Of a DNA stretch of 64,000 nucleotides, positions 1 to 64,000 are shown piece after piece (within the stretch, counting starts at the first letter, position 1; each line of letters starts with the position of its first letter). Below the pieces are notes generated by a model that worked only from the letters and a program-made list of their open reading frames with translations, was not told the DNA's origin and made no database searches. The stretch comes from an uncultured Gemmatimonadota bacterium (GTDB taxonomy: Bacteria > JAAXHH01), in the NCBI GenBank assembly GCA_951812955.1, contig OX638340.1, positions 2,080,001-2,144,000 of the forward strand, given 5' to 3'. Made by a program: the position numbers and the translations under genes.

Positions 1-2057
1 TAGTAGAACACGTCATCCTGCTCTTCGTACATGCGCCGGATACCTTCTTCGATAATCACCGCCAGCTCGTACCCATAGGCCGGATCGTAGGCCAGCAGGT
101 TCGGCACCGGGTAGGCCAGCAGGTGGCTGTTTCCGTCCTGGTGCTGGAGCCCCTCGCCCGCCAGCGTGGTGCGGCCCGACGTTGCGCCGACGAGGAAACC
201 CTTGCAGCGCATGTCGCCCGCGGACCAGACCAGGTCGCCGACGCGCTGCAGCCCGAACATGGAATAGTAGATGAAGAAGGGGATGGTGTTGATGTCGTAG
301 GTGGCGTAGGCCGTTCCGGCGGCGATGAAGGATGACATGGCGCCAGCTTCCGAGATGCCCTCTTCCAGCAACTGGCCGTCCTTCGACTCGCGGTAGTACA
401 GGAGCGTTTCGCTGTCCACCGGGTCGTAGAGCTGTCCCACCGGGGAGTAGATGCCGGACTGCCGGAACAGGGCCTCCATGCCGAAGGTCCTCGCCTCGTC
501 GGGCACGATGGGTACGATGAGGTTCCCGATCTCCTTGTCCCGCATCAGGTCCGACAGGATATTGACGAAGGCCATGGTCGTCGACACCTGCCGGTCGGTC
601 CCCTCGTAGTACTTGCTGTACTTGTCCTGTTTCGGTACGCGCAGCGGCGTGAAGGTCGTTCTCCGTGACGGTACGTATCCGCCGAGTTCCCTGCGCCGTT
701 CGTGCAGGTATCGAATCTCCTCGCTGTCCTCGGACGGCTTGTAGAAGGGCACTTCGGCCACGTCTTCGTCGGAAATCGGGATCCGGAATCGGTCCCGGAA
801 GGCCAGCAGGTCGCTGTCTTCCATCTTCTTGATCTGGTGCGTGGCATTGGCTCCCTGCCCGCTGTCTCCCATTCCGTATCCCTTGATCGTCTTCATCAGG
901 ATGACCGTCGGCGCGCCTTCGGTTTCCACGGCCGCCTTGTAGGCATGGTAGACTTTGAGCGGATCGTGGCCCCCCCGCCGCAGGTGCTGCAGCTGGGAAT
1001 CGGAGAGATGCTCCACCATCTTCTTGAGATCGGGATGGACGCCGAAGAACTTGTTCCGGATATACTCGCCCGATGCCATGCTGTACTTCTGGTACTGGCC
1101 GTCCACCGTCTCGTGCATGCGGTTCACGAGGAGTCCGTCGCCGTCCTTCTCCAGGAGGGGATCCCAGTCGCTGCCCCAGATGCACTTGATCACGTTCCAT
1201 CCCGCGCCGCGGAAGATGGCTTCCAGTTCCTGGATGATCTTGTGGTTGCCCCGTACCGGACCGTCGAGCCGCTGCAGGTTGCAGTTGATGACGAAGACCA
1301 GGTTGTCGAGCTGTTCCAGGACCGGCACGGTGATAGCGCCGAGGGACTCGGGTTCGTCCATCTCTCCGTCGCCCATCATGACCCAGACCTTGGAATCGCT
1401 CGGTTTCTTGATCCCCCGGTTCTCCAGGTATTTCATGAAACGGGCCTGGTAGATGCCGGTGATGGCGCCGAGGCCCATGGATACCGTGGGGAATTCCCAG
1501 AAGTCCGGCATCAGCCATGGATGGGGATAAGAAGACAGGCCGGGCGGGTTCACCTCGTGGCGGAAGTTCTTGAGCTGATCTTCGGAGATGCGTCCTTCCA
1601 GGTAGGCTCGCGCGTAGATACCCGGCGCGGCGTGGCCCTGGACGAAAAGCAGGTCGCCCTCGTGGCTCCCGTTACGGTTGCGGAAGAAGTGGTTGAATCC
1701 CACCTCGTAGAGCGTCGCGGAAGACGCGAAGGTGGAGATGTGGCCGCCGATGGAACCATCGGCCCGGTTGGCCCGGACCACCATGGCCAGCGCGTTCCAG
1801 CGCACGATGTTCTTGATGCGCCGTTCCAGATCGCGGTCGCCGGGATAGGGGTCCTGCAGTTCTACGGGGATTGAGTTTACATAGGGCGTATTGGCTGAGA
1901 AAGGAAGGCGCACACCCGATTCGGCGGCGCGGGACTCCAGCGCCGCGAGAATGCGGCGAGTCCGCTCCGGGTCGCCCTGCTTAATGACGTACTCGATCGA
2001 TTCGAGCCACTCGTGGAGTTCCAGCGATGCTACATCGGGTTCCACGTCCGTTGTCAT
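1..2057 (-). CDS. aceE: Pyruvate dehydrogenase E1 component, homodimeric type (N-terminal ~685 aa; C-terminus outside window)
   Basis: Reverse translation from ATG at 2057-2055 gives MTTDVEPDVASLELHEWLESIEYVIKQGD..YVNSIPVELQDPYPGDRDLERRI..GGHISTFASSATLYEVGFNHFFR..LSSYPHPWLMPDFWEFPTVSMGLG, collinear with the E. coli AceE N-terminus. The same frame is still open at bases 3-59 (VIIEEGIRRMYEEQDDVFY, matching the AceE internal ERMYGEKQENVYYY region). Absent from the ORF track because there is no in-window stop; the track ORF 13..1518 is a wrong-frame shadow. Confidence 0.85.
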   Translation of the reverse strand, partial: MTTDVEPDVASLELHEWLESIEYVIKQGDPERTRRILAALESRAAESGVRLPFSANTPYVNSIPVELQDPYPGDRDLERRIKNIVRWNALAMVVRANRADGSIGGHISTFASSATLYEVGFNHFFRNRNGSHEGDLLFVQGHAAPGIYARAYLEGRISEDQLKNFRHEVNPPGLSSYPHPWLMPDFWEFPTVSMGLGAITGIYQARFMKYLENRGIKKPSDSKVWVMMGDGEMDEPESLGAITVPVLEQLDNLVFVINCNLQRLDGPVRGNHKIIQELEAIFRGAGWNVIKCIWGSDWDPLLEKDGDGLLVNRMHETVDGQYQKYSMASGEYIRNKFFGVHPDLKKMVEHLSDSQLQHLRRGGHDPLKVYHAYKAAVETEGAPTVILMKTIKGYGMGDSGQGANATHQIKKMEDSDLLAFRDRFRIPISDEDVAEVPFYKPSEDSEEIRYLHERRRELGGYVPSRRTTFTPLRVPKQDKYSKYYEGTDRQVSTTMAFVNILSDLMRDKEIGNLIVPIVPDEARTFGMEALFRQSGIYSPVGQLYDPVDSETLLYYRESKDGQLLEEGISEAGAMSSFIAAGTAYATYDINTIPFFIYYSMFGLQRVGDLVWSAGDMRCKGFLVGATSGRTTLAGEGLQHQDGNSHLLAYPVPNLLAYDPAYGYELAVIIEEGIRRMYEEQDDVFY

Positions 2058-2170
2058 CAAATTTCCCCTGGGTGCATCACGATCGGGCTTTCGCCCTTTA
2101 TCCATTCGAAAACATCGACACAAAATAGGGGCGTGGCAGGCCTTCTGTCAATCATTATATTGTTTGGGAG

Positions 2171-2310
2171 CGCGTCCCGGACCCCTTGCGGAAAGGCGTC
2201 CCGGACCCCTTCCCGGAAACGCGTCCGGGATGCCCCTGGCGCAGTGCCCGGAGTACCCTTGGCGCGGTGCCCGGAGTATGCTTCGGCGCAGTGCCCGGGA
2301 TTCCACCTGG
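2171..2310. repeat. Degenerate tandem direct repeats in the aceE / aldolase divergent intergenic region (2x gcgtcccggacccctt..cggaaa, 3x gcRgtgcccggRRt)
   Basis: Direct reading of 2171-2310; the repeats lie between two divergently transcribed genes. Confidence 0.6.
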
Positions 2311-2360
2311 AGAAGTGCGCAGGCAGTCCTCGAAGAGCGATGAAAACCTGGGAGGTTGGC

Positions 2361-3260
2361 ATGAGAAGCGACGGCTGGCACGGCATATTCACCATACCGC
2401 AGACGTCCTTTACAGAAGATGGCGCGCTGGACGAGGAGGGGCTGCGGAGGCAGATCGATTTCTGCGTGGAAGTGGGCGCCCACGGCGTCGTCTATCCCGT
2501 CATGGTGAGCGAGTTCTGGCTGCTGTCGGACGACGAGCGCAAACGGGTCGTAGACGTGGCCGTGGAACAGGTGGACGGCCGCATCCCCATGATCGCGGGT
2601 GTGGCGGGGGTGAGTACCGAAGTCGCCGTGACGTTCAGTTGCCACGCGCGCGAGGCCGGCGCCGACGGCGCGATCGCCCTGCCGCCCTACGTGCTCAAGC
2701 CCGGCCTGGACGGCCTGGTCGACTACTACCGGCAGGTCTCGAAGGCCGTGGGGAACCCAGTTTTCATCCAGAACTTCGATCCGCCCCTCGGATCCAGCCT
2801 TTCACCGGCATTCATCCGGGAGTTGCTGCTCGACATCCCGCACGTCAAGTACATCAAGGAAGAGATGATGCCCGCCGGTCATTCGGTGACGGCGCTGCTG
2901 GAGACCTGCGGGGACGAACTGCACGGCGTCTTCACCGGCTTCGGGGGACGCTGGTTCATCGACGAACTGAACCGCGGCGCGAGCGGCACCATGCCGGCCT
3001 GCGAGTTCACCGACGTGCTGGTCCGGCTCTACGAACGCTACCGGTCGGGCGACGTGGAAGGCGCAAGGGAGATCCATAACAGGCTCCTGCCCCTCATCAA
3101 CATCGAGAGCCTGCACGGCGTCATATTCTGCAAGGAGATCCTGAAGCGCCGCGGCCTGATCGCGTCGACGTACACGCGGGCCCCGGGGAAGCTGGACCGC
3201 CACGACCTCGCCGAAATCGACCGCCTCATCCGGGACGTGGGAGAACTGTTCCACGCCTAG
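2361..3260 (+). CDS. Dihydrodipicolinate synthase / N-acetylneuraminate lyase family class I aldolase (substrate unknown)
   Basis: ATG at 2361 with GGAGG 6 nt upstream. The 299-aa product (MRSDGWHGIFTIPQTSFTEDGALDEEGLRRQIDFCVEVGAHGVVYPVMVSEF..IAGVAG..GADGAIALPPY) fits the DapA-like TIM-barrel aldolase family. The track ORF start at 2013 lies in the repeat region and is unlikely. Confidence 0.7.
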   Translation: MRSDGWHGIFTIPQTSFTEDGALDEEGLRRQIDFCVEVGAHGVVYPVMVSEFWLLSDDERKRVVDVAVEQVDGRIPMIAGVAGVSTEVAVTFSCHAREAGADGAIALPPYVLKPGLDGLVDYYRQVSKAVGNPVFIQNFDPPLGSSLSPAFIRELLLDIPHVKYIKEEMMPAGHSVTALLETCGDELHGVFTGFGGRWFIDELNRGASGTMPACEFTDVLVRLYERYRSGDVEGAREIHNRLLPLINIESLHGVIFCKEILKRRGLIASTYTRAPGKLDRHDLAEIDRLIRDVGELFHA

Positions 3261-3330
3261 CGCGGGCGCAGGGAACGGCCATCGCGGGTTCCGACTCGCG
3301 CTTCGCGACCGACTCGCGTCCTGCGCCCCT

Positions 3331-3402
3331 TACGTCCACTCGTGCAGGGCATGTCCGCACGCAACGGCTTTTCAGCTACGCCCATTCGTGCAGGGCGTGT
3401 CC
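3331..3402. repeat. Two copies of a 26-bp sequence (tacgYccaYtcgtgcagggcRtgtcc), one inside the 3' end of the membrane-protein CDS and one just downstream
   Basis: 3331-3356 and 3377-3402 are 23/26 identical direct repeats spanning the stop of the 3376..5361 gene. Confidence 0.7.
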
Positions 3403-5361
3403 CTGGCCGGGAAACCAGATCCAGTCCACGACAAAACCCAGAAACACCCCCACGCTGTACCCCACGAGCACGCCCCAGGCAAAGGGCTGGGCCCGGCGGT
3501 AGATGGTCACCCCGCCGATCCGCATCAGCAGCATCTTGATCAGCCAGGCCAGGAACAGCGAGAACATGAGCAGGCGGGTCACGTCGGCGAAGGCCACGGT
3601 GAAGCCCACAGGTGCCAGGGGCCAGCCGGGAAACCGGTAGGTCAGGGTCGTCATGACCAGCATGATGACGCCGCCGAGAGCCATGAACAGGAACTCGGGC
3701 GGCTGTAGCTGGTCGGCGTTGCGGATCCACCGCACGATATCGTCGAAGTAGATCTCGTTGATGCCGCCGAAGGCGTCGCGCGTACCGAAGTTGTACGCGC
3801 CGATGGTCGTATTCCCGATGTAGATTGTGTACAGGACGGACGTCAGCATGCTGACAATGAAGGTGACGGTCATGAGGCCGAGAAGCCCCCGCTTGTCCAG
3901 TCGCAGGTCGGACAGTACCTTGTCGGACTGGGCGATGGTGCCGATCCCCATGCCCCGCCAGTTCCGGGCGTAGACGGATCCTAGGCCCAGGGTGGTCAGG
4001 CTCTGGGGATCGATGTTTCCCGAGCCGACGGTCAGTATGGTGAAATGGTGGGCGTTGACCGGAAGGTCCATGAAGGCCAGGCCTGTCTGTGCGATGATCC
4101 GTGCCGTGCCCAGGTACAGGATGAATAAGAACAACAGGTACACGGGCAGCATCTGCCAGGAAAGGCCCGATCCCACGAGCCAGGCCACCAGGTAGACCAG
4201 GCTGCCCGAGAATCCAAGCACGGCCACGCGATAGGACATCAACTCCGTGGCCGGACGCTCGCCGCCACGCAGGGCCTGCCGAAATACATCGGCGATCTGA
4301 GCGCGGGCAGTCCACAGGTGCCAGAATACGAATACGATGAATCCGCCGAAGAACTGGGCCTTGACCACAGCATTCACCCCCACCGGGCTGCCGGAATACT
4401 GGAGCCCGACGCGGTCCAGCAGGCCGCCTTCCAGCACGCCGCACAGGGCGAAGAACCAGAGGCTGAACGTGATCTCCAGCGGCGCCAGGAAAGCGAAGCA
4501 CAGGGCGTAGATGTTGACGCTGACCCTGATGGGATCGATGCCCTCCGCCAGGGTCATCGAACTCTGATAGAGCACGCCAATAGGTATGGGCGAAATGCCG
4601 CCCCAGAACGCGGCGATGTTCCAGATCATCAGGGCCAGGGCGGCGCCGAAGCCCACCTGGAACATGCGGTCGTACACGAAGCCGGGAAAGGTCCGTTCGG
4701 TCCGTTCGTCGTGCCGGATCAGGTCGACGGCCATCTGTACGAGGGGAAAGGAAAGCCGCTCGTGGGCCACCCAGGTCCTCCGCATGATGGTGGACATGCA
4801 TGCGCCCATGAAGAACAGCACGACGAAGAGGGTCAGCCACCAGAAGAGGGGCGGGAGCCAGGGCCCCCAGATGACGTTGCCGGCTCCTTCCGGGATTCCT
4901 TCGTAGAACCACACCAGCGTGTTGCCCTGGCCGCTGACCAGCAGCCAGTCCGGCAGATATTCGAAGAAGGTGGCCTCCCACTGGTTCTCAGGCCGCGCAA
5001 AATAATACGGCGTGGCGATGACCCCCATGAGATAAGCGACCAGGACCTTGCCCGGCACGAGGGAGGAAACGAACATCATCACGAAGACCAGGGCCAGCTC
5101 GCTTCCGCTCAGCACCCAGGCCGGTCTCCATGTTCTCAGCGCCGGGTTGACGATGAGCAGGAGGAAGAAGAAGGGGATCAGGACCGCGATGGGCAGGTGG
5201 GACATCGTCATGCGGGAGGACTGCACGAGGAAGGAGCCGAAGGGGACCCAGATGTTGATCAGGACAGCGAGGGCCAGACCCAGGACTACGGCGCGGCGGG
5301 ATATGCCGGCTGATCGCGATATACCGGGTCGCGGGATACCAATGCGCGGTTTGGTTGCCAT
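3376..5361 (-). CDS. Large polytopic inner-membrane protein of unknown function (~661 aa, >=12 predicted TM helices)
   Basis: Minus-strand ORF with many strongly hydrophobic segments (PIAVLIPFFFLLLIV.., LALVFVMMFVSSLV.., LFWWLTLFVVLFFMGA..). The overlapping ORF 3257..4981 in another frame is a GC-rich shadow. No family recognised. Confidence 0.55.
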   Translation of the reverse strand: MATKPRIGIPRPGISRSAGISRRAVVLGLALAVLINIWVPFGSFLVQSSRMTMSHLPIAVLIPFFFLLLIVNPALRTWRPAWVLSGSELALVFVMMFVSSLVPGKVLVAYLMGVIATPYYFARPENQWEATFFEYLPDWLLVSGQGNTLVWFYEGIPEGAGNVIWGPWLPPLFWWLTLFVVLFFMGACMSTIMRRTWVAHERLSFPLVQMAVDLIRHDERTERTFPGFVYDRMFQVGFGAALALMIWNIAAFWGGISPIPIGVLYQSSMTLAEGIDPIRVSVNIYALCFAFLAPLEITFSLWFFALCGVLEGGLLDRVGLQYSGSPVGVNAVVKAQFFGGFIVFVFWHLWTARAQIADVFRQALRGGERPATELMSYRVAVLGFSGSLVYLVAWLVGSGLSWQMLPVYLLFLFILYLGTARIIAQTGLAFMDLPVNAHHFTILTVGSGNIDPQSLTTLGLGSVYARNWRGMGIGTIAQSDKVLSDLRLDKRGLLGLMTVTFIVSMLTSVLYTIYIGNTTIGAYNFGTRDAFGGINEIYFDDIVRWIRNADQLQPPEFLFMALGGVIMLVMTTLTYRFPGWPLAPVGFTVAFADVTRLLMFSLFLAWLIKMLLMRIGGVTIYRRAQPFAWGVLVGYSVGVFLGFVVDWIWFPGQGHALHEWA

Positions 5362-5711
5362 GGTCTGGTACGCCGAAAGGACAAAGGAAACCGGTTTTTA
5401 GCGGTGAAAGGATTCCGGGTCTGTACGCTGAATTCAATATATCCGGTTCCCAACAGGCGGCACAACCCTAGATTTGGAACGCAAAGCCAAGGTCATGGTT
5501 TTTGCTTGAACCGGTGCTTCAACCTTTTTATATTGCTTTGTTCAAGAATGCAACGGCTCACTACGCTCGGGATGTATGCGTCTGATCGGGCCTCGCGGCA
5601 GTTCCGGGCCTTCCCATGTTAATCAGCGATGTCAAACGCGAAAGCGGCGAAATGCGCGGCTGCGAGGGTGCGGAACCGCCGGTTGCCGGATACCGACAGG
5701 GGTAGCAAGTC

Positions 5712-8700
5712 ATGTGGTCAAAGATAAAAACAGGGATCGGCATCACCATAGCACTGCTGATGTTGTCCTCGGTCACCATATTCCATCCCAAGGATATTAC
5801 CGAGAACATCCTGATGAAGCTGATCTCCCTGCCCGAACCCCAGGAGATTCAGCCCTTCCTTGGCCACGACCGTCCCCTCGAGGAGGCCCTGCGGGCGGTC
5901 AGCGCAGATTCGATCTCAAACACGGTAAAAACCCTCTCTTCCTATACTTCCCGCGTCGTGGGCTACGCCGGCGCCGATTCAGCCTACGAGTACCTGAAGG
6001 CCGAGTTTGAAGAGATCGGACTGGAGGACATCCGCACGGAGACGTTCCCGGTCACGGTGCCTATGGACAAGGGCTCGAAACTGACGGTGCTGGAGACAGG
6101 CGAGGTAATCCCGCTTCATGCCCTCTGGCCGAATCTCGTGCGCACGCCGACCACCCCCAGGGACGGCCTGACCGGCCCGATCGTCTACGGCGGCAAGGGG
6201 GAATTCGGCGAATTCAACGGGTACGACATCCAGGGCAGCGTCGTACTCATGGATTTCGACTCGCAGGACCGGTTCATCAACGCCCGGATGCTGGGCGCCA
6301 GCGCCATCGTATTCTTCGACAACGGACGGGTGACGCGGAGCGAAGCAGAACTCAAATTCATGGGGCTTCCGCTGAACGTACCCCGCTACTGGGTAGACAA
6401 GGCGCACGTACCCGGCCTGCTGGAACTTGCCGAATCCGGAACGAACCAGGTGAATGTCCAGGCCCGTATGGAATGGGAGGTCGTGGAAGGAAAGAACATC
6501 TTCGGCTGGATTCCCGGCCTTGACGAGGAAATGCCAAACGCCCGGGACGAGACCCGCACAAAATGGAAGGACTACACGATCGTCATCGAGTCCTACTATG
6601 ACGCCATGTCGGTGGTCCCGGGTCTGGCGCCCGGTGCGGAAAGCGCCACCGGCGTCGCCGCGCTGCTTGAGGTCGCCAGGGCGATGAAGCGGTACAGTCC
6701 CAAGTATTCGGTGGTCATCCTGGCCACGTCCGCTCATTTCATGGGACTGGAAGGGACGCACAACTGGTTGTACCGGCACGGCAGGGCGAGCAGTTACTTC
6801 ATGTCGAGAATCCCCGAGGAAGACAAGATCGATTTCGACATTTTCTTCGGGATCGATCTCTCAAGCCACGATTCCCGCATCGGAAGTTTCGCCTTCGGCA
6901 CCTTCGACAACGCGGCCTGGGCGACCAACCACTACATCAAGAACATCTTCGCGCCTTATTCGAGGAAATTCGCGGGCTACATCCAGGAGGCCTTCGGGGC
7001 CGGGGCGGACTCGGCCAGGTACGTCAACGCCATCGTGCCGCCGCAGCGAACCTGGAAGGACTTCATGCCCGTCAAGCTGGGGCTGGACAGCGAGGCCGTC
7101 ACGTACTTCGGCAAGAAGGGCATGTCCTTCGTCACACCGAACGGGACCCGTGGCCTGGTGGACACGCCCCAGGACCGATTCGAGTCGGTCAACATCGACA
7201 ATATCACCGAGCAGGCGCGTTCCCTCGCGGTCATGCTCGCCCGGGCCTCCACCGACGGCGAACTCTTCGAGGAGACCAAGCTCAAGATCCAGGACACGGC
7301 CCATGACATGGCGGGCACCGTTTATGAATTCGACCGGGACGTCAATTTCTTCGTCCCCAAGAAACCCATCCCCGGCGCGCTGGTCACCTACTTCAAGAGC
7401 CTGACCAATACGGGCGTGCGGGGCATCCTGATCAACAAGGCCGATTCCCTGGGCCGTTTCAACTTCCGTCCGCTGAAACAGCAGAAGGGTCCGATCAAGC
7501 TTCGGTCGTACGCCCTTGACGACGAGGGCGAGATCATCTACGCGCCGGACCTGGGCCAGGAAGGCGACAAGACCTTCCCCCTGAACGCGGCGAGCGGCGC
7601 AAACGAGAACACCACCCTCCAGATCGTTTTCCGCGCCAAGGCCCTCGACGTGTACGAGATCATCGACTCCCGTTACCTGACCGCGCTGGACCAGTTGACC
7701 GTCCTGGCGCAGAACGACGCCGAGCCCCAGTGGTACGGCCACAGTTACATTGAAAAGCAGAGCGGCTCGGAGGGTCGGACCGTGCCCGCGGCCGTCGTCT
7801 TCGCCAAGCCGGGCCAACACGTCAAGCTGCTCATGAGCACAAGCCTCTTCGGCGTCAAGTACCTGTTGACCAACGCGCCTGATTCCTTCCTGAAGGACCC
7901 CGTCGAGCCGGGCGAAGTGACTCTGGAACTCCTGGAACAGGCCCAGGGACAGGGCTACCCGATCGACCAGGGGCTGATCGTAAATCCGTCCTACCAGGGC
8001 ACGCGGGACATGTGGGTCGTGGACGACGTCCGGCTCAAGCAACTCGCGCGCTTCGGCGTGGAGAACCAGCGCATCGAGCAATTGCACGAACAGGCGCGCG
8101 TCACCCTCCTCGAGGCGGAGGAGCACCTCGCGAACAGGGAGTACGACGCCTTCATCTCCAAGTCGCGTGAGGCCTGGGGCCTCGAGGCGCGGGGCTACCC
8201 GGAGGTCAAGTCCACGGCGGACGACACGGTCAAGGGCGTGATCTTCTATTTCATCCTGCTCATCCCCTTTTCCTTCTTCATGGAACGTCTGGTCTTCGGT
8301 TTTCCGACGATCAACAAGCGGATCTTCGGTTTCTCCGTCTTCTTCATTGCGGTTTTTCTCGTGCTGCAGCTGGTACATCCCGCCTTCAAGCTCAGCACGT
8401 CGCCCTACGTCATCTTCCTGGCCTTCGTCATCTTCGCGCTGGGGACGACCGTGCTCATCATCGTCCTGTCGAAGTTCAACCAGGAAGTACAGAAGATCAA
8501 GCGCGCGCAGACCGGCATGCACGAGGCCGACATCGGCCGGTTGAGCGCCACGGCCGTAGCCCTGTCGCTGGGCGTTTCCAATCTGCGCAAGCGAAAGGTC
8601 CGCACGGCCCTCACGGCGGCCACCATCACGCTGCTCACTTTTACCGTGCTGTCCTTCACGTCCATCACGACGTCGCTGAGATACTACAAGCTGGAACGGT

Positions 8701-10340
8701 ACAACGAACCGACCTATGAAGGGACGCTGGTCCGGGACCGTAACTGGAAAGGGCTGCAGCCCTCCGTATACGATTATCTGAAGAGCACTTTCCAAGACAA
8801 GGCCACGCTGATACCCCGCGCCTGGTACATGTCCCAGGTCAAGGGTGAGAAGGGCTTCTTCGCCTTCTCGTCGCCCAGTTCGTCCCGCGAAAGCTACGTG
8901 AACAGCATCCTGGGACTGACGCCGGACGAGCCAAGGGCGACCGGGCTCGATGATTACCTCCTTGGGGGAAGATGGTTCCTGCCCGGCGAACGGGACGCCG
9001 TCATACTGCCCGACGACGTTGCAAGAGTGGTGGGCATCGCGCCGGAAGACGCTGGTTCCGCCTTCGTCGACATGTTCGGCATGCGGCTGCAGGTCGTCGG
9101 CGTGATCGATTCCCGCCGGTTCAACCAGCTCAAGGACCTGGACGACGAAAAGCTCACGCCCGTCGACCTGGTCCAGGAGAAAGGCAAGATCGCGCAGCGC
9201 ATCGGCGAGGACCCCCGCCTGCAGGCCGAATCCCCGCCTGAAGCCTTCATACACCTCGAATCCAATAACGTCATGATCCTGCCGTACGAGACGGTCATGG
9301 ACCTCGATGGAAAGACCTATTCGGTCGCCATCACCGACTTCCTGGACGAGAGCGGGCAGCCGAACCCCGATTTCGATCGCGATATCGAGGACTTCCTCTC
9401 GCGGGTCGCCATGACCATGTTCGTCGGCAAGGACGGTACCGTAAACGTATACAGTTCCATCGGTTCCACCTCCATCGGCGGCATCGGCAACTTCCTCATC
9501 CCCATCCTCGTCGCCGCCATGATCGTGCTGAACACCATGATGGGCGCGGTCCACGAACGCTTCCGGGAGATCGGCGTCTACAGCTCGGTCGGACTGGCGC
9601 CGAGCCATATCGCGGCGCTGTTCCTGGCGGAGTCCTCCGTCTTTGCCACGGTCGGCGCCGTACTGGGCTACCTGGGGGGACAGACCATCACCCTCGTACT
9701 GTCGAATTACGACATCCTCGCCGGTCTTTCGCTGAACTATTCCTCCCTGTCGGCCGTCTGGTCGGTCGTCGTGGTCATGGCCACGGTGTTCCTGTCGACG
9801 GCCTACCCGGCCAAGAGGGCGGCGGACATGGCCGTGCCTGACGTGGGCCGGGAATGGAAATTCCCCGAGCCCGATGGAGACGACTGGAGCTTCGATTTCC
9901 CCTTCACCATCGGAAGCGTCGAGGTACTGGGCATGTACGCCTATCTCACGCGGGTCTTCGAATCCTACGAGGAGGGTTCCCTGGGCGCGTTCGTCACGGA
10001 GAACGTCCGGTTGACCGCCGTGGAAGGCCCATCGGACCAACCCATGTACCACATCTCGATGATGACCTGGCTCGCGCCCTACGACCTGGGTATCAGCCAG
10101 AAGGTTTCTCTCAGTGCCGCGCCGGCGGAAAATGAAAAAGATCTCTACGCCGTGTGGGTGGACATCCACCGCGAGAGCGGCGACGTGGCGTCCTGGCAGC
10201 GCATTAACCGGCGCTTCCTGAGCGTGCTGCGCAAACGCTTCCTGGTCTGGCGCACCCTTTCCCAGGATCTCAAGAACGAATACGCGGCGACTGGGAGGGA
10301 AGCGACCAAAAAGACGCAAGAAGCGGAACTGCCCGTATGA
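5712..10340 (+). CDS. Fusion protein: N-terminal signal anchor + extracytoplasmic M28-family zinc peptidase (with PA-like insert) + linker region + three TM helices + FtsX/MacB-type permease module (1542 aa)
   Basis: N-terminal TM (GIGITIALLMLSSVTIF). M28-like metal-binding region (..ESATGVAALLEVARAMKRYSPKYSVVILATSAHFMGLEGTHNWL..). Mid-protein TMs (VIFYFILLIPFSFF.., IFGFSVFFIAVFLVLQLV.., VIFLAFVIFALGTTVLIIVL). FtsX-type signature TM1 (LRKRKVRTALTAATITLLTFTVLSF) followed by a ~300-aa periplasmic loop. Second FtsX motif (ERFREIGVYSSVGLAPSHIAALFLAESSVF) and three C-terminal TMs. The antisense ORF 6861..10319 is a shadow. Confidence 0.65.
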   Translation: MWSKIKTGIGITIALLMLSSVTIFHPKDITENILMKLISLPEPQEIQPFLGHDRPLEEALRAVSADSISNTVKTLSSYTSRVVGYAGADSAYEYLKAEFEEIGLEDIRTETFPVTVPMDKGSKLTVLETGEVIPLHALWPNLVRTPTTPRDGLTGPIVYGGKGEFGEFNGYDIQGSVVLMDFDSQDRFINARMLGASAIVFFDNGRVTRSEAELKFMGLPLNVPRYWVDKAHVPGLLELAESGTNQVNVQARMEWEVVEGKNIFGWIPGLDEEMPNARDETRTKWKDYTIVIESYYDAMSVVPGLAPGAESATGVAALLEVARAMKRYSPKYSVVILATSAHFMGLEGTHNWLYRHGRASSYFMSRIPEEDKIDFDIFFGIDLSSHDSRIGSFAFGTFDNAAWATNHYIKNIFAPYSRKFAGYIQEAFGAGADSARYVNAIVPPQRTWKDFMPVKLGLDSEAVTYFGKKGMSFVTPNGTRGLVDTPQDRFESVNIDNITEQARSLAVMLARASTDGELFEETKLKIQDTAHDMAGTVYEFDRDVNFFVPKKPIPGALVTYFKSLTNTGVRGILINKADSLGRFNFRPLKQQKGPIKLRSYALDDEGEIIYAPDLGQEGDKTFPLNAASGANENTTLQIVFRAKALDVYEIIDSRYLTALDQLTVLAQNDAEPQWYGHSYIEKQSGSEGRTVPAAVVFAKPGQHVKLLMSTSLFGVKYLLTNAPDSFLKDPVEPGEVTLELLEQAQGQGYPIDQGLIVNPSYQGTRDMWVVDDVRLKQLARFGVENQRIEQLHEQARVTLLEAEEHLANREYDAFISKSREAWGLEARGYPEVKSTADDTVKGVIFYFILLIPFSFFMERLVFGFPTINKRIFGFSVFFIAVFLVLQLVHPAFKLSTSPYVIFLAFVIFALGTTVLIIVLSKFNQEVQKIKRAQTGMHEADIGRLSATAVALSLGVSNLRKRKVRTALTAATITLLTFTVLSFTSITTSLRYYKLERYNEPTYEGTLVRDRNWKGLQPSVYDYLKSTFQDKATLIPRAWYMSQVKGEKGFFAFSSPSSSRESYVNSILGLTPDEPRATGLDDYLLGGRWFLPGERDAVILPDDVARVVGIAPEDAGSAFVDMFGMRLQVVGVIDSRRFNQLKDLDDEKLTPVDLVQEKGKIAQRIGEDPRLQAESPPEAFIHLESNNVMILPYETVMDLDGKTYSVAITDFLDESGQPNPDFDRDIEDFLSRVAMTMFVGKDGTVNVYSSIGSTSIGGIGNFLIPILVAAMIVLNTMMGAVHERFREIGVYSSVGLAPSHIAALFLAESSVFATVGAVLGYLGGQTITLVLSNYDILAGLSLNYSSLSAVWSVVVVMATVFLSTAYPAKRAADMAVPDVGREWKFPEPDGDDWSFDFPFTIGSVEVLGMYAYLTRVFESYEEGSLGAFVTENVRLTAVEGPSDQPMYHISMMTWLAPYDLGISQKVSLSAAPAENEKDLYAVWVDIHRESGDVASWQRINRRFLSVLRKRFLVWRTLSQDLKNEYAATGREATKKTQEAELPV

Positions 10341-11245
10341 AGTTCGCCTTCTGCAACGAGATGTTCCGGGACGTGCCCCTCCGGCAGATCTTCCGCACCG
10401 CCGCGGAAATCGGCTACGACGGCGTGGAGATCGCCCCGTTTACGGTGGCCTCTTCGGTGAACCAGGTCGGTCCGGACACACGGAAGGCGATCCGCGACGA
10501 CGCAGCGGAATTCGGACTGGAGATCACGGGACTCCACTGGCTCCTGCTCAGTCCGGAAGGCCTTTATCTGAACCACCCCGACGACGGCATCCGGTACTGC
10601 ACCCGGCTGTATCTCTGCGACCTGATCAAATTCTGCGGTGACATTGGGGGCCGGGTCATGGTGGCCGGGTCACCGAAGCAGCGCGACGTGCTGCCGGACC
10701 AGACCTACGAGGCGACCTGGGAACGGACCCGTCAGGCATACCTGGAATGCCTGCCCGCGGCGGAGGAACACGGGGTGACCATCTGCCTCGAGCCCCTGGA
10801 CAGCGCCCAGACCAATTTCATCAACACCCCAGCCGAAGCCGCCCGGATGGTCCGGGAGATCGATCATCCGAATTTCCGCATGATCATCGACGTGCGGGCG
10901 ACCCTGTGCCAGGGTCTGGACGCAGCCGCGGCCATTCACGAGCATAAGGACGATATGGCCTACGTCCACTTCAACGACGCCAGCGGCAACGGCCCGGGTT
11001 TCGGAGAAACCGATTTCACGCCCATTCTGCAGGCGCTTCGAGACACCGGATACGAAGGGTACGGTTCGGTGGAGGTGTTCGACTATTCCTACGGAGCGGA
11101 GCACATCGCCAGGAAGAGCCTCGAGACGTTGAAGACGGCCTGGGCGGCAACGGACGCTGCGGAAGAGGGGGCGGCGACGGACGCGGCGGGTGAGCGCGCG
11201 ACCGGGCCGGATCAGGACGCGGCGGAAGAGGGGGCGGCCCGTTGA
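10337..11245 (+). CDS. Sugar phosphate isomerase/epimerase (xylose-isomerase-like TIM barrel) with Ala/Glu/Asp-rich C-terminal tail
   Basis: MKFAFCNEMFRDVPLRQIFRTAAEIGYDGVEIAP.. is typical of the AP-endonuclease-2/xylose isomerase-like family. The C-terminal 35 aa are low-complexity (AATDAAEEGAATDAAGERATGPDQDAAEEGAAR), produced by the duplicated 17-mer gcggaagagggggcggc. Start overlaps the stop of the upstream giant gene (ATGA). Confidence 0.7.
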   Translation: MKFAFCNEMFRDVPLRQIFRTAAEIGYDGVEIAPFTVASSVNQVGPDTRKAIRDDAAEFGLEITGLHWLLLSPEGLYLNHPDDGIRYCTRLYLCDLIKFCGDIGGRVMVAGSPKQRDVLPDQTYEATWERTRQAYLECLPAAEEHGVTICLEPLDSAQTNFINTPAEAARMVREIDHPNFRMIIDVRATLCQGLDAAAAIHEHKDDMAYVHFNDASGNGPGFGETDFTPILQALRDTGYEGYGSVEVFDYSYGAEHIARKSLETLKTAWAATDAAEEGAATDAAGERATGPDQDAAEEGAAR

Positions 11246-11775
11246 AACAACAGGTCCTCGATAAGGACGGTATCGACCGGGCAGTGTCCCGTATCGCCCG
11301 CCAGATCCTGGAACGCAACAAGGGCGCGTCCGGCATCGTCATCGTCGGCATCCAGCGGCGTGGAGACTGGATCGCGCGGCGGCTGGCCGGCGCCATATGC
11401 GAGGCGGAAGACACGGCCGTTCCGGTCGGCGTACTGGACATCAACCTGTACCGGGACGACCTCCAGGTCCGCGCGGACTACCCCGTCGTCCGCACCACGG
11501 ACATCCCTTTCGACATCGAAGGGCGCACTGTCATCCTGGTCGACGATGTCCTCTACACCGGCCGAACCATCCGGGCAGCGCTGGACGAATTGAAGGATTT
11601 CGGCAGGGCACGGCGCATCGAGCTCGCCGTTCTAATCGAACGGGAGGGCAGGGAACTTCCCATCCAGGCGGATTACGTGGGTGAGCATATCGAAGTCGGC
11701 GCCGGCAGGACCGTGGTGGTGCACGTCCATGAGCTGGACCGGGACGACAACGTCGCGGTGGAGGAGGCGGTGTGA
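11242..11775 (+). CDS. pyrR: Bifunctional pyrimidine operon regulator / uracil phosphoribosyltransferase PyrR
   Basis: 177 aa (MKQQVLDKDGIDRAVSRIARQILERNKG..VILVDDVLYTGRTIRAALDEL..) with the PRTase-type phosphoribosyl-binding motif. The track start is a TTG that overlaps the upstream stop codon. Confidence 0.8.
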   Translation: MKQQVLDKDGIDRAVSRIARQILERNKGASGIVIVGIQRRGDWIARRLAGAICEAEDTAVPVGVLDINLYRDDLQVRADYPVVRTTDIPFDIEGRTVILVDDVLYTGRTIRAALDELKDFGRARRIELAVLIEREGRELPIQADYVGEHIEVGAGRTVVVHVHELDRDDNVAVEEAV

Positions 11776-12731
11776 TGAGTGAAGATCATCTATACGCGCT
11801 GCGCCACCGGCACCTGATCGGCCTCGAGGACTACTCCCATGCTGAAATCCGCCTTATCCTGGATACGGCGGACTCCTTCAAGGAAGTGATCCGGCGGCCC
11901 ATACGCAAGGTACCCGCCCTGCGGGGGAAGAACGTCGTCAACCTCTTCTTCGAATCGAGCACCCGCACGCGGCTGTCCTTCGAACTGGCCGAGAAGCAGC
12001 TCTCTGCGGACACACTGAATTTCGCTTCCACCGGCAGCAGCGTTTCCAAGGGAGAATCCCTGGGCGACACGGCGCGGAACATAGAGGCCATGCAGGTGGA
12101 CTGCGTGGTGGTGCGTCATGCCGCGGCGGGCGCACCCCTTTTCCTTTCGCAGTGCCTGTCGAACGCGGTCGTCATCAACGCGGGCGACGGCGCCCACGAA
12201 CATCCCACACAGGGCCTGCTGGACCTCTTGACCATGCGGGACGCGCTGGGCGGACTGGAAGGCCTGAAGGTCGTGCTCGTCGGCGACATCGCCCACAGCC
12301 GGGTGGCGCGATCCAACATATGGGGACTCCGGAAAATGGGCGCCCGCGTCGTCGTCTGCGGTCCGCCCACGCTGATCCCCGTCGACATCGAAGATATGGG
12401 CGTGGAGGTATGCTACCGGGTCGAGGACGCCCTCCGCGACGCCGACGTGGTCTACGCCCTGCGGATACAGCTTGAAAGACAGCACGAAGCCTTCTTCCCT
12501 TCGCTCCGCGAATACACACGGTTGTTCGGCATCGACCCCGAACGGCTGGAACTCGCGAAGCCCGGCGCCGTCGTCATGCATCCCGGACCCATCAACCGCG
12601 GCGTGGAACTCGACAGCCGGGTGGCGGACAGCGGCAGGTCGGTCATCCTGGACCAGGTGACCAATGGGGTCGCCGTTCGCATGGCGGTCCTCTATCTCCT
12701 CAACGGCGGAGGCGAGCGCGATGCGGCCTGA
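11775..12731 (+). CDS. pyrB: Aspartate carbamoyltransferase catalytic subunit
   Basis: STRTRLSFE carbamoyl-phosphate-binding motif and the HPTQ motif; length ~318 aa. ATG at 11775, immediately after a GTG at 11772, and overlaps the pyrR stop. Confidence 0.9.
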   Translation: MSEDHLYALRHRHLIGLEDYSHAEIRLILDTADSFKEVIRRPIRKVPALRGKNVVNLFFESSTRTRLSFELAEKQLSADTLNFASTGSSVSKGESLGDTARNIEAMQVDCVVVRHAAAGAPLFLSQCLSNAVVINAGDGAHEHPTQGLLDLLTMRDALGGLEGLKVVLVGDIAHSRVARSNIWGLRKMGARVVVCGPPTLIPVDIEDMGVEVCYRVEDALRDADVVYALRIQLERQHEAFFPSLREYTRLFGIDPERLELAKPGAVVMHPGPINRGVELDSRVADSGRSVILDQVTNGVAVRMAVLYLLNGGGERDAA

Positions 12732-14046
12732 CGGACCGGATACATCCGGAAGCGCGGGGATCACGGAGATCCGCAACGGACGCATCATCGATCCCGCTTC
12801 CGGCCGTGACGAACAGGGCGATCTCTGGATCCGCGAGGGAAGGATCGTCGATCGGCCCGCGGACGGCGATGCAAAGGGCGCCACCGTCATTGACGCTACC
12901 GGCCAACTCGTCCTGCCCGGTCTGGTCGATATGCACGTCCACCTCTGCGAACCCGGATACGAATACAGGGAAACCCTTGAAAGCGGGGCGCTCGCGGCCG
13001 TCGCGGGCGGCATCACCGGCGTGGCGTGTATGCCGGATACCGATCCGGTCGTCGACGACGCGCCCGCCGTGAGATTCGTTCGAGCCCGGGCAGCCGGAGC
13101 GGCGGCGAAGGTTTATCCTATTGCCGCGCTCACGGCCGGAAGAGCGGGAGAACGCCTGACCGAAATAGGCGAACTGGCCGAGGCTGGCGCCGTGGCGCTG
13201 TCCGAAGCGGACCGGTCCATCCGGAATCCAGCCATCCTGCGGCGCGCCTTCGAATACGGCCGGATGTTCGACCTGCCCATCATCGTGCACTGCGAAGACC
13301 CGTCGCTCTCCGCCGGCGGCGTCATGCACGAAGGAAGCCACGCAACCCGGCTGGGCCTGAAGGGCATACCCTCCATCGCGGAAGAAACCGTCGTGGCAAG
13401 GGACCTCATGCTGGCGGAGTGGACGGGCGGGCGGATCCACATCACCCAGGCCAGTACGGCCGTGACGGCCGGTCTCATAAGAGCGGCTAAGCAGCGGGGC
13501 GTCAACGTGACCGCCGATGTCAGTCCTCACCACCTGGCGCTGACCGATGAAGCGCTGTCCACGTTCGATACCCATCTGAAAACCAACCCGCCCCTCAGGA
13601 GCAAGGCGGACGTCGACGCGCTCCGGGAGGGCCTGGCGGACGGGACCATCGACGCCATCGCATCGGATCACACGCCGCGGTCCGTGGACGAAAAGAACAC
13701 GGAGTTCCAGGAAGCGCTGTCAGGCGCCACGGGTCTTGAAACCATGCTGGCCGTCGTGTTTACCGAGATGGTCGGACCCGGCCTGCTGACCCTGAACGAC
13801 GCGGTGAGGGTCATGTCCACGTCCCCCGCGGGAATACTGGGGATTGAAGGCGGCAGCCTGTCTTCCGGCGCTCCGGCCGACCTCACCCTCTTCGACCCGG
13901 ATGGAACCTGGACCGTGGACCCCGCGTCCTTTAAATCAAGATCCGCCAATACGCCTTTCGCTGGCCGCGAACTGAAAGGAAGCGTAACGGTAACCATCGT
14001 CGGCGGCCAGGTAAGATACCGGCGCGATGGTCCCGAATCATCTTGA
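12721..14046 (+). CDS. pyrC: Dihydroorotase (multimeric, allantoinase-like type)
   Basis: ..LVLPGLVDMHVHLCEPGYEYRETLESGALAAVAGGITGV.. metal-binding HxH and cyclic amidohydrolase fold. ATG at 12721 overlaps the pyrB stop by 11 nt, consistent with a pyrR-pyrB-pyrC operon. Confidence 0.85.
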   Translation: MRPDGPDTSGSAGITEIRNGRIIDPASGRDEQGDLWIREGRIVDRPADGDAKGATVIDATGQLVLPGLVDMHVHLCEPGYEYRETLESGALAAVAGGITGVACMPDTDPVVDDAPAVRFVRARAAGAAAKVYPIAALTAGRAGERLTEIGELAEAGAVALSEADRSIRNPAILRRAFEYGRMFDLPIIVHCEDPSLSAGGVMHEGSHATRLGLKGIPSIAEETVVARDLMLAEWTGGRIHITQASTAVTAGLIRAAKQRGVNVTADVSPHHLALTDEALSTFDTHLKTNPPLRSKADVDALREGLADGTIDAIASDHTPRSVDEKNTEFQEALSGATGLETMLAVVFTEMVGPGLLTLNDAVRVMSTSPAGILGIEGGSLSSGAPADLTLFDPDGTWTVDPASFKSRSANTPFAGRELKGSVTVTIVGGQVRYRRDGPESS

Positions 14047-14177
14047 CTGTGAGGCGTCAATTACGTAGATTTAAACGTCTGTGTTATTTTGATTTCACCG
14101 GAATCGCTCATTAAAATGCGTACCCATGGCAGGCCTCGAAGATGCGCAGTCGACGTACCTGTCGAAAGGAGTCTCTA

Positions 14178-15377
14178 ATGTTATTCAGGAAAGTTGGCAT
14201 CTGCGTTTTGTTTGCCCTCGGGTTCGCCATGCTGGTACCCGTCGCGGCCGACGCGCAGAAAATCGAACTACGTTCCGCGAAAATCTACATCCGCGAAACA
14301 CCGCCCCAGTGGGACAAGGCCATGGAACTGCTCGAGACCGCATTGGAAAAGGATCCGGGCAACAACGACGCCCACTATCTCCTCGGGCTAATTCATTACT
14401 ACCAGGGAAATTTCGACCTGATGTTCCATAATTGGAAAGCGGTTACCTTTGACGATCTGGACAGGCAAGACAAAAGCCGGTACAGGGATACCCTGACCTC
14501 GATGATCCGCAGGAACTACGAGACGGCCACGCGAAACTATGAACAAGGTGTATTCGCGGAAGCGGCCGTTTACTACAGTCGTTCCGTCGACGCGACCTCG
14601 ATGCTGCAGGACATGTTGCGATCAACAGGCAAGAATGATGATGCAAAGACCGCCGACGAGCTGGATCCCGCCAAGCAACAGGGCTACCTGTACTGGGGTT
14701 ACGCCGCCCTGGCCGCGGAAGATTATGAAGATGCCGGGATGGCGCTGGAGACACTTCTCGAATCGGACCCGAACAAGTTCGAAGCCTGGGACGGCCTGGT
14801 CAACGTGTACTTCAACACACAAAACTGGGACAAGGTGATCACGGCCTCCGACAAGGTCATCGGTTTGTCTGAAGAAGTGGATCTCAACGCCTTCCTCATC
14901 ATGCGCAACGCCTATTTCGCACAAGCCGACACGGCCGGTGTGATCTCGTCGTACGAGCGGGCGATCGCAGCGTTTCCGGAAGAAAAGTCGCTGTACCGGG
15001 ACGTCAGTTCGATCCATGTCACCCGGAGCAACCTGGGTATGGCGATCGAAGTGCTGGAAAGGGGACACGCCGCCCTTCCCGAGGACATCGATTTGCTGAG
15101 TTACCTGGGAACCCACTATTACAACAAGGCGTTGTCCGATCGGGATGCCGGAAACAGTGAAGCCGCCCTGTCGGCGTTTCAGGGTTCGGTGGACAGCATG
15201 AACAAACTATTGGTGCTGCAGCCGAATAACATCGAAGCCTACGATGTACTCGGCGATGCCTATATCGGACTGGCCAGCATCGAAACCGACGAGGCCAAGA
15301 AAATGGAGTTGTTTACCAAGGGAGAAGCATACCAGAAGAAGAAACTGGAACTGATCACTTCGGGAGACGGCATGTAG
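14178..15377 (+). CDS. Secreted tetratricopeptide-repeat (TPR) protein
   Basis: ATG at 14178 preceded by AAGGAG. Signal peptide (MLFRKVGICVLFALGFAMLVPVAADA) and multiple TPR-like helical repeats (AHYLLGLIHYYQGNFD.., GYLYWGYAALAAEDYEDA..). Confidence 0.65.
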   Translation: MLFRKVGICVLFALGFAMLVPVAADAQKIELRSAKIYIRETPPQWDKAMELLETALEKDPGNNDAHYLLGLIHYYQGNFDLMFHNWKAVTFDDLDRQDKSRYRDTLTSMIRRNYETATRNYEQGVFAEAAVYYSRSVDATSMLQDMLRSTGKNDDAKTADELDPAKQQGYLYWGYAALAAEDYEDAGMALETLLESDPNKFEAWDGLVNVYFNTQNWDKVITASDKVIGLSEEVDLNAFLIMRNAYFAQADTAGVISSYERAIAAFPEEKSLYRDVSSIHVTRSNLGMAIEVLERGHAALPEDIDLLSYLGTHYYNKALSDRDAGNSEAALSAFQGSVDSMNKLLVLQPNNIEAYDVLGDAYIGLASIETDEAKKMELFTKGEAYQKKKLELITSGDGM

Positions 15378-15430
15378 ATCCCGGGGATGGTCCCCGGCGG
15401 TCGAACAAGCGGCAAAAGCAACTGGTTCTG

Positions 15431-15467
15431 GAGAGGATTCCGGGGGTTCCCGGAATCCTCTTTTGAT
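15431..15467 (+). terminator. Rho-independent terminator-like hairpin after the TPR gene
   Basis: gagaggattccggg-ggtt-cccggaatcctctt gives a 13-14-bp GC-rich stem and 4-nt loop, followed by ttttgatt. Confidence 0.5.
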
Positions 15468-15694
15468 TCGACCAATTTGATTGACACCCCTATGGCTACC
15501 TCCTATACTACCGTTGCCTTTGTCCCATGTCCTTCAGTCGAACAGTCCGATCGATCCTGGACAGGACGACGTGTTTCAGGCTCATGAGACGGTTCCTGGA
15601 CACGGGATCGCACGTTTGCATACCGGTATCCGCGTACCGCGATCCACATTTCCGGACCTTCATGCCATTCGCCTTGCCAATATGGGCGCCGACC

Positions 15695-16192
15695 ATGCGA
15701 TTTGATTTTCCAATATATAAGCCGTGCCATGTTGCGGCGATCGTTCTCTGCCTTGTGTTCGGCATGTTTGCCGGGGGCTGCGGTCTATTTACATCGGCGA
15801 GAAACGTACCCGCCGCGACGCCGGAGGCTCAACCCGAAGTGTCGGAGACCGATGATGTAACACCGGGACCGGAAACCGGGCTGTCCGGTGATCCGGCCGA
15901 ACCGGCCGCCGAGACCTCGACGGCCACTCCTGTTGCGGAACCCACCGAGGGATACAGGGTCCAGCTCTATTCGTTTACGAACCGCGAGGCGGCCGAAGCC
16001 GCGTTAGAGCGGGTGAAGCGAACGCTGGAGGAGTGGTCTTACGGTGTTTACCTGCAAGAAGAAACCGGAAGCTTCAAGGTCCGCGTGGGTGACTTCGTAG
16101 AGAAGGCAGATGCCGACTTATTGCGAGACTGGTTCAGAGACAAGGGCTTTGTCGATGCCTGGACAGCCAGTACGCTGGTTCGTGCGCCCTGA
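15695..16192 (+). CDS. SPOR-domain lipoprotein (peptidoglycan-binding, sporulation-related repeat)
   Basis: Lipoprotein signal (..VAAIVLCLVFGMFAGGCG) and an Ala/Glu/Pro-rich linker. C-terminal ..YRVQLYSFTNREAAEAALERVK..FKVRVGDFVEKADADLL.. matches the SPOR fold pattern. Start chosen at ATG 15695; the track ORF begins at 15527. Confidence 0.55.
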   Translation: MRFDFPIYKPCHVAAIVLCLVFGMFAGGCGLFTSARNVPAATPEAQPEVSETDDVTPGPETGLSGDPAEPAAETSTATPVAEPTEGYRVQLYSFTNREAAEAALERVKRTLEEWSYGVYLQEETGSFKVRVGDFVEKADADLLRDWFRDKGFVDAWTASTLVRAP

Positions 16193-16263
16193 CGAATAGA
16201 CCCGAACAACATACGTTCCGGATTTCAAAGGGAATACCTCCGCTCCGAAGGGAACACCTCCAT

Positions 16264-17448
16264 ATGTCCGCGCGTCATGATTCCTATGCCCCCCTGGATC
16301 CAGGCCGGCGTGTCCTCATGGGACCCGGTCCGAGCGACATGCATCCGAGGGTCTACCAGGCCATGGGCGCTCCGCTTACGGGACACCTGGACCCCTATTT
16401 CATCGGGGTCATGGACGATATCAAGGCGTTGCTTCGTTACGCATTCCAGACCCGGAACGACATGACGCTCGCGATCTCCGCCACCGGTTCGGCCGGCATG
16501 GAGACCTGTATCTGCAATCTCGTCGAGCCGGGAGACGAAGTGCTCATCTGCGTGGGCGGCGTCTTCGGAGACCGCATGGCCCAGATGGTCGAGCGCCACG
16601 GAGGCCGGCTGATTCGACTCGAAAGCGAACCCGGTCAGCCGTTTACGCCGGAACAGCTAAGGAACGCGCTGACAGGCTGCCAGCCTAAACTCGTGGGCCT
16701 GGTACACGCGGAAACGTCCACGGGCGTGTTGCAGCCCCTCGAGGAGATCATCGCCGTCATCCACGAGCACGACGCCCTCGTCCTGGTCGACACCGTGGCG
16801 TCCCTGGGCGGAACGCCGGTCAAGGTCGACGAATGGGGCATCGACGTCTGCTATACCGGCAGCCAGAAATGCCTGAGCGCCCCGCCGGGTCTGGCGCCCC
16901 TTACGTTCAATGACCGCGCGCTGGAGGCGATTGCCTCGCGCAAGACACCAGTAGACAGCTGGTACCTGGACCTCTCCTTGATCAACGCATACTGGGACGG
17001 CGACCGGGTCTATCACCATACCGCGCCCGTGAGCCTGTTCTACGCGTTGCGGGAAGCCCTCGTCCTCATCCACGAGGAGGGTCTGGAGGACGGCCACCTC
17101 CGGCATGTGCTGAATTACGAGGCGTTCCGGGCCGGGATCGACGCCATGGGCCTCGCGTTCTTCGTCGATCCGCCCCACCGCGCCCCGACCATCAACCCCG
17201 TCCTGGCCCCGGAGGGTATCGACGAAGCAGGGGTTCGGCGCCGCTTGCTCGAGGAATACGGACTCGAACTCGGTGGCGGCCTCGGCGCGTTGAAGGGCAA
17301 GGCCTGGCGGGTGGGGCTCATGGGACAGTCCTCCCAGCGGGACCATGTCATGTTATGCCTGGGCGCCCTCGAACAGGCCCTGCTGACGGAAGGCCACGAA
17401 GCAGCGGGCAGCGGTGTGGCTGCGGCGAGCGCTGTTTACGCCGGGTAG
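16264..17448 (+). CDS. Class-V aminotransferase (serine-pyruvate / alanine-glyoxylate aminotransferase family)
   Basis: 394 aa. ..ISATGSAGMETCICNL.., and ..DVCYTGSQKCLSAPPGLAPLTF.. (PLP-lysine region) are typical of the AGXT/SPT family. Confidence 0.8.
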   Translation: MSARHDSYAPLDPGRRVLMGPGPSDMHPRVYQAMGAPLTGHLDPYFIGVMDDIKALLRYAFQTRNDMTLAISATGSAGMETCICNLVEPGDEVLICVGGVFGDRMAQMVERHGGRLIRLESEPGQPFTPEQLRNALTGCQPKLVGLVHAETSTGVLQPLEEIIAVIHEHDALVLVDTVASLGGTPVKVDEWGIDVCYTGSQKCLSAPPGLAPLTFNDRALEAIASRKTPVDSWYLDLSLINAYWDGDRVYHHTAPVSLFYALREALVLIHEEGLEDGHLRHVLNYEAFRAGIDAMGLAFFVDPPHRAPTINPVLAPEGIDEAGVRRRLLEEYGLELGGGLGALKGKAWRVGLMGQSSQRDHVMLCLGALEQALLTEGHEAAGSGVAAASAVYAG

Positions 17449-17511
17449 ACTTAGATTGACCGTTTGACCATTCATCATTACCTGACATCCTGGTAGCTGC
17501 CGGAGGAGCAA

Positions 17512-17835
17512 ATGTATTTCGTAGAAGAAGAAAACTTGTCCACAAAATCGATCGCCCCGGGCGTAAGTATCGCCGTAGCGGGAGGCGACAAGGCCCAGAT
17601 GTCCTTCGTCACGCTCTCGCCTGGATCGCAGGTACCCTTGCACGATCATCCCCACGAACAGTTGGGTGTCGTGCTGGAAGGTGAATTCGTCATGGTCATC
17701 GGCGAAGAAAGCCGGACCATCAGACCGGGCGACAAATACGTGATTCCCGGCGGGGTCCGGCATGGCGTGACCGAGGTCATGGTCAAGTCCGTCGCCCTGG
17801 ACATATTCAGTCCACCCCGGGAGGATTACGCCTAA
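17512..17835 (+). CDS. Cupin-domain protein
   Basis: 107 aa with GGAGG upstream. ..PGSQVPLHDHPHEQLGVVLEGEF..IPGGVRHGV.. carries the two cupin metal-binding motifs. Confidence 0.7.
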   Translation: MYFVEEENLSTKSIAPGVSIAVAGGDKAQMSFVTLSPGSQVPLHDHPHEQLGVVLEGEFVMVIGEESRTIRPGDKYVIPGGVRHGVTEVMVKSVALDIFSPPREDYA

Positions 17836-17853
17836 GCGAACATTGCCATTGTC

Positions 17854-17936
17854 CGCGTCGCCCGGTCCGTTCGCGTTACCTGGTCCGATCGCGTCGCCCG
17901 GTTCGTTCGCGTTACCCGGTCCGATCGCGTCGCAGG
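17854..17936. repeat. Two tandem copies of a 36-bp unit (cgcgtcgcccggtYcgttcgcgttaccYggtccgat) plus a partial third copy, immediately upstream of the creatininase-family gene
   Basis: Direct reading of 17854-17936 in the cupin / creatininase intergenic spacer. Confidence 0.7.
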
Positions 17937-17957
17937 CCAACCAGTCAGGAGTCTTCC

Positions 17958-18707
17958 ATGTCCGATGCACTACCCCACGACCGGCCCGTACAGCTATGGA
18001 AAATGACCCGCAGGCAGTTCCGCGAGGGAATACACGACGGCAACCTCAGGGGAGCGATAATCCCCACGGGCAGCACCGAACAGCATAACGAACACCTGGA
18101 GATGTCCCACGACACCGCCAGCGCCGTACACGTGTCCGAGCGTGCGGCGCAGATGCTCTACCCGGAGGTCGTGGTCACCACGCCGCTGGCCATCGGCGTG
18201 TCTGAGCACTGGATGGACCACAAGGGCACGCTGACGACACGGCCCGAGATCTTCACGGAACTCCTCTACGACGTGGCCGACAGCATGAAAAGAGGTGGGA
18301 TCAACCATATCCTGGCGGTCAACGGACACGCCGGGAACGCCGGTCCCGTCATAAACGTGCTGGAGGATATCAAATCCCGCCTAGGGATCAATTTCGCATT
18401 CTGCAGCTATTGGGAAGCCTACACGCCGGAAATCGTCGAGAAGTACATGGAATCGAAGAATTGTCCCGGCCACGCCAGCGAGTTCGAGACGTCCTTCGCC
18501 TACTCGGCTTTCCCCCGGCACGTCCACTGGGAAGGCGTCGATTACGATTCGGCCAGGCTGTCCATCTCCCAGGCCGACCGGGCCGCACAGGATCGCGAGT
18601 TCCACCACGAAGCCAAACTCGCCGACGCCGTGAAGGGACAGGGCATGATCGACGCGGCGGTCGACTGGGTCGCGGCCAGGATGAATGCGATGATCGAGGG
18701 CGCCTGA
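17958..18707 (+). CDS. Creatininase-family amidohydrolase
   Basis: ..GAIIPTGSTEQHNEHLEMSHDT.. matches the creatininase-family GSxEQHG motif; 249 aa; AGGAG upstream. Confidence 0.75.
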   Translation: MSDALPHDRPVQLWKMTRRQFREGIHDGNLRGAIIPTGSTEQHNEHLEMSHDTASAVHVSERAAQMLYPEVVVTTPLAIGVSEHWMDHKGTLTTRPEIFTELLYDVADSMKRGGINHILAVNGHAGNAGPVINVLEDIKSRLGINFAFCSYWEAYTPEIVEKYMESKNCPGHASEFETSFAYSAFPRHVHWEGVDYDSARLSISQADRAAQDREFHHEAKLADAVKGQGMIDAAVDWVAARMNAMIEGA

Positions 18708-18710
18708 CCC

Positions 18711-19472
18711 GTGTCTGACGAAACCCAACCCATCATCGCGTTTGAGAATGTAAGCAAGTGGTTCGGGACTTTCCAGGTCCTGCGGGACATCGATCTGCGC
18801 ATCGGCGACGGTGAGTGCATCGTCATCTGCGGCCCGTCCGGCTCGGGGAAGTCCACGCTGATACGCTGCATGAACCGCCTTGAAACACATGACCGGGGCG
18901 TGGTCCGCGTAGAAGGCGTTGAGCTGGGACCGGGCGAGCGGCTTCCCCGCGAACTGCGCGGCAAAATCGGCATGGTCTTCCAGAGTTTCAACCTTTTCCC
19001 GCACATGACGGTCCTGCGCAACCTGTCGCTCGCCCCCATGCGCAACCTGGGGATGGATAAAGAAAGGGCGGAACAAACCGCCCTGGCCTATCTCGAGCGC
19101 GTGCACATCGGCGAACAGGCCGAGAAGTACCCCGACCAGCTCTCCGGCGGCCAGCAGCAGCGAGTGGCGATCGCCCGCGCGCTTTGCATGAAGCCCGATA
19201 TCCTGCTCTTCGACGAACCCACGTCCTCCCTCGACCCGGAAATGATCCGCGAGGTCCTGGACGTGATCTACGAACTCACCGACGACGGCATCACCATGGT
19301 CTGCGTGACCCACGAAATGGGTTTCGCCCGCAAGGTATCCGACCGGGTCATCTTCATGGACCACGGCGAAATCGTCGAGAGCGCCGCGCCGGACGAGTTC
19401 TTCGACGCGCCCCGGGAAGAAAGAACCCGGGCCTTCCTCAACCAGATCCTCCATTACGAGGCTTCGGCGTGA
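18711..19472 (+). CDS. Polar amino-acid ABC transporter ATP-binding protein (GlnQ/ArtP-like)
   Basis: Walker A (GPSGSGKST), signature [15 protein letters not shown], Walker B ([12 protein letters not shown]), H-loop (VTHEMGFA). GTG start. Confidence 0.9.
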
Positions 19473-20266
19473 TCAGCCCATTAAGCGGGCCATGGGTCAA
19501 GCGTGTCCTGTCGAACTGGATACAGCCGGCGGCCATGGCCGGCATCCTCGTCTTCGCGGTCATGCGAGGCGCGGAGAACATCAACTACCGGTGGCAATGG
19601 TACCGCGTGGACGACTTTCTGTTCACGTCCGAGCAGGGCGCCTGGTCCGCCGGCCCCCTGGTACAAGGCCTGTTCGTCACCCTCGAAATATCGGTCCTGA
19701 GCCTTTTCCTGACCCTTGTCATCGGACTCGCGGCCGCGCTCCTGCGCCTGTCGTCTTCGGTGATCGGACGCGGTCTCGCCCGCGGGTACCTGGAGCTTAT
19801 CCGCAACACCCCCTTGCTGATCCAGCTTTATGTGATGTATTTCGTCCTCGGACCCATTCTCGGGTGGGGACAGATCACCACGGCGATCGCTTGTCTCGCC
19901 GCGTTCCAGGGCGCATACACTTCCGAGATCTTCCGGGCCGGCCTGCGCGCTATCCCCCGGGGGCAGATCGAAGCGGGTGACAGCCTGGGACTGTCGCGCA
20001 TCGACAACTACCGGTACGTCATCCTGCCGCAGGTGCTCCGCCACATGCTGCCGCCGCTTACCAACGAGGCGGTCTCCCTCGTGAAGAACTCCTCGATCGT
20101 CAGCGTCATCGCCATCTTCGATCTAACCACGCAGGGCCGCAACCTCATCGCGGATACTTTTCTGACTTTCGAGATCTGGCTGACCGTGGCCGCGATCTAC
20201 CTGGTCGTGACCCTGGCGCTTTCGACCGCGGCGGCCATGGCCGAACGGCGAAGGGCGGGCGCCTGA
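19469..20266 (+). CDS. Amino-acid ABC transporter permease (HisM/GlnP family)
   Basis: Multi-TM permease with EAA-loop region (..[37 protein letters not shown]..). GTG start overlaps the ATPase stop; the track ORF 19184.. is over-extended in this frame. Confidence 0.8.
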
Positions 20267-21165
20267 TGTCGACGACCGGTCACATAGTGAGCCGATTCAG
20301 GCCCACCCGGCTCGACGGGATCCTGCTGGCCGTGCTGATTGTGGTGGCCGCCTGGCTGTGGTACCGCTCGGCCATCGGCGTGGCGTACCGTTGGGACTGG
20401 GCCCAAGCGCTGTCGACCGTCTTCGCCTCAGGCGAGTCCGGCGACACGCCCTTCTTTCTGACGGGGATCTACGCGACCCTGCGCCTCAGCGCCTGGGGGG
20501 CGGTGCTCGCCACCATTATGGGGGTATTGATCGGCGTGGGGAGATACTCGGGGGTACGCGCCCTGCGCGTGTTCTGCGGGACCTATATCCAGATCCTCCG
20601 GAACATCCCGCCGCTGGTGTTTATCTTCATCTTCTACTTCTTCATCAGCAGCCAGTTGATGCCCCTGCTGGGCCTGGACGCCCTGTTCAACCGGCCCGCC
20701 GAGGATGCGTCGGGATGGCAGCGCTTCCTCTTCGGTCCCCCGGCGCTCTGGGAGAACCTGATCTCCGGCGTGCTGTGCATCTCCTTCATCAGCGCCGCAT
20801 ACATAGCGGAAGTCGTCCGCGCCGGTCTCGCCGCCATACCCCGGGGTCAGTGGGAAGCCGGGGAAAGCCTGGGTATTCCGTTACTGGACCGCTACCGGTT
20901 CGTCATCTTTCCCCAGGCGCTGGCGCGCATCGCGCCGCCGCTCACGGGCCAGTACATCTCCCTGGTGAAGGACTCTTCCATCGTCTCGCTGATCTCCGTC
21001 CAGGAACTGACCTTCGTCGGATCGGAGATTGCCAATTCGAGCGGGCTGCTCTTCGAGGTCTGGCTGTTGGTGGCCTTCGTGTATTTCCTGCTCTGCCTGT
21101 CCCTGTCCATCCTGCTCAGGCAGGTGGAACGGCGCATGACCCGGCACTTCCACCAGTTTGCCTAG
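20266..21165 (+). CDS. Amino-acid ABC transporter permease (second subunit)
   Basis: ATG overlaps the previous stop. ..AEVVRAGLAAIPRGQWEAGESLGIPLLDRYRFVIFPQ.. EAA loop; about 6 TM. Confidence 0.8.
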   Translation: MSTTGHIVSRFRPTRLDGILLAVLIVVAAWLWYRSAIGVAYRWDWAQALSTVFASGESGDTPFFLTGIYATLRLSAWGAVLATIMGVLIGVGRYSGVRALRVFCGTYIQILRNIPPLVFIFIFYFFISSQLMPLLGLDALFNRPAEDASGWQRFLFGPPALWENLISGVLCISFISAAYIAEVVRAGLAAIPRGQWEAGESLGIPLLDRYRFVIFPQALARIAPPLTGQYISLVKDSSIVSLISVQELTFVGSEIANSSGLLFEVWLLVAFVYFLLCLSLSILLRQVERRMTRHFHQFA

Positions 21166-21172
21166 GACTGGC

Positions 21173-22630
21173 CTAGCGGCGGCGGTTTTCCGCGTCGATC
21201 CCGCCGCGCAACGGATCGAAGACCTTTTTCACGGTCTCGAACTGATCCTCGACCGCAGAGGGCCTGCCCAGCAACCGGTCGCTGACCATGCGCGCCGCCA
21301 CCGTGGCGTAGGCGTTGCCCCGGCCCGTGAAACCGGCAACGATGTGGACGCCCGGCGTTTCCGTCTCGCCCACAAATGGGCTGCTGTCGTAGGAGAAGCC
21401 CATGACGCCGCCCCAGCGGTGGGAGCGCCCGAGCGCGGCAAGGTGGGGGAAGGTGCTGTTGAATGACCGGTCGTTCGATCGTTGTACCGCCCGGGTGGGT
21501 CTTTCTTTGTAACCCCTGTAAGTCCGGATCTGCCGGCCCCTGCGCCTCAGGAAATGAAATCCCCGTTCGGCGCGGATATGGTGATTGCGCCCACCGCCGA
21601 AGAGCAGCCGGCCGCCTTCGCCTGGTCCGTCGTGCAACTGGCGCCAGAATTCCCACCCGTCGTTGGCGTAGAAGACGCCATTGAACAGCCGTTCTGAAAC
21701 GGGTTCCGTCGTGAAGACCTGTCCGCGTTGAGGAATGATGCGCCGTTCGTACCGGGCATCGAGCTGGGGCGTGTACGCGTTCATCCCCAGCAGCACGTGC
21801 TGCGTCCTGATCCTTCCGCCCGGTGTCTGGACCACGAGGCCGCCGGGTGATGAAACGCCCGAGCCGGCCCTTGAAACCGACGAGACGCCGCGTCCACCCG
21901 CGTCTCCGCGTCCACCCGCGTCTCCACGTCCATTCCCGTCCGCTCCGCGCCGCGCGATTGAGGTGACGGGCGTGTTTTCAAAGAACAGGACGCCCAGTCC
22001 GCTAGCGGCGCTGGCGAGGCCGCGCACGTACTTGACCGGGTGGAGTTCGCCGTCGAACTTGTTCCACAGGGCGCCGGCGAGCTGGGGGCTGCGCTTGATG
22101 CCGTATAGTCTGTCCTCGTCCAGGTACTCCACGTCGAAACCATCTTCCTGGAGAAGGTTGTATGATCGGACGATCCGTTCCAGGGGATCCGCGTGAGAAC
22201 CGCGGTCCGGCCGCTTCATCGCCATCACGTAGCTGCCGTGCCGGTAGTAGTCGCACTGTATTTTGTACTTCTCCATGAGACCGGCCATCAGATCATGATT
22301 CTCGAGGGCGATCCGCCACGCCTCCCCGGCCATCCTCCTGCCGTCCGCTCCGTACAGATCCGTCAATTCTTCCACGGCCTCGACGTAGTACTCATGGGTA
22401 CCGGCCAGCATGAACCCCCCGTTACGGCCCGTGGCGCCCGAGGCGACCTCGCGCCGTTCGAGCACGGCCACGCGCGCTCCGCCCTCGGCCAGGAACAGGG
22501 CGCCGGTCACCCCCGTCACGCCGCCGCCGATCACCACGACGTCCACATCGAGTTCGCCCGACAGGGGCCCCGAAGGTGTGTAAGGCATGTCCAGCCAGTA
22601 GGAGTCACGGATCATGGAGAGGTTCACCAA
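21173..22630 (-). CDS. FAD-dependent oxidoreductase (DAO / glycine-oxidase-like family) with low-complexity insertions
   Basis: Rossmann dinucleotide motif VVVIGGGVTGVTGALFLAEGGARVAVLER near the N-terminus and a DAO-like C-terminus (GVHIVAGFTGRGNAYATVAARMV). The track start is a TTG at 22630; an ATG (MIRDSYWLDMPY..) lies at 22615. Contains a Gly/Arg/Asp repeat insert and an Arg-rich odd-composition stretch (see findings). Confidence 0.65.
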   Translation of the reverse strand: MVNLSMIRDSYWLDMPYTPSGPLSGELDVDVVVIGGGVTGVTGALFLAEGGARVAVLERREVASGATGRNGGFMLAGTHEYYVEAVEELTDLYGADGRRMAGEAWRIALENHDLMAGLMEKYKIQCDYYRHGSYVMAMKRPDRGSHADPLERIVRSYNLLQEDGFDVEYLDEDRLYGIKRSPQLAGALWNKFDGELHPVKYVRGLASAASGLGVLFFENTPVTSIARRGADGNGRGDAGGRGDAGGRGVSSVSRAGSGVSSPGGLVVQTPGGRIRTQHVLLGMNAYTPQLDARYERRIIPQRGQVFTTEPVSERLFNGVFYANDGWEFWRQLHDGPGEGGRLLFGGGRNHHIRAERGFHFLRRRGRQIRTYRGYKERPTRAVQRSNDRSFNSTFPHLAALGRSHRWGGVMGFSYDSSPFVGETETPGVHIVAGFTGRGNAYATVAARMVSDRLLGRPSAVEDQFETVKKVFDPLRGGIDAENRRR

Positions 22631-23012
22631 TCTTGGATATTGCTTTCAAAAAAGGCCATAGTGGACTTAATCTGTTGGTTTTTTACGAGATTTCTGACTG
22701 ATTTCCGACTGTTATAGGATAAGGTGTAGTATTCTCCTGCGTCAAGGGCACGACATCGAATGGACCGTCCATGTGGCGTCGGATTGTTTATAGTTGTCAT
22801 AATCTATTGTAAACCACAAAAGTATTCCACTAAGTTTAAGTAAATACCCGGTTTTATCAATGCCAAGGAAGTTAAGAGAACTCAGACATGTCAAAGAGTT
22901 TGCAGGACGTTCAACAACCATGGTTTTAACAGCGAGGTTGTTTGGGGTCAGGTGCGATGAGCGTACTTGATTTTCCCGGCGGAATAGATGGCCGCGATGA
23001 GGAGTAAATCCG
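22631..23012. other. AT-rich (~42% GC) divergent intergenic island between the oxidoreductase and a small coiled-coil gene; probable promoter region, possible unannotated small RNA
   Basis: Composition contrasts sharply with the ~64% GC flanks; includes short direct repeats (gatttctgactgatttccgactg). Confidence 0.4.
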
Positions 23013-23309
23013 TTGGTTCGTAGACCATGGATGGACGTGACAATCAAGGCCGCGCTGATTGGCGCCGCAGTTCTGGTATATCTGGACCTGAAGGCCGAGA
23101 TCAGATCCGTACGGGTCGACCTGGGAACCAGGATCGACAGGTTGGAAACCAGGATGGGAACCAGGATCGGCAGGTTGGAAACCAGGATGGACAGGTTGGA
23201 AACCAAGGTGGACGGGTTGGAAACCAAAATCGACGAAGTACGGGGACATTTCAGGTTCGAAATGACCGAGCCAAACGAAAATCCGCCTCCCACGGACGTG
23301 AATCAATAG
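23013..23309 (+). CDS. Small membrane-anchored coiled-coil protein with internal 11-residue repeats (unknown function)
   Basis: TTG at 23013 is preceded by GAGGAG 8 nt upstream; an alternative ATG lies at 23031. N-terminal hydrophobic helix (VTIKAALIGAAVLVYL), then GTRIDRLETRM / GTRIGRLETRM / DRLETKVDGLETKIDEV repeats encoded by 33-bp DNA tandem repeats (23120-23230). Minus-strand ORFs here are shadows of the repeats. Confidence 0.45.
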   Translation: MVRRPWMDVTIKAALIGAAVLVYLDLKAEIRSVRVDLGTRIDRLETRMGTRIGRLETRMDRLETKVDGLETKIDEVRGHFRFEMTEPNENPPPTDVNQ

Positions 23310-23361
23310 CCTTCCTCAACCGGAGAAACCGGGGAATCGCAACAGGCTCGTCGACCCCGTC

Positions 23362-24279
23362 TCACACCTCCAGGACGGCGGCCAGGGTCTCCCCTTCATG
23401 CACGCGGTTGTAAGTCCGCAGGACCAGCACGTGACCGGACTGCGTGCACACGATTTCGTCCCGCCGGTCGCCCAGCAAGTCGGTGACCACGCCGAAAACG
23501 TCTCCCGGCGCGACGCGGTCCATCAGTTCCACCCAGGGCTCGAAGAACCCTGAGAACGGCGACGGATAGTTTAATTGGATATGGCCGGCCCCTTCCCGGT
23601 CGTCTTCCACCGTATGAATGATCCTCGATGGCGGCTGGTCCCGCTCGATCATGCCCAGCACGCCCATGACGTTAAGGCAACCTTCGTAGTACTGTTCAAC
23701 CCCCTCGGGATCGCAGTCCCCGGCACCCAACCATTCCGAGTAGATCGCAGGTATGCGGGCGTCGCGTGCTATGGACAGCGTGCGGCCGTCGTGGCCCGCG
23801 TACGTACCCCAGACGATCGGCATGTTGAAGGCCCGGGCCATCTCGCGCTGGGTCTCAAGGACCCCGGCATCGGGATGCAGCATGTACCCCACCGTCGGAT
23901 AGAACCTCGATATGAGCCCACCGCTGTGCAGATCAATCAGGTAGTCGGCCTCGCGGATCATTGCGCTTACCGCGTGGGCCACGCGCTCGGTGATGGTGCC
24001 GTCCTCCCGGCCCGGGCACGTGCGGGCCAGATCCAGGCCGTCCTCGGCGGTTCGCTGCCCGCGCCAGTACGCCGCCTCGTTGACGACGGGCACCAGGGTG
24101 ATGCTTCCCCGTAGATCATCGGGGTCCAGGGCATCTTTCAGGCGCCGGATGGTCCACATGGATTCGAATTCGTCGCCGTGGACGCCTCCGAGTATGAGCA
24201 GTTTCGGTCCGAGCGCCTTTCCTTTGATTGTGATGGACTTCAGCGTGACGGGGCCTGACATCTCGACGGGGCCTGACAT
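23362..24279 (-). CDS. Succinylglutamate desuccinylase / aspartoacylase family zinc hydrolase (AstE/AspA, M14-like)
   Basis: ..LLILGGVHGDEFESMW.. and ..LIDLHSGG.. zinc-ligand motifs. The N-terminus reads MSGPVEMSGPV because of an 18-bp tandem duplication; the true start may be the second Met (24264). Confidence 0.7.
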   Translation of the reverse strand: MSGPVEMSGPVTLKSITIKGKALGPKLLILGGVHGDEFESMWTIRRLKDALDPDDLRGSITLVPVVNEAAYWRGQRTAEDGLDLARTCPGREDGTITERVAHAVSAMIREADYLIDLHSGGLISRFYPTVGYMLHPDAGVLETQREMARAFNMPIVWGTYAGHDGRTLSIARDARIPAIYSEWLGAGDCDPEGVEQYYEGCLNVMGVLGMIERDQPPSRIIHTVEDDREGAGHIQLNYPSPFSGFFEPWVELMDRVAPGDVFGVVTDLLGDRRDEIVCTQSGHVLVLRTYNRVHEGETLAAVLEV

Positions 24280-24283
24280 GATG
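24248..24283. repeat. 18-bp tandem duplication (gacggggcctgacatNNN x2) spanning the start codon of the AstE/AspA-like gene
   Basis: Direct reading of 24248-24283; duplicates the MSGPV N-terminal codons. Confidence 0.7.
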
Positions 24284-24487
24284 TTCTCCTTGATTTATAT
24301 TCCCGGATATCCGGATTTAGTATCTACAGCATCTTCCCAGAATAGTTCTGTTTCAAAAACGGAGAAGGTCCGAACACAACGACTTGCGCATCGGGTGGAA
24401 ACTCGCCCGTAGCTGCGCGGAGGAATATACCGGCTCGGGCGGGACGGATCAAGCGATGCACGCCGGCCGTACCAAACTGGAGAGGCC

Positions 24488-27220
24488 ATGATCTCGATCC
24501 CCCTCGAGTTCTCCCATGATACCACGCGGAACCCGAAGTGCTGGCCCGTGACCCGCGGCGTCCCCATACTCGAAGGCGCGCTCCTCGCTACGGATGGACT
24601 GCACGTCGTGCATCCCGGCGGCGTCCGGCTTCCCGCCCAGTTCCGGGTACTCGGCCGATGGCCGGACGGATCGGTGAAGTGGGTGCTCGTGGATTTCCAG
24701 GCGGATGCCGACCCATCGGGCAGGGTGGTATATACCCTGACCGATGAAGCGGCCGGGTGTACGGGCGACCTTCCAGCGCCGCCACCCACCAATACCGTGC
24801 GGATCACAGAAACAGACCAGGACCTCCACGTGGTTACGGGTGCGCTGAGTTTCAAGATAAGCCGCCACCAATACGGACTTTTCCATTCCGTGTCGTTCGC
24901 CCACGCCCCGGATGAAACGCCCAACCGGGCGAACCCGATCCCCGGCCAAGGTGGCGACGCCTGGGTACGGATCAGCGAAGGCGCCTCCGACGGGAGTCTG
25001 AAACGCCGGCTGTACGGTCCGGGCGGCCACTGCCGGGCATCCCTGGCCGGTGACTCCTACGAGGTGACGGTCGAGGAACATGGCCCAATGCGCGCCGTCA
25101 TCCGGATGGAGAGCGCCCTGGAAGCCGACATCCCCATGCACCATTACGCCGGGTACAGGCCGGTGCGTTGTATAACCCGGATTCACGCCTATGCAGGCCA
25201 CGCCTTGGTCCGGATTCTGCAGACCCACGTCTTTACCTGCAATCCACGGGAAGTGGAAATCGAAGACCTGGCCCTGAATGTTCCCGCCCCCTGCGCCGGA
25301 ACCGGTCTTGGCTACGCTTTCGGACTGTATGGGGTCGAGGCGGGAACGCTCGATTCGGATGAACTGCTGAAAATCGCCCAGAAGAAAGATGACTTGGTGC
25401 AGGTATCCCGCGGTCGACCAGGATGTGAAACCACGATCGCGGAGGGCGAAACCTGCGAAGGCTGGGCGACGCTCGGAGACGGGATATCTGGAGTAGGCGT
25501 CGCCTGCCGGAACATGGCGGAGGAGCATCCGCGGGCCATCGAAGCCACCGGTGACGGCCGTGTTACCCTGTACGCGCGCCACGACCCGGATGGCGCCCGC
25601 CTGTCCCTGGCACGTTACTCCGAAGAGGTCTCATGGCACGAAGGAGAAGGGGTATATGCCGACGGTACGGGCATAGCGAAGACCTCCGAGTTCTTCGTAC
25701 AATACTTCGAGGAAGATCGACGGGACAAGGGGGAGAATACGCAGCGGGACGAGGCGATTGAAATACTCCGATGCGCCCTGTCGCAACCCCACGTATCGGT
25801 TCCACCGGCGTGGATGGCCCGATGCGAGGCCGCGGGTGGATTCGCGGTCCCAAGTTTCCCGGAAGCTGGCGACCGGGTTGACCAAGGGAACCCGACAGAG
25901 GGTGACCAGTCAGGCCCTGAAGCGTGTAATCAAGCGGACTCTAAACCGGGCGGTAGAGTGGCCCTGAAAGTGGGCGACCAGGCGGATCCGAGAGCGGAGC
26001 GGAAACGGGGAGGAGCGGCCGATCCTGAGATCCTGCCAGCCGCGGACCGCATGCTGACGGGCTTTGCCGACTGGCTCGCACGAAACGTCCAGCTTGGACG
26101 CTGGTACGGGTACCTGGACTACGGGGACGTGCGCGCTACCTGGGATGAAGAGGAAGATGAGTGGATGGACCGGGGCCGCTGGGGCTGGTGCAACAGCGAG
26201 TGGGACCCCCGCCACGCGATCTGGATACAGTACCTGCGCACCGGCGACCCGCACTACTTCAGCCTGGGCGAAGCCATGACCCGCCACTCCATGGACGTAG
26301 ACACGTGCCACTGGCATCCCTTCAGGCCCTACATGGTTGGTGGCGGCTACCGCCATGGGGTTGGCCACTTCAGCGACGAGCCCTGCGCTTCCCATACCTT
26401 CATCGACAACTGGATGGACCACTACCATCTGACCGGAGATGGCAGGACCCTGGAAGTCCTTCGCGAAGCGGGCGGGTTCTTCCTGCGGTACAGGTGGACC
26501 GAGGAGCCATCCTTCAGTTTCAGCTTGCGGTCCATTGCTAATGTATTGCGCGGACTGCTTTACGTATATGACGCCACCGGCGAGGAACGCTTCCTGCGGC
26601 GGGCGGAGGAAGTGTATACCATTATCGCAAGAGGACAGAATAATGACGGGAGCTGGCACAAGCGCTTCCAGATCGCGACCCCAGACCGGCTTCCGCAACG
26701 GCTTCCCTACGGCATGGCGACGGAAGGCACTACGCTGGCGGTCGAAATGGGTACGGCCGCGCCCTTCACAGACGACGAGTACAGGGGACTTGGCGGCCCC
26801 TTCACCCGGTTGATCCGCGACCTTCCGTACGAGGAGCAGAAGGGGTACCAGACCCACTACCTGATGGTCGGACTGGAACTGATGCACCGGATAACCGGCC
26901 GCGCTGATGTCGCCGAGACCTATGTGCGGGGAGTGGACTGGTTCTGCGGCTTTCCCGAAACCTTCGCGACCGACCGGCCATTGAAGGAACATTACGGCGG
27001 CATCCTCTGCCGTCACCTGGGCTACGCCTATCGCCTGACGGGGGACAGCAGCTACCTGGAAACCGGCATGAAGATCCTGGAATTGCTTATCAATGCGCAG
27101 GACTGGAGCGACGATCCCCGGAAGCGCGGATCCGTGGGCATGAGTCCCATGCACCTTAGCTTGTTGTTCTTCGGGGTGCCGAGTTTTCTTACCGAACTAC
27201 GTGGAATAGACCATTGTTGA
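24488..27220 (+). CDS. Large (910 aa) hypothetical protein, no signal peptide detected; C-terminal half Trp/His-rich, possibly an alpha/alpha-toroid glycan-active domain
   Basis: Continuous ORF with even GC-type codon usage on the plus strand; the opposite-strand ORFs 24449..25582 and 25910..27154 are shadows. Motifs such as WYGYLDYGDVRATWDEEEDEWMDRGRWGWCNSEWDPRHAIW and HWHPFRPYMVGGGYRHGVGHF. No family assigned with confidence. Confidence 0.5.
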   Translation: MISIPLEFSHDTTRNPKCWPVTRGVPILEGALLATDGLHVVHPGGVRLPAQFRVLGRWPDGSVKWVLVDFQADADPSGRVVYTLTDEAAGCTGDLPAPPPTNTVRITETDQDLHVVTGALSFKISRHQYGLFHSVSFAHAPDETPNRANPIPGQGGDAWVRISEGASDGSLKRRLYGPGGHCRASLAGDSYEVTVEEHGPMRAVIRMESALEADIPMHHYAGYRPVRCITRIHAYAGHALVRILQTHVFTCNPREVEIEDLALNVPAPCAGTGLGYAFGLYGVEAGTLDSDELLKIAQKKDDLVQVSRGRPGCETTIAEGETCEGWATLGDGISGVGVACRNMAEEHPRAIEATGDGRVTLYARHDPDGARLSLARYSEEVSWHEGEGVYADGTGIAKTSEFFVQYFEEDRRDKGENTQRDEAIEILRCALSQPHVSVPPAWMARCEAAGGFAVPSFPEAGDRVDQGNPTEGDQSGPEACNQADSKPGGRVALKVGDQADPRAERKRGGAADPEILPAADRMLTGFADWLARNVQLGRWYGYLDYGDVRATWDEEEDEWMDRGRWGWCNSEWDPRHAIWIQYLRTGDPHYFSLGEAMTRHSMDVDTCHWHPFRPYMVGGGYRHGVGHFSDEPCASHTFIDNWMDHYHLTGDGRTLEVLREAGGFFLRYRWTEEPSFSFSLRSIANVLRGLLYVYDATGEERFLRRAEEVYTIIARGQNNDGSWHKRFQIATPDRLPQRLPYGMATEGTTLAVEMGTAAPFTDDEYRGLGGPFTRLIRDLPYEEQKGYQTHYLMVGLELMHRITGRADVAETYVRGVDWFCGFPETFATDRPLKEHYGGILCRHLGYAYRLTGDSSYLETGMKILELLINAQDWSDDPRKRGSVGMSPMHLSLLFFGVPSFLTELRGIDHC

Positions 27221-27293
27221 TTCCCGGCCTATTGGTTACCTTGAAAACAACTCCCCTTCGTTCGTCGGTAAAGCGAATCGACGATTCCACATC

Positions 27294-29768
27294 TTGATTC
27301 GTCCACGGAGGCGCCACGTGTACGTCCATCTGCTCCTGACGATCGCCGCACTATCGCTGAGCCTCCCCGGCCATTCCCAAGCCCAGGTCGTCCTTCCGGA
27401 ATCGGGCGCAGCCGTTGAGAACCTCTCCGCCCTCGACACGGGCAAATCACTCTATCAACAGGCACGCTTCGACGCAGCCCTTGAACGCCTTCGGCAGGCG
27501 GTGCGCGAGGACGGGAGATCTGCTCACGCCCGTTATTGGCTCGGTATGGCCTGGTTTGCCCTTGGAAACATTGACGAAGCATTGAAAGCGTTCAGACGGG
27601 CCGTCCAATTGGACAAGAATTGGGCGCCTGGCCACGTCGGTATGGGTATGGTTTACATGAGCCTGGCCAACAGGCGCCTGGATGCTCGTAGAGCCTTTCG
27701 AAAGGCCGTCGAGGCGGATCCTGAAAACACGGACGTTCAGTACAACCTGGGCATGACCTACATGGACCAGGAACGCACAGGCCAGTTGATTGGCAGTGAC
27801 CGTGACGGCAGGAAGTATTTCCTGCAAGCCGTAGCACTGGATCCTTCCCACCCGGACGCTTACTTCCAACTAGGCCGATGTTATGACAGTCCTGAGGTAC
27901 CGGAGAGTGACAAGGCGATCTCTGCTTACATCAGACAATACCGTGTCAATCCCAATCACAGCGAGGCGTTGCTGCGCTTTGCCAACGCAAGCCATCGCTC
28001 CGAACGATACGATCTGGGCGCCGAGGAACTCAGAGCACTCGTCCGGGACTTGGGAGATGACACGCCGGACAGGATCCACGCCATGCTTTCCCAGTTCGAG
28101 GTGCTGGCACTCGGATCAGACCAGCAGTACGATCGACTTCAGAAGGCGCTGGAGTCCTACATCTCACAGTTGGACGCCGATGAACAGGAAGTGTACAGGG
28201 ATTTGACTCATGTCGCCCCGCCGGACGAACTGAAAGCCTGGGAAGCCGCATCCGGACCGGAACGCGACGCGTTCTGGCAGGCCTTCTGGAACGAGCGGGA
28301 CGCCAACCCGGCCACGATCGAAAACGAACGGTTGGTGGAGCACTACAGACGTGTAATGCACGCCCGGATCCATTTTTCGGAGAAGCGATACCCCTACGAC
28401 CGCCGTGGTGAGATTTACGTGAGATACGGTCCGCCGGATGACCGGCGTCGTTTCGTGGTCAGGGCGAACGAGGACCCGTATAAGTCATTCCAGTCTTCCG
28501 ATGACCCGGCGGTGGACGCAATCCGGGAACAGAACCTTCAATTCGGCTACCAGTTGCAGGTCAATCGTGGCGAAGTGTCGAAAATCCTGGATAGCGATAA
28601 GGCAAAACGACTTGGATTCGGGACGGAGACAATGGCTGATGAGCTATCTGCTAAGTCGTTGGATCAGATTTTAGCAGAAATGGCAGTAAAACAGAGAAGA
28701 GAGATGGGATCCTTGTTTATTGCAGAGAGCTGGGTGTACGTACCACATAGACTGGAACTGTTCTTCGTCGACCAGATGGGTGGCGGCCGATACGACTATC
28801 CCTTGGAAACCCTGACCATTGATGAAAGCAGCGGTTTGACAACACTTCCCGGTATGGCGAGTAGCCAGGATATGAACCACCCCCGTCGCCTAGCTTCTGC
28901 ACTTATCGCAAGCAGTCCCACAGACTACCGACACGACTTTGGCGGAGATCCTCTCGAATACGCTTTCGACGCCGTCTCCTTCCGCGGGGACGGCGGCGTT
29001 ACGGAGGTGGATCTCTCCTACAGTATTCCCGTCTGGCAGTTCGGCGACATCACCGACGACAAGGGCGACCGGACCTGGCTGGACAACCAGGTTACCCTTC
29101 GTGACTCGATCCACACGCCTGCCTTCTCCCGCAAGTTCCGGTTTGGACCCGTTGCCCGGCCCGAACGGCAACTGGGGAGCCAGGTGTTTCAGGGAGCCGC
29201 GTTCACGCTGGCAGCGAATCTGGTTATGCCTGCCGGTACTTTCGCGGTTGCTGTGGAAATGCGGGACGAAGCCACGCAGCGAATTGGCGTTTACAAAAAA
29301 CCGGTATCCATCTCAGACTACCGCGGCAGCGGCCTGCTCATCAGCGATCTCAAGCTATCGACGGGAATCACGCCTGCAACGACGGCGGGGCCCTTCGTGC
29401 GCAAGGGACTGAATGTCGTGCCCAATCCCGGACGGCTTTACGCTCGGGGGCAGTTAGTTTACGTGTATTACGAGGTGTACAACCTGGATATGGACGAGGG
29501 CGGCCGCACTTCCTACGAGACGCTCTACGAAATCACGCCGCTGGGCATGCCCGCACTGAGGAATCGCCGGGCCAGAAGGCCGGACGACATCCAGACGGTG
29601 ATGTCGTTCTTCGAGGGCGAGGGGAGTTCATCGGAAGAGGCTGAATACACAGCCCTGGACACCACGGATCTCGAGGCCGGGGAGTATGTATTGACGGTGA
29701 CGCTGACGGACCGCGGCGCGGACAGGTCCGTCACCAGGTCGGTCAACTTTATGGTGGTAGTGCAGTAG
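27294..29768 (+). CDS. Secreted TPR + GWxTD-domain protein (824 aa)
   Basis: Signal peptide (VYVHLLLTIAALSLSLPGHSQAQ). N-terminal TPR repeats (ARYWLGMAWFALGNIDEAL.., NLGMTYMDQE..). Central region ..ERDAFWQAFWNERDANPATIENERLVEHYRRVMHARIHFSEKRYPYDRRGEIYVRYGPPDD.. matches the GWxTD domain pattern (aromatic-x-T/R-D followed by IY..YGPP). Confidence 0.65.
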   Translation: MIRPRRRHVYVHLLLTIAALSLSLPGHSQAQVVLPESGAAVENLSALDTGKSLYQQARFDAALERLRQAVREDGRSAHARYWLGMAWFALGNIDEALKAFRRAVQLDKNWAPGHVGMGMVYMSLANRRLDARRAFRKAVEADPENTDVQYNLGMTYMDQERTGQLIGSDRDGRKYFLQAVALDPSHPDAYFQLGRCYDSPEVPESDKAISAYIRQYRVNPNHSEALLRFANASHRSERYDLGAEELRALVRDLGDDTPDRIHAMLSQFEVLALGSDQQYDRLQKALESYISQLDADEQEVYRDLTHVAPPDELKAWEAASGPERDAFWQAFWNERDANPATIENERLVEHYRRVMHARIHFSEKRYPYDRRGEIYVRYGPPDDRRRFVVRANEDPYKSFQSSDDPAVDAIREQNLQFGYQLQVNRGEVSKILDSDKAKRLGFGTETMADELSAKSLDQILAEMAVKQRREMGSLFIAESWVYVPHRLELFFVDQMGGGRYDYPLETLTIDESSGLTTLPGMASSQDMNHPRRLASALIASSPTDYRHDFGGDPLEYAFDAVSFRGDGGVTEVDLSYSIPVWQFGDITDDKGDRTWLDNQVTLRDSIHTPAFSRKFRFGPVARPERQLGSQVFQGAAFTLAANLVMPAGTFAVAVEMRDEATQRIGVYKKPVSISDYRGSGLLISDLKLSTGITPATTAGPFVRKGLNVVPNPGRLYARGQLVYVYYEVYNLDMDEGGRTSYETLYEITPLGMPALRNRRARRPDDIQTVMSFFEGEGSSSEEAEYTALDTTDLEAGEYVLTVTLTDRGADRSVTRSVNFMVVVQ

Positions 29769-29925
29769 AGAAGTGAGTTTTCCGATATGCTGCGGGAAGC
29801 GTACCTTTACAATGAATCGCACTGGATTAGCGGGAAGCGACCCCATCAGCGAATCGTGAAGGATCAGCGAATCGCCTGAATAAAGTAAGGCGCGTCAGAA
29901 TATGGGCAACGGCCCGCCGTTCCCG

Positions 29926-32613
29926 CTAGTCCTGCATTTCGACGGACTTCCCGTCACCCGCTGCCAACTCAAGCGTCGAATCGAACACCGCCTCGCCCGA
30001 ATCTCCCAGTCGCAGCCGCGATAGCGCAAGCGCGCCGTGCAGGACGCTCAACTCGGCCTGCAGTCCTTCCCCGACACGCGACACAACGCACACGCCCCAC
30101 GCGAATCCGGTCGACCAGAAGTATCTGCCCGACCGGGCGGTCAAGGTCATGGTCTTCGTGACCGCCGAGTAGTTAAAACCGGTCAACGCAAGGTGGGCGG
30201 CCCAGGCGGCCATGGCCCGGGCGTAGTGATGGCCGCACTCGGCCTCGTCGAAGGGGTTCCTCCTCCGTCCGTCGTACCGATCGCGGATGTCCTGGATGCA
30301 CGAAATGCCCTCGTCCGCCATGCCCTCGTAGATCATGCCGATGGCGGCGGTGTATTCAAAACCGGTCATGACTTCGGTGAAGTACGAGAAGGGATTTTCG
30401 GGCCGGTCCTTCGGGTAGGACGCCATGAGCAGGGCCGATTCGTCGCCGAGGACGTAGGAGCGCATAACGTTCGTGTGCGCGTGGAAGTCCTCGAGCCGGT
30501 TGTACTTCAGGATGCTCTGCAGCGAACTACGGACTTTGCCGGAATCCGCGAGGTATCCCAGGCCACAGACATGGGCCATGTACTGGCCGACGAGCTGGTC
30601 CACCAGGCAGCCGGAACCGAGTTGGTAATCCGGATTTCCCAGATCCTTCGGCCCCATCCCCACCGTCAGGCCTTCCGCTACATCCTCCGCCCGCTCGGGC
30701 GCACGGATCTCGTGTTCGTAGTACTCCCCGTTGAAGAGGTTCGCGTCGGTCCAGGTGCGGCCGCGCTCGTATAGGTCCCGGCATTCCCGCGCGAAGTCGC
30801 CGTCCTCCAGATAGCGGGCCATTTCCTCCGCGGCCCGGAGGGCGCCCAGGTACCAGAACTCCATCTGGGGATTCGGACCGAAGTATTCGACGTCCATGGT
30901 ATTGTGCTGGCAGCCTTCCATCACGCCGTCGCAGTCGGCGTCCCACCCGCCGGGTATCCAGCAGAACGCCAGCGCCTTCTTGACCCCCGGCCATAGCGCT
31001 CGAAGCTGCTCGTCGTCACCCGACAGCTGCCAGTCCCGGTACATCTTCATTACGCAACCCATCTGGCCGTCGGCCGCCGCGCGATTGAAGTTGCGGGCCC
31101 GGGCCAGCGGCAGCCAGACGCGGAAGCTCATCAGGCCGTTCTCGTCGGTGGCGTGGGCAAATTCCACCTCGCGCATGGTCTGCGTCAGGTCGCCGAAGAG
31201 GAAGGCCGTGGACTGCTCGTAGTTCCATACGTGGGTGCAGGAACCCAGGCAGCACCCCGCCTCGTCGTGGCATCCCTCCCAGCCGTAGAAGCGGCCATCG
31301 GGCGTGCGGAAGCAGGTCTGGCTCCGCAGCGTGCTCAGGTTGAACAATGCCGCCTCCTTGACCACCTCCGGCAGGTCCGATCCGCAGAACGCCTCGACGA
31401 ACCGGAGCGTATTCACTTCCAGGCTTTCCAGATCGGGCACGACTTGCTCCACCACGTCCCAGGCGTCCTCGAACCGCGTCGTATAGTAGTTCCCGATCCG
31501 GTCTCCCGTGTCACAGCAGTCGTCGCCGCCCGCGCAGCAGTCACTGTTGTCGTCGCAACAGTCGTCGCTGCTGTCGTCCCCGTCCTCGCAACAGCCCTCA
31601 TCGCTCTCGCAATCGTCCGGACCGCCGTCACAACAGGCGTTTTCTTCGGTGGTCTCCGTATCACCGCCGACTGGCAGGTCTTCCTTCGTCGCCGGTGTCC
31701 ACGTGTACCGGTTGGGGAAATGCCAGGCCAGAACGAAGGTCACGCTTGCCGTTTTTTCCGGCGGCAGGTCGACCCGGGTCGCCAGGGAGGCGATGGGGCG
31801 GTTGTTGTTGCCGGCGTCCCGGTCCGAGAGCATGCCGTCCGCGCTGAAATCGTCCCAGAAGTCGAGTAGCGGGGTACCCCAGCGGTCGTCGCGCCAGGCA
31901 GTCCGGTAGCTGACCGTCTCCGCCGTGGTCGCCAGCGCCATCGTGCCCCACTGCGCGGCCTGACGGTCCACGCCCTTCGATGACATGAAGAGTCCGCGGT
32001 ACCCATCGCCGGCGCGGTAGCGATTGGTGTTCTCGGCACAGCTTCCATCCGTGCCGTCCATGCCGATGAAATTGGGTATCGAGCCGCATACGGCGGCCGA
32101 GACAGGGACATCGGTCCGGTTGGTCAGCACGTACCGGAACACAGCCACGGGCAGACCGCTGCGGTCGGCGTCGCATGGCACGAGGGGATTGAAGGCCTCC
32201 AGCCGTACTTCGACTGGCACCTCGTCGTCGGAAAGGTGGACCTGGCCGAAGGGGTAGGCCGCGTCTAATGCGCATCGGGCAAACCGCGGCAAGCCGTGGT
32301 TGGCGGCGGGACTTCCGCTGGCGCCTTCGTACTCGAAGTATTCGAGGGGTCCCTCGAGCAGACGCGTTACGGCATCGCCGCCCTCAGGCCGGGCGTACAA
32401 CGTGAAGGACGGGGGGCTCCGGGTGTCCCGGCCCGGTATGAATCCCTTGGCCGGCCGGTTCATCAATTCCCAATCTCGAAGGTCGCCCCGTCCGCCCAGT
32501 GAAACCGTACCCGTGCCGATCCCCCCGAGCGGCAAGGCGATTCGCGAGAGATGATCCTGGTCGTAATGATGTAGAACGGGCCACGTCATGGGTATTCGTC
32601 CCTTCTGAATCAC
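29926..32613 (-). CDS. Glycoside hydrolase family 116-like protein (GBA2-type beta-glucosidase/glucosylceramidase fold) with a Cys/Asp-rich insertion
   Basis: N-terminal ..LPLGGIGTGTVSLGGRGDLRDWELMN.. is typical of the GBA2/GH116 N-terminal beta-sandwich. The C-terminal (alpha/alpha)6-type region includes ..GWEGCHDEAGCCLGSCTHVWNYEQSTAF... 895 aa; the overlapping plus-strand ORFs are shadows. Confidence 0.65.
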   Translation of the reverse strand: MIQKGRIPMTWPVLHHYDQDHLSRIALPLGGIGTGTVSLGGRGDLRDWELMNRPAKGFIPGRDTRSPPSFTLYARPEGGDAVTRLLEGPLEYFEYEGASGSPAANHGLPRFARCALDAAYPFGQVHLSDDEVPVEVRLEAFNPLVPCDADRSGLPVAVFRYVLTNRTDVPVSAAVCGSIPNFIGMDGTDGSCAENTNRYRAGDGYRGLFMSSKGVDRQAAQWGTMALATTAETVSYRTAWRDDRWGTPLLDFWDDFSADGMLSDRDAGNNNRPIASLATRVDLPPEKTASVTFVLAWHFPNRYTWTPATKEDLPVGGDTETTEENACCDGGPDDCESDEGCCEDGDDSSDDCCDDNSDCCAGGDDCCDTGDRIGNYYTTRFEDAWDVVEQVVPDLESLEVNTLRFVEAFCGSDLPEVVKEAALFNLSTLRSQTCFRTPDGRFYGWEGCHDEAGCCLGSCTHVWNYEQSTAFLFGDLTQTMREVEFAHATDENGLMSFRVWLPLARARNFNRAAADGQMGCVMKMYRDWQLSGDDEQLRALWPGVKKALAFCWIPGGWDADCDGVMEGCQHNTMDVEYFGPNPQMEFWYLGALRAAEEMARYLEDGDFARECRDLYERGRTWTDANLFNGEYYEHEIRAPERAEDVAEGLTVGMGPKDLGNPDYQLGSGCLVDQLVGQYMAHVCGLGYLADSGKVRSSLQSILKYNRLEDFHAHTNVMRSYVLGDESALLMASYPKDRPENPFSYFTEVMTGFEYTAAIGMIYEGMADEGISCIQDIRDRYDGRRRNPFDEAECGHHYARAMAAWAAHLALTGFNYSAVTKTMTLTARSGRYFWSTGFAWGVCVVSRVGEGLQAELSVLHGALALSRLRLGDSGEAVFDSTLELAAGDGKSVEMQD

Positions 32614-32692
32614 AGTTGAAATCGAATAGCGGTTCGAGTTCGCACAGGCTGATTGTTCGAAGTTTCGTGCGGGATCCGGTCTCGCTCCGGAT

Positions 32693-34087
32693 CTACCTGC
32701 CCGCGGAAACCCGGCTCGACGAATCCCGCACCGGCTGATGGCGTCGCCGGTAATCCCGGAGCGCCGCCATCACCTTCGGAGAGAGCACCAGGGCCGAGAT
32801 CATGGTGGGAATGGCCATCAGGGCGAACGTGCCGTCTATCAGGCTGATTGCGGCATCCAGCGAAGAGACCGACGCGAGGATGACGCATCCCACGTAGAAA
32901 TAGTTGTACAGAAACTGGTACCTGGCTCCGATCAGGAATCCAAGGCACTTGGTACCATAATAGGAATAGGTGAAAATCGTACTCGCGCTGAAGAAGACCA
33001 CGCAGATGATCAGCATGTACGAACCGAAGCCCGGCATGGCGGATTCAAAGGCGTTTGACGTCAGCGTCACACCGTTGTCCGTTGTCGTCTGCCATACCCC
33101 GGTTATCATGATCACGAGCGCCGTGCAGGTACACACGATCATCGTGTCGATGACGGGCTCCAGCATGGCCACCATACCCTCCCGCGACGGTTCCTTGGTC
33201 TTCGTCGCGCCATGTACGAGGGACTCGGTTCCGATCCCCGCCTCGTTCGAGAATGCGGCCCGGCGCACGCCGGTGATGATGACCGCGCCCACGGCGCCGC
33301 CCGCCGCGGCTTCTCCAGTGAAGGCGTCGGTGATGATCAGCATCATGTACTGTGGAACGTCGCCTATGTTGAGCACGATGATCCAGAGGGCGCAGAACAT
33401 GTACAGGATCACCATGGCGGGAACGACGCGCGAGGCGACGTCGGCGATCCGGGTGATGCCGCCGAAGATGATGGTTCCCAGGATCAGTACCAGCACGATG
33501 CCGGCGGTGAGATCGAACCAGAAGTGATCTTCGCCCACCACGCCCATGGGTACGAAGATCACGTCGCGGATGATCTGCACCAGCTGGTTGACCTGGAACA
33601 GCGGCAGGCATCCTATTACGCCGACGACGGCGAAGAAGACGGCCAGCGGCTTCCAATGCCGGCCCAGTCCTTCCCGGACGACGTACATGGGTCCGCCCTG
33701 CGTTTTCCCGGCGCTGTCCTGCCCCCGGTACATGATCGCCAGGGAACAGGTAAAGAACTTGGTCGCGATACCGACGAGGGCGCTGACCCACATCCAGAAC
33801 ATGGCACCGGGCCCACCGACCGCGATGGCGACGGCCACACCGGAGATGTTGCCCATGCCGATGGTGGCCGCCAGCGCGCTGACCATCGCCTGAAAATGGG
33901 TAATGTCGCCGGTTTCGTTCGGGTCGTCGTATTTCCCGCGGATGATCTCGATCGCATGCTTGAAGTATCGGAACGGCATGAAGCGGGAGTATAGGAGAAG
34001 GAACAGCCCGCCGCCGATGAGCAGGTACAACAGGTACGACCAGGCAGTATCTGCGAACAGGACGATACCCCGTTCCACAAAATCCAT
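32693..34087 (-). CDS. Alanine/glycine:cation symporter (AGCS family) amino-acid carrier
   Basis: 464 aa, about 11 TM. ..FQAMVSALAATIGMGNISGVAVAIAVGGPGAMFWMW.., and ..SNEAGIGTESLVHGAT.. are typical of AGCS (TC 2.A.25). Confidence 0.8.
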   Translation of the reverse strand: MDFVERGIVLFADTAWSYLLYLLIGGGLFLLLYSRFMPFRYFKHAIEIIRGKYDDPNETGDITHFQAMVSALAATIGMGNISGVAVAIAVGGPGAMFWMWVSALVGIATKFFTCSLAIMYRGQDSAGKTQGGPMYVVREGLGRHWKPLAVFFAVVGVIGCLPLFQVNQLVQIIRDVIFVPMGVVGEDHFWFDLTAGIVLVLILGTIIFGGITRIADVASRVVPAMVILYMFCALWIIVLNIGDVPQYMMLIITDAFTGEAAAGGAVGAVIITGVRRAAFSNEAGIGTESLVHGATKTKEPSREGMVAMLEPVIDTMIVCTCTALVIMITGVWQTTTDNGVTLTSNAFESAMPGFGSYMLIICVVFFSASTIFTYSYYGTKCLGFLIGARYQFLYNYFYVGCVILASVSSLDAAISLIDGTFALMAIPTMISALVLSPKVMAALRDYRRRHQPVRDSSSRVSAGR

Positions 34088-34138
34088 GAATCGCCTCCTC
34101 TGTGGCGCGCTGCAATGATTAAAGGCTGTCTGTCGAAC

Positions 34139-35404
34139 CTATTTCTTGGTGAAGACCAGGGTCCCGCTGTTGAGCTGGGAGGTGTCCGGAACGTTGGCGG
34201 CGACGACCACTTCGCTGCGGGGTACCAGGAACACGGTATCGTTCCGCTTAACGGCCTGGAGGCCGGCGCTGTTCAACGCGACCGGCGCGTTGTAGTGGAC
34301 CAGCACACGCGTCCCGGGCGGTATCCGGGACCAGCGGCGGACCTGCCTGCCGTGCTTTATCGTGCCTCTCGGAAAAATGTAATAGGTGTCGGACCGCTTG
34401 TAGGCGGGACCGGCGATGTCGAAGGCCGTCGTCCCCTGTTCGATTACGGGCACGGTGGCTGTGACCGACTTGACGTCTTCGGTGCGATCGCGGTTGAGAA
34501 AGACCACGGTTCCGACCGGGATCCGGTCCCAGTTCCTGATCTGGTTCCCGCGCATGACCGTGCCGTTCGGAAAGCGGTAAACCGTCGTGGCTTCGTTATA
34601 TTCGCCCCGGGCGATACGCCAGGCCGAGTTGCGGCGGGTTATTACGTTTTCGGACAACTGGGCGACTTCGGCGTCGTACCTTCCACGGTCGACCAGGCGT
34701 ACTCTGGCGATATCGATGTCGGGATCGGGTATCAGCCGACCAGCACGCACATCCGGGTCGTAAAGTATACTGTTGCGCGGATCCTTCGAATCCAGCCCCG
34801 CCCTCGCCCGGCTGAAGTTAAACACCCCGGGATCCTTCTTGCGTCCGCGGTGGGGCCGCTTTACCCATTGGTTCGGCCTGCCATAGGCGACGCGGTAATG
34901 CTCCAGCACGTGGTGATCGGGTATCTTGTACACCCGCTGCATCACCTCGATCAGCCACTTGAGGGACTCGTACTGGGACGCGGTAAATGGGTCGTTATGG
35001 TACCCCACCAGTTCGATACCGATGGAATGACTGCTGATGTCCCTCAGCCCGTTCCACATGCTCAGGCCCGCATGATGCGAACGATACTGCTTGTTCAAAA
35101 TCCGATAAATGGTCCCGTTCCGGGCGACCAGGTAGTTGGAATGTCCCCTGCGGGAAAGCGTTCTCAGCGCGCTTCTCAGGCCCGATTCCGTGCTGTGCAA
35201 TACGACAAAGCGCGTGGATTTCCGGCGGCGTTTCTTGAAGGACCGGGGCAGGTGTTTCTGATAGTCTACAATCCTGGGGGTCGCCTGGTCTGCCTCGAGG
35301 ACTTCAGGTTCCAGGGAAACCGGCCAGAGCAGGGCCAGGCAGATGAGCCAGACCGGTGCATGGACCAGCGCGTGGTATCTGTACTTGTTTGGGATCAGGG
35401 CCAT
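34139..35404 (-). CDS. N-acetylmuramoyl-L-alanine amidase (amidase_2/PGRP domain) with two C-terminal SH3-like/beta repeat modules
   Basis: N-terminal TM/signal. ..TRFVVLHSTESGLRSALRTLSRRGHSNYLVARNGTIYRIL.. resembles the AmpD/AmiD amidase_2 core. Duplicated modules (RFPNGTVMRGNQIRNWDRIPVGTVVFL / IFPRGTIKHGRQVRRWSRIPPGTRVLV). Confidence 0.6.
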   Translation of the reverse strand: MALIPNKYRYHALVHAPVWLICLALLWPVSLEPEVLEADQATPRIVDYQKHLPRSFKKRRRKSTRFVVLHSTESGLRSALRTLSRRGHSNYLVARNGTIYRILNKQYRSHHAGLSMWNGLRDISSHSIGIELVGYHNDPFTASQYESLKWLIEVMQRVYKIPDHHVLEHYRVAYGRPNQWVKRPHRGRKKDPGVFNFSRARAGLDSKDPRNSILYDPDVRAGRLIPDPDIDIARVRLVDRGRYDAEVAQLSENVITRRNSAWRIARGEYNEATTVYRFPNGTVMRGNQIRNWDRIPVGTVVFLNRDRTEDVKSVTATVPVIEQGTTAFDIAGPAYKRSDTYYIFPRGTIKHGRQVRRWSRIPPGTRVLVHYNAPVALNSAGLQAVKRNDTVFLVPRSEVVVAANVPDTSQLNSGTLVFTKK

Positions 35405-35499
35405 CGTGTGAGTATGTTAATGCACATACTTTAATTTTTGTACTGCTTTTTACAATACCACTACTCAGGCGAAGCAACCCGTCGACTGGGCAAGGTCCG

Positions 35500-36633
35500 C
35501 TACCAGTTCGTAAAGGATCCATCCTCGCGCTGCAGCGTGTGGCCCCGGGCCGGGCGGTACGGAAGACGTTTCGCCGCATCTTCGTCGAATTCCAACCCCA
35601 GCCCCGGACGGCCGGGCGGAAGCAGATATCCTTCCTTCCATTCGACCTGGACGGGAAAGATCTCCGGGAGCATGCCCGGCAGTATAGGCAATTCCTGCAC
35701 GGCGAAGTTCGATGACGCGAGGCTCAGGTGCAGGCAGGCCGCCGTGGACACGGGGCCAAGCGGGTTGTGCGGCGCCAGGTCGATGTAGTGGGTCTCGCAC
35801 CAGCCCGCGACCTTACGCGCCTCGGTCAGTCCGCCCACGAGGCATAGGTCTACCCGGGCGTAGTTGATCAGGTCTTCCTCGATCAGTTCCCGGAATTCCC
35901 ACTTGCTGGTGAAGTGCTCGCCGACGCCGAGCGGCACGGCAACGTGCTGTCTGAGCATCCGGTAGGACGACTTGTTCTCGGAACGCAGGGGGTCTTCGAT
36001 GAAAAAGGGCCGGAAGGATTCGACGGCACGGCAGAAGGCGATCGCATCGGGTGGATCAAGACGGGTATGGACATCGCAGATCAGTTCGACGTCGTCGCCC
36101 AGGGCTTCTCTTAGCGCCTTGAACTGCGCGATGCCCTCGCGCACCGCCCTTGTGGGCTCCAATACCTCGCCTTCGTGGGGCAGCCCCCAGCGGATGAACT
36201 TCCATCCGTCTTCCACCCTGCCCTGCGCCTGGCTGACCAGTTCCTCGGAAGGGCCGTCGCCGCCGCAATGCGTATAGCAGACCACCTTGTCCCGGCACCT
36301 GCCGCCGAGCAACTCGTAAACGGGAACGCCGAGCGCTTTACCGTGGATATCCCAGAGGGCGATGTCGATAGCGCTGACCGCGGCGGACAGGGCGTGGGCG
36401 CCGGGGAAAAAACCGCCGCGGAACATCACCTGCCACAGGTGTTCCCTGCGGATCGGATCCTGGCCGACGAACCGGTCCCGGAGGGCGAGGACGATCTCCC
36501 GGACGGCCAACTCGCACCAGGTCAGGCCGCTTTCACCGATCCCGTAGATACCTTCGTCCGTCTCCACCTTGACGAAAAGGTAGTTTCGGTTTCCACCCCA
36601 GACCGGGAAGACTTTAATGTCGGAAATGCGCAT
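35500..36633 (-). CDS. Enolase-superfamily sugar-acid dehydratase (galactonate/mannonate dehydratase-like, MR/MLE family)
   Basis: MRISDIKVFPVWGGNRNYLFVKVETDEGIYGIGESG.. N-terminal capping domain followed by a TIM-barrel with metal-ligand acidic residues; 377 aa. Confidence 0.75.
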   Translation of the reverse strand: MRISDIKVFPVWGGNRNYLFVKVETDEGIYGIGESGLTWCELAVREIVLALRDRFVGQDPIRREHLWQVMFRGGFFPGAHALSAAVSAIDIALWDIHGKALGVPVYELLGGRCRDKVVCYTHCGGDGPSEELVSQAQGRVEDGWKFIRWGLPHEGEVLEPTRAVREGIAQFKALREALGDDVELICDVHTRLDPPDAIAFCRAVESFRPFFIEDPLRSENKSSYRMLRQHVAVPLGVGEHFTSKWEFRELIEEDLINYARVDLCLVGGLTEARKVAGWCETHYIDLAPHNPLGPVSTAACLHLSLASSNFAVQELPILPGMLPEIFPVQVEWKEGYLLPPGRPGLGLEFDEDAAKRLPYRPARGHTLQREDGSFTNW

Positions 36634-36715
36634 GGGTATCGCAGGCTCCCAAGCCGTGCCGGAAGCCTGCCGGTTATTCCTTGCCGGGAACCTGCTCCCT
36701 GTGCCTTGCCGAAGC

Positions 36716-37288
36716 CTACTCCTCGGGCTCGAAGTCCAGGGAAGCGGAATTCATGCAGTACCTGAGTCCCGTGGGCTTCGGTCCGTCGGTAAATACGTGG
36801 CCCAGGTGGGAATCGCATCGCTTGCACAACACCTCGGTGCGGACCATGCCGAAACTGCGATCCGTTTTCTCGTCGATGTTCTCGTCGGCGACCGGCTCGT
36901 AGAAACTGGGCCAGCCCGTGCCCGAATTGAACTTGGTCCTGGACGAGAAGAGCGGCGTTCCGCAACCGATACACTTGTAGATACCGTCTTCGTAGTGCCT
37001 GTCGTATTTGCCGGAAAAGGCCCGTTCCGTGCCATTCTCCCGGGCAATGGCGTACTGCTGGTCGGTGAGTCGCTCTTTCCATTCTTCTTCGGTCCTGACT
37101 ACTTTTTCCACCGTAACAGCTCCTTTCTTCGTTCCGTCGGAAGCGACCTCGACGATGGTCACTTTCTCTGCGGGGCCGGACTTGCCCTGTGCCGCTGCTT
37201 CGTCCTGTTTCGCCATGCCCGAATCGCACGCGGCAATGAAAACGAACGCGGCTACGAACGCGACTACGTTTACAATCATTCTGTACAT
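36716..37288 (-). CDS. msrB: Peptide-methionine (R)-S-oxide reductase MsrB, lipoprotein/secreted form
   Basis: Lipoprotein signal (..[10 protein letters not shown]). SelR domain with two CxxC pairs (CIGCGTPLF .. [16 protein letters not shown]) and [10 protein letters not shown]. Confidence 0.85.
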
Positions 37289-37421
37289 GACACCACCTCC
37301 CGGTCAACGAAGGTACATCTGCAGGCCGGGGCCAGTCGCGACCGGCAGAAACCGGCCGGTACGGACAGACGCAGGCAGGGGCCGGCATGGTCCGACAGAA
37401 ACCGGCCGGTGCGGACCGGCG

Positions 37422-38723
37422 CTATCCGGTTCCCGTCTCCTGCATGAGCGCCGCCTCGGTCGTGGAAATTCCAGGGACGGGGAAACCTTTGCATAGATCC
37501 CTGACCTCGTCATGGATCGACGAAAGTGCTTCGTCGTTTCCGTGGTTCTCGATCGCCCTGTCGATCCACCCGGCGATCATCTTCATTTCGGGTTCCATCA
37601 TACCCCGCGTCGTGGCCGCCGGCGTACCTATACGGATCCCGCTCGGGCTGAATGGCGATCTCGTATCGTAGGGTACCGTGTTCTTGTTCACGGTCAGCCC
37701 GGCCTTGTCGAGGGCGGTTTCGGCATCTTTTCCTATGATGCCCTTGCTGGTCAGATCCACCAGCACGAGATGGTTGTCGGTCCCGCCGGAAACGAGATCG
37801 AAACCATGCCCGATCAGCGATTCGGCCAGGGTCTTCGCATTGTCCACGATCTGGCGGGCGTAGTCCTTGAACTCCGGCTGCATGGCCTCCTTGAAGGTCA
37901 GCGCTTTGGCGGCCGTGATATGATCGTGGGGGCCGCCTTGAAGTCCGGGGAATACGGCCCGGTCGATATCCTTCGCGTATTTCTTATGGCACATGATGAT
38001 CGCGCTGCGCGGACCGCGCAGCGTCTTGTGCGTCGTTGTCGTAACCACGTCGGTGAAGGGCAATGGACTGGGATGGACGCCGCCCACGATGAGACCCGAT
38101 ATATGGGAAATATCCGCCATGGGAATGGCTCCGGCCTCGTCGGCGATGGACTTGAAGGCCTCGAAGTCGAACTGGCGCGGATAGGCCGTGGCACCCGAGA
38201 TGATCAACTTCGGACGGTGTTCGAGGGCCAGATCGCGGACCTCGTCCATGTCGATGCGGCCCGAATCCTTTCGAACCCCGTAGGAAACCACGTTATAGGA
38301 CTTGCCGGAGTAGTTGACATGCAGCCCGTGGGTCAGGTGGCCGCCCTGGTCGAGTTTCATGCCCATGATCGTGTCGCCGTAGTCCAGCAGGCCGAACATG
38401 ACTGCGGTATTGGCCGGACTGCCCGAATAGCACTGGACGTTTACGTGCTCGGCGCCGAAGAGTTCCTTCGCCCGCCTGCGGGCCAGGTTTTCGATCTTGT
38501 CGATGTATTGCTGGCCGCCATAGTACCGCTTGCCCGGATACCCCTCCGAGTACTTGTTGGTCAGCACGGAGCCCATGGCTTCCAGGATGGCCGGCGAAAC
38601 ATAGTTCTCCGACGGGATGAGTTCAATGCCGTCCCGCTGCCGTTCGCGCTCGGCGATCAACAGGTCGTACAGCACTTCGTCTCGTTGCCTTACGGCGGAA
38701 AACTCCTGCATGATCGACTCCAT
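37422..38723 (-). CDS. glyA: Serine hydroxymethyltransferase
   Basis: ..LIPSENYVSPAILEAMGSVLTNKYSEGYPGKRYYGG.. and the PLP-lysine region ..VVTTTTHKTLRGPRSAIIM... The track start is a TTG at 38738; the ATG (MESIMQEF) at 38723 is preferred. Confidence 0.9.
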   Translation of the reverse strand: MESIMQEFSAVRQRDEVLYDLLIAERERQRDGIELIPSENYVSPAILEAMGSVLTNKYSEGYPGKRYYGGQQYIDKIENLARRRAKELFGAEHVNVQCYSGSPANTAVMFGLLDYGDTIMGMKLDQGGHLTHGLHVNYSGKSYNVVSYGVRKDSGRIDMDEVRDLALEHRPKLIISGATAYPRQFDFEAFKSIADEAGAIPMADISHISGLIVGGVHPSPLPFTDVVTTTTHKTLRGPRSAIIMCHKKYAKDIDRAVFPGLQGGPHDHITAAKALTFKEAMQPEFKDYARQIVDNAKTLAESLIGHGFDLVSGGTDNHLVLVDLTSKGIIGKDAETALDKAGLTVNKNTVPYDTRSPFSPSGIRIGTPAATTRGMMEPEMKMIAGWIDRAIENHGNDEALSSIHDEVRDLCKGFPVPGISTTEAALMQETGTG

Positions 38724-39116
38724 GTCACGGTCCACCAAAAACCCTGCGGCCTACGGATTCATGGTAAGAAATCCGAAAGAGACTCGCAAGCAAAAAGGGA
38801 CGGGATTGCCCTGGTCCGGCGCAGTTGACAGGGTGCGTTTCCTCAGTGCATTCGGGTGCAGTCCGAACGATGAGACATGAATCGATCAGCTGGATTTCAA
38901 AGATGGGTTGATCTCGAATGAAAGCACAACGGAGACCATATTGCTGAAATTCAATTCGAGATATTCGCGTAGTTCTACACTATATTACATACATCATGCT
39001 CCATCAGTGGCCACGCTAAGACATCTCCGGTGAGCGTCGGTCGGCACATATTTGTTGGAAGACGTCATTGCTTTTATATTTGGGGTATGTCATCAACCCA
39101 CCGCGAAGGAGTCGAA

Positions 39117-39323
39117 ATGTCAGGACAAGATCCACTGGAAGTACCATCGACCCGGTGGGACTTCCTCGTCGAACGCCTGAACAAGATCGACAACCGTCTC
39201 TCTTCCCTCGAAAATGCCCAGAAACATGTCGCAACGAAGATGTGGGTCGTCGGAACCGGGCTGACGACCATCGTCGTTCTCACCGGACTGATCATCAACC
39301 TGCTCAATTACCTCAAGCCCTGA
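39117..39323 (+). CDS. Small (68 aa) coiled-coil protein with C-terminal TM helix (DUF1640 / XhlA-like architecture)
   Basis: ATG at 39117 with AAGGAG 5 nt upstream. MSGQDPLEVPSTRWDFLVERLNKIDNRLSSLENAQKHVATKMWVVGTGLTTIVVLTGLIINLLNYLKP. Sits in an AT-rich (~45% GC) spacer. Confidence 0.5.
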   Translation: MSGQDPLEVPSTRWDFLVERLNKIDNRLSSLENAQKHVATKMWVVGTGLTTIVVLTGLIINLLNYLKP

Positions 39324-39339
39324 TCCGCGCTTCGAAACT

Positions 39340-40824
39340 TTATTTCTGCAGCATGCCCGCGGCGCTGACGACGAAGGCCGATAGAAGCACCACCGTGGAG
39401 ACGACCCCGAGGACGAGCATGGCGGGCCGGGTCCGGTAGGCCGGAGGCAATTTGAAATTCAGGTAGACCGCCGCGAAGCAGACCAGGCCCACGCCCATGT
39501 TGGTCGCCAGAAGGGCAACGATCTGCGTGATCAGGTCGAAGGTGATGTCGCTCCAGATCGCCACGGAGGATGAGATGAAGAACCAGATCACGATGAAAGC
39601 CTGCAGCTTGCGGTAGGAATAAGACGCGAAACGCGGCCAGACTGCCGTGAGGAACTCGTGGGCGAACCGGGTCAAGGCTTCCGGTATGGTAGCCAGCGTA
39701 CCCCAGAGAGCCGCGAGAATGGCCACGTAGTACACCGGGATAAGGGCGGCGTGGATCTGCGCCCAGATGGAAGACTGTCTCGTAAGTAGGTCCCACGCGT
39801 TGCCGGGAAGGATCGTCTGCCGCGGGTAAAGCACGACCGCGCCCGCGATCATGAAGGCGGCCGTGACGATGAAGAGCACGAGCGCCCCCATGGATACGTC
39901 CCACTTGAGGGGTGAGAGCAGTACGCGCATGCGCTTCACCTGGGATGGATCCTCCCTAAGGTAGTTGATCTTCAGCGTGCCGTCAATCCGGTCGCCAAGC
40001 CGCTTCATTACCGGGTTTCCAGTCAGGCCCCAGCCCCGGTGAGCTACCCAGCCGGAATAGGCCAGGTAAGTACTCAGCGTGCCCCCCACGTAGCCGAACA
40101 CCGTGACCAGGTTCAGGAAGTAATCGTTCCGCGCGGCCGACGGCGCCCAGTCGGGGGCTGCGGGCAGGTTCCCGATGGACAGCGTTCCGAAGAGGATGGC
40201 GCCGATACTCGGCCAGACGATGATCGTGGCCACGATCGTGCCGGTCACCAGGATGCCGCAGATGATGATCTGCTGCTTTTCGAGGATGTCGTAGGAGGTA
40301 AGCAGGCTCAGGCCGATGGCCAGTCCCAGGAACACCGTGGTAACCAGGTTCTCCCAGAACGTATCCGTCGGGCCCACAGGCAGCGAATCCGTGAAGATAT
40401 GGACAACGAGATTCCCGCAGGGCTTGGCGACTGCCGTCAAGGCGATGCTCAGGGCGAGCAGTTCGATGGTCAACAGCGTCAGGATGAACCAGCCCCTGGG
40501 ACCGGGCAACTTCGCCAGCATGCGGCCGAAAGGTTGGCCGCTCACCGCCGTAAACCGCCCCAGCAGGTACGTCACCGCAACGCCCTTGACGAGCACGCTC
40601 AGCAGGATCAGCCAAAGCAGGCCGTATTCGGCCCAGGCGCCAACGCCGGTGACCAGAATGGTCTCCCCCGCGCCTACCGCCATGGACGCCACCAGCGCGG
40701 CGGGCCCGAAGAAGCCCAGCATATGCTTGAACTTCTTCCAGGACCACGGTTCCGTGTAGACGCCGGTGGGCTCAGGTATGGACAGTATTTCGGAGGATCC
40801 GGCCGATTCTTCGTCTTTGTTCAT
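39340..40824 (-). CDS. Polytopic membrane transporter, distant NRAMP/APC-superfamily-like (about 11-12 TM)
   Basis: ..FFGPAALVASMAVGAGETILVTGVGAWAEYGLLW.. resembles the NRAMP first-TM metal-binding region; Gly-rich TMs throughout. The track start is a TTG at 40848; an ATG (MNKDEESAG) lies at 40824. Family call is tentative. Confidence 0.45.
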   Translation of the reverse strand: MNKDEESAGSSEILSIPEPTGVYTEPWSWKKFKHMLGFFGPAALVASMAVGAGETILVTGVGAWAEYGLLWLILLSVLVKGVAVTYLLGRFTAVSGQPFGRMLAKLPGPRGWFILTLLTIELLALSIALTAVAKPCGNLVVHIFTDSLPVGPTDTFWENLVTTVFLGLAIGLSLLTSYDILEKQQIIICGILVTGTIVATIIVWPSIGAILFGTLSIGNLPAAPDWAPSAARNDYFLNLVTVFGYVGGTLSTYLAYSGWVAHRGWGLTGNPVMKRLGDRIDGTLKINYLREDPSQVKRMRVLLSPLKWDVSMGALVLFIVTAAFMIAGAVVLYPRQTILPGNAWDLLTRQSSIWAQIHAALIPVYYVAILAALWGTLATIPEALTRFAHEFLTAVWPRFASYSYRKLQAFIVIWFFISSSVAIWSDITFDLITQIVALLATNMGVGLVCFAAVYLNFKLPPAYRTRPAMLVLGVVSTVVLLSAFVVSAAGMLQK

Positions 40825-41088
40825 GGAAATGAAATGATAAGAACACAAAGCCGTTACATCAAGTGTTTATACTGGCACTGGATTTTCCGACCGGCCGGAA
40901 CGCACAACAGGTTATGAAGACCGCCATGCGGAACCTGCATTACCCGTACATTCCGGTTCATAAATCCCTGTTTCGACTGGACTGCTCGTTGTATAATCAT
41001 CCCATAACCACTACGTACTGAGACTCGGATAGCCCCATGTCAATCCGGGTGTTTTCAGATCCTGATCCGGCTGAAGAAAGGAAGCCAA

Positions 41089-42654
41089 TTGATGGACGCC
41101 CTTCTTAAATCGAAATCCAATGAAGCCGATCGGTCGTCAGCCAGCTCCGGAGACCGGGAAGCCCTGACCCGTAGATCCTTTCTCAAGCAGGCGGCTTTCG
41201 TGGCCGCGGCGATGGCCGCCCCCTTTCCCGTGCTGGCGGATCCCTACGCACCGCAGTCCAGGAGCGCTGCGGCGGCCGGCGTGCGTCCGGTCCGCGTCTC
41301 CGGCCGCGTGCTTTCAGGCAGGGCGGGTCTGGGCGGCGTCGCGGTAACGGACGGACTGTCCGTCACCGCCACCGACTCGGAAGGTCGATTCGAGCTCGTG
41401 TCCAACACGATTCAGTCCTTCGTATCGATCTCAACGCCCAACGGCTACGCGTTGGAGCAGAATCCAAGCGGCATTGCCTCGTTCTACCGGCCGATCATGC
41501 CGGACGACTCCGGAGAGATGGCTGTCAGCTTCGATCTCGCGGAACTGGACGGATCGGACGAACGCCACGGATTTCTGGTGCTCGCCGACCCGCAGACCCA
41601 GGACGCCTACGAAATGGGACTCTTCCACGCGGAGACCGTGCCGGACGTCAAGGAGACCTCCGCCGCGCTGGCCGGCCGCCGGCTCTTCGGCGTGGGCTGC
41701 GGAGACATCATGTTCGACGATCTGACCCTGTACCCCGAGTACGAGCGGGGCGTGCTTCGCATGGGCATGCCCTTCTTCCAGGTCGTCGGCAACCATGACC
41801 TGGACTTCGGGCCGACCGACGACGGATCCGTCCGCACGTTCTGCCGACACTTCGGCCCCAACTACTATTCCTTCGATCGCGGAGAAATCCACTACATCGT
41901 GCTGGACAACGTGTTCTGGCACGGAGAAGGATACATCGGGTACGTGACCGACGACCAGCTCAACTGGGTAACCCAGGACCTCGCCCTGGTCGAGACCGGC
42001 AGGACCGTGGTGGTCTTCAATCATATTCCCCAGTATACCACCCGTCATATCAGAACCGGGGTCGACAGCCCGTCCATTTCGTCCACGACTGTGAACCGCG
42101 AGCGTATGTACCGCCTCCTGGAACCCTACAAGACCCACGTGTTCTCCGGCCACGTGCACGAGCACGAGCATATCTTCGAGGGCGGGATACACGAGATCGT
42201 TCAGGGCACGGTCTGTGGCGCCTGGTGGAGCGGCCCCATCTGCTGGGACGGCACGCCCAACGGTTATGGCGTCTACGAGGTCGACGGATCGGATATCCGC
42301 TGGCGGTACAAGTCCACGGGCTTGCCCGAAGACCACCAGATGCGGGTCTACCTCCGGGGCAGCGATCCCGGAGCGCCGGACGAGATCGTTGCCAATGTCT
42401 GGGACTGGGATCCCGAATGGCGCGTCGTCTGGTACGAAGACGGCATGCGGAGAGGCGCCATGGCCAGACGTCCCGGCACCGATCCGCTGGCGGAATCCCT
42501 GCACAGAGGGGCCGACCTGCCCGAACGCCGGCCCTGGGTGGAACCGGTGATCACGAATCACCTGTTCTACGCGCCGGTTTCGACCCAGGCCCGGAAGGTG
42601 GTGGTCGAAGCGACGGACCGCTTTGGCCGGACTTATGCATCCGAACTGATCTGA
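41089..42654 (+). CDS. Tat-secreted calcineurin-like metallophosphoesterase with N-terminal carboxypeptidase-regulatory-like beta domain
   Basis: Twin-arginine motif TRRSFLKQAAFVAAAMAAP. ..RVSGRVLSGRAGLGGVAVTD..ATDSEGRFEL.. (CarboxypepD_reg-like). Phosphoesterase motifs GCGDIMFDD, VVGNHD, GHVHEHEH. Confidence 0.75.
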   Translation: MMDALLKSKSNEADRSSASSGDREALTRRSFLKQAAFVAAAMAAPFPVLADPYAPQSRSAAAAGVRPVRVSGRVLSGRAGLGGVAVTDGLSVTATDSEGRFELVSNTIQSFVSISTPNGYALEQNPSGIASFYRPIMPDDSGEMAVSFDLAELDGSDERHGFLVLADPQTQDAYEMGLFHAETVPDVKETSAALAGRRLFGVGCGDIMFDDLTLYPEYERGVLRMGMPFFQVVGNHDLDFGPTDDGSVRTFCRHFGPNYYSFDRGEIHYIVLDNVFWHGEGYIGYVTDDQLNWVTQDLALVETGRTVVVFNHIPQYTTRHIRTGVDSPSISSTTVNRERMYRLLEPYKTHVFSGHVHEHEHIFEGGIHEIVQGTVCGAWWSGPICWDGTPNGYGVYEVDGSDIRWRYKSTGLPEDHQMRVYLRGSDPGAPDEIVANVWDWDPEWRVVWYEDGMRRGAMARRPGTDPLAESLHRGADLPERRPWVEPVITNHLFYAPVSTQARKVVVEATDRFGRTYASELI

Positions 42655-42735
42655 GGCCGGTCCAAGACCGACTCCGAGGCATCCGAACTGATCTGAGGCC
42701 GGTCCAAGACCGACTCCGAGGCGTCCGAAACTCAC
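42639..42735. repeat. Tandem duplication of a 42-bp unit (atccgaactgatctgaggccggtccaagaccgactccgaggc) covering the last codons and stop of the phosphoesterase gene
   Basis: Copies at 42639-42680 and 42681-42722, plus a partial third copy. Confidence 0.75.
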
Positions 42736-42812
42736 GGTGAAAACGAAGAACGGGTCATGAAGAGTCAACCATTCCCGGCAGAACGACACCGCCGGATAAA
42801 AGGGAGAACAAC

Positions 42813-43772
42813 ATGGCGAACGACGGCCTGATAAGCCCCTTCGACATCGATGACGAGGGATACTTCTGGCTCAAGGGCAATCTGCATTCCCACACGACCA
42901 ATTCCGACGGGAAGCCGTCACCCCAGGAACGGCTGGACGGGTACGTCAACCAGGGATACGATTTCCTGTGTATTTCCGATCACTACACCATAACCAGGAT
43001 CGACACGGTCAGCGCGCCGGACGATTTCGTCCTGGTGCAGGGTGCGGAGATCCATCCTGAGAACCCCTTTGGCGGCCAGACCCACCACTTCCTGGCCTAC
43101 AACATCGACGAAGACATGGATTCGAAGCGCATGCCGCCGCAGCACGTCATAGACGAGGTGCGCCGGCAGGGCGGCTCGATCTGGCTCGCCCATCCCCACT
43201 GGAGTTCGGTCAACATCCTCCGGGATACCCTGCCCCTTCACGGCCTGGCAGGCATCGAAGTCTTCAACACCACTTGCCGGTGCGCCGGACGCGGCGAGTC
43301 CTCCGTACACTGGGACGACTGGATGGACCTGCTGGGAAGGCCGATTCCAGCGCTCTCCAACGACGACTCCCACGCCCTCGAGTCGGAAAACCGGGATACC
43401 TACGGGGGCTGGAACATGGTGAAGGTCAAAGAACGCACGGCGAAGGCGATCATCGACGCGCTGGAAAGAGGCTGTGCGTACGTCAGTTCCGGACCCGAGA
43501 TCCGGGACATCCAGTTGCACCGCGTCGACGATATGGGTGATGGGAAACAGGTCGTGGAGGCGAGTATCCGGTGTTCAGAGGCGCAGAGCATTCTCGCCGT
43601 GTTCGATTCCCATGGTACGGAGTTTCGGGACCGGACAGGCCATGGAAAAACCTTCGAAGATGCCACGTTTACGCTGCGGCCCAATGTACGGTGGGTAAGA
43701 TTCGAGATCATCGCCCCGGACGGCACGAAGGCCTGGTCGAATCCCATGGATCTGGCGAAAGTCGGTCGGTGA
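42813..43772 (+). CDS. PHP-domain metal-dependent phosphoesterase (CehA/McbA-like)
   Basis: ..LKGNLHSHTTNSDGKPSPQERL.. matches the PHP HxH..SDG motif. ..ISDHYTI.. and ..AHPHW.. add further metal ligands; 319 aa. Confidence 0.7.
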   Translation: MANDGLISPFDIDDEGYFWLKGNLHSHTTNSDGKPSPQERLDGYVNQGYDFLCISDHYTITRIDTVSAPDDFVLVQGAEIHPENPFGGQTHHFLAYNIDEDMDSKRMPPQHVIDEVRRQGGSIWLAHPHWSSVNILRDTLPLHGLAGIEVFNTTCRCAGRGESSVHWDDWMDLLGRPIPALSNDDSHALESENRDTYGGWNMVKVKERTAKAIIDALERGCAYVSSGPEIRDIQLHRVDDMGDGKQVVEASIRCSEAQSILAVFDSHGTEFRDRTGHGKTFEDATFTLRPNVRWVRFEIIAPDGTKAWSNPMDLAKVGR

Positions 43773-43890
43773 TACCGCCGCGGACCGCTACAGTGGGCGT
43801 TCAGAACTCGGAGGTCGAATCCCATGGATCTGGCGAAAGTCGGTCGGTGATACCGCCGCGGACCGGCACGGTGGGCGTTCAGGACTCGGA
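43737..43890. repeat. Tandem duplication of a 77-bp unit covering the last 12 codons and stop of the PHP gene plus 38 bp downstream
   Basis: Unit 1 at 43737-43813 and unit 2 at 43814-43890, about 93% identical; the second copy re-encodes ..SNPMDLAKVGR-stop. Confidence 0.75.
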
Positions 43891-43946
43891 GACTGCCGTC
43901 CCGCGTGTTGGAGGGCGTCTGCGGTCGGCCGATGGCCGATTCGAAG

Positions 43947-45581
43947 CTACGGAAGGTCCTGCCGAAGCATGACCTCGGTGAGAACGACGGCCGATGTCGA
44001 CGCATTGTCATCGTAGTAGGTAACGAAGCGCTTCGTCTCATGGGCGTCGTAGGGGGCGAGGTTCTGCGCCCACCGGAAGCCGATGGTCTGGAACATCAGC
44101 CGTGCCCTGACTACGATTCCCTGCACACCCGGCCGCGCGGCGACGCGGTACTGGACCCTGTCGCTTCCGGCCTGGAAATCCCCATCTTCCCGCGCCGCTC
44201 CATGCACCATGATTGCGGCTTCGGCGCTCTCCTTGTCGAACCCCTCGGGCAGCAGGCGGTTGTCCTTGGCGTAGGTGACGGCCGATAGCAGGCCCGTGGT
44301 AACTCCACCTGACCCGTCCGCGATGATCGGCTCATAAATCTGTACCTGGCCGGGGTCGTCGATCACTTGGTAATGCGGCTCGAAGCGGCTACCGTCCGCG
44401 TCGTTGTCGTTACCCTTAATGCTCCCGTCGGGAAGCATGGCACCGGATTCAAACACCACGTCCCCGCCGTCATCACGAACCTCGAGGTGGATCCAGGCCC
44501 TTCGCGACGGATAGGCCGTCGGCAGCTTGTGGCCCGCCAGGTTCGACACTTTAAGATCGATAACGTATTGGTTCTCCGCGCGGGAGACTGCCAGCACCTC
44601 CAATTGAGCTGTCGCAGTCTGCAAGTGCTCCCGCGTCGCCTCGGCGGCGCGCTGAAGATCGCTTGACGGCGCGGTGACCAGCAGCTCGTCCCGATACCTG
44701 TCCAGCAAACGCAACATAAACTCGTTGCCGCCGCGAAACACATGGCGCGAGACATTCTCCCTGTACTCCCCGAGCACCGAGGAGATGGGGGCCGATGAGG
44801 TCTCCGGCATGTGGCAGGACTGGCAGCTTTCGGTCGCCGAAAAGGCGCTGTGTCGCCATTCCAGGTAGGGCGTCTGCTCCGGGAAACGGGCTGTTTCTCG
44901 CCCTTCCGCGTCCAAACTTGTCGTGAACAGGGTGTGGCAGGTCGCGCACAGTTCCGATTCCTGCAGATGCGCGGATGAATCCGGTGTGAAACCGGTGGCG
45001 GACTGCATGATCCGGCGCCGCCCGTCGTCCACGTCGAAGGGCCCGAAGATCTGAGGGTCGGTGCCTGTGCTTGAACGGATCACGAAGTTCCCATCGAAAC
45101 TCGATTCCTCGCCGAAATTGTCGGGCCGGATCTGATGGCAGGTGGTGCAGGACACCCCATCGAGGGCCAACATGGCGCGCTCGTCGCCCTGCCGCGCGGC
45201 TTCCAGGTGTGCGAACACTTCTCCCAGTCCGCCGTTTTCCTTCGCCAGCACACGCGCCATGGGCATATGGCAGGTCGAGCAGGTGTCCTCGATCTCTGCC
45301 CGGGCGTCCGGATGGTCGGTCACTTCCCGGCGTACGGATGCCTGCCAGTAGGGATCCCGCGCCGAATGCGCCATGACGGAACCGCGCCATACGTGCCCGA
45401 TGGAGACGTCCGTTCCGTCCGGACCGGTTATATTGCTGTGACAGGCGATGCACTGGTCCGAAGTGACGAACGTGCTTTGATCCCCGGACTGCGCCTCGAC
45501 CGATGCGCACGCGAGCCAGGCGAAGGCGAGCGGCGCCAGCGTGAGGCACGTCAGCAACCGCCCCGTGTAGTTACCAGCCAT
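43947..45581 (-). CDS. Secreted pentaheme c-type cytochrome
   Basis: Signal peptide (..LAPLAFAWLACASVEA). Five CxxCH motifs (CIACH, CSTCH, CTTCH, CATCH, CQSCH). 544 aa. Overlaps the upstream gene by 11 nt. Confidence 0.8.
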   Translation of the reverse strand: MAGNYTGRLLTCLTLAPLAFAWLACASVEAQSGDQSTFVTSDQCIACHSNITGPDGTDVSIGHVWRGSVMAHSARDPYWQASVRREVTDHPDARAEIEDTCSTCHMPMARVLAKENGGLGEVFAHLEAARQGDERAMLALDGVSCTTCHQIRPDNFGEESSFDGNFVIRSSTGTDPQIFGPFDVDDGRRRIMQSATGFTPDSSAHLQESELCATCHTLFTTSLDAEGRETARFPEQTPYLEWRHSAFSATESCQSCHMPETSSAPISSVLGEYRENVSRHVFRGGNEFMLRLLDRYRDELLVTAPSSDLQRAAEATREHLQTATAQLEVLAVSRAENQYVIDLKVSNLAGHKLPTAYPSRRAWIHLEVRDDGGDVVFESGAMLPDGSIKGNDNDADGSRFEPHYQVIDDPGQVQIYEPIIADGSGGVTTGLLSAVTYAKDNRLLPEGFDKESAEAAIMVHGAAREDGDFQAGSDRVQYRVAARPGVQGIVVRARLMFQTIGFRWAQNLAPYDAHETKRFVTYYDDNASTSAVVLTEVMLRQDLP

Positions 45582-46692
45582 CGCGGAAACCTCCGTCGAA
45601 CCAGTCCCACAACAGGTACATGACGATCTGCGGTTTACGGCTTAACTTCCTGGCGACCGGAACCCGCAACCCCACGTTGAGCAGAATGTGCTGGCGCGTG
45701 TTGAGCGAGACCTGCAGTTGAGGCACGAGGTCCATCGCGACACCGGAACCGGAATCAAGTTCGCGCCAAGCCAGGACCTCGACCATGGGACTCCAGGCCC
45801 GGCCGAACTCGCCATCCGTGAAGGTCCTGCCGATCAGCGCCCTTATGGCTACTTCATCCTCCACGGAGCCGCTCACGGCGAATTCACCCAGCGCCTGGGC
45901 CTGGAAAAAGGCGTCTCCGGGCATAAGCTGTACGATGGCCAGGTAAGGCTCCAGTTTCGTGGAGCCCGTACCGAAGCCGTTTTCTTCGTCGCCGGATGGC
46001 AAGATGACTTCGCCGCCTATACTGAAGGCATGACCACGCCCCAAGTCGTGGTACAGGGCATACTTGTAGCCAAGCGCCAGGTCCCCGAAGCCCAGGTTGG
46101 TCCCGTCGTCCCGCTCAGAATCGCGCCTGCCGAACGGGACCTTCACTTCGATCATGCCCCGGGGGCCGAACCGCTTCTCGTATACCGGCTCGATGATAAC
46201 GGCCTTGCTGTCGTCCGTGTCCAGCGTCAGATTGAATACCGTCTCGTCTTCGGGAAAGGCTTTCTCGGTAAACAGGGGCTTTGGAACGTTGAATTCGCCG
46301 CGTGGCCAGTTCTTGTTCGTGCAGAAGGTGCGGACATTGCCGAGGATAGCGTAGATTTCCTCGTCCGTGAGGGCATCCCCGAATGCGGGCATCATGCGGT
46401 CGAAGGCCCGCACCGGTCCCCCTTCATGGATCACGGCGTGCCAGTCGGGGTCGGGTTCGCGGGAAGCGAATTCGCAGTCCGTAAAGTCCGGAAGTTCCAG
46501 TGCAAACCCGCGCTCTTCGAGCGGACTTCCTCTTCCGTCCGATCCGTGACAGGCCGCGCAGGCCTGTTCATAGAGCTTTGCTCCGTCGAGCTTCGCCCCG
46601 ACGAGCTGGTCGGCGAAGGTGGAACGCTCCACAAACAGACCGTAAAGACTAAACAGTACCACTAAGCATTTGCAGCTATATCGCATATCCAC
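45571..46692 (-). CDS. Monoheme cytochrome c domain fused to an outer-membrane beta-barrel-like domain (transporter / MetA-pathway-like family)
   Basis: Signal peptide, then ..KLYEQACAACHGSDGRGSP.. (CxxCH plus a distal Met region ..RMMPAF..). The ~250-aa C-terminal domain has alternating-hydrophobic beta-strand patterns, a G.GD motif (NLGFGDLALGYKYALY) shared with the two downstream OMP paralogs, and a C-terminal aromatic (..FRDGW). Confidence 0.6.
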   Translation of the reverse strand: MDMRYSCKCLVVLFSLYGLFVERSTFADQLVGAKLDGAKLYEQACAACHGSDGRGSPLEERGFALELPDFTDCEFASREPDPDWHAVIHEGGPVRAFDRMMPAFGDALTDEEIYAILGNVRTFCTNKNWPRGEFNVPKPLFTEKAFPEDETVFNLTLDTDDSKAVIIEPVYEKRFGPRGMIEVKVPFGRRDSERDDGTNLGFGDLALGYKYALYHDLGRGHAFSIGGEVILPSGDEENGFGTGSTKLEPYLAIVQLMPGDAFFQAQALGEFAVSGSVEDEVAIRALIGRTFTDGEFGRAWSPMVEVLAWRELDSGSGVAMDLVPQLQVSLNTRQHILLNVGLRVPVARKLSRKPQIVMYLLWDWFDGGFRDGW

Positions 46693-46858
46693 GCCGGATC
46701 CCGCGCCATCGGGAGCCGCACTGGCCGGACTGGCCGGACTACGCCTGGCACGCTACGAACCGACCGGCCGGAAGGGCTTTCCGCGCTACCGTTGACGCGT
46801 TGATTGTAACTGTGTGTTAAATTAGACGGTTTTAGGAGAGGTTTCCTGCGATTCGAAT

Positions 46859-47308
46859 TCAGACCACCCGCTCGATCCGAACGCGCTTCACCCCTTCCCT
46901 GCGTATGCGGTAACACACTGCGATGAAATCATCGGCGTCGCCAACCATCCGGGCGAAGAGATTCACCGCGACGGGGCCGTCCGGCATATTTGGCCGGCCG
47001 TCCCTGCCGTAGAACCAGCACAGTTCGGTGATCCCGTCCAGCCACCCGTGCATGCGTCCTGGCTCCAGCCTGAAGTAGCAAATGTCACCGGGCAAGGTGC
47101 GGCTTGTCAGGTTCTCGGGCGGGATGACGATGTCCTTAGACAGGAAGTAAGCGATCTCGCTGCCCGAGTACACGGCGTGGATGCCCTCTTCCTCCAGGGG
47201 CAGCGCGTCCCAGACAGCCTGGCAGGTCTTCGGCGCCTCGTCCTCAAGCAACTCGGCAACTACCGAAACGCCTTCTTCGACAAAGGTCAAACGGATCCTA
47301 CGGGCCAT
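46859..47308 (-). CDS. Small cytoplasmic protein, DUF3830-like (cyclophilin-like fold family), unknown function
   Basis: 149 aa (MARRIRLTFVEEGVSVVAELLEDEAPKTCQAVWDALPLEEEGIHAVYSGSEIAYF..). Family recollection only. Confidence 0.4.
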   Translation of the reverse strand: MARRIRLTFVEEGVSVVAELLEDEAPKTCQAVWDALPLEEEGIHAVYSGSEIAYFLSKDIVIPPENLTSRTLPGDICYFRLEPGRMHGWLDGITELCWFYGRDGRPNMPDGPVAVNLFARMVGDADDFIAVCYRIRREGVKRVRIERVV

Positions 47309-47361
47309 GGCTTACTTTCAGATTCGCTTGCGTGGTCTTGATATAGCCAATCGAAATTGAA

Positions 47362-48171
47362 CTACAACTTCATGAATATCCCGATGTCCCAGGCCGACGC
47401 ATCCAGCAGATTGTGCGCACCCGTGTATTTCGTCACGCCCGCGGTAATCCCCGCGTCGGACGTGATGTAGAAATTGAGCTCCGGACCGAATGACACGTAC
47501 TGCTGGTCGTTTCGGGTCCACTCGCCATCCGACTTTCCCAGGGCTTTCACACCGCGAATCCAGCCGGAGAACCCGACTCGCTCGCCAGCCATGAAACCCG
47601 CTTCGAGAGCGTACCTCAGTTCGTCGGAGTAATCGCTTTCACGATTATTGAAGCCGATTTCGGCTTTCAGGTAGCCCGGTGTCGGCCACAGGGAACGACC
47701 GACCTGGAGCGAGAATAACTGGTTGAATTCACCATCGCCGGTGAACAGGCCGATTTCCTGGTCGGTATAGGAATCTCCCAGCGGCAATCCCGCCATGACC
47801 TGAATGCTCACGACCGTGGGCCCGCTGGTGAGCAACCCAATCCTGGCGCCAAGCTCCCAGTCCCCCGTACCCGTCTTGGTGTCGGACCCGTGCCTGTCTT
47901 CACTGATACGCTGATAAAAGGGAATGTACCCTACAAGTGTCAACCGGTCTACAAGGCCGAATTCACCATACAGGCTGGTCGTATATCTGCTCAGATCCGT
48001 TATGTCTACCCTGTCTCCGGACGGCTCGAAATACGAATTGCTCTTAATAAACTGCTCGTTCAGCTTGAAATAGCCCTTGCCCTGGGGATGGGTCCATCCA
48101 CCGGCGAATACCGTGGATACCTGGAGGATGAACCCCGCGAGCAAGGCGCCGGCATAGATGAGTTTGGACAT
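47362..48171 (-). CDS. Outer-membrane beta-barrel protein (paralog 1)
   Basis: Signal peptide (..LQVSTVFAGG). Alternating-pattern strands, GTGDWELGARIGLL motif, and a C-terminal ..GIFMKL typical of OMP termini; 269 aa. Confidence 0.55.
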   Translation of the reverse strand: MSKLIYAGALLAGFILQVSTVFAGGWTHPQGKGYFKLNEQFIKSNSYFEPSGDRVDITDLSRYTTSLYGEFGLVDRLTLVGYIPFYQRISEDRHGSDTKTGTGDWELGARIGLLTSGPTVVSIQVMAGLPLGDSYTDQEIGLFTGDGEFNQLFSLQVGRSLWPTPGYLKAEIGFNNRESDYSDELRYALEAGFMAGERVGFSGWIRGVKALGKSDGEWTRNDQQYVSFGPELNFYITSDAGITAGVTKYTGAHNLLDASAWDIGIFMKL

Positions 48172-48210
48172 GGCACACTCCCCTTAACGGATGCCGAACA
48201 GCAATATCTT

Positions 48211-49035
48211 CTACAGTTTCAGAAACAGCCCGAATTCCCAGGCTGGCGCGTCCAGCATGCTATGAGCCCGGGTGAATTTCGACATGCTGGCGGTAATTCC
48301 CGCATTAGGCGTAACATAGAAATCGACCTGGGGGCCGAAGGACAGGTACTCGATTTCGTAACGCGAACGGAATTCATCATCCGCTTTGCCGAGGACTTCG
48401 ATCCCGCGGAGCCAGACCGATACGCCCAACCTTTCAGCGACCGTGTAACCGGCTTCGAGACTATACCGAAGTTCATCGGAATAGTCGTCAATAGGATCGT
48501 CGTCGCCCTGTCTATTGTTATACCCGATTTCGGCTTTCAGGTAGCCGGGTACCGGGTAGAGTGAATGGCCCACCTGGAGCGAGAAGTGCTGGTTGAATTC
48601 GCCGTCGCCGGTCCAGAGGACGACACCCTGGTCTGATTCTCCCAACGGCAATCCCGCCAGGGCTTGCAGGCTGACCACCGTGGGGCCCTGTGCCAGAATA
48701 CCGATCCTGACCCCTATGTCCCAGTCGCCAATGCCTGAAGTCGAATCGAAGCCTTCGGCATCCACGCTGAACTTCGAATAAAACGGCATGTAGCCCACAA
48801 GAGTCACCCGGTCGAGCAAGCCGAATTCACCGTAAAGGCTCGTCGTATTGCCGCTTACGGTCGGTATCTCGGTTTTGGACCCGGTTGCCAGGAACAGTGA
48901 TTCGGCGCGCACGAACTGCTGGCTTAGTTTAAAGTACCCCTTGCCCTTCGGCTGAGTCCATCCGCCTGCGTGGGCAAGAGTTGAATAGCAGATCAACGCG
49001 GCTGTCATCAATGTGGCTGCTATGAACCTGTTCAC
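48211..49035 (-). CDS. Outer-membrane beta-barrel protein (paralog 2, ~55-60% identical to paralog 1)
   Basis: Signal peptide (..YSTLAHAGG) and the same motif set (GIGDWDIGVRIGIL .. GLFLKL); 274 aa; tandem paralog of the gene at 47362..48171. Confidence 0.55.
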   Translation of the reverse strand: MNRFIAATLMTAALICYSTLAHAGGWTQPKGKGYFKLSQQFVRAESLFLATGSKTEIPTVSGNTTSLYGEFGLLDRVTLVGYMPFYSKFSVDAEGFDSTSGIGDWDIGVRIGILAQGPTVVSLQALAGLPLGESDQGVVLWTGDGEFNQHFSLQVGHSLYPVPGYLKAEIGYNNRQGDDDPIDDYSDELRYSLEAGYTVAERLGVSVWLRGIEVLGKADDEFRSRYEIEYLSFGPQVDFYVTPNAGITASMSKFTRAHSMLDAPAWEFGLFLKL

Positions 49036-49061
49036 CTCATGCTCCTTTGTGATTCAGTTGC

Positions 49062-51452
49062 TCAAAATGATCCACTGCCGAGTGGCATATTCACAAACGC
49101 GCAATGAAGAATGACATTGCTGTAGGAGTCAATCGTCTCGCCCGCACGGGGTGTGAAGGTACTTGTAAAACTGCGGCTGCCTGTGACGTTCCCAAAATGC
49201 CTGGCGCCAGTAGGAGCGGGACCGCTACGCCAATTGATAGAGGCACTGGTGTATAGAAACAAATGTGCAGCAATCCCGCCTCCAGTGTTCATTCCGGTTA
49301 TGGTCAGTTTGAGTCGACCGCCGGAGACTTCTTCGAAGGTCACGGACCCGGCGGTGCTCGGATAGCTGCTCGTACCGGAAATTGAAGCAGTACGGCTTCT
49401 CAACATCGGTGGAGGCGGCGGAGGCTCGGTCACCGTCAACGACGCCGTACCGGACTTGCCGTCCACCTCTGCTGTTATCGTCGTGGATCCGGCATTCCGT
49501 GCCCTGGCCAGTCCCGTGGTGCTTATGGTCGCAACCGACGTGTTGCTGCTCGTCCACGTAAAAGTCTTCCCGGTAATCTCCATGTTGTTCGAGTCATAGG
49601 CTGTCGCAGTGAATCGTTGCGTCTCGCCTTCTTCGATCGAACGGGAAGATGGAGACACGGCAACCCGGTCAACTACGGGGGGTGGAGGCGGAGGTTCCGT
49701 CACCCTTAACGTCGCTGTGCCGGATACGCCGTCGACGGTTGCCGAGATCGTCGTGGAACCTGCATCCAGGCCCCTCGCCAACCCAGTTACACTTATCGTG
49801 GCTACCGTCTCATCAGAACTTGACCACGTAAACGTCTTGCCCGTTATCTCGGAATTGTCCGACGTGTGGGCGGTGGCAGAAAACCGCCGGGTCTCACCCT
49901 CCTCGATTGACGCTGAGGAGGGACTCACTGTCACGGTTGCGACCATCGGTGGTGGTGGCGGAGGTGGTTCGGTCACTGTGAGCGTCGCCGTGCCGGATAC
50001 TCCATCAGTCGTCGCCGTGATCATCGCTTCGCCCATTCCGACACCAGTCGCCAGGCCGTTCGCGTCGACCGTCGCCACCATGTCATCCGAACTCGACCAT
50101 GTAAACTCCACGTCCGGGATTTCCATCCCGTCCGACGTCATTGCCATCGCCGCGAACTGCTGCGTCGCGCCTACCTCGATCGTCGCTTCAAGTGGACTCA
50201 CTGACACCGTCGATACCACCGGCTCGGGTGGCGGTGGTTCGGTCACTGTGAGCGTCGCCGTGCCGGATACTTCGTCAGTCGTCGCCGTGATCATCGTTTC
50301 GCCCGTTCCGACACCGGTCGCCAGGCCATTCGCGTCGACCGTCGCAACCATCTCGTCAGAACTCGACCACGTAAACTCCGCGTCCGGGATTTCCATCCCG
50401 TCCGACGTCATTGCCATCGCCGCGAACTGCTGCGTCGCGCCTTCTTCGATCGTGGCTTCCGATGGACTCACTGTCACGGTTGCTACAACTGGCTCTACTG
50501 GCTCGGGTGGAGGCGGTTCGGTCACCGTCAGTGTCGCCATGCCGGATACACTGTCCGCGGTAGCCGTGATCATCGCCTCGCCTGCTCCTACACCACTCGC
50601 CAGGCCGTTCGCGTCGACCGTCGCCACCATCTCGTCAGAACTCGACCACGTAATCTCCGCGTCCGGGATATCCATCTCGTCCGATGTCGAAGCCATCGCC
50701 GCGAACTGCTGCGTCGCGCCTACCTCGATCATCGCTTCAGGTGGACTCACCGACACAGTCGATACCACCGGATCGGGAGGCGGAAGTTCGGCTACGTTAA
50801 TGGTAACCGGCGAACTCGCTATACCGTCCGCCGTGGCGCGGACCGTTGCCGTACCCGCTGCGACTGCCGTGGCAACGCCGGCCGATGTAATGGTCACTTT
50901 GCTGGTATCGCTGCTCGCCCATGAGAAACTGACACCTTCGCGAATGGCGCCTCCAGACGTCCGGGCCGTCGCCGTGAAGGTCACCATTTCCCCAACCATC
51001 AGCTCCTGGGTCGAGGAAGGAGAGATCGTGACCCGGGCCACGGCGGCCTGGGTGACCGTGATCGTCACCGGTTCGCTCACGATGCCGTTTCCCGTCGCTC
51101 TGATGGTCGCCGTACCAACACTTACCGCGGTTGCCCGTCCACCGGCACTGATGGTTACTACGGCGGTATTACTGCTGGACCAGGTATAATTGACACCGCT
51201 TATTACGGCGCCGTCGGAAGCCTTGGCGGTCGCAGCCAACTGTTGTGTTCTGCCCACTTCCAGAGACACCATGTTCGGACTCACTTCGATGCGAGAGACC
51301 GTCGGTGCGGGGGGAGGTGTCGGCGTCGGTGTGGGTGTTGTCGGCTCGGCCGGTCTGGTCGGGGAGGAGTCCCCACCGCCGCACCCGACATTCAGCAATG
51401 CGCTTGAAACCGCTATCATGATGAGACCGGTAGCAATCGACCTGAATGACAT
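49062..51452 (-). CDS. Cell-surface lipoprotein with nine tandem bacterial Ig-like (Big_2) domains and a distinct C-terminal domain
   Basis: Lipobox (..ALLNVGCGG) and a Pro/Thr-rich linker. Nine ~85-aa repeats of the form (V)SxSPxxxxIEVGxTQQFxAxAxTSDG..ITxxxFTWSSSDxxVATVDANGLATGVGxGExxITAT..GVSGTATLTVTEPPPP. The DNA repeats span about 49300-51100; the antisense ORF 49609..51189 is a shadow. Confidence 0.75.
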   Translation of the reverse strand: MSFRSIATGLIMIAVSSALLNVGCGGGDSSPTRPAEPTTPTPTPTPPPAPTVSRIEVSPNMVSLEVGRTQQLAATAKASDGAVISGVNYTWSSSNTAVVTISAGGRATAVSVGTATIRATGNGIVSEPVTITVTQAAVARVTISPSSTQELMVGEMVTFTATARTSGGAIREGVSFSWASSDTSKVTITSAGVATAVAAGTATVRATADGIASSPVTINVAELPPPDPVVSTVSVSPPEAMIEVGATQQFAAMASTSDEMDIPDAEITWSSSDEMVATVDANGLASGVGAGEAMITATADSVSGMATLTVTEPPPPEPVEPVVATVTVSPSEATIEEGATQQFAAMAMTSDGMEIPDAEFTWSSSDEMVATVDANGLATGVGTGETMITATTDEVSGTATLTVTEPPPPEPVVSTVSVSPLEATIEVGATQQFAAMAMTSDGMEIPDVEFTWSSSDDMVATVDANGLATGVGMGEAMITATTDGVSGTATLTVTEPPPPPPPMVATVTVSPSSASIEEGETRRFSATAHTSDNSEITGKTFTWSSSDETVATISVTGLARGLDAGSTTISATVDGVSGTATLRVTEPPPPPPVVDRVAVSPSSRSIEEGETQRFTATAYDSNNMEITGKTFTWTSSNTSVATISTTGLARARNAGSTTITAEVDGKSGTASLTVTEPPPPPPMLRSRTASISGTSSYPSTAGSVTFEEVSGGRLKLTITGMNTGGGIAAHLFLYTSASINWRSGPAPTGARHFGNVTGSRSFTSTFTPRAGETIDSYSNVILHCAFVNMPLGSGSF

Positions 51453-51578
51453 ACATCCTCCCGGTTTAACGATGGGCGAATCGCGTATTGTAGTTCCTCA
51501 TTGGGCAACCAAATACGTCGGAAAGTCCATCAATGGGTCATTCCACTAACTGGTCATTCCACTTGAACCCTGTGATTT

Positions 51579-54500
51579 TCACTTCCCGTTCCCGTTCCAG
51601 CGTCCTCTGCCGTTGCGTTTCCTTCCATTCATTTCCACCTGTTTCCATCCGCTTTCACCGCTGTGTACGGGAGCACCGGCCAGTCGGACGCGCTTCGCGT
51701 CGATCGATTCGCGCAGCGTTTTCAGCAACTCATCCGAGGGCCTGACGCGGAAATCACTCCCTGCCCTGACGCCGATCTCACTCTGATCTGCTGTAGACAC
51801 TTCTAGCACTACGTCGCAATTCCCCGGGTAAGTCTCCAGCACGTGTTTGATCGATACGAGGTTCTCATCCGCTACCTGTTCGTGCTCCATGGTCACCACG
51901 ACGGACCGCGCCAGCCGGTCCCGCGCATCCGTCAGTGAAATGATCTCGGAAGCGATGACCTTGTTGTCCTCTTCTTTTTTCGACAGGTGTCCATGTACGA
52001 GGACCAGCGAGTCGATCGTCACGAGTTCGCGATGCAGTGCGTACGGTTCCGAAAAGACGAGCACCTCACCCGAACCGGAGAAGTCTTCGAGCGTTACGAA
52101 GGCCATGGTCTTGCCGTTTCGATCCACGATGGGCTTGATTTCGGTCACGATACCACCGACCACGACGGTGTCCTGCCGGCCGTTTGCGTGGTCGAGGCGC
52201 CGCATTTCCGCCGTCGTAAAGGCCCGAATGTCTTCCTCGTATTCCTTCAGCGGATGCCCCGTCACATAAAATCCCAGCAGTTCCTTCTCGAGGCCCAGTT
52301 CCTGGCTTGCCGGCCAACGGGGGACGAGCGGCAGCACCGGCTTGTGTACTTCCAGATTCGCACCCGCTCCCATCCCGTCGAGGTCGAAAAGGGAGGTCTG
52401 TCCCTTCTCCCTGTCGTTCTGACGGGTCTGCGCCCCTTCAATGACCGTGTCGAGCACTTCCATGAGCTGTGCCCGGTGCCCCTCGAGGCTGTCGCAGGCG
52501 CCGGCCTGGATCAGGCTTTCGAGCACCCGCTTGTTTACCAGCCGCAGATCGATGTGCTCGCAAAGTCCGTACACATCTTCGAAGCGTCCATGTTCCTTCC
52601 TCGCCTCGACGATGGATTCCACCGCGGCCTGGCCCACGTTCTTGATCGCACAGAGCCCGAATCGGATGGAATCTCCTTCGACGACGAAGGTCTTGTCGCT
52701 TCTGTTGACATCGGGCGGCAGCACGTCGATGCCCATTTTCCTGCATTCGTTGATCAACACGACGATTTCTTCGGTATTCGACATCGTGTTGGACAGCAGT
52801 GCGGCCATGAACTGTACCGGGTAGTGCACCTTCAGGTAAGCTTCCTGGAAGGCGAGGACGGCATAGCCCGCCGAATGGCTCTTGTTGAACGCGTAACCGC
52901 CGAAGTATTCGATCAATCCAAACACTTCCTCCGCGATATCCTTCTCGATGCCGTTCTCAACCGCGCCATCGACGAAATTCCGACGTTCTTCGGCCATGAC
53001 TTCGGGCTGCTTCTTGGCCATGGCCTTCCTAAGGAAATCGGCCCGTCCCAGGGTGTAGCCCGCCATGTCGCGGGCGATCTGCATCGCCTGCTCCTGGTAG
53101 ACGATGAGCCCGAAGGTTTCCTTGAGTGCCGTCTCCATCACGGCGTGGTGATACGTAACCTTCTTGCGGCCGTGCTTCCGGTCGATGTAGTCGTCCACGA
53201 CACCGCCGTTCAGGGGTCCCGGCCTGCAGAGCGCGTTCATGGCGATCAGGTCATCGACGCCGTCCGGCCGCAGGCGACGGAGGAATTCGTGCAGCCAGCC
53301 GCTATGGAACTGGAAAATCCCGGTCGTTTCTCCCCGCCGGAACAGGTCGAGGGTCTTCGGATCATCCAGGGGGATATCATCCAGCTCGATCTCGTCGCCC
53401 GTCGTGTCTTTGATCATCGCGATGGCGTCCTGGATGACAGAAAGGTTCTGCAGTCCCAGGAAGTCCATCTTCGGCAGCCCGATGTCCTCCATGAGCTCGC
53501 CGGGATACTGGGTAACGATCGTATCCTTGTTACTGGGCTTGTACAGCGGCACGTAGTCGGTCAGTTCGCCCGGCGTGATCACGACGCCGGCCGCGTGGAC
53601 CGAGGCGTGGCGCGCAAGACCTTCGAGGGTCTTCGCGTACTGGATCAACTGGCCGTCCGTACCGCCGCCGTCGGCCATCTGGCGAAGTTCCGGGACCTGG
53701 TCTATGGCCCGGTCGAGGGTGATCTTCAATTCGGTCGGAACCAGCTTGGCCACGCGATCCACGTCGCCGTAGGACATGCCGAGGACGCGGCCCACGTCAC
53801 GGATCGCCGCCTTCGCGCCCATGGTGCCGAAGGTGATGATCTGGGCTACGCTGTTCTTGCCGTATTTCTCCACCACGTAGTTGATGACCTTGTCCCGTTC
53901 ACGGTCCGCAAGGTCGATGTCGATATCGGGCATGCTGACGCGCTCGGGATTCAGGAAGCGTTCGAAAAGCAGACCATAGCTGATGGGGTCGATATTCGTG
54001 ATGCCCAGCACGTAGGCGACCATGCATCCGAGGCCCGATCCCCTCGTCATGAGCGGGATACCCTGCTCCGCGGCAAAACGGGCGATATCTTCGACGATGA
54101 GGAAGTAGCTGGGATAGCCCATCTGGTTGATTACCCCGAGTTCGTATTCGAGGCGGGCCTTCAACTCGGGGGTGACGGTGTCGTAACGCGCCTCCATCCC
54201 GTCGAAAGACAGCTTGCGCAGGTACGCGTCCGCACTGTCATAGTCCTCCGGCAACGGGAAGTGGGGAAACTTGAAATTGCCCATTTCCATTTCAAATTCA
54301 ATGGACTCGGCGATGGATACGGTGTTTGCCAGGGCGCCGGAAACATGGCCGAACAACTGGCCCATCTCGTCCGCGTTCTTGAAGTAGAGCGAATCCGTGG
54401 CAAACCTGAGCCGCTTGGGGTCGTTCAGTTCCTTCCCGGTCTGGATGCAGACCAGTACGTCCTGGGCGGGCGCGTCGTCCCGTCTGAGGTAGTGGGCGTC

Positions 54501-55124
54501 GTTGGTCGCGACGATGGGGAGGTCGAACTCCCGGGAGAAATCGATCATCGCGTTGTTGATGGGCTTGTCGAAATCCAGTCCGTGATCCTGAATCTCCAGG
54601 TAGAAGTTGGATCCGAAGATCTCCTTGAGCTGCCGGCACTTCGTCCGCGCCTGGTCTATCTGGCCGTCCACCACCAGGTTGGCGAGCGGTCCCTTGGCGC
54701 AGGCGGACAGGGCGACCAGCCCCTCGCTGTGCTTTTCCAGCAATTCCATGTCCACGCGCGGCTTGTAGTAGAAACCCTCGAGATATCCCGCGGAGGTGAG
54801 CTTCATCAGGTTCCGGTAACCGGTCGCGTTCTGCGCTAGCACGACGAAGTGGGTCGTCTGGTCGGCGCGCTCGCCGCCCCGTACCGGACGTTTTTCCTTC
54901 CGGCTGCCCGGCGCCAGATACAACTCGCAGCCGATGATCGGCGTCAGTCCCGCGGCCGTGACGGTCTTGTAGAATTCCACGGCGCCGAACATGTTCCCAT
55001 GATCGGTCATGGCTATGGCGGGCATGCCAAAGGCTTTGGCGGTATCGGCGAGATCCTCGATTCGGCTTGCGCCGTCGAGCAGGCTGTAGTGGGTATGGTT
55101 GTGCAGATGAACGAACGAGGACAC
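51579..55124 (-). CDS. dnaE: DNA polymerase III alpha subunit
   Basis: MSSFVHLHNHTHYSLLDGASRIEDL.. PHP N-terminal domain, then polymerase core and OB fold; 1181 aa. The antisense 950-aa ORF 51987..54839 is a shadow. Confidence 0.95.
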   Translation of the reverse strand: MSSFVHLHNHTHYSLLDGASRIEDLADTAKAFGMPAIAMTDHGNMFGAVEFYKTVTAAGLTPIIGCELYLAPGSRKEKRPVRGGERADQTTHFVVLAQNATGYRNLMKLTSAGYLEGFYYKPRVDMELLEKHSEGLVALSACAKGPLANLVVDGQIDQARTKCRQLKEIFGSNFYLEIQDHGLDFDKPINNAMIDFSREFDLPIVATNDAHYLRRDDAPAQDVLVCIQTGKELNDPKRLRFATDSLYFKNADEMGQLFGHVSGALANTVSIAESIEFEMEMGNFKFPHFPLPEDYDSADAYLRKLSFDGMEARYDTVTPELKARLEYELGVINQMGYPSYFLIVEDIARFAAEQGIPLMTRGSGLGCMVAYVLGITNIDPISYGLLFERFLNPERVSMPDIDIDLADRERDKVINYVVEKYGKNSVAQIITFGTMGAKAAIRDVGRVLGMSYGDVDRVAKLVPTELKITLDRAIDQVPELRQMADGGGTDGQLIQYAKTLEGLARHASVHAAGVVITPGELTDYVPLYKPSNKDTIVTQYPGELMEDIGLPKMDFLGLQNLSVIQDAIAMIKDTTGDEIELDDIPLDDPKTLDLFRRGETTGIFQFHSGWLHEFLRRLRPDGVDDLIAMNALCRPGPLNGGVVDDYIDRKHGRKKVTYHHAVMETALKETFGLIVYQEQAMQIARDMAGYTLGRADFLRKAMAKKQPEVMAEERRNFVDGAVENGIEKDIAEEVFGLIEYFGGYAFNKSHSAGYAVLAFQEAYLKVHYPVQFMAALLSNTMSNTEEIVVLINECRKMGIDVLPPDVNRSDKTFVVEGDSIRFGLCAIKNVGQAAVESIVEARKEHGRFEDVYGLCEHIDLRLVNKRVLESLIQAGACDSLEGHRAQLMEVLDTVIEGAQTRQNDREKGQTSLFDLDGMGAGANLEVHKPVLPLVPRWPASQELGLEKELLGFYVTGHPLKEYEEDIRAFTTAEMRRLDHANGRQDTVVVGGIVTEIKPIVDRNGKTMAFVTLEDFSGSGEVLVFSEPYALHRELVTIDSLVLVHGHLSKKEEDNKVIASEIISLTDARDRLARSVVVTMEHEQVADENLVSIKHVLETYPGNCDVVLEVSTADQSEIGVRAGSDFRVRPSDELLKTLRESIDAKRVRLAGAPVHSGESGWKQVEMNGRKRNGRGRWNGNGK

Positions 55125-55377
55125 GGGGGTCGTCCTTAGGACAGTTTCAACGGGCTGCCCTTCATGAAAGGGCGGGACGCTGGCGATGAGGAAAAGACCG
55201 GCGATGTGATGCGGAACTGAATATAAAGGTTAACATAGCAAAAATAGGTTGATATGAGCCATTGGCGCAAGGTATTTTACGTTTTTTTCGGACGGCTGCG
55301 ATCACGGTCCGTACGACGTGGAAAGAAACCGGTTCAACCGGCTGTTTGACCCGCGTAACGGGATTTGGAAGATCGCT

Positions 55378-57006
55378 ATGAACCGCATCATCGTACTCGA
55401 TAAACTGGCCCGGGAAGGGCTCGACCGGCTCGAGCGGGCGGAAGGCGTAACGCACGACGTGCGCACCGGCCTCGGCGCTGAAGCCCTGCGCGAGACTTTG
55501 CTGGAATACGACGGCGCAATCTGCAGGAGCGAGGCGAAGCTCACGGCAGAGGTCCTGAGGGGCAACCGTCGACTCCGCGGCGTCGTCCGCGCGGGCGTGG
55601 GGACGGACAACATCGACCGGGATGCGGCGACCCGCCAGGGCATCGTGGTCATGAACACCCCGGCCGGGAACACGCTCAGCACGGCAGAACACACTTTTAC
55701 CCTCATCGCGGCCCTGTCGCGCAACATAGCGCCGGCGAACAGAAGTCTCATGGAAGGACGGTGGGACCGCGGCGCATTCACGGGAGTCCAGCTCGCCGGA
55801 AAGACCCTGGGCATCATCGGGATGGGACGCATCGGCCGGGAGGTCGCCGCGCGTGCGCAGGCCTTCGCCATGCGCGTCATCGGTTTCGACCCGTTCCTTT
55901 CGCCCGAACAGGCCGCCAAGTTGGGTGTGGAGTATGTAAACGACGTGCGAGACCTGCTGCCGGAGGTGGATTATCTGACCGTCCATACACCTCTCACACC
56001 GGAGACGCATCACCTGGTGAGCAACGAAGAAGTCGATCTGCTCAAACCCGGTGCGCGGCTGGTCAACTGCGCCCGCGGGGGCATTTACGACGAGGAAGCG
56101 CTGATCCGGGGTCTGGAGTCCGGGCAACTGGCCGGCGTAGCGCTGGACGTCTACGAGGAAGAACCCTGCGTGGACAGTCCGCTGTTCAACATGCCGGGCG
56201 TGCTGTGTACGCCCCATCTCGGCGCCAGCACGGAAGAGGCGCAGGCAGGCGTCGCCGTGGAAGCCGTCGACCTGCTGGTCAGTTTCCTGGTCTCGGGCGA
56301 AGTCCGCCACGCCGTGAACGCCGTCGCCATCGATTCGAACACGTTCCAGACGCTGGGCGGCTATCTCGACGTTGCCTACCGGTTGGGCATCCTGCTTTCC
56401 CAGTGGCACAGCGGAGGACCGCGCGCGTGCCGCCTTACCTACCGGGGGAAGGTGGTCGATGAGAATACGCGCCTGCTCACCTCCGCCTTCTGCGCGGGAT
56501 TGCTCGAACATGCGCTGGACGAAGAAGTCAACATCATCAACGGTGAGATGCTGCTCCGCGAACGGGGGATCCACCTGTCGGAAGAGACGCGGAGCGCGGG
56601 TGGATTTTTCACCTCGGCTATCAGTGCGGAGATAGACTGCGCCGACGAGACCTACCGGGCCGACGGTACGGTTTTCGGCAACAACATGCCCCGGTTGATC
56701 CGCCTGGGCGAACACCGCATGGAGGCGTACCTGGACGGCAACCTCCTGGTGTTCAGCCACAACGACGTGCCCGGTATCATCGGCGCCATTGGGGATACTT
56801 TCGGACGGTACAGGGTCAATATCGCCCAGATGGCCGTCGGAAGGCTGGGGAATACGCCCGGCGGCAAGGCAGTGGGCGTATTGAACCTGGACGACGTCCC
56901 GCCCCAGGCATCCATCGACGAGATCCTGCGGCATCCGGCCATCAACAACGCGCGGTTCATCCGGCTGCCTGCGCACGGGGAACTGCCTCCGTGGATGCCC
57001 GGATGA
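55378..57006 (+). CDS. serA: D-3-phosphoglycerate dehydrogenase with C-terminal ACT domain
   Basis: ATG at 55378 (MNRIIVLDKL..). NAD-binding GIIGMGRIGREVA. Catalytic ..NCARGG.. and ..TPHLGAST... ACT domain ..LLVFSHNDVPGIIGAIGDTFGRYRVNIAQM... Confidence 0.9.
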   Translation: MNRIIVLDKLAREGLDRLERAEGVTHDVRTGLGAEALRETLLEYDGAICRSEAKLTAEVLRGNRRLRGVVRAGVGTDNIDRDAATRQGIVVMNTPAGNTLSTAEHTFTLIAALSRNIAPANRSLMEGRWDRGAFTGVQLAGKTLGIIGMGRIGREVAARAQAFAMRVIGFDPFLSPEQAAKLGVEYVNDVRDLLPEVDYLTVHTPLTPETHHLVSNEEVDLLKPGARLVNCARGGIYDEEALIRGLESGQLAGVALDVYEEEPCVDSPLFNMPGVLCTPHLGASTEEAQAGVAVEAVDLLVSFLVSGEVRHAVNAVAIDSNTFQTLGGYLDVAYRLGILLSQWHSGGPRACRLTYRGKVVDENTRLLTSAFCAGLLEHALDEEVNIINGEMLLRERGIHLSEETRSAGGFFTSAISAEIDCADETYRADGTVFGNNMPRLIRLGEHRMEAYLDGNLLVFSHNDVPGIIGAIGDTFGRYRVNIAQMAVGRLGNTPGGKAVGVLNLDDVPPQASIDEILRHPAINNARFIRLPAHGELPPWMPG

Positions 57007-57181
57007 GCCATACAGCCAGAGGAACCGAACGCGGCGCGGCCGACAGCACGTCCGGCGGCTCGGCAACCGAACGCGGTGCGGCAACCGGCGCGGCCTACAG
57101 CGGTCCGCAGCGCGGCCGGCGGAACGTTTGAAGATAAACAGCGGTTTAAGGGAATACAGAGTCTATTCAGTTTGACATGGA

Positions 57182-57300
57182 AAGCGTACCAGGAAGCGCG
57201 TACCAGGAAGCGCGTACCTACGGACCGTCGCGCTTCTGAGCAGGCCGTCGCACTTCTAAGCAGGACGTCGCACTTTCGAGCAGGCCGTCGCACTTCTGAG
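57182..57300. repeat. Two adjacent intergenic tandem-repeat arrays between serA and pdxJ: 3x aagcgcgtaccagg-like 13-mers, then 4x ~20-bp units (caggccgtcgcacttctgag consensus)
   Basis: Direct reading of 57182-57219 and 57221-57300. The plus-strand ORF 57076..57306 is composed of these repeats and is probably not coding. Confidence 0.65.
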
Positions 57301-57371
57301 AATTGACGGCGGCGACCGTACCACGTACTGAACACACGACAATCAACGGTTACGTATCGGAGCTTGCACTC

Positions 57372-58133
57372 ATGACCAAACTCAGCGTCAACGTCAACAA
57401 GGTGGCCCTGTTGCGGAACACGCGCGTGCACGGCATACCCAGCGTGACCGGTGCGGCACGGACCGCGATCGAGGCCGGGGCCTACGGCATCACCGTGCAC
57501 CCCCGGCCCGACCAGCGGCACATCACGCCCGGCGACGTGGACGACCTGGCCGAAATGCTGAAAGTTTACCCGGAGATCGAGTACAATATCGAGGGCAATC
57601 CATTTCACCAGGTCATGGACATCGTCCGCAAGGTCCGCCCCACCCAGGCGACCCTGGTTCCCGACGATCCGGACGCTTTCACATCGGATCAAGGCTGGGA
57701 TGTGACGGCCAATGCCGAAAGACTGATACCGATCATCGCGGAATTGAAAGACCTTGGCTGCCGGGTCAGCCTGTTCATGGACGCGGATCTCGATCAGATC
57801 GAGCGCGTTCCTGACATCGGCGCAGACCGGATCGAGCTGTACACCGAACCCTATGCCGTGGCCTTTGCGGAAGGACCGGAACAGATGCAACCCGTACTGT
57901 CATCCTTCGCCAGGGCGGCGGAACGCGCCCACGAGATCGGCCTGGCCGTCAACGCCGGTCACGATCTCAACCTCGACAACCTGGCGGTGTTCTGCGGAAC
58001 GGTCCCGAACGTGCTCGAAGTCTCCATCGGCCACGCGCTGGTCGCCGACGCGCTGGATATGGGGTTGAAGAACGCCGTGGGGGCCTACCTGGGCGAACTT
58101 GAGAAAGCGGAAACGATTTCCACCAGTTCGTAA
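57372..58133 (+). CDS. pdxJ: Pyridoxine 5'-phosphate synthase
   Basis: MTKLSVNVNKVALLRNTRVHGIPSV..GAYGITVHPRPDQRHI.. is highly characteristic of PdxJ; 253 aa from ATG 57372. Confidence 0.9.
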   Translation: MTKLSVNVNKVALLRNTRVHGIPSVTGAARTAIEAGAYGITVHPRPDQRHITPGDVDDLAEMLKVYPEIEYNIEGNPFHQVMDIVRKVRPTQATLVPDDPDAFTSDQGWDVTANAERLIPIIAELKDLGCRVSLFMDADLDQIERVPDIGADRIELYTEPYAVAFAEGPEQMQPVLSSFARAAERAHEIGLAVNAGHDLNLDNLAVFCGTVPNVLEVSIGHALVADALDMGLKNAVGAYLGELEKAETISTSS

Positions 58134-58134
58134 A

Positions 58135-58260
58135 CACTTGAGCGATTCGAGTAACTTGAGTACTTGAGTACTTGAGTAGTTTGAGTAATAAAGTATTATG
58201 GAGTTTATTCTGAATGAGGAAGTTTGTACCGAACGAGATGTTTATACTAAACGAGTTCAT
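58135..58260. repeat. AT-rich intergenic spacer with tandem cttgagta-type 8-9-mers (4-5x) and three ~17-bp gaaYgagRWgtttRta repeats, upstream of the M16 peptidase pair
   Basis: Direct reading; GC content far below the window average. Confidence 0.55.
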
Positions 58261-58298
58261 CTGATTCACAAACACGATACCCCCTGGAGGTTGTTTAC

Positions 58299-59810
58299 AT
58301 GATAGTCCGATTGACGCGGTACTTCCCACTGGTTATCGCGATTCTTGCGTTGTCCGGCCCTGCGCAGGCCCAGGACCTGGCCGCATTTGAAAAGAACGTC
58401 ACGGAATTCACCCTCGACAACGGACTGACTTTCATCGTGGTGGAGAACCATGACGCCCCCGTCCTCACCGTCCTCACCTACGCGGACGTCGGCTCCGTGG
58501 ACGAGGTCAAGGGCATTACCGGCATGGCCCATGTCTTCGAGCACATGGCCTTCAAAGGCACGACGACCATCGGCGCAATGGACCTGGAATCCGAGTACGC
58601 GGCCATGCAGAAAGTGGACGAGATATTTGACGATCTCCGTAGCGAGCGGCACAAGGGCCACCAGGCCGACCCCGAGCGCCTGGCAAGCCTCGAACAGGAC
58701 TTCGAGGACGCCAAGAAGGCGGCCCGTGAATTTGCCGAGTCCAGCGCCATGGACGAAGCCATCGACAGGTCGGGCGGCACCGGCCTGAACGCGACCACCA
58801 GCCGGGATGCCACGAGGTATTTCTACAGCCTCCCTTCGAACAAGCTCGAGCTATTCTTCGCGTTGGAGTCGAGCCGCTTCCTCGACCCGGTGCTCCGTGA
58901 GTTCTTCGTCGAACGGGACGTGGTCATGGAAGAACGGCGGATGAGCGAAAGCAGTCCGACCGGACGCCTGGTGGAGGAGATGCTGAGTACCGCTTACAAG
59001 GCCCATCCCTATGGCGAGCCGACCCTGGGCCACATGTCGGACCTGGAATCAATGACCCGCACGGAGGCCATGGATTTCTTCAGACGGTATTACGGCGCCG
59101 ACAATCTGACGATCATCATCTCGGGCGACGCGGACCCCGCGCACGTCAAGGAACTGGCCCATGAGTATTTCGATCGCCTTCCGGCCGGGCCTCCCATAGA
59201 ACCGGTTGAAACGGTTGAACCCCCTCAACTGGCGGAGCGCCGCGTGATCATGGAGGACAAGTCACAGCCGGTGATATTGATGGGTTATCACAAGGTCGAC
59301 ATCAATCACGAAGACGACGTGGTCTTCAATGTACTGTCGGATATTATCGGAAGCGGTCGGACCAGCCGCCTGTACACGTCACTCGTCAAGGAACAGAAAA
59401 TCGCGGTCAACGCGTCTTCCTTTACGGACTTTCCTGGCAGCAAGTACCCCAACATGATGGTGTTCTTTGCCTTTCCCAGCAAGGATCATACCGCTGCGGA
59501 CACTGAGAAAGCCATCGAGGAAGAAATCGAACGCATCCGAAACGAAGAAGTTACCGAAGAGGAACTTTCCAGGGCAAAAGTGCGAGCCCGGGTAAACCTG
59601 ATCCGCCAGCTCGACTCCAATATGGGACTTGCGCTTCAAATGGCTTATTTTCATGTGCTTACGGGTGACTGGCGGGAACTCTTCCATAGTATAGACCAGA
59701 TCAGTGAAGTGACCGCCGAGGATATCAAGCGCGTTGCCAATCAGTACCTGGTTCCCAAGAACCGGACGGTGGCTTCAATCGTAACCTTGGAAGATGAATC
59801 TACGGAATAG
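58299..59810 (+). CDS. M16-family zinc metallopeptidase (pitrilysin-like), catalytic subunit, secreted
   Basis: GGAGG 8 nt upstream of the ATG. Signal peptide (..AILALSGPAQA). Inverted zinc motif HVFEHMAFKGT (HxxEH). 503 aa. Confidence 0.85.
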   Translation: MIVRLTRYFPLVIAILALSGPAQAQDLAAFEKNVTEFTLDNGLTFIVVENHDAPVLTVLTYADVGSVDEVKGITGMAHVFEHMAFKGTTTIGAMDLESEYAAMQKVDEIFDDLRSERHKGHQADPERLASLEQDFEDAKKAAREFAESSAMDEAIDRSGGTGLNATTSRDATRYFYSLPSNKLELFFALESSRFLDPVLREFFVERDVVMEERRMSESSPTGRLVEEMLSTAYKAHPYGEPTLGHMSDLESMTRTEAMDFFRRYYGADNLTIIISGDADPAHVKELAHEYFDRLPAGPPIEPVETVEPPQLAERRVIMEDKSQPVILMGYHKVDINHEDDVVFNVLSDIIGSGRTSRLYTSLVKEQKIAVNASSFTDFPGSKYPNMMVFFAFPSKDHTAADTEKAIEEEIERIRNEEVTEEELSRAKVRARVNLIRQLDSNMGLALQMAYFHVLTGDWRELFHSIDQISEVTAEDIKRVANQYLVPKNRTVASIVTLEDESTE

Positions 59811-59872
59811 ACACAAGACTGAAATCGCGGACGGCTCGATTGTCCCTGGCACTGAACACAGGAGTTGCACCC

Positions 59873-62011
59873 ATGCGCAGTACCCGTCTGAAAATCGCTA
59901 CACTTGCCCTGATGATGGCAGGAATGGTCCTCTCGGCCGTGCCGGCCGCGGCCCAGAAGGACTACCGGGAGCTGGAATTCCCACCGCTCAACGACATAGT
60001 AACGCCGACGCCAACCAGGGTCGTCCTGGATAACGGGATCATCCTGTACCTGGTGGAAGACCGCCGGCTGCCGATGATCAACCTGAGCGCGCGCATCGGC
60101 GTGGGCGCCGTCAACGAACCGGCGGACAAGACCGGCCTGGCAGGAATCACCGGCGCGGTAATGCGCACGGGTGGGTCGACGACCATGTCGGGCGACGAGA
60201 TCGATGAAACGCTGGAAGGTCTCGGGGCGGCCGTGGAGACAGGGATCGGGCCGGTTTCCGGGTCCGCCTTCATGTCGGTCCTGAAGGACAACGTAGACAC
60301 CGTACTGCCCATTCTCGCGGACGTGCTCATGAATCCAGCCTTTCCGGAAGACAAGATCGAACTGGAGAAGGTCACCGCGCGGTCATCGATTTCGCGACGA
60401 AACGACGATCCGACCAACATGGGATTCCGGGAATTCCGCAAGCTGATCTACGGGGCGGAGAGCGTGTACGCGCGGCAGACCGAATACGCCACGATCGATG
60501 CCATTACCCGGGATGACCTCGTGGCCTTTCACCAGGCCTGGTTGCATCCGGACAATACCATGCTCGGCGTGTGGGGTGATTTCGACACGGACGAGATGGT
60601 CGAGAAGATATCCGATGTCTTCGGAGGTTGGGAAAAGGCCGGGTTCAAGCGACCCGAGCTGCCCGGTGTCGACTATACCTTCGACAGTTCGGTCAACTAC
60701 ATCAAAAAAGACGATATCAACCAGAGCACGGTCGTCATCGGCCACATTGGCGGGCTGATGAACAATCCCGATTATTTCGCCCTGCGGGTCATGAACGACA
60801 TCCTCAGCGGGGGATTTTCCGGCAGGCTCTTCCGCAACGTGCGATCGGAACAGGGCCTGGCCTACGCGGTCTTCGGTATCTACAGCGCCAACTACACGTA
60901 CCCCGGCATATTCTACGTGGCCTGCATGACCAAATCGGAAACCACGGTGCAGGCGGCCCGATCCCTGCTGCACGAAGTGGAACGGATGAAGACGGATGAG
61001 ATCACGGAAGAAGAACTGAACCTGGCGAAGGACAGTTTCCTGAATTCCTTCGTTTTCAATTTCGATACCCGGCGCGAAATCATCAACCGGCAGATGACCT
61101 ACGAGTACTATGGTTATCCCCAGGATTTCCTCGAAAAAACCAAGACCGAGGTGGAGAAGGTCACGGTCGAGGACGTTCAGCGGGTGGCGCGCAAGTACCT
61201 GCAGCCGGACAAGGTGCGTATTGTCGTAGTCGGGAATGACGAGGACTTCGACGAGCCGCTGACGGTCCTTGGCGAAGTGAACGAGATCGACGTGACCATT
61301 GCCGTGCCTGCCATGGAAGCGCCGGAAGCCACCGAGGACGACATGGCCAGGGGCAGGGCGTTGCTCGAACGTTCCGTGGAAGCCCTGGGAGGCAAGGAAG
61401 CGCTTGCGGCGGTACAGGCCGTACACAGGACCGCGGAGGTTACCATCATCAGGCCCATGGGCGAGATGGCCATCGGCGTGGAAATGCTCGTTTCCTTTCC
61501 GGATAAGATGAAGACGACCATGCAGACTCCAATGGGTGATATCGAAATGGTAGTGAACGGCGAGCAGGCCTGGATGGTCGGCCCCATGGGCGATACGCAA
61601 CCCGTACCGCCCCAGCAGCGGGATTCGATGCGGGAGGAACTATGGCGGCTCCCCGTCTACCTGTACGGCAGGGTGGACGCGGAAGGGTTGATAGTTCAAC
61701 ATCTCGGACAGGAAGAGATCGAGGGCGCGGCCGTGGAAGCGCTACTCATTACGCCTCCGGGTTTTGACCCCTTCAGGCTCTACCTGGACGCGGAGACCAT
61801 GTTGCCGGTCAAGAAGGCGGGCAAGTCCATGACCCAGCAGGGACCCGTGGATGCGGAGACAGTGATGAGCGATTACCGCGAGGTCGGCGGCATCCAGTTT
61901 CCGTTCACGGAGACGAGTACGGAAAACGGGAATCCAAGCAGCGAGGCCACGACTCAGAACATCGAGATCAACCCTGAGTTGCCTGAGGACGCTTTTGCGG
62001 CGCCGGAATAA
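59873..62011 (+). CDS. M16-family peptidase partner subunit (no HxxEH motif) with ~250-aa C-terminal extension
   Basis: ATG at 59873 with AGGAG 8 nt upstream (the track TTG at 59840 is less likely). Signal peptide (..AGMVLSAVPAAAQ). M16 fold regions (..YLVEDRRLPMINLSARIGVGAVNE.., ..EQGLAYAVFGIYS..) without the zinc ligands; typical pairing with the upstream catalytic subunit. Confidence 0.75.
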   Translation: MRSTRLKIATLALMMAGMVLSAVPAAAQKDYRELEFPPLNDIVTPTPTRVVLDNGIILYLVEDRRLPMINLSARIGVGAVNEPADKTGLAGITGAVMRTGGSTTMSGDEIDETLEGLGAAVETGIGPVSGSAFMSVLKDNVDTVLPILADVLMNPAFPEDKIELEKVTARSSISRRNDDPTNMGFREFRKLIYGAESVYARQTEYATIDAITRDDLVAFHQAWLHPDNTMLGVWGDFDTDEMVEKISDVFGGWEKAGFKRPELPGVDYTFDSSVNYIKKDDINQSTVVIGHIGGLMNNPDYFALRVMNDILSGGFSGRLFRNVRSEQGLAYAVFGIYSANYTYPGIFYVACMTKSETTVQAARSLLHEVERMKTDEITEEELNLAKDSFLNSFVFNFDTRREIINRQMTYEYYGYPQDFLEKTKTEVEKVTVEDVQRVARKYLQPDKVRIVVVGNDEDFDEPLTVLGEVNEIDVTIAVPAMEAPEATEDDMARGRALLERSVEALGGKEALAAVQAVHRTAEVTIIRPMGEMAIGVEMLVSFPDKMKTTMQTPMGDIEMVVNGEQAWMVGPMGDTQPVPPQQRDSMREELWRLPVYLYGRVDAEGLIVQHLGQEEIEGAAVEALLITPPGFDPFRLYLDAETMLPVKKAGKSMTQQGPVDAETVMSDYREVGGIQFPFTETSTENGNPSSEATTQNIEINPELPEDAFAAPE

Positions 62012-62163
62012 ACGGATGCTGACGCGGCAACCTGGCGCAGCATGTTGTACAAAGCCCTGGTACAGAATGGCGCATACGAGCGTAGAAACAGCATGACGCC
62101 TTCGATGCGTCCGGTCAAACCGATGCAGGGAAGAGGACTGAACGTTTTGAAAAGGACAATCGG

Positions 62164-63096
62164 ATGTCCGCTGACATCAAGCACCTGATCGACTGGAAGT
62201 ACTGGGACGACGGCGAGGTCGTGGAGATCCTCGACCTGGCTCGGCGCGTCAAGCACTACCGCTGGGAGTACCAGGGCCATATGCAGGGCAATACGCTGGT
62301 CATGATCTTCCAGAAGACTTCCACGCGTACACGGGTGTCCTTCGAAGCTGGCATGACCGAAATGGGCGGACACGCCATCAACCTGGACTGGATGGCGACC
62401 AATTTCACGCTGAGCAAGGTCCGCTTCGAGACCCGGTACCTGGGCCGCAACGCGGCGATCATCATGGCCAGGTTGAAGGACAACAGGGACCTGATGGAGA
62501 TGGAAAAGGCTTCCACGGTACCGGTCATCAACGGGTGCTGCAACCTGTACCACCCCTGCCAGGCGCTGGCGGACGTGCTGACCATCGCGGAAGACCGTCC
62601 CGAGGGCGTCAAAGGCGCGCGGCTGACTTACATTGGCGTGTACAACAACGTGGTAAACTCGCTGGTCTCCATCGCCGCGCCGCTGGGCGTGCACCTGACG
62701 CTGGTCTGTCCGATCCGGGAGCCGGCCAGTGTGGATGAGGAAAGCCGCCAGAAGCTATTGAAACGGGGATTGCTCACGGAGACGCTGGACGCCGAGGCGG
62801 CGGTCGGGGAGGCCGACTACGTCTACACGGACACCTGGCTCGACATGGAATTGTATAACGATCCCGCCTACGCGGCAGAGAAGGAGAAACGGAGCGGGAT
62901 CATGATGCCCTACCAGATCAACCGTACCCTGCTCGGCGACAGCCGCGCGAAGATCATGCACGACATGCCCATCCACCCCGGCTACGAGATCGCCGAGGAC
63001 ATGGTCGAGCACGAGCGATCGATCATCTACGACCAGGCGGAGCACCGGCTGGACGCCCAGAAGGCCATCATGCTGAGGCTTCGGAACCGGTTGTAG
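62164..63096 (+). CDS. Ornithine carbamoyltransferase family protein (OTC-like; exact substrate unassigned)
   Basis: STRTRVSFE carbamoyl-phosphate motif, and HPCQALAD; C-terminal ..MHDMPIHPG.. in place of the canonical HCLP region. 310 aa. Confidence 0.75.
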   Translation: MSADIKHLIDWKYWDDGEVVEILDLARRVKHYRWEYQGHMQGNTLVMIFQKTSTRTRVSFEAGMTEMGGHAINLDWMATNFTLSKVRFETRYLGRNAAIIMARLKDNRDLMEMEKASTVPVINGCCNLYHPCQALADVLTIAEDRPEGVKGARLTYIGVYNNVVNSLVSIAAPLGVHLTLVCPIREPASVDEESRQKLLKRGLLTETLDAEAAVGEADYVYTDTWLDMELYNDPAYAAEKEKRSGIMMPYQINRTLLGDSRAKIMHDMPIHPGYEIAEDMVEHERSIIYDQAEHRLDAQKAIMLRLRNRL

Positions 63097-63153
63097 CTAC
63101 TTGGTAGCTTTATCGCCAGCTCACCGGGCCTCGCCGCTACACCCATTCGGCGT

Positions 63154-64000
63154 TTAAATCCCAGGCATCGCCAACACCACCAGTTCAGCCCTTTCCGACG
63201 CCCCTCCGATCGGCACGGCGATGTACTGTTTTCCACCCGTCATGTAGGTCATGGGATTCCCCGTCGCGTTTCCCGGCAGCGGTATTTCCGCGACGAGCTC
63301 TCCGTTATCCGGATCGAAGGCCCTCAGGAACGCCTCGGCGCTCTCCGAATCGTAGGTCATGGCGTTGCCGCGGTCCGACACCTTCCGGTCCAGCACGATC
63401 CCCATCTGCGCGGCGAAAAGCAGCGACTCGGTCAGCAGCGGGAAGGTCCGGCGGTCCCATCCCAGGGGCGGCAGGTCCAGACCGTCGAGGGCGGGATGAT
63501 TGCGGGGGCCGCTTCCCACGGGGCTCATCCACACGTGCTCGCCCGTGTTCAGGTCTATGGCGGTAATACGTCCGTAGGGCGGCTTGATCACCGGCAGGCC
63601 GTCCATGATGGTGGGACCGTAGGCGAACCGGCCGGTGTACGTGTACGGCGCGTCCTCCTCTTCCGACTGATTCACCGTCATGATGGTCGGCAGGCTGTAG
63701 GAAGGCACGTACAGCATGCCCGTTTCCGGGTTCACGGCCGCGCCCGACCAGCTCGCACCGCCCACCAGCCCGGGCACGGCAATCATGCCTTTCTCGGTCG
63801 GCGGCGTGAAAAGCGGACCGTAGTCGTACTCGGCGATCGCGTCCATGGCCGCCTGTCGCAGCTCGGGCGTGAAATCGACGAGATCGTCTTCCGTCAGGCC
63901 CTGGCGCTCGAAGGCCGCCGGCTTCGTGGGAAAGGGCTGCGTGGCCGAGGCAGATTCGCCGGGCACCGTGGAAGGCGGCGTTTCCCGCTCCTCGATCGGC
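63154..64000 (-). CDS. PQQ-dependent (quinoprotein) dehydrogenase, C-terminal beta-propeller part; N-terminus lies beyond the window end
   Basis: ..GGASWSGAAVNPETGMLYVPSYS.. and ..YGRITAIDLNTGEHVWMSPVG.. resemble the glucose/sorbosone PQQ-dehydrogenase C-terminal blades. The frame stays open from 63966 to 64000, so the track's GTG start is internal. Confidence 0.6.
   Translation of the reverse strand, partial: PIEERETPPSTVPGESASATQPFPTKPAAFERQGLTEDDLVDFTPELRQAAMDAIAEYDYGPLFTPPTEKGMIAVPGLVGGASWSGAAVNPETGMLYVPSYSLPTIMTVNQSEEEDAPYTYTGRFAYGPTIMDGLPVIKPPYGRITAIDLNTGEHVWMSPVGSGPRNHPALDGLDLPPLGWDRRTFPLLTESLLFAAQMGIVLDRKVSDRGNAMTYDSESAEAFLRAFDPDNGELVAEIPLPGNATGNPMTYMTGGKQYIAVPIGGASERAELVVLAMPGI

Follow-up and report, generated by a model that had tools for sequence, protein, structure and literature searches.

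The conserved element in this part of the window (the whole stretch of 64,000 nucleotides that was analysed) is a pair of genes, one for a cytochrome c fused to an outer-membrane beta-barrel and one for a secreted pentahaem cytochrome, and the probable role of this pair is electron exchange with a small molecule that passes through the outer membrane. The pair is uncharacterised yet widespread, with the fusion present in the genomes of at least 589 bacterial species; we found no curated family model or paper for it.

Two conserved genes in a cluster of six

Six open reading frames, all on the minus strand, follow one another with spacers of 26, 39, 53 and 166 nt and then an 11-nt overlap, just as the preliminary description had them:

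49062-51452, minus strand: Big_2 x7 putative lipoprotein with a C-terminal DM13-like domain (796 aa; lineage-specific neighbour)
48211-49035, minus strand: paralogous barrel A (274 aa; family of barrel B; lineage-specific neighbour)
47362-48171, minus strand: paralogous barrel B (269 aa; divergent COG4313/Phenol_MetA_deg-like outer-membrane protein; lineage-specific neighbour)
46859-47308, minus strand: DUF3830 (cyclophilin-like) gene (149 aa; lineage-specific neighbour, outside the conserved pair)
45571-46692, minus strand: core gene 1, cytochrome c-barrel fusion (373 aa)
45571-45581, minus strand: 11-nt overlap ATGGCTGGTAA, fusion stop and pentahaem start
43947-45581, minus strand: core gene 2, secreted pentahaem c-type cytochrome (544 aa; c552/MccSep-ExtKL fold class)

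The six genes had been proposed to form one module, but only the last two are a conserved unit. The Big_2 gene, both paralogous barrels and the DUF3830 gene occur together with the pair only among close relatives whose synteny is complete and extends to DnaE, an NRAMP-like gene and other flanks, and these four genes are absent at three loci of similar divergence (L014, L016 and L017; 74-77% identity) and at all more distant loci. The co-location of the fusion with the pentahaem cytochrome, in contrast, is both tight and wide: we compared 81 non-redundant loci spread over several phyla (Gemmatimonadota, Acidobacteriota, Gammaproteobacteria, Balneolales/Rhodothermales and others), and in 69 of them the two genes are direct neighbours, mostly with overlapping or almost overlapping ends. 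Thus, their arrangement as the last two genes is not a matter of chance. A reciprocal check agreed, since all three pentahaem homologues that we looked up have the fusion directly upstream.

The fusion closes with ...GAT GGC TGG TAA while the pentahaem gene opens with ATG GCT GGT AA., and the identical 11-nt overlap, with its ATG in the pentahaem frame, recurs at 27 of the 59 loci that have both genes on one strand; elsewhere, overlaps of 4-7 nt or gaps no longer than about 54 nt predominate. Such an overlap would imply that translation of the pair is coupled. Moreover, a type-1-copper cupredoxin takes the place of the pentahaem gene downstream in nine loci, with invariant His, Cys, His and Met ligands. 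This swap indicates that the cytochrome-barrel protein is the constant component and the electron carrier the variable one. Respiratory genes, among them those for terminal oxidases and quinol dehydrogenases, were not consistently linked to the pair.

Among the upstream genes, Pfam recognises seven Big_2 repeats (4.6e-92) in the 796-aa protein, whose C-terminus is 52% identical to an orthologue (at locus L001) that matches DM13 at 4.8e-6, and DUF3830 (3.4e-30) in the 149-aa protein. Barrels A and B are paralogues (56% identical, E 3e-116); barrel A has only 158 homologues in the database, of which the few with a named source are mostly from Gemmatimonadota, and distant members of the family match PF13557. 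A G-x-G-D motif had been noted in these barrels and in the fusion, and this resemblance is real: the motif reads GFGD in the fusion and GIGD and GTGD in the paralogues, and hhalign superposes the motifs when the barrel A family is aligned with the fusion family (probability 76%, E 2e-5). The fusion barrel is thus a remote relative of the two paralogues.

Domain structure and conservation of the two proteins

The fusion consists of a signal peptide, a class I monohaem cytochrome c, a conserved linker and a 12-stranded outer-membrane beta-barrel, laid out as follows:

46612-46692, minus strand: signal peptide, residues 1-27 (...STFA/DQ), a hydrophobic N-terminus in the translation
46321-46608, minus strand: cytochrome c domain, residues 29-124
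46546-46560, minus strand: CAACH in the cytochrome c domain, residues 45-49
46246-46320, minus strand: linker, residues 125-149, TNKNWPRGEFNVPKPLFTEKAFPED, candidate lumen-occluding segment
45574-46245, minus strand: 12-stranded beta-barrel, residues 150-373

Pfam matches this protein, which has more than 6000 homologues in the database, to Cytochrome_CBB3 (2.8e-10) and Phenol_MetA_deg (33.5 bits, cut-off 22). The second match, together with the 12 strands of the AF2 model (pLDDT 93.9, pTM 0.87), bears out the earlier suggestion that the C-terminal domain is a barrel. The signal peptide varies across the family and would be cleaved after ...STFA, before DQ. In the cytochrome c domain, Met101-Pro102 is invariant, with Met101 the probable sixth haem ligand, and the nearly invariant Cys73/Cys124 pair probably staples the domain with a disulfide.

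Conservation is unevenly distributed over the fusion. Top-residue frequencies reach 0.71-0.74 in the linker, T1, T5 and the C-terminal tail (DWFDGGFRDGW), with the linker among the two most conserved segments (mean 0.72), whereas they are only 0.27-0.37 in extracellular loops L1, L2, L4 and L6. The conserved periplasmic face fits periplasmic docking of the cytochrome domain and a partner, and the low conservation of the extracellular loops, the lowest in the protein, speaks against surface display. COG4313 channels have 12 strands and a conserved Asp-x-Thr / Pro-Thr-Gly cluster, and the stretch ahead of strand 1 blocks them on the periplasmic side, where the N-terminal segment of Pput2725 fills the barrel (PMC4493636). 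The conserved barrel motifs of the fusion, G-x-G-D (201-204) and LP[ST]GD (231-235), are spaced much like that cluster, with 28 residues from D204 to P232 compared to 27 from D92 to P119 in COG4313. By analogy with Pput2725, the linker is a candidate for the segment that occludes the lumen. The fusion probably sits in the outer membrane, and conservation and this analogy suggest that its cytochrome domain lies on the periplasmic side of the barrel.

The pentahaem cytochrome has two recognisable regions:

44796-45467, minus strand: haem-binding alpha-helical domain, residues about 39-262, CxxCH at 44/101/145/212/253 (family alignment)
43950-44609, minus strand: C-terminal beta-sandwich region, residues about 325-544 (AF2 pLDDT mostly 80-95)

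It holds exactly the five CxxCH motifs that had been reported (C44, C101, C145, C212 and C253), and matches multihaem Pfam families that include the MtrC/MtrF domain II/IV model (8.2e-10). Its homologues number at least 8000, are 55-60% identical across phyla and share about 110 invariant columns. The best Foldseek match is 5ze8 (E 8.6e-12); AF2 confidence is low in parts of the haem domain (pLDDT 69.8), as expected for a model built without haems. In a profile alignment the five haem motifs are colinear with those of MccSep, and the invariant N-x-x-G-H-K-L-P of the beta-sandwich (347-354), which is followed by an invariant or near-invariant T-A-Y-P-S-R-R, aligns to NLQPHAMPTGAPFR of 5ze8 and HAGHSIPDG(Sec)P of MccSep. 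The catalytic Sec and Cys of MccSep are missing, however: Sec325 aligns with Tyr357, and the haem ligand Cys239 has no equivalent. Other invariant non-haem residues include DPYW, HxFRGGN, GHKLPTAYPSRR, GNDND and KDNRLLP. The N-terminus is nearly invariant (M1 and G3, with 'MAG' in most sequences), and the signal-peptide Cys shows no conservation in the family alignment.

A proposed tethered cytochrome at a small-molecule channel, and the alternatives

We favour a reading, to which as a whole we give roughly even confidence, in which the pair is a two-gene, translationally coupled module that tethers a cytochrome c to the periplasmic opening of a channel for small molecules and couples it to a periplasmic redox partner. 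The first gene would insert a 12-stranded COG4313/FapF-type barrel into the outer membrane, with a His/Met class I cytochrome c tethered at its periplasmic mouth via the conserved 25-residue linker, and the soluble periplasmic pentahaem protein (haem domain plus beta-sandwich) would dock on the periplasmic face. A small substrate, perhaps a metal cation or else a small molecule that is hydrophobic or redox-active, would cross or lodge in the barrel, where it would give electrons to the tethered haem or take them from it. The pentahaem protein would relay electrons between this haem and the respiratory chain in the periplasm or inner membrane, a role that a blue-copper protein may take in some lineages. 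No haem wire would cross the membrane; the substrate would come to the haem. Since His/Met cytochromes c and cupredoxins usually have high potentials, oxidation of the substrate with electrons flowing inward is the more likely direction. We infer the electron transfer between fusion and pentahaem protein, its direction and the nature of the substrate. Of the earlier interpretation as a whole, the barrel kinship and the co-location with the pentahaem gene stand while the six-gene module and the Mtr/Pcc-type conduit fall, and its secondary idea, haem-dependent uptake or oxidation, comes closest to what the evidence favours. Several points count against our reading: known COG4313 substrates are hydrophobic organics rather than redox substrates, the pair has no consistently linked respiratory gene, and the extreme conservation of the pentahaem protein could mark a catalytic enzyme instead of a relay.

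We considered that a cation entering the barrel from the cell exterior, Fe(II) or perhaps Mn(II)/Cu(I), might be oxidised by the fused haem itself, such that the pentahaem protein or cupredoxin is purely a periplasmic shuttle to the respiratory chain. The exchange of a multihaem cytochrome for a type-1 copper protein recalls the rus operon; in Acidithiobacillus, Cyc1 and rusticyanin act downstream of Cyc2. The architecture follows the logic of Cyc2, with a signal peptide, a single CxxCH and then an outer-membrane barrel (PMC8406198), and Pput2725 has a strongly electronegative vestibule on its extracellular side (PMC4493636). Against this, the Cyc2 signature P-x-F-A-R-[QK]-[TY] occurs in 0 of 56 members of the fusion family, the barrel has 12 strands compared to 16 in Cyc2, and the haem belongs to a complete globular cytochrome c of 95 residues, which could not fit into a 12-stranded lumen. 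Furthermore, judging by record titles, the carriers are mainly heterotroph lineages sampled in soil and marine settings rather than known iron oxidisers, and no iron-related gene was consistently linked to the pair, the NRAMP-like gene in the window reflecting lineage synteny only. We thus consider metal oxidation of this kind possible but unlikely. It is a specific sub-case of the tethered-cytochrome reading.

The conservation of the pentahaem protein, with its many invariant non-haem residues, would be explained if it were itself the catalyst, acting on a sulfur, nitrogen or other small compound imported by the barrel, and if the cytochrome c were no more than its dedicated electron acceptor or donor. 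The fold and the colinear five-haem/Ig-like architecture are common to this protein, c552 and the polysulfide reductase MccSep (bioRxiv 10.1101/2025.11.18.688581), whose authors state that the route of its substrate across the outer membrane is unknown. Yet the catalytic residues of MccSep are not kept, the haem domain is modelled too poorly for a haem with open coordination to be recognised, and replacement by a cupredoxin, normally an electron carrier, is hard to fit with an indispensable catalyst. We therefore regard a catalytic role as rather unlikely.

We give very little weight to the view that the barrel is a mere tether and the pair an ordinary periplasmic electron-transfer couple. Lipid or transmembrane anchors are common on cytochrome c domains, and no substrate-related gene was consistently linked to the pair, but a lipobox would be far cheaper than a 224-residue barrel, the linker is among the two most conserved segments, and the COG4313 motif cluster is retained in L3 and at strand 4. 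An Mtr/Pcc-like conduit wiring electrons through the outer membrane, as first proposed from the co-directional, closely spaced barrels and multihaem cytochromes and in line with the MtrC/MtrF match, is extremely improbable on geometry, because the three barrels are all about 12-stranded and COG4313-like, far below 26-strand MtrB-type sheaths, and that of the fusion, with its candidate occluding segment, is too small to sheathe a haem domain. Beyond a single lineage, moreover, the pair is not accompanied by the other four genes, and neither a periplasmic decahaem cytochrome nor a conserved lipoprotein cytochrome is present.

Comparison with known systems

Like the MtrAB, PioAB and Pcc conduits, the pair combines an outer-membrane barrel with a co-encoded multihaem cytochrome, but the conduit barrels have 20-26 strands and enclose a membrane-spanning cytochrome, which the fusion barrel cannot. 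Type Va autotransporters and FapF are protein-secretion devices, whereas the N-terminal domain of the fusion is a haem-loaded redox domain. COG4313/Phenol_MetA_deg channels (Pput2725, TcpY, SphA; PDB 4RL8) are stand-alone proteins for hydrophobic organics, unlike the fusion, and none of the members in PMC4493636 and the other papers retrieved has a cytochrome domain or a coupled multihaem gene.

Cyc2 of Acidithiobacillus, Zetaproteobacteria and Gallionellaceae shares with the fusion an N-terminal single-CxxCH cytochrome behind a signal peptide, a C-terminal outer-membrane barrel (PMC8406198) and a location beside genes for periplasmic electron carriers, and as neither has a haem wire, the substrate has to reach the haem itself. 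The cytochrome segment of Cyc2 is short and bears the Cyc2 signature, and its barrel is a 16-stranded OprP-like porin (PMC8406198), in contrast to the full class I fold and COG4313/FapF-type barrel of the fusion; we detected no sequence relationship between them. As an identity for the fusion, Cyc2 failed both the motif test and the strand-count test.

The pentahaem protein resembles T. tepidum c552 (PDB 5ZE8), MccSep/ExtKL (PDB 9WT8) and PtdA in its five colinear CxxCH motifs, its alpha-helical domain, the following beta-sandwich with a G/P-H-x-[LIM]-P loop and its periplasmic location. It differs from the c552/MccSep class in its marginal sequence similarity (E 5.7e-4 and 0.04 with the family profile), in about 100 additional residues, in the Tyr at the position of the catalytic Sec/Cys and the missing haem-ligating Cys of MccSep, and in having a partner channel that is fused to a cytochrome c. 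Outer-membrane channel genes are reported to lie near those for ExtKL (ExtI) and PtdA (PtdB) as well; this recurring theme of a pentahaem/beta-sandwich cytochrome with an outer-membrane channel nearby (ExtI-ExtKL(MccSep), PtdA-PtdB) speaks for our reading.

The locus and its conserved gene pair

The preliminary description had proposed six consecutive minus-strand genes as an outer-membrane electron-transfer module, and every structural detail that it gave (six open reading frames, their spacers, one overlap and five CxxCH motifs) was reproduced in our analysis.

Genes of the six-gene locus (window positions)
49062-51452, minus strand: Big_2 protein, a putative lipoprotein, 796 aa; seven Big_2 repeats (Pfam)
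48211-49035, minus strand: barrel A, 274 aa; no Pfam assignment
47362-48171, minus strand: barrel B, 269 aa; no Pfam assignment
46859-47308, minus strand: DUF3830 protein, 149 aa (Pfam)
45571-46692, minus strand: cytochrome c-barrel fusion, 373 aa; Cytochrome_CBB3/Cytochrom_C and Phenol_MetA_deg (Pfam, all above the curated cut-offs)
43947-45581, minus strand: pentahaem cytochrome, 544 aa; weak matches to Pfam multihaem families, exactly five CxxCH

The spacers computed from the ORF coordinates are 26, 39, 53 and 166 nt, and the fusion and pentahaem genes share an 11-nt overlap, ATGGCTGGTAA, such that the fusion gene ends GAT GGC TGG TAA and the pentahaem gene starts ATG GCT GGT AA. A promoter and terminator scan of 43600-51700 gave counts no higher than the shuffle expectation and did not inform the operon boundaries; Rfam and tRNA scans across the window found nothing.

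Scanning a single genome for each species, we found relatives of the fusion in at least 589 genomes, and thousands of metagenome proteins are relatives as well. We took loci from the best 80 of these genomes, which come from Gemmatimonadota, Acidobacteriota, Gammaproteobacteria, Latescibacterota, Balneolales/Rhodothermales, Alphaproteobacteria and others and include one isolate (Rhodohalobacter sp. 8-1, locus L066, which carries the pair). Ten local genes were compared by tblastn with 86 loci (numbered L001 and so on), and the pair was counted on 81 non-redundant loci. Of the 81, 59 have the pentahaem gene directly downstream on the strand of the fusion gene and 10 have it divergently upstream; in the other 12, tblastn did not find it within ~8 kb of the fusion gene. 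The 11-nt overlap is identical in 27 of the 59 same-strand loci, while most others have an overlap of 4-7 nt or a gap of at most ~54 nt. The overlap accounts for the near-invariance of the pentahaem N terminus (M1 and G3, with 'MAG' in most sequences). An independent lookup of pentahaem homologues placed a fusion gene directly upstream in all three cases.

In contrast, the Big_2, barrel A, barrel B and DUF3830 genes were found by tblastn only where the whole region is syntenic, together with DnaE, the CehA-like hydrolase, the metallophosphoesterase and the NRAMP-like gene, which rules out a conserved six-gene operon. All four were missing in this search from L014, L016 and L017, despite a pair that is 74-77% identical. 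These genes are lineage neighbours of the pair rather than established partners. Co-location of porin and multihaem genes in other genomes is conserved for the fusion and pentahaem and not for the remaining four genes, and of the module as first interpreted only these two members survive. We conclude that the conserved module is two genes rather than six, and that it is widespread and tightly coupled; its function, discussed below, we infer.

We also considered a third conserved gene (~316-326 aa, beside the pair in L001, L003 and L005), but rejected it, as its proteins do not align and have 17 invariant columns; the window copy of this flanking gene encodes a CehA/McbA-type metallohydrolase. 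All-against-all ORF clustering of 72 loci revealed no other universal neighbour, none occurring in more than 9 loci. The two most distant members of the fusion family (P0376 and P0313) lie on contigs of less than 2 kb, where context is uninformative.

Several neighbours recur within particular lineages. In Acidobacteriota and Gemmatimonadota, a secreted HHH_3 protein (two or three helix-hairpin-helix repeats, weak PsbU similarity) is encoded close to the fusion gene (L034, L036, L049, L054, L063, L070, L071, L085, L091), beside a ~150-aa membrane protein with no family match in six of these nine loci; in L054, for example, these two genes lie at 6799-7260 and 7338-7907, and the four genes run in one direction, the fusion gene following after a gap of 9 nt. 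The two proteins occur with pentahaem-type and with cupredoxin-type partners (see below), and no homologue of either was found in the window. In seven gammaproteobacterial loci with a divergent upstream pentahaem gene (L035, L040, L043, L047, L056, L058, L069), a DUF3300 protein is encoded downstream of the fusion (ORF length ~280-580 aa). Downstream of the pair, L003/L023, L005/L022 and L090 share a gene for an Asp/Arg beta-hydroxylase (cupin) and, convergent, one for a ~500-aa protein without family (69-88% identity between loci), probably reflecting lineage synteny in one related group, and a ferric-reductase-like gene adjoins the pair in L091 only. Directly upstream of an intact pentahaem gene, the fusion was called as two ORFs (cytochrome ~220 aa, barrel ~150 aa) in L090 (4863-6011) and L092 (1687-2773); a frameshift, pseudogene formation or misassembly could each account for this.

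Within the window, the region downstream of the cluster (39340-43772) encodes an NRAMP-like membrane protein of 502 aa that matches no Pfam family, a metallophosphoesterase (MetallophosN/C) whose signal resembles a twin-arginine one, and the CehA/McbA-family metallohydrolase (NCBIfam, 3e-32), all syntenic in close relatives only. One tandem duplication (43735-43891; 78 bp x 2.0, 94% identity) begins in the last codons of the plus-strand CehA-like hydrolase gene (end 43772) and sits in the convergent gap before the pentahaem stop at 43947; another (42637-42729; 42 bp x 2.2, 98% identity) begins in the last codons of the plus-strand metallophosphoesterase gene (end 42654). Since both begin inside the 3' end of a gene, that end and its stop codon are repeated in the next intergenic region. 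The Big_2 gene has an internal 270-bp repeat (49963-50791; three copies, 84% identity) coding for Big_2 units, and its L001 orthologue, at 1647 aa, is twice as long. The C-terminal part of the Big_2 protein (49065-49445) is 52% identical to this orthologue, whose C terminus matches Pfam DM13 ('electron transfer DM13') at 4.8e-6; for the protein in the window the match stays below the Pfam threshold.

A cytochrome c joined to a small barrel

In an alignment of 56 family members, the fusion has one CxxCH per protein, invariant in 56 of 56, as well as a nearly invariant M101-P102 and a nearly invariant cysteine pair (C73/C124). Class I cytochromes c typically use Met as their sixth ligand, and the N-terminal domain has the features of that class (CxxCH, distal Met and a cytochrome c fold). 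Conservation is also high in the linker (WPRGEFN.P.PLFTEKAFPEDE), in the barrel motifs G-x-G-D and LP[ST]GD, and in the C-terminal tail (LWDWFDGGF..GW). The preliminary description had named as its own point of failure a C-terminal domain other than a membrane barrel; in the AlphaFold2 model built on the 56-member alignment (pLDDT 93.9, pTM 0.87), the helical N-terminal domain is followed by a barrel of 12 beta-strands. The best structural matches of this barrel are FapF, COG4313, KdgM and NanC (Foldseek: FapF 6.7e-10; COG4313 channel Pput2725 2.5e-6).

The barrel domain belongs to the COG4313 (Phenol_MetA_deg, PF13557) channels by fold, Pfam score and motif cluster. It matches PF13557 at residues 174-291 (33.5 bits against a gathering cut-off of 22), and the nearly invariant G203/D204 and P232/G234 have the spacing of D92 and P119 of Pput2725, a correspondence of motif and spacing rather than a residue-level superposition. 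COG4313 structures are 12-stranded barrels in which the residues before strand 1 occlude the lumen from the periplasmic side, and an Asp-x-Thr/Pro-Thr-Gly cluster conserved in loops L2-L4 is a proposed lateral gate (PMC4493636). At the position of the Pput2725 plug the fusion has a conserved 25-residue segment, the linker, which by analogy may lie in the lumen; the analysis by structural element ranks it among the two best conserved segments of the protein. Barrels A and B, 56% identical to each other, are by sequence comparison distant members of the same superfamily: BLASTP of a paralogous barrel against the fusion found no similarity, whereas hhalign against the fusion family gave a probability of 76% (E 2e-5) with the G-x-G-D and LP.GD motifs aligned, so that the relationship is visible by profile-profile comparison only. 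Relatives of A and B at 38-41% identity match PF13557.

We judged the location of the cytochrome domain from conservation per structural element. Strand 1 starts at the periplasm in all outer-membrane barrels. The most conserved parts of the fusion are the linker (0.72), turns T1 (0.74) and T5 (0.71) and the C-terminal tail (0.74), and the least conserved are the extracellular loops L1, L2, L4 and L6 (0.27-0.37); L3, which carries the COG4313 motif, is the sole conserved element on the outer side. This pattern suggests that the cytochrome domain and its partner dock at the periplasmic face of the barrel, and seems not to fit a surface-displayed domain, such as the N-terminal passenger that type Va autotransporters export through a C-terminal 12-stranded barrel via an alpha-helical linker.

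The pentahaem cytochrome and a cupredoxin alternative

The five CxxCH motifs of the pentahaem protein (44, 101, 145, 212 and 253) lie in an N-terminal helical domain. The protein is 55-60% identical between phyla, with ~110 invariant columns that include the non-haem stretches DPYW, HxFRGGN, GHKLPTAYPSRR, GNDND and KDNRLLP. It is not generally a lipoprotein, since the signal-peptide Cys (...AWLAC...) is not conserved. Its AlphaFold2 model is moderate (whole-model pLDDT 69.8); the haem domain is weak, as expected for modelling without haems, but the beta-sandwich at ~325-544 is confident (pLDDT mostly 80-95). With this model, the sole strong structural match was Thermochromatium tepidum c552 (5ze8; Foldseek E 8.6e-12, TM 0.60 on target).

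The family profile is colinear with MccSep/ExtKL across the five haem motifs and the loop of the Ig domain, and the invariant G350-H351-K352-L353-P354 aligns to PHAMP in 5ze8 and GHSIP in MccSep. Thus, the pentahaem protein has the five CxxCH, C-terminal beta-sandwich and His-x-[LIM]-Pro loop of the c552/MccSep-ExtKL class. MccSep is a periplasmic polysulfide reductase with Sec325 and the haem ligand Cys239, distal to haem 2, in its active site (bioRxiv 10.1101/2025.11.18.688581). Here U325 aligns to the nearly invariant Tyr357 and C239 to a variable position (R232 in the window copy), and the family alignment contains no conserved Cys outside the CxxCH motifs. With Tyr at the position of Sec325 and no Cys239 equivalent, the protein falls outside the MccSep family, though within its fold class.

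Nine loci without the pentahaem gene have in its place a gene for a ~250-aa secreted cupredoxin that overlaps or follows the fusion gene:

Loci with a cupredoxin-type partner
L038, L041, L052, L063, L064, L071, L072, L084 (for example 9044-9769), L085

In this protein, His, Cys, His and Met are invariant and have type-1 copper spacing (...SD.TLH..., CD[IV]H.WM); it also has an invariant Cys pair and a carboxypeptidase-regulatory-like beta-sandwich. Its weak sequence matches are to a blue copper domain protein and amicyanin, and the copper domain has no Pfam or NCBIfam family. Since the cupredoxin replaces the pentahaem, the constant element is the cytochrome-barrel and the variable one is a periplasmic protein made of a redox domain and a beta-sandwich. 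The swap is a natural experiment on which component is catalytic.

Possible functions and relation to known systems

A 12-stranded barrel with a putative plug is too small to hold a haem domain, and electrons therefore cannot cross it along an MtrAB-type haem chain. The simplest reading is that a small substrate would traverse the barrel or bind inside it and exchange electrons with the cytochrome c at the periplasmic mouth, and that the pentahaem, or the cupredoxin, would link the tethered haem to the other parts of the respiratory chain. A His/Met cytochrome c with a cupredoxin alternative argues for high potentials, and thus for oxidation of the substrate. We infer this general function, of substrate in the barrel, tethered haem and periplasmic relay, with the balance about even. 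A more specific proposal, possible but doubtful, is that outer-membrane barrels with a fused cytochrome arose in a second family independent of Cyc2, and that this one, combining a class I cytochrome c with a COG4313 channel, is its functional analogue. Abundant heterotrophs of soil and sea (Acidobacteriota, Gemmatimonadota, Gammaproteobacteria, Balneolales) might use it for the oxidation or reduction of a redox substrate that is extracellular or membrane-permeant; Fe(II)/Mn(II), shuttles of the quinone or phenazine type and hydrophobic sulfur species are examples. The electrons would reach the respiratory chain via the interchangeable pentahaem or blue-copper partner.

The partner swap favours a Cyc2-like cation oxidase with the fused haem as catalyst, while the extreme conservation of the pentahaem protein and its kinship with MccSep favour an enzyme-plus-channel arrangement with the pentahaem as catalyst; each of these two readings has a rather slim chance of being right. 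The Mtr/Pcc-like conduit of the preliminary description is unlikely, since the fusion barrel has 12 strands against 20-26 and both 270-aa paralogues fall in the same small-barrel superfamily, and an anchor-only reading is unlikely as well. Many of the carriers belong to phyla that are dominant in soils and sponge microbiomes and whose physiology is poorly understood. Should the tethered-haem module act on a redox substrate at the outer membrane, these groups would have an unrecognised route of electron exchange, with a new marker gene pair, and the barrel would be the first COG4313 channel to have a redox function built in.

Neither protein is covered by an NCBIfam model, and the source names are just 'c-type cytochrome' and 'hypothetical protein'. 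Our search of the literature on Phenol_MetA_deg/PF13557 and cytochrome-porin fusions returned aromatic-uptake channels and Cyc2, with this fusion not described. Described COG4313 members are stand-alone channels for hydrophobic organics, whereas this one carries a cytochrome. ExtI-ExtKL and PtdA-PtdB are known cases of pentahaem/beta-sandwich cytochromes encoded next to outer-membrane channels, but in neither is a cytochrome fused to the channel, and the pentahaem here shares the c552/MccSep fold class without being MccSep. Thus, in the literature found, the module is a variant without earlier description among cytochrome-barrel fusions and porin-cytochrome modules.

The closest known system in concept is Cyc2, the main marker gene of neutrophilic iron oxidation and, in that literature, the one case of an outer-membrane barrel with a fused cytochrome. 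Like Cyc2, the fusion has a signal peptide, a single CxxCH before an outer-membrane barrel and sufficient length (373 aa against a criterion of at least 365 aa). However, it differs in two defining features. The Cyc2 motif A-x-P-x-F-A-R-[QK]-[TY] lies upstream of CxxCH (PMC8406198), and P.FAR[QK][TY] occurs in 0 of the 56 fusion-family members; the Cyc2 porin is 16-stranded and OprO/OprP-like, in contrast to the 12 strands here. The fusion-pentahaem module thus follows the same logic as Cyc2 with another cytochrome fold and another barrel.
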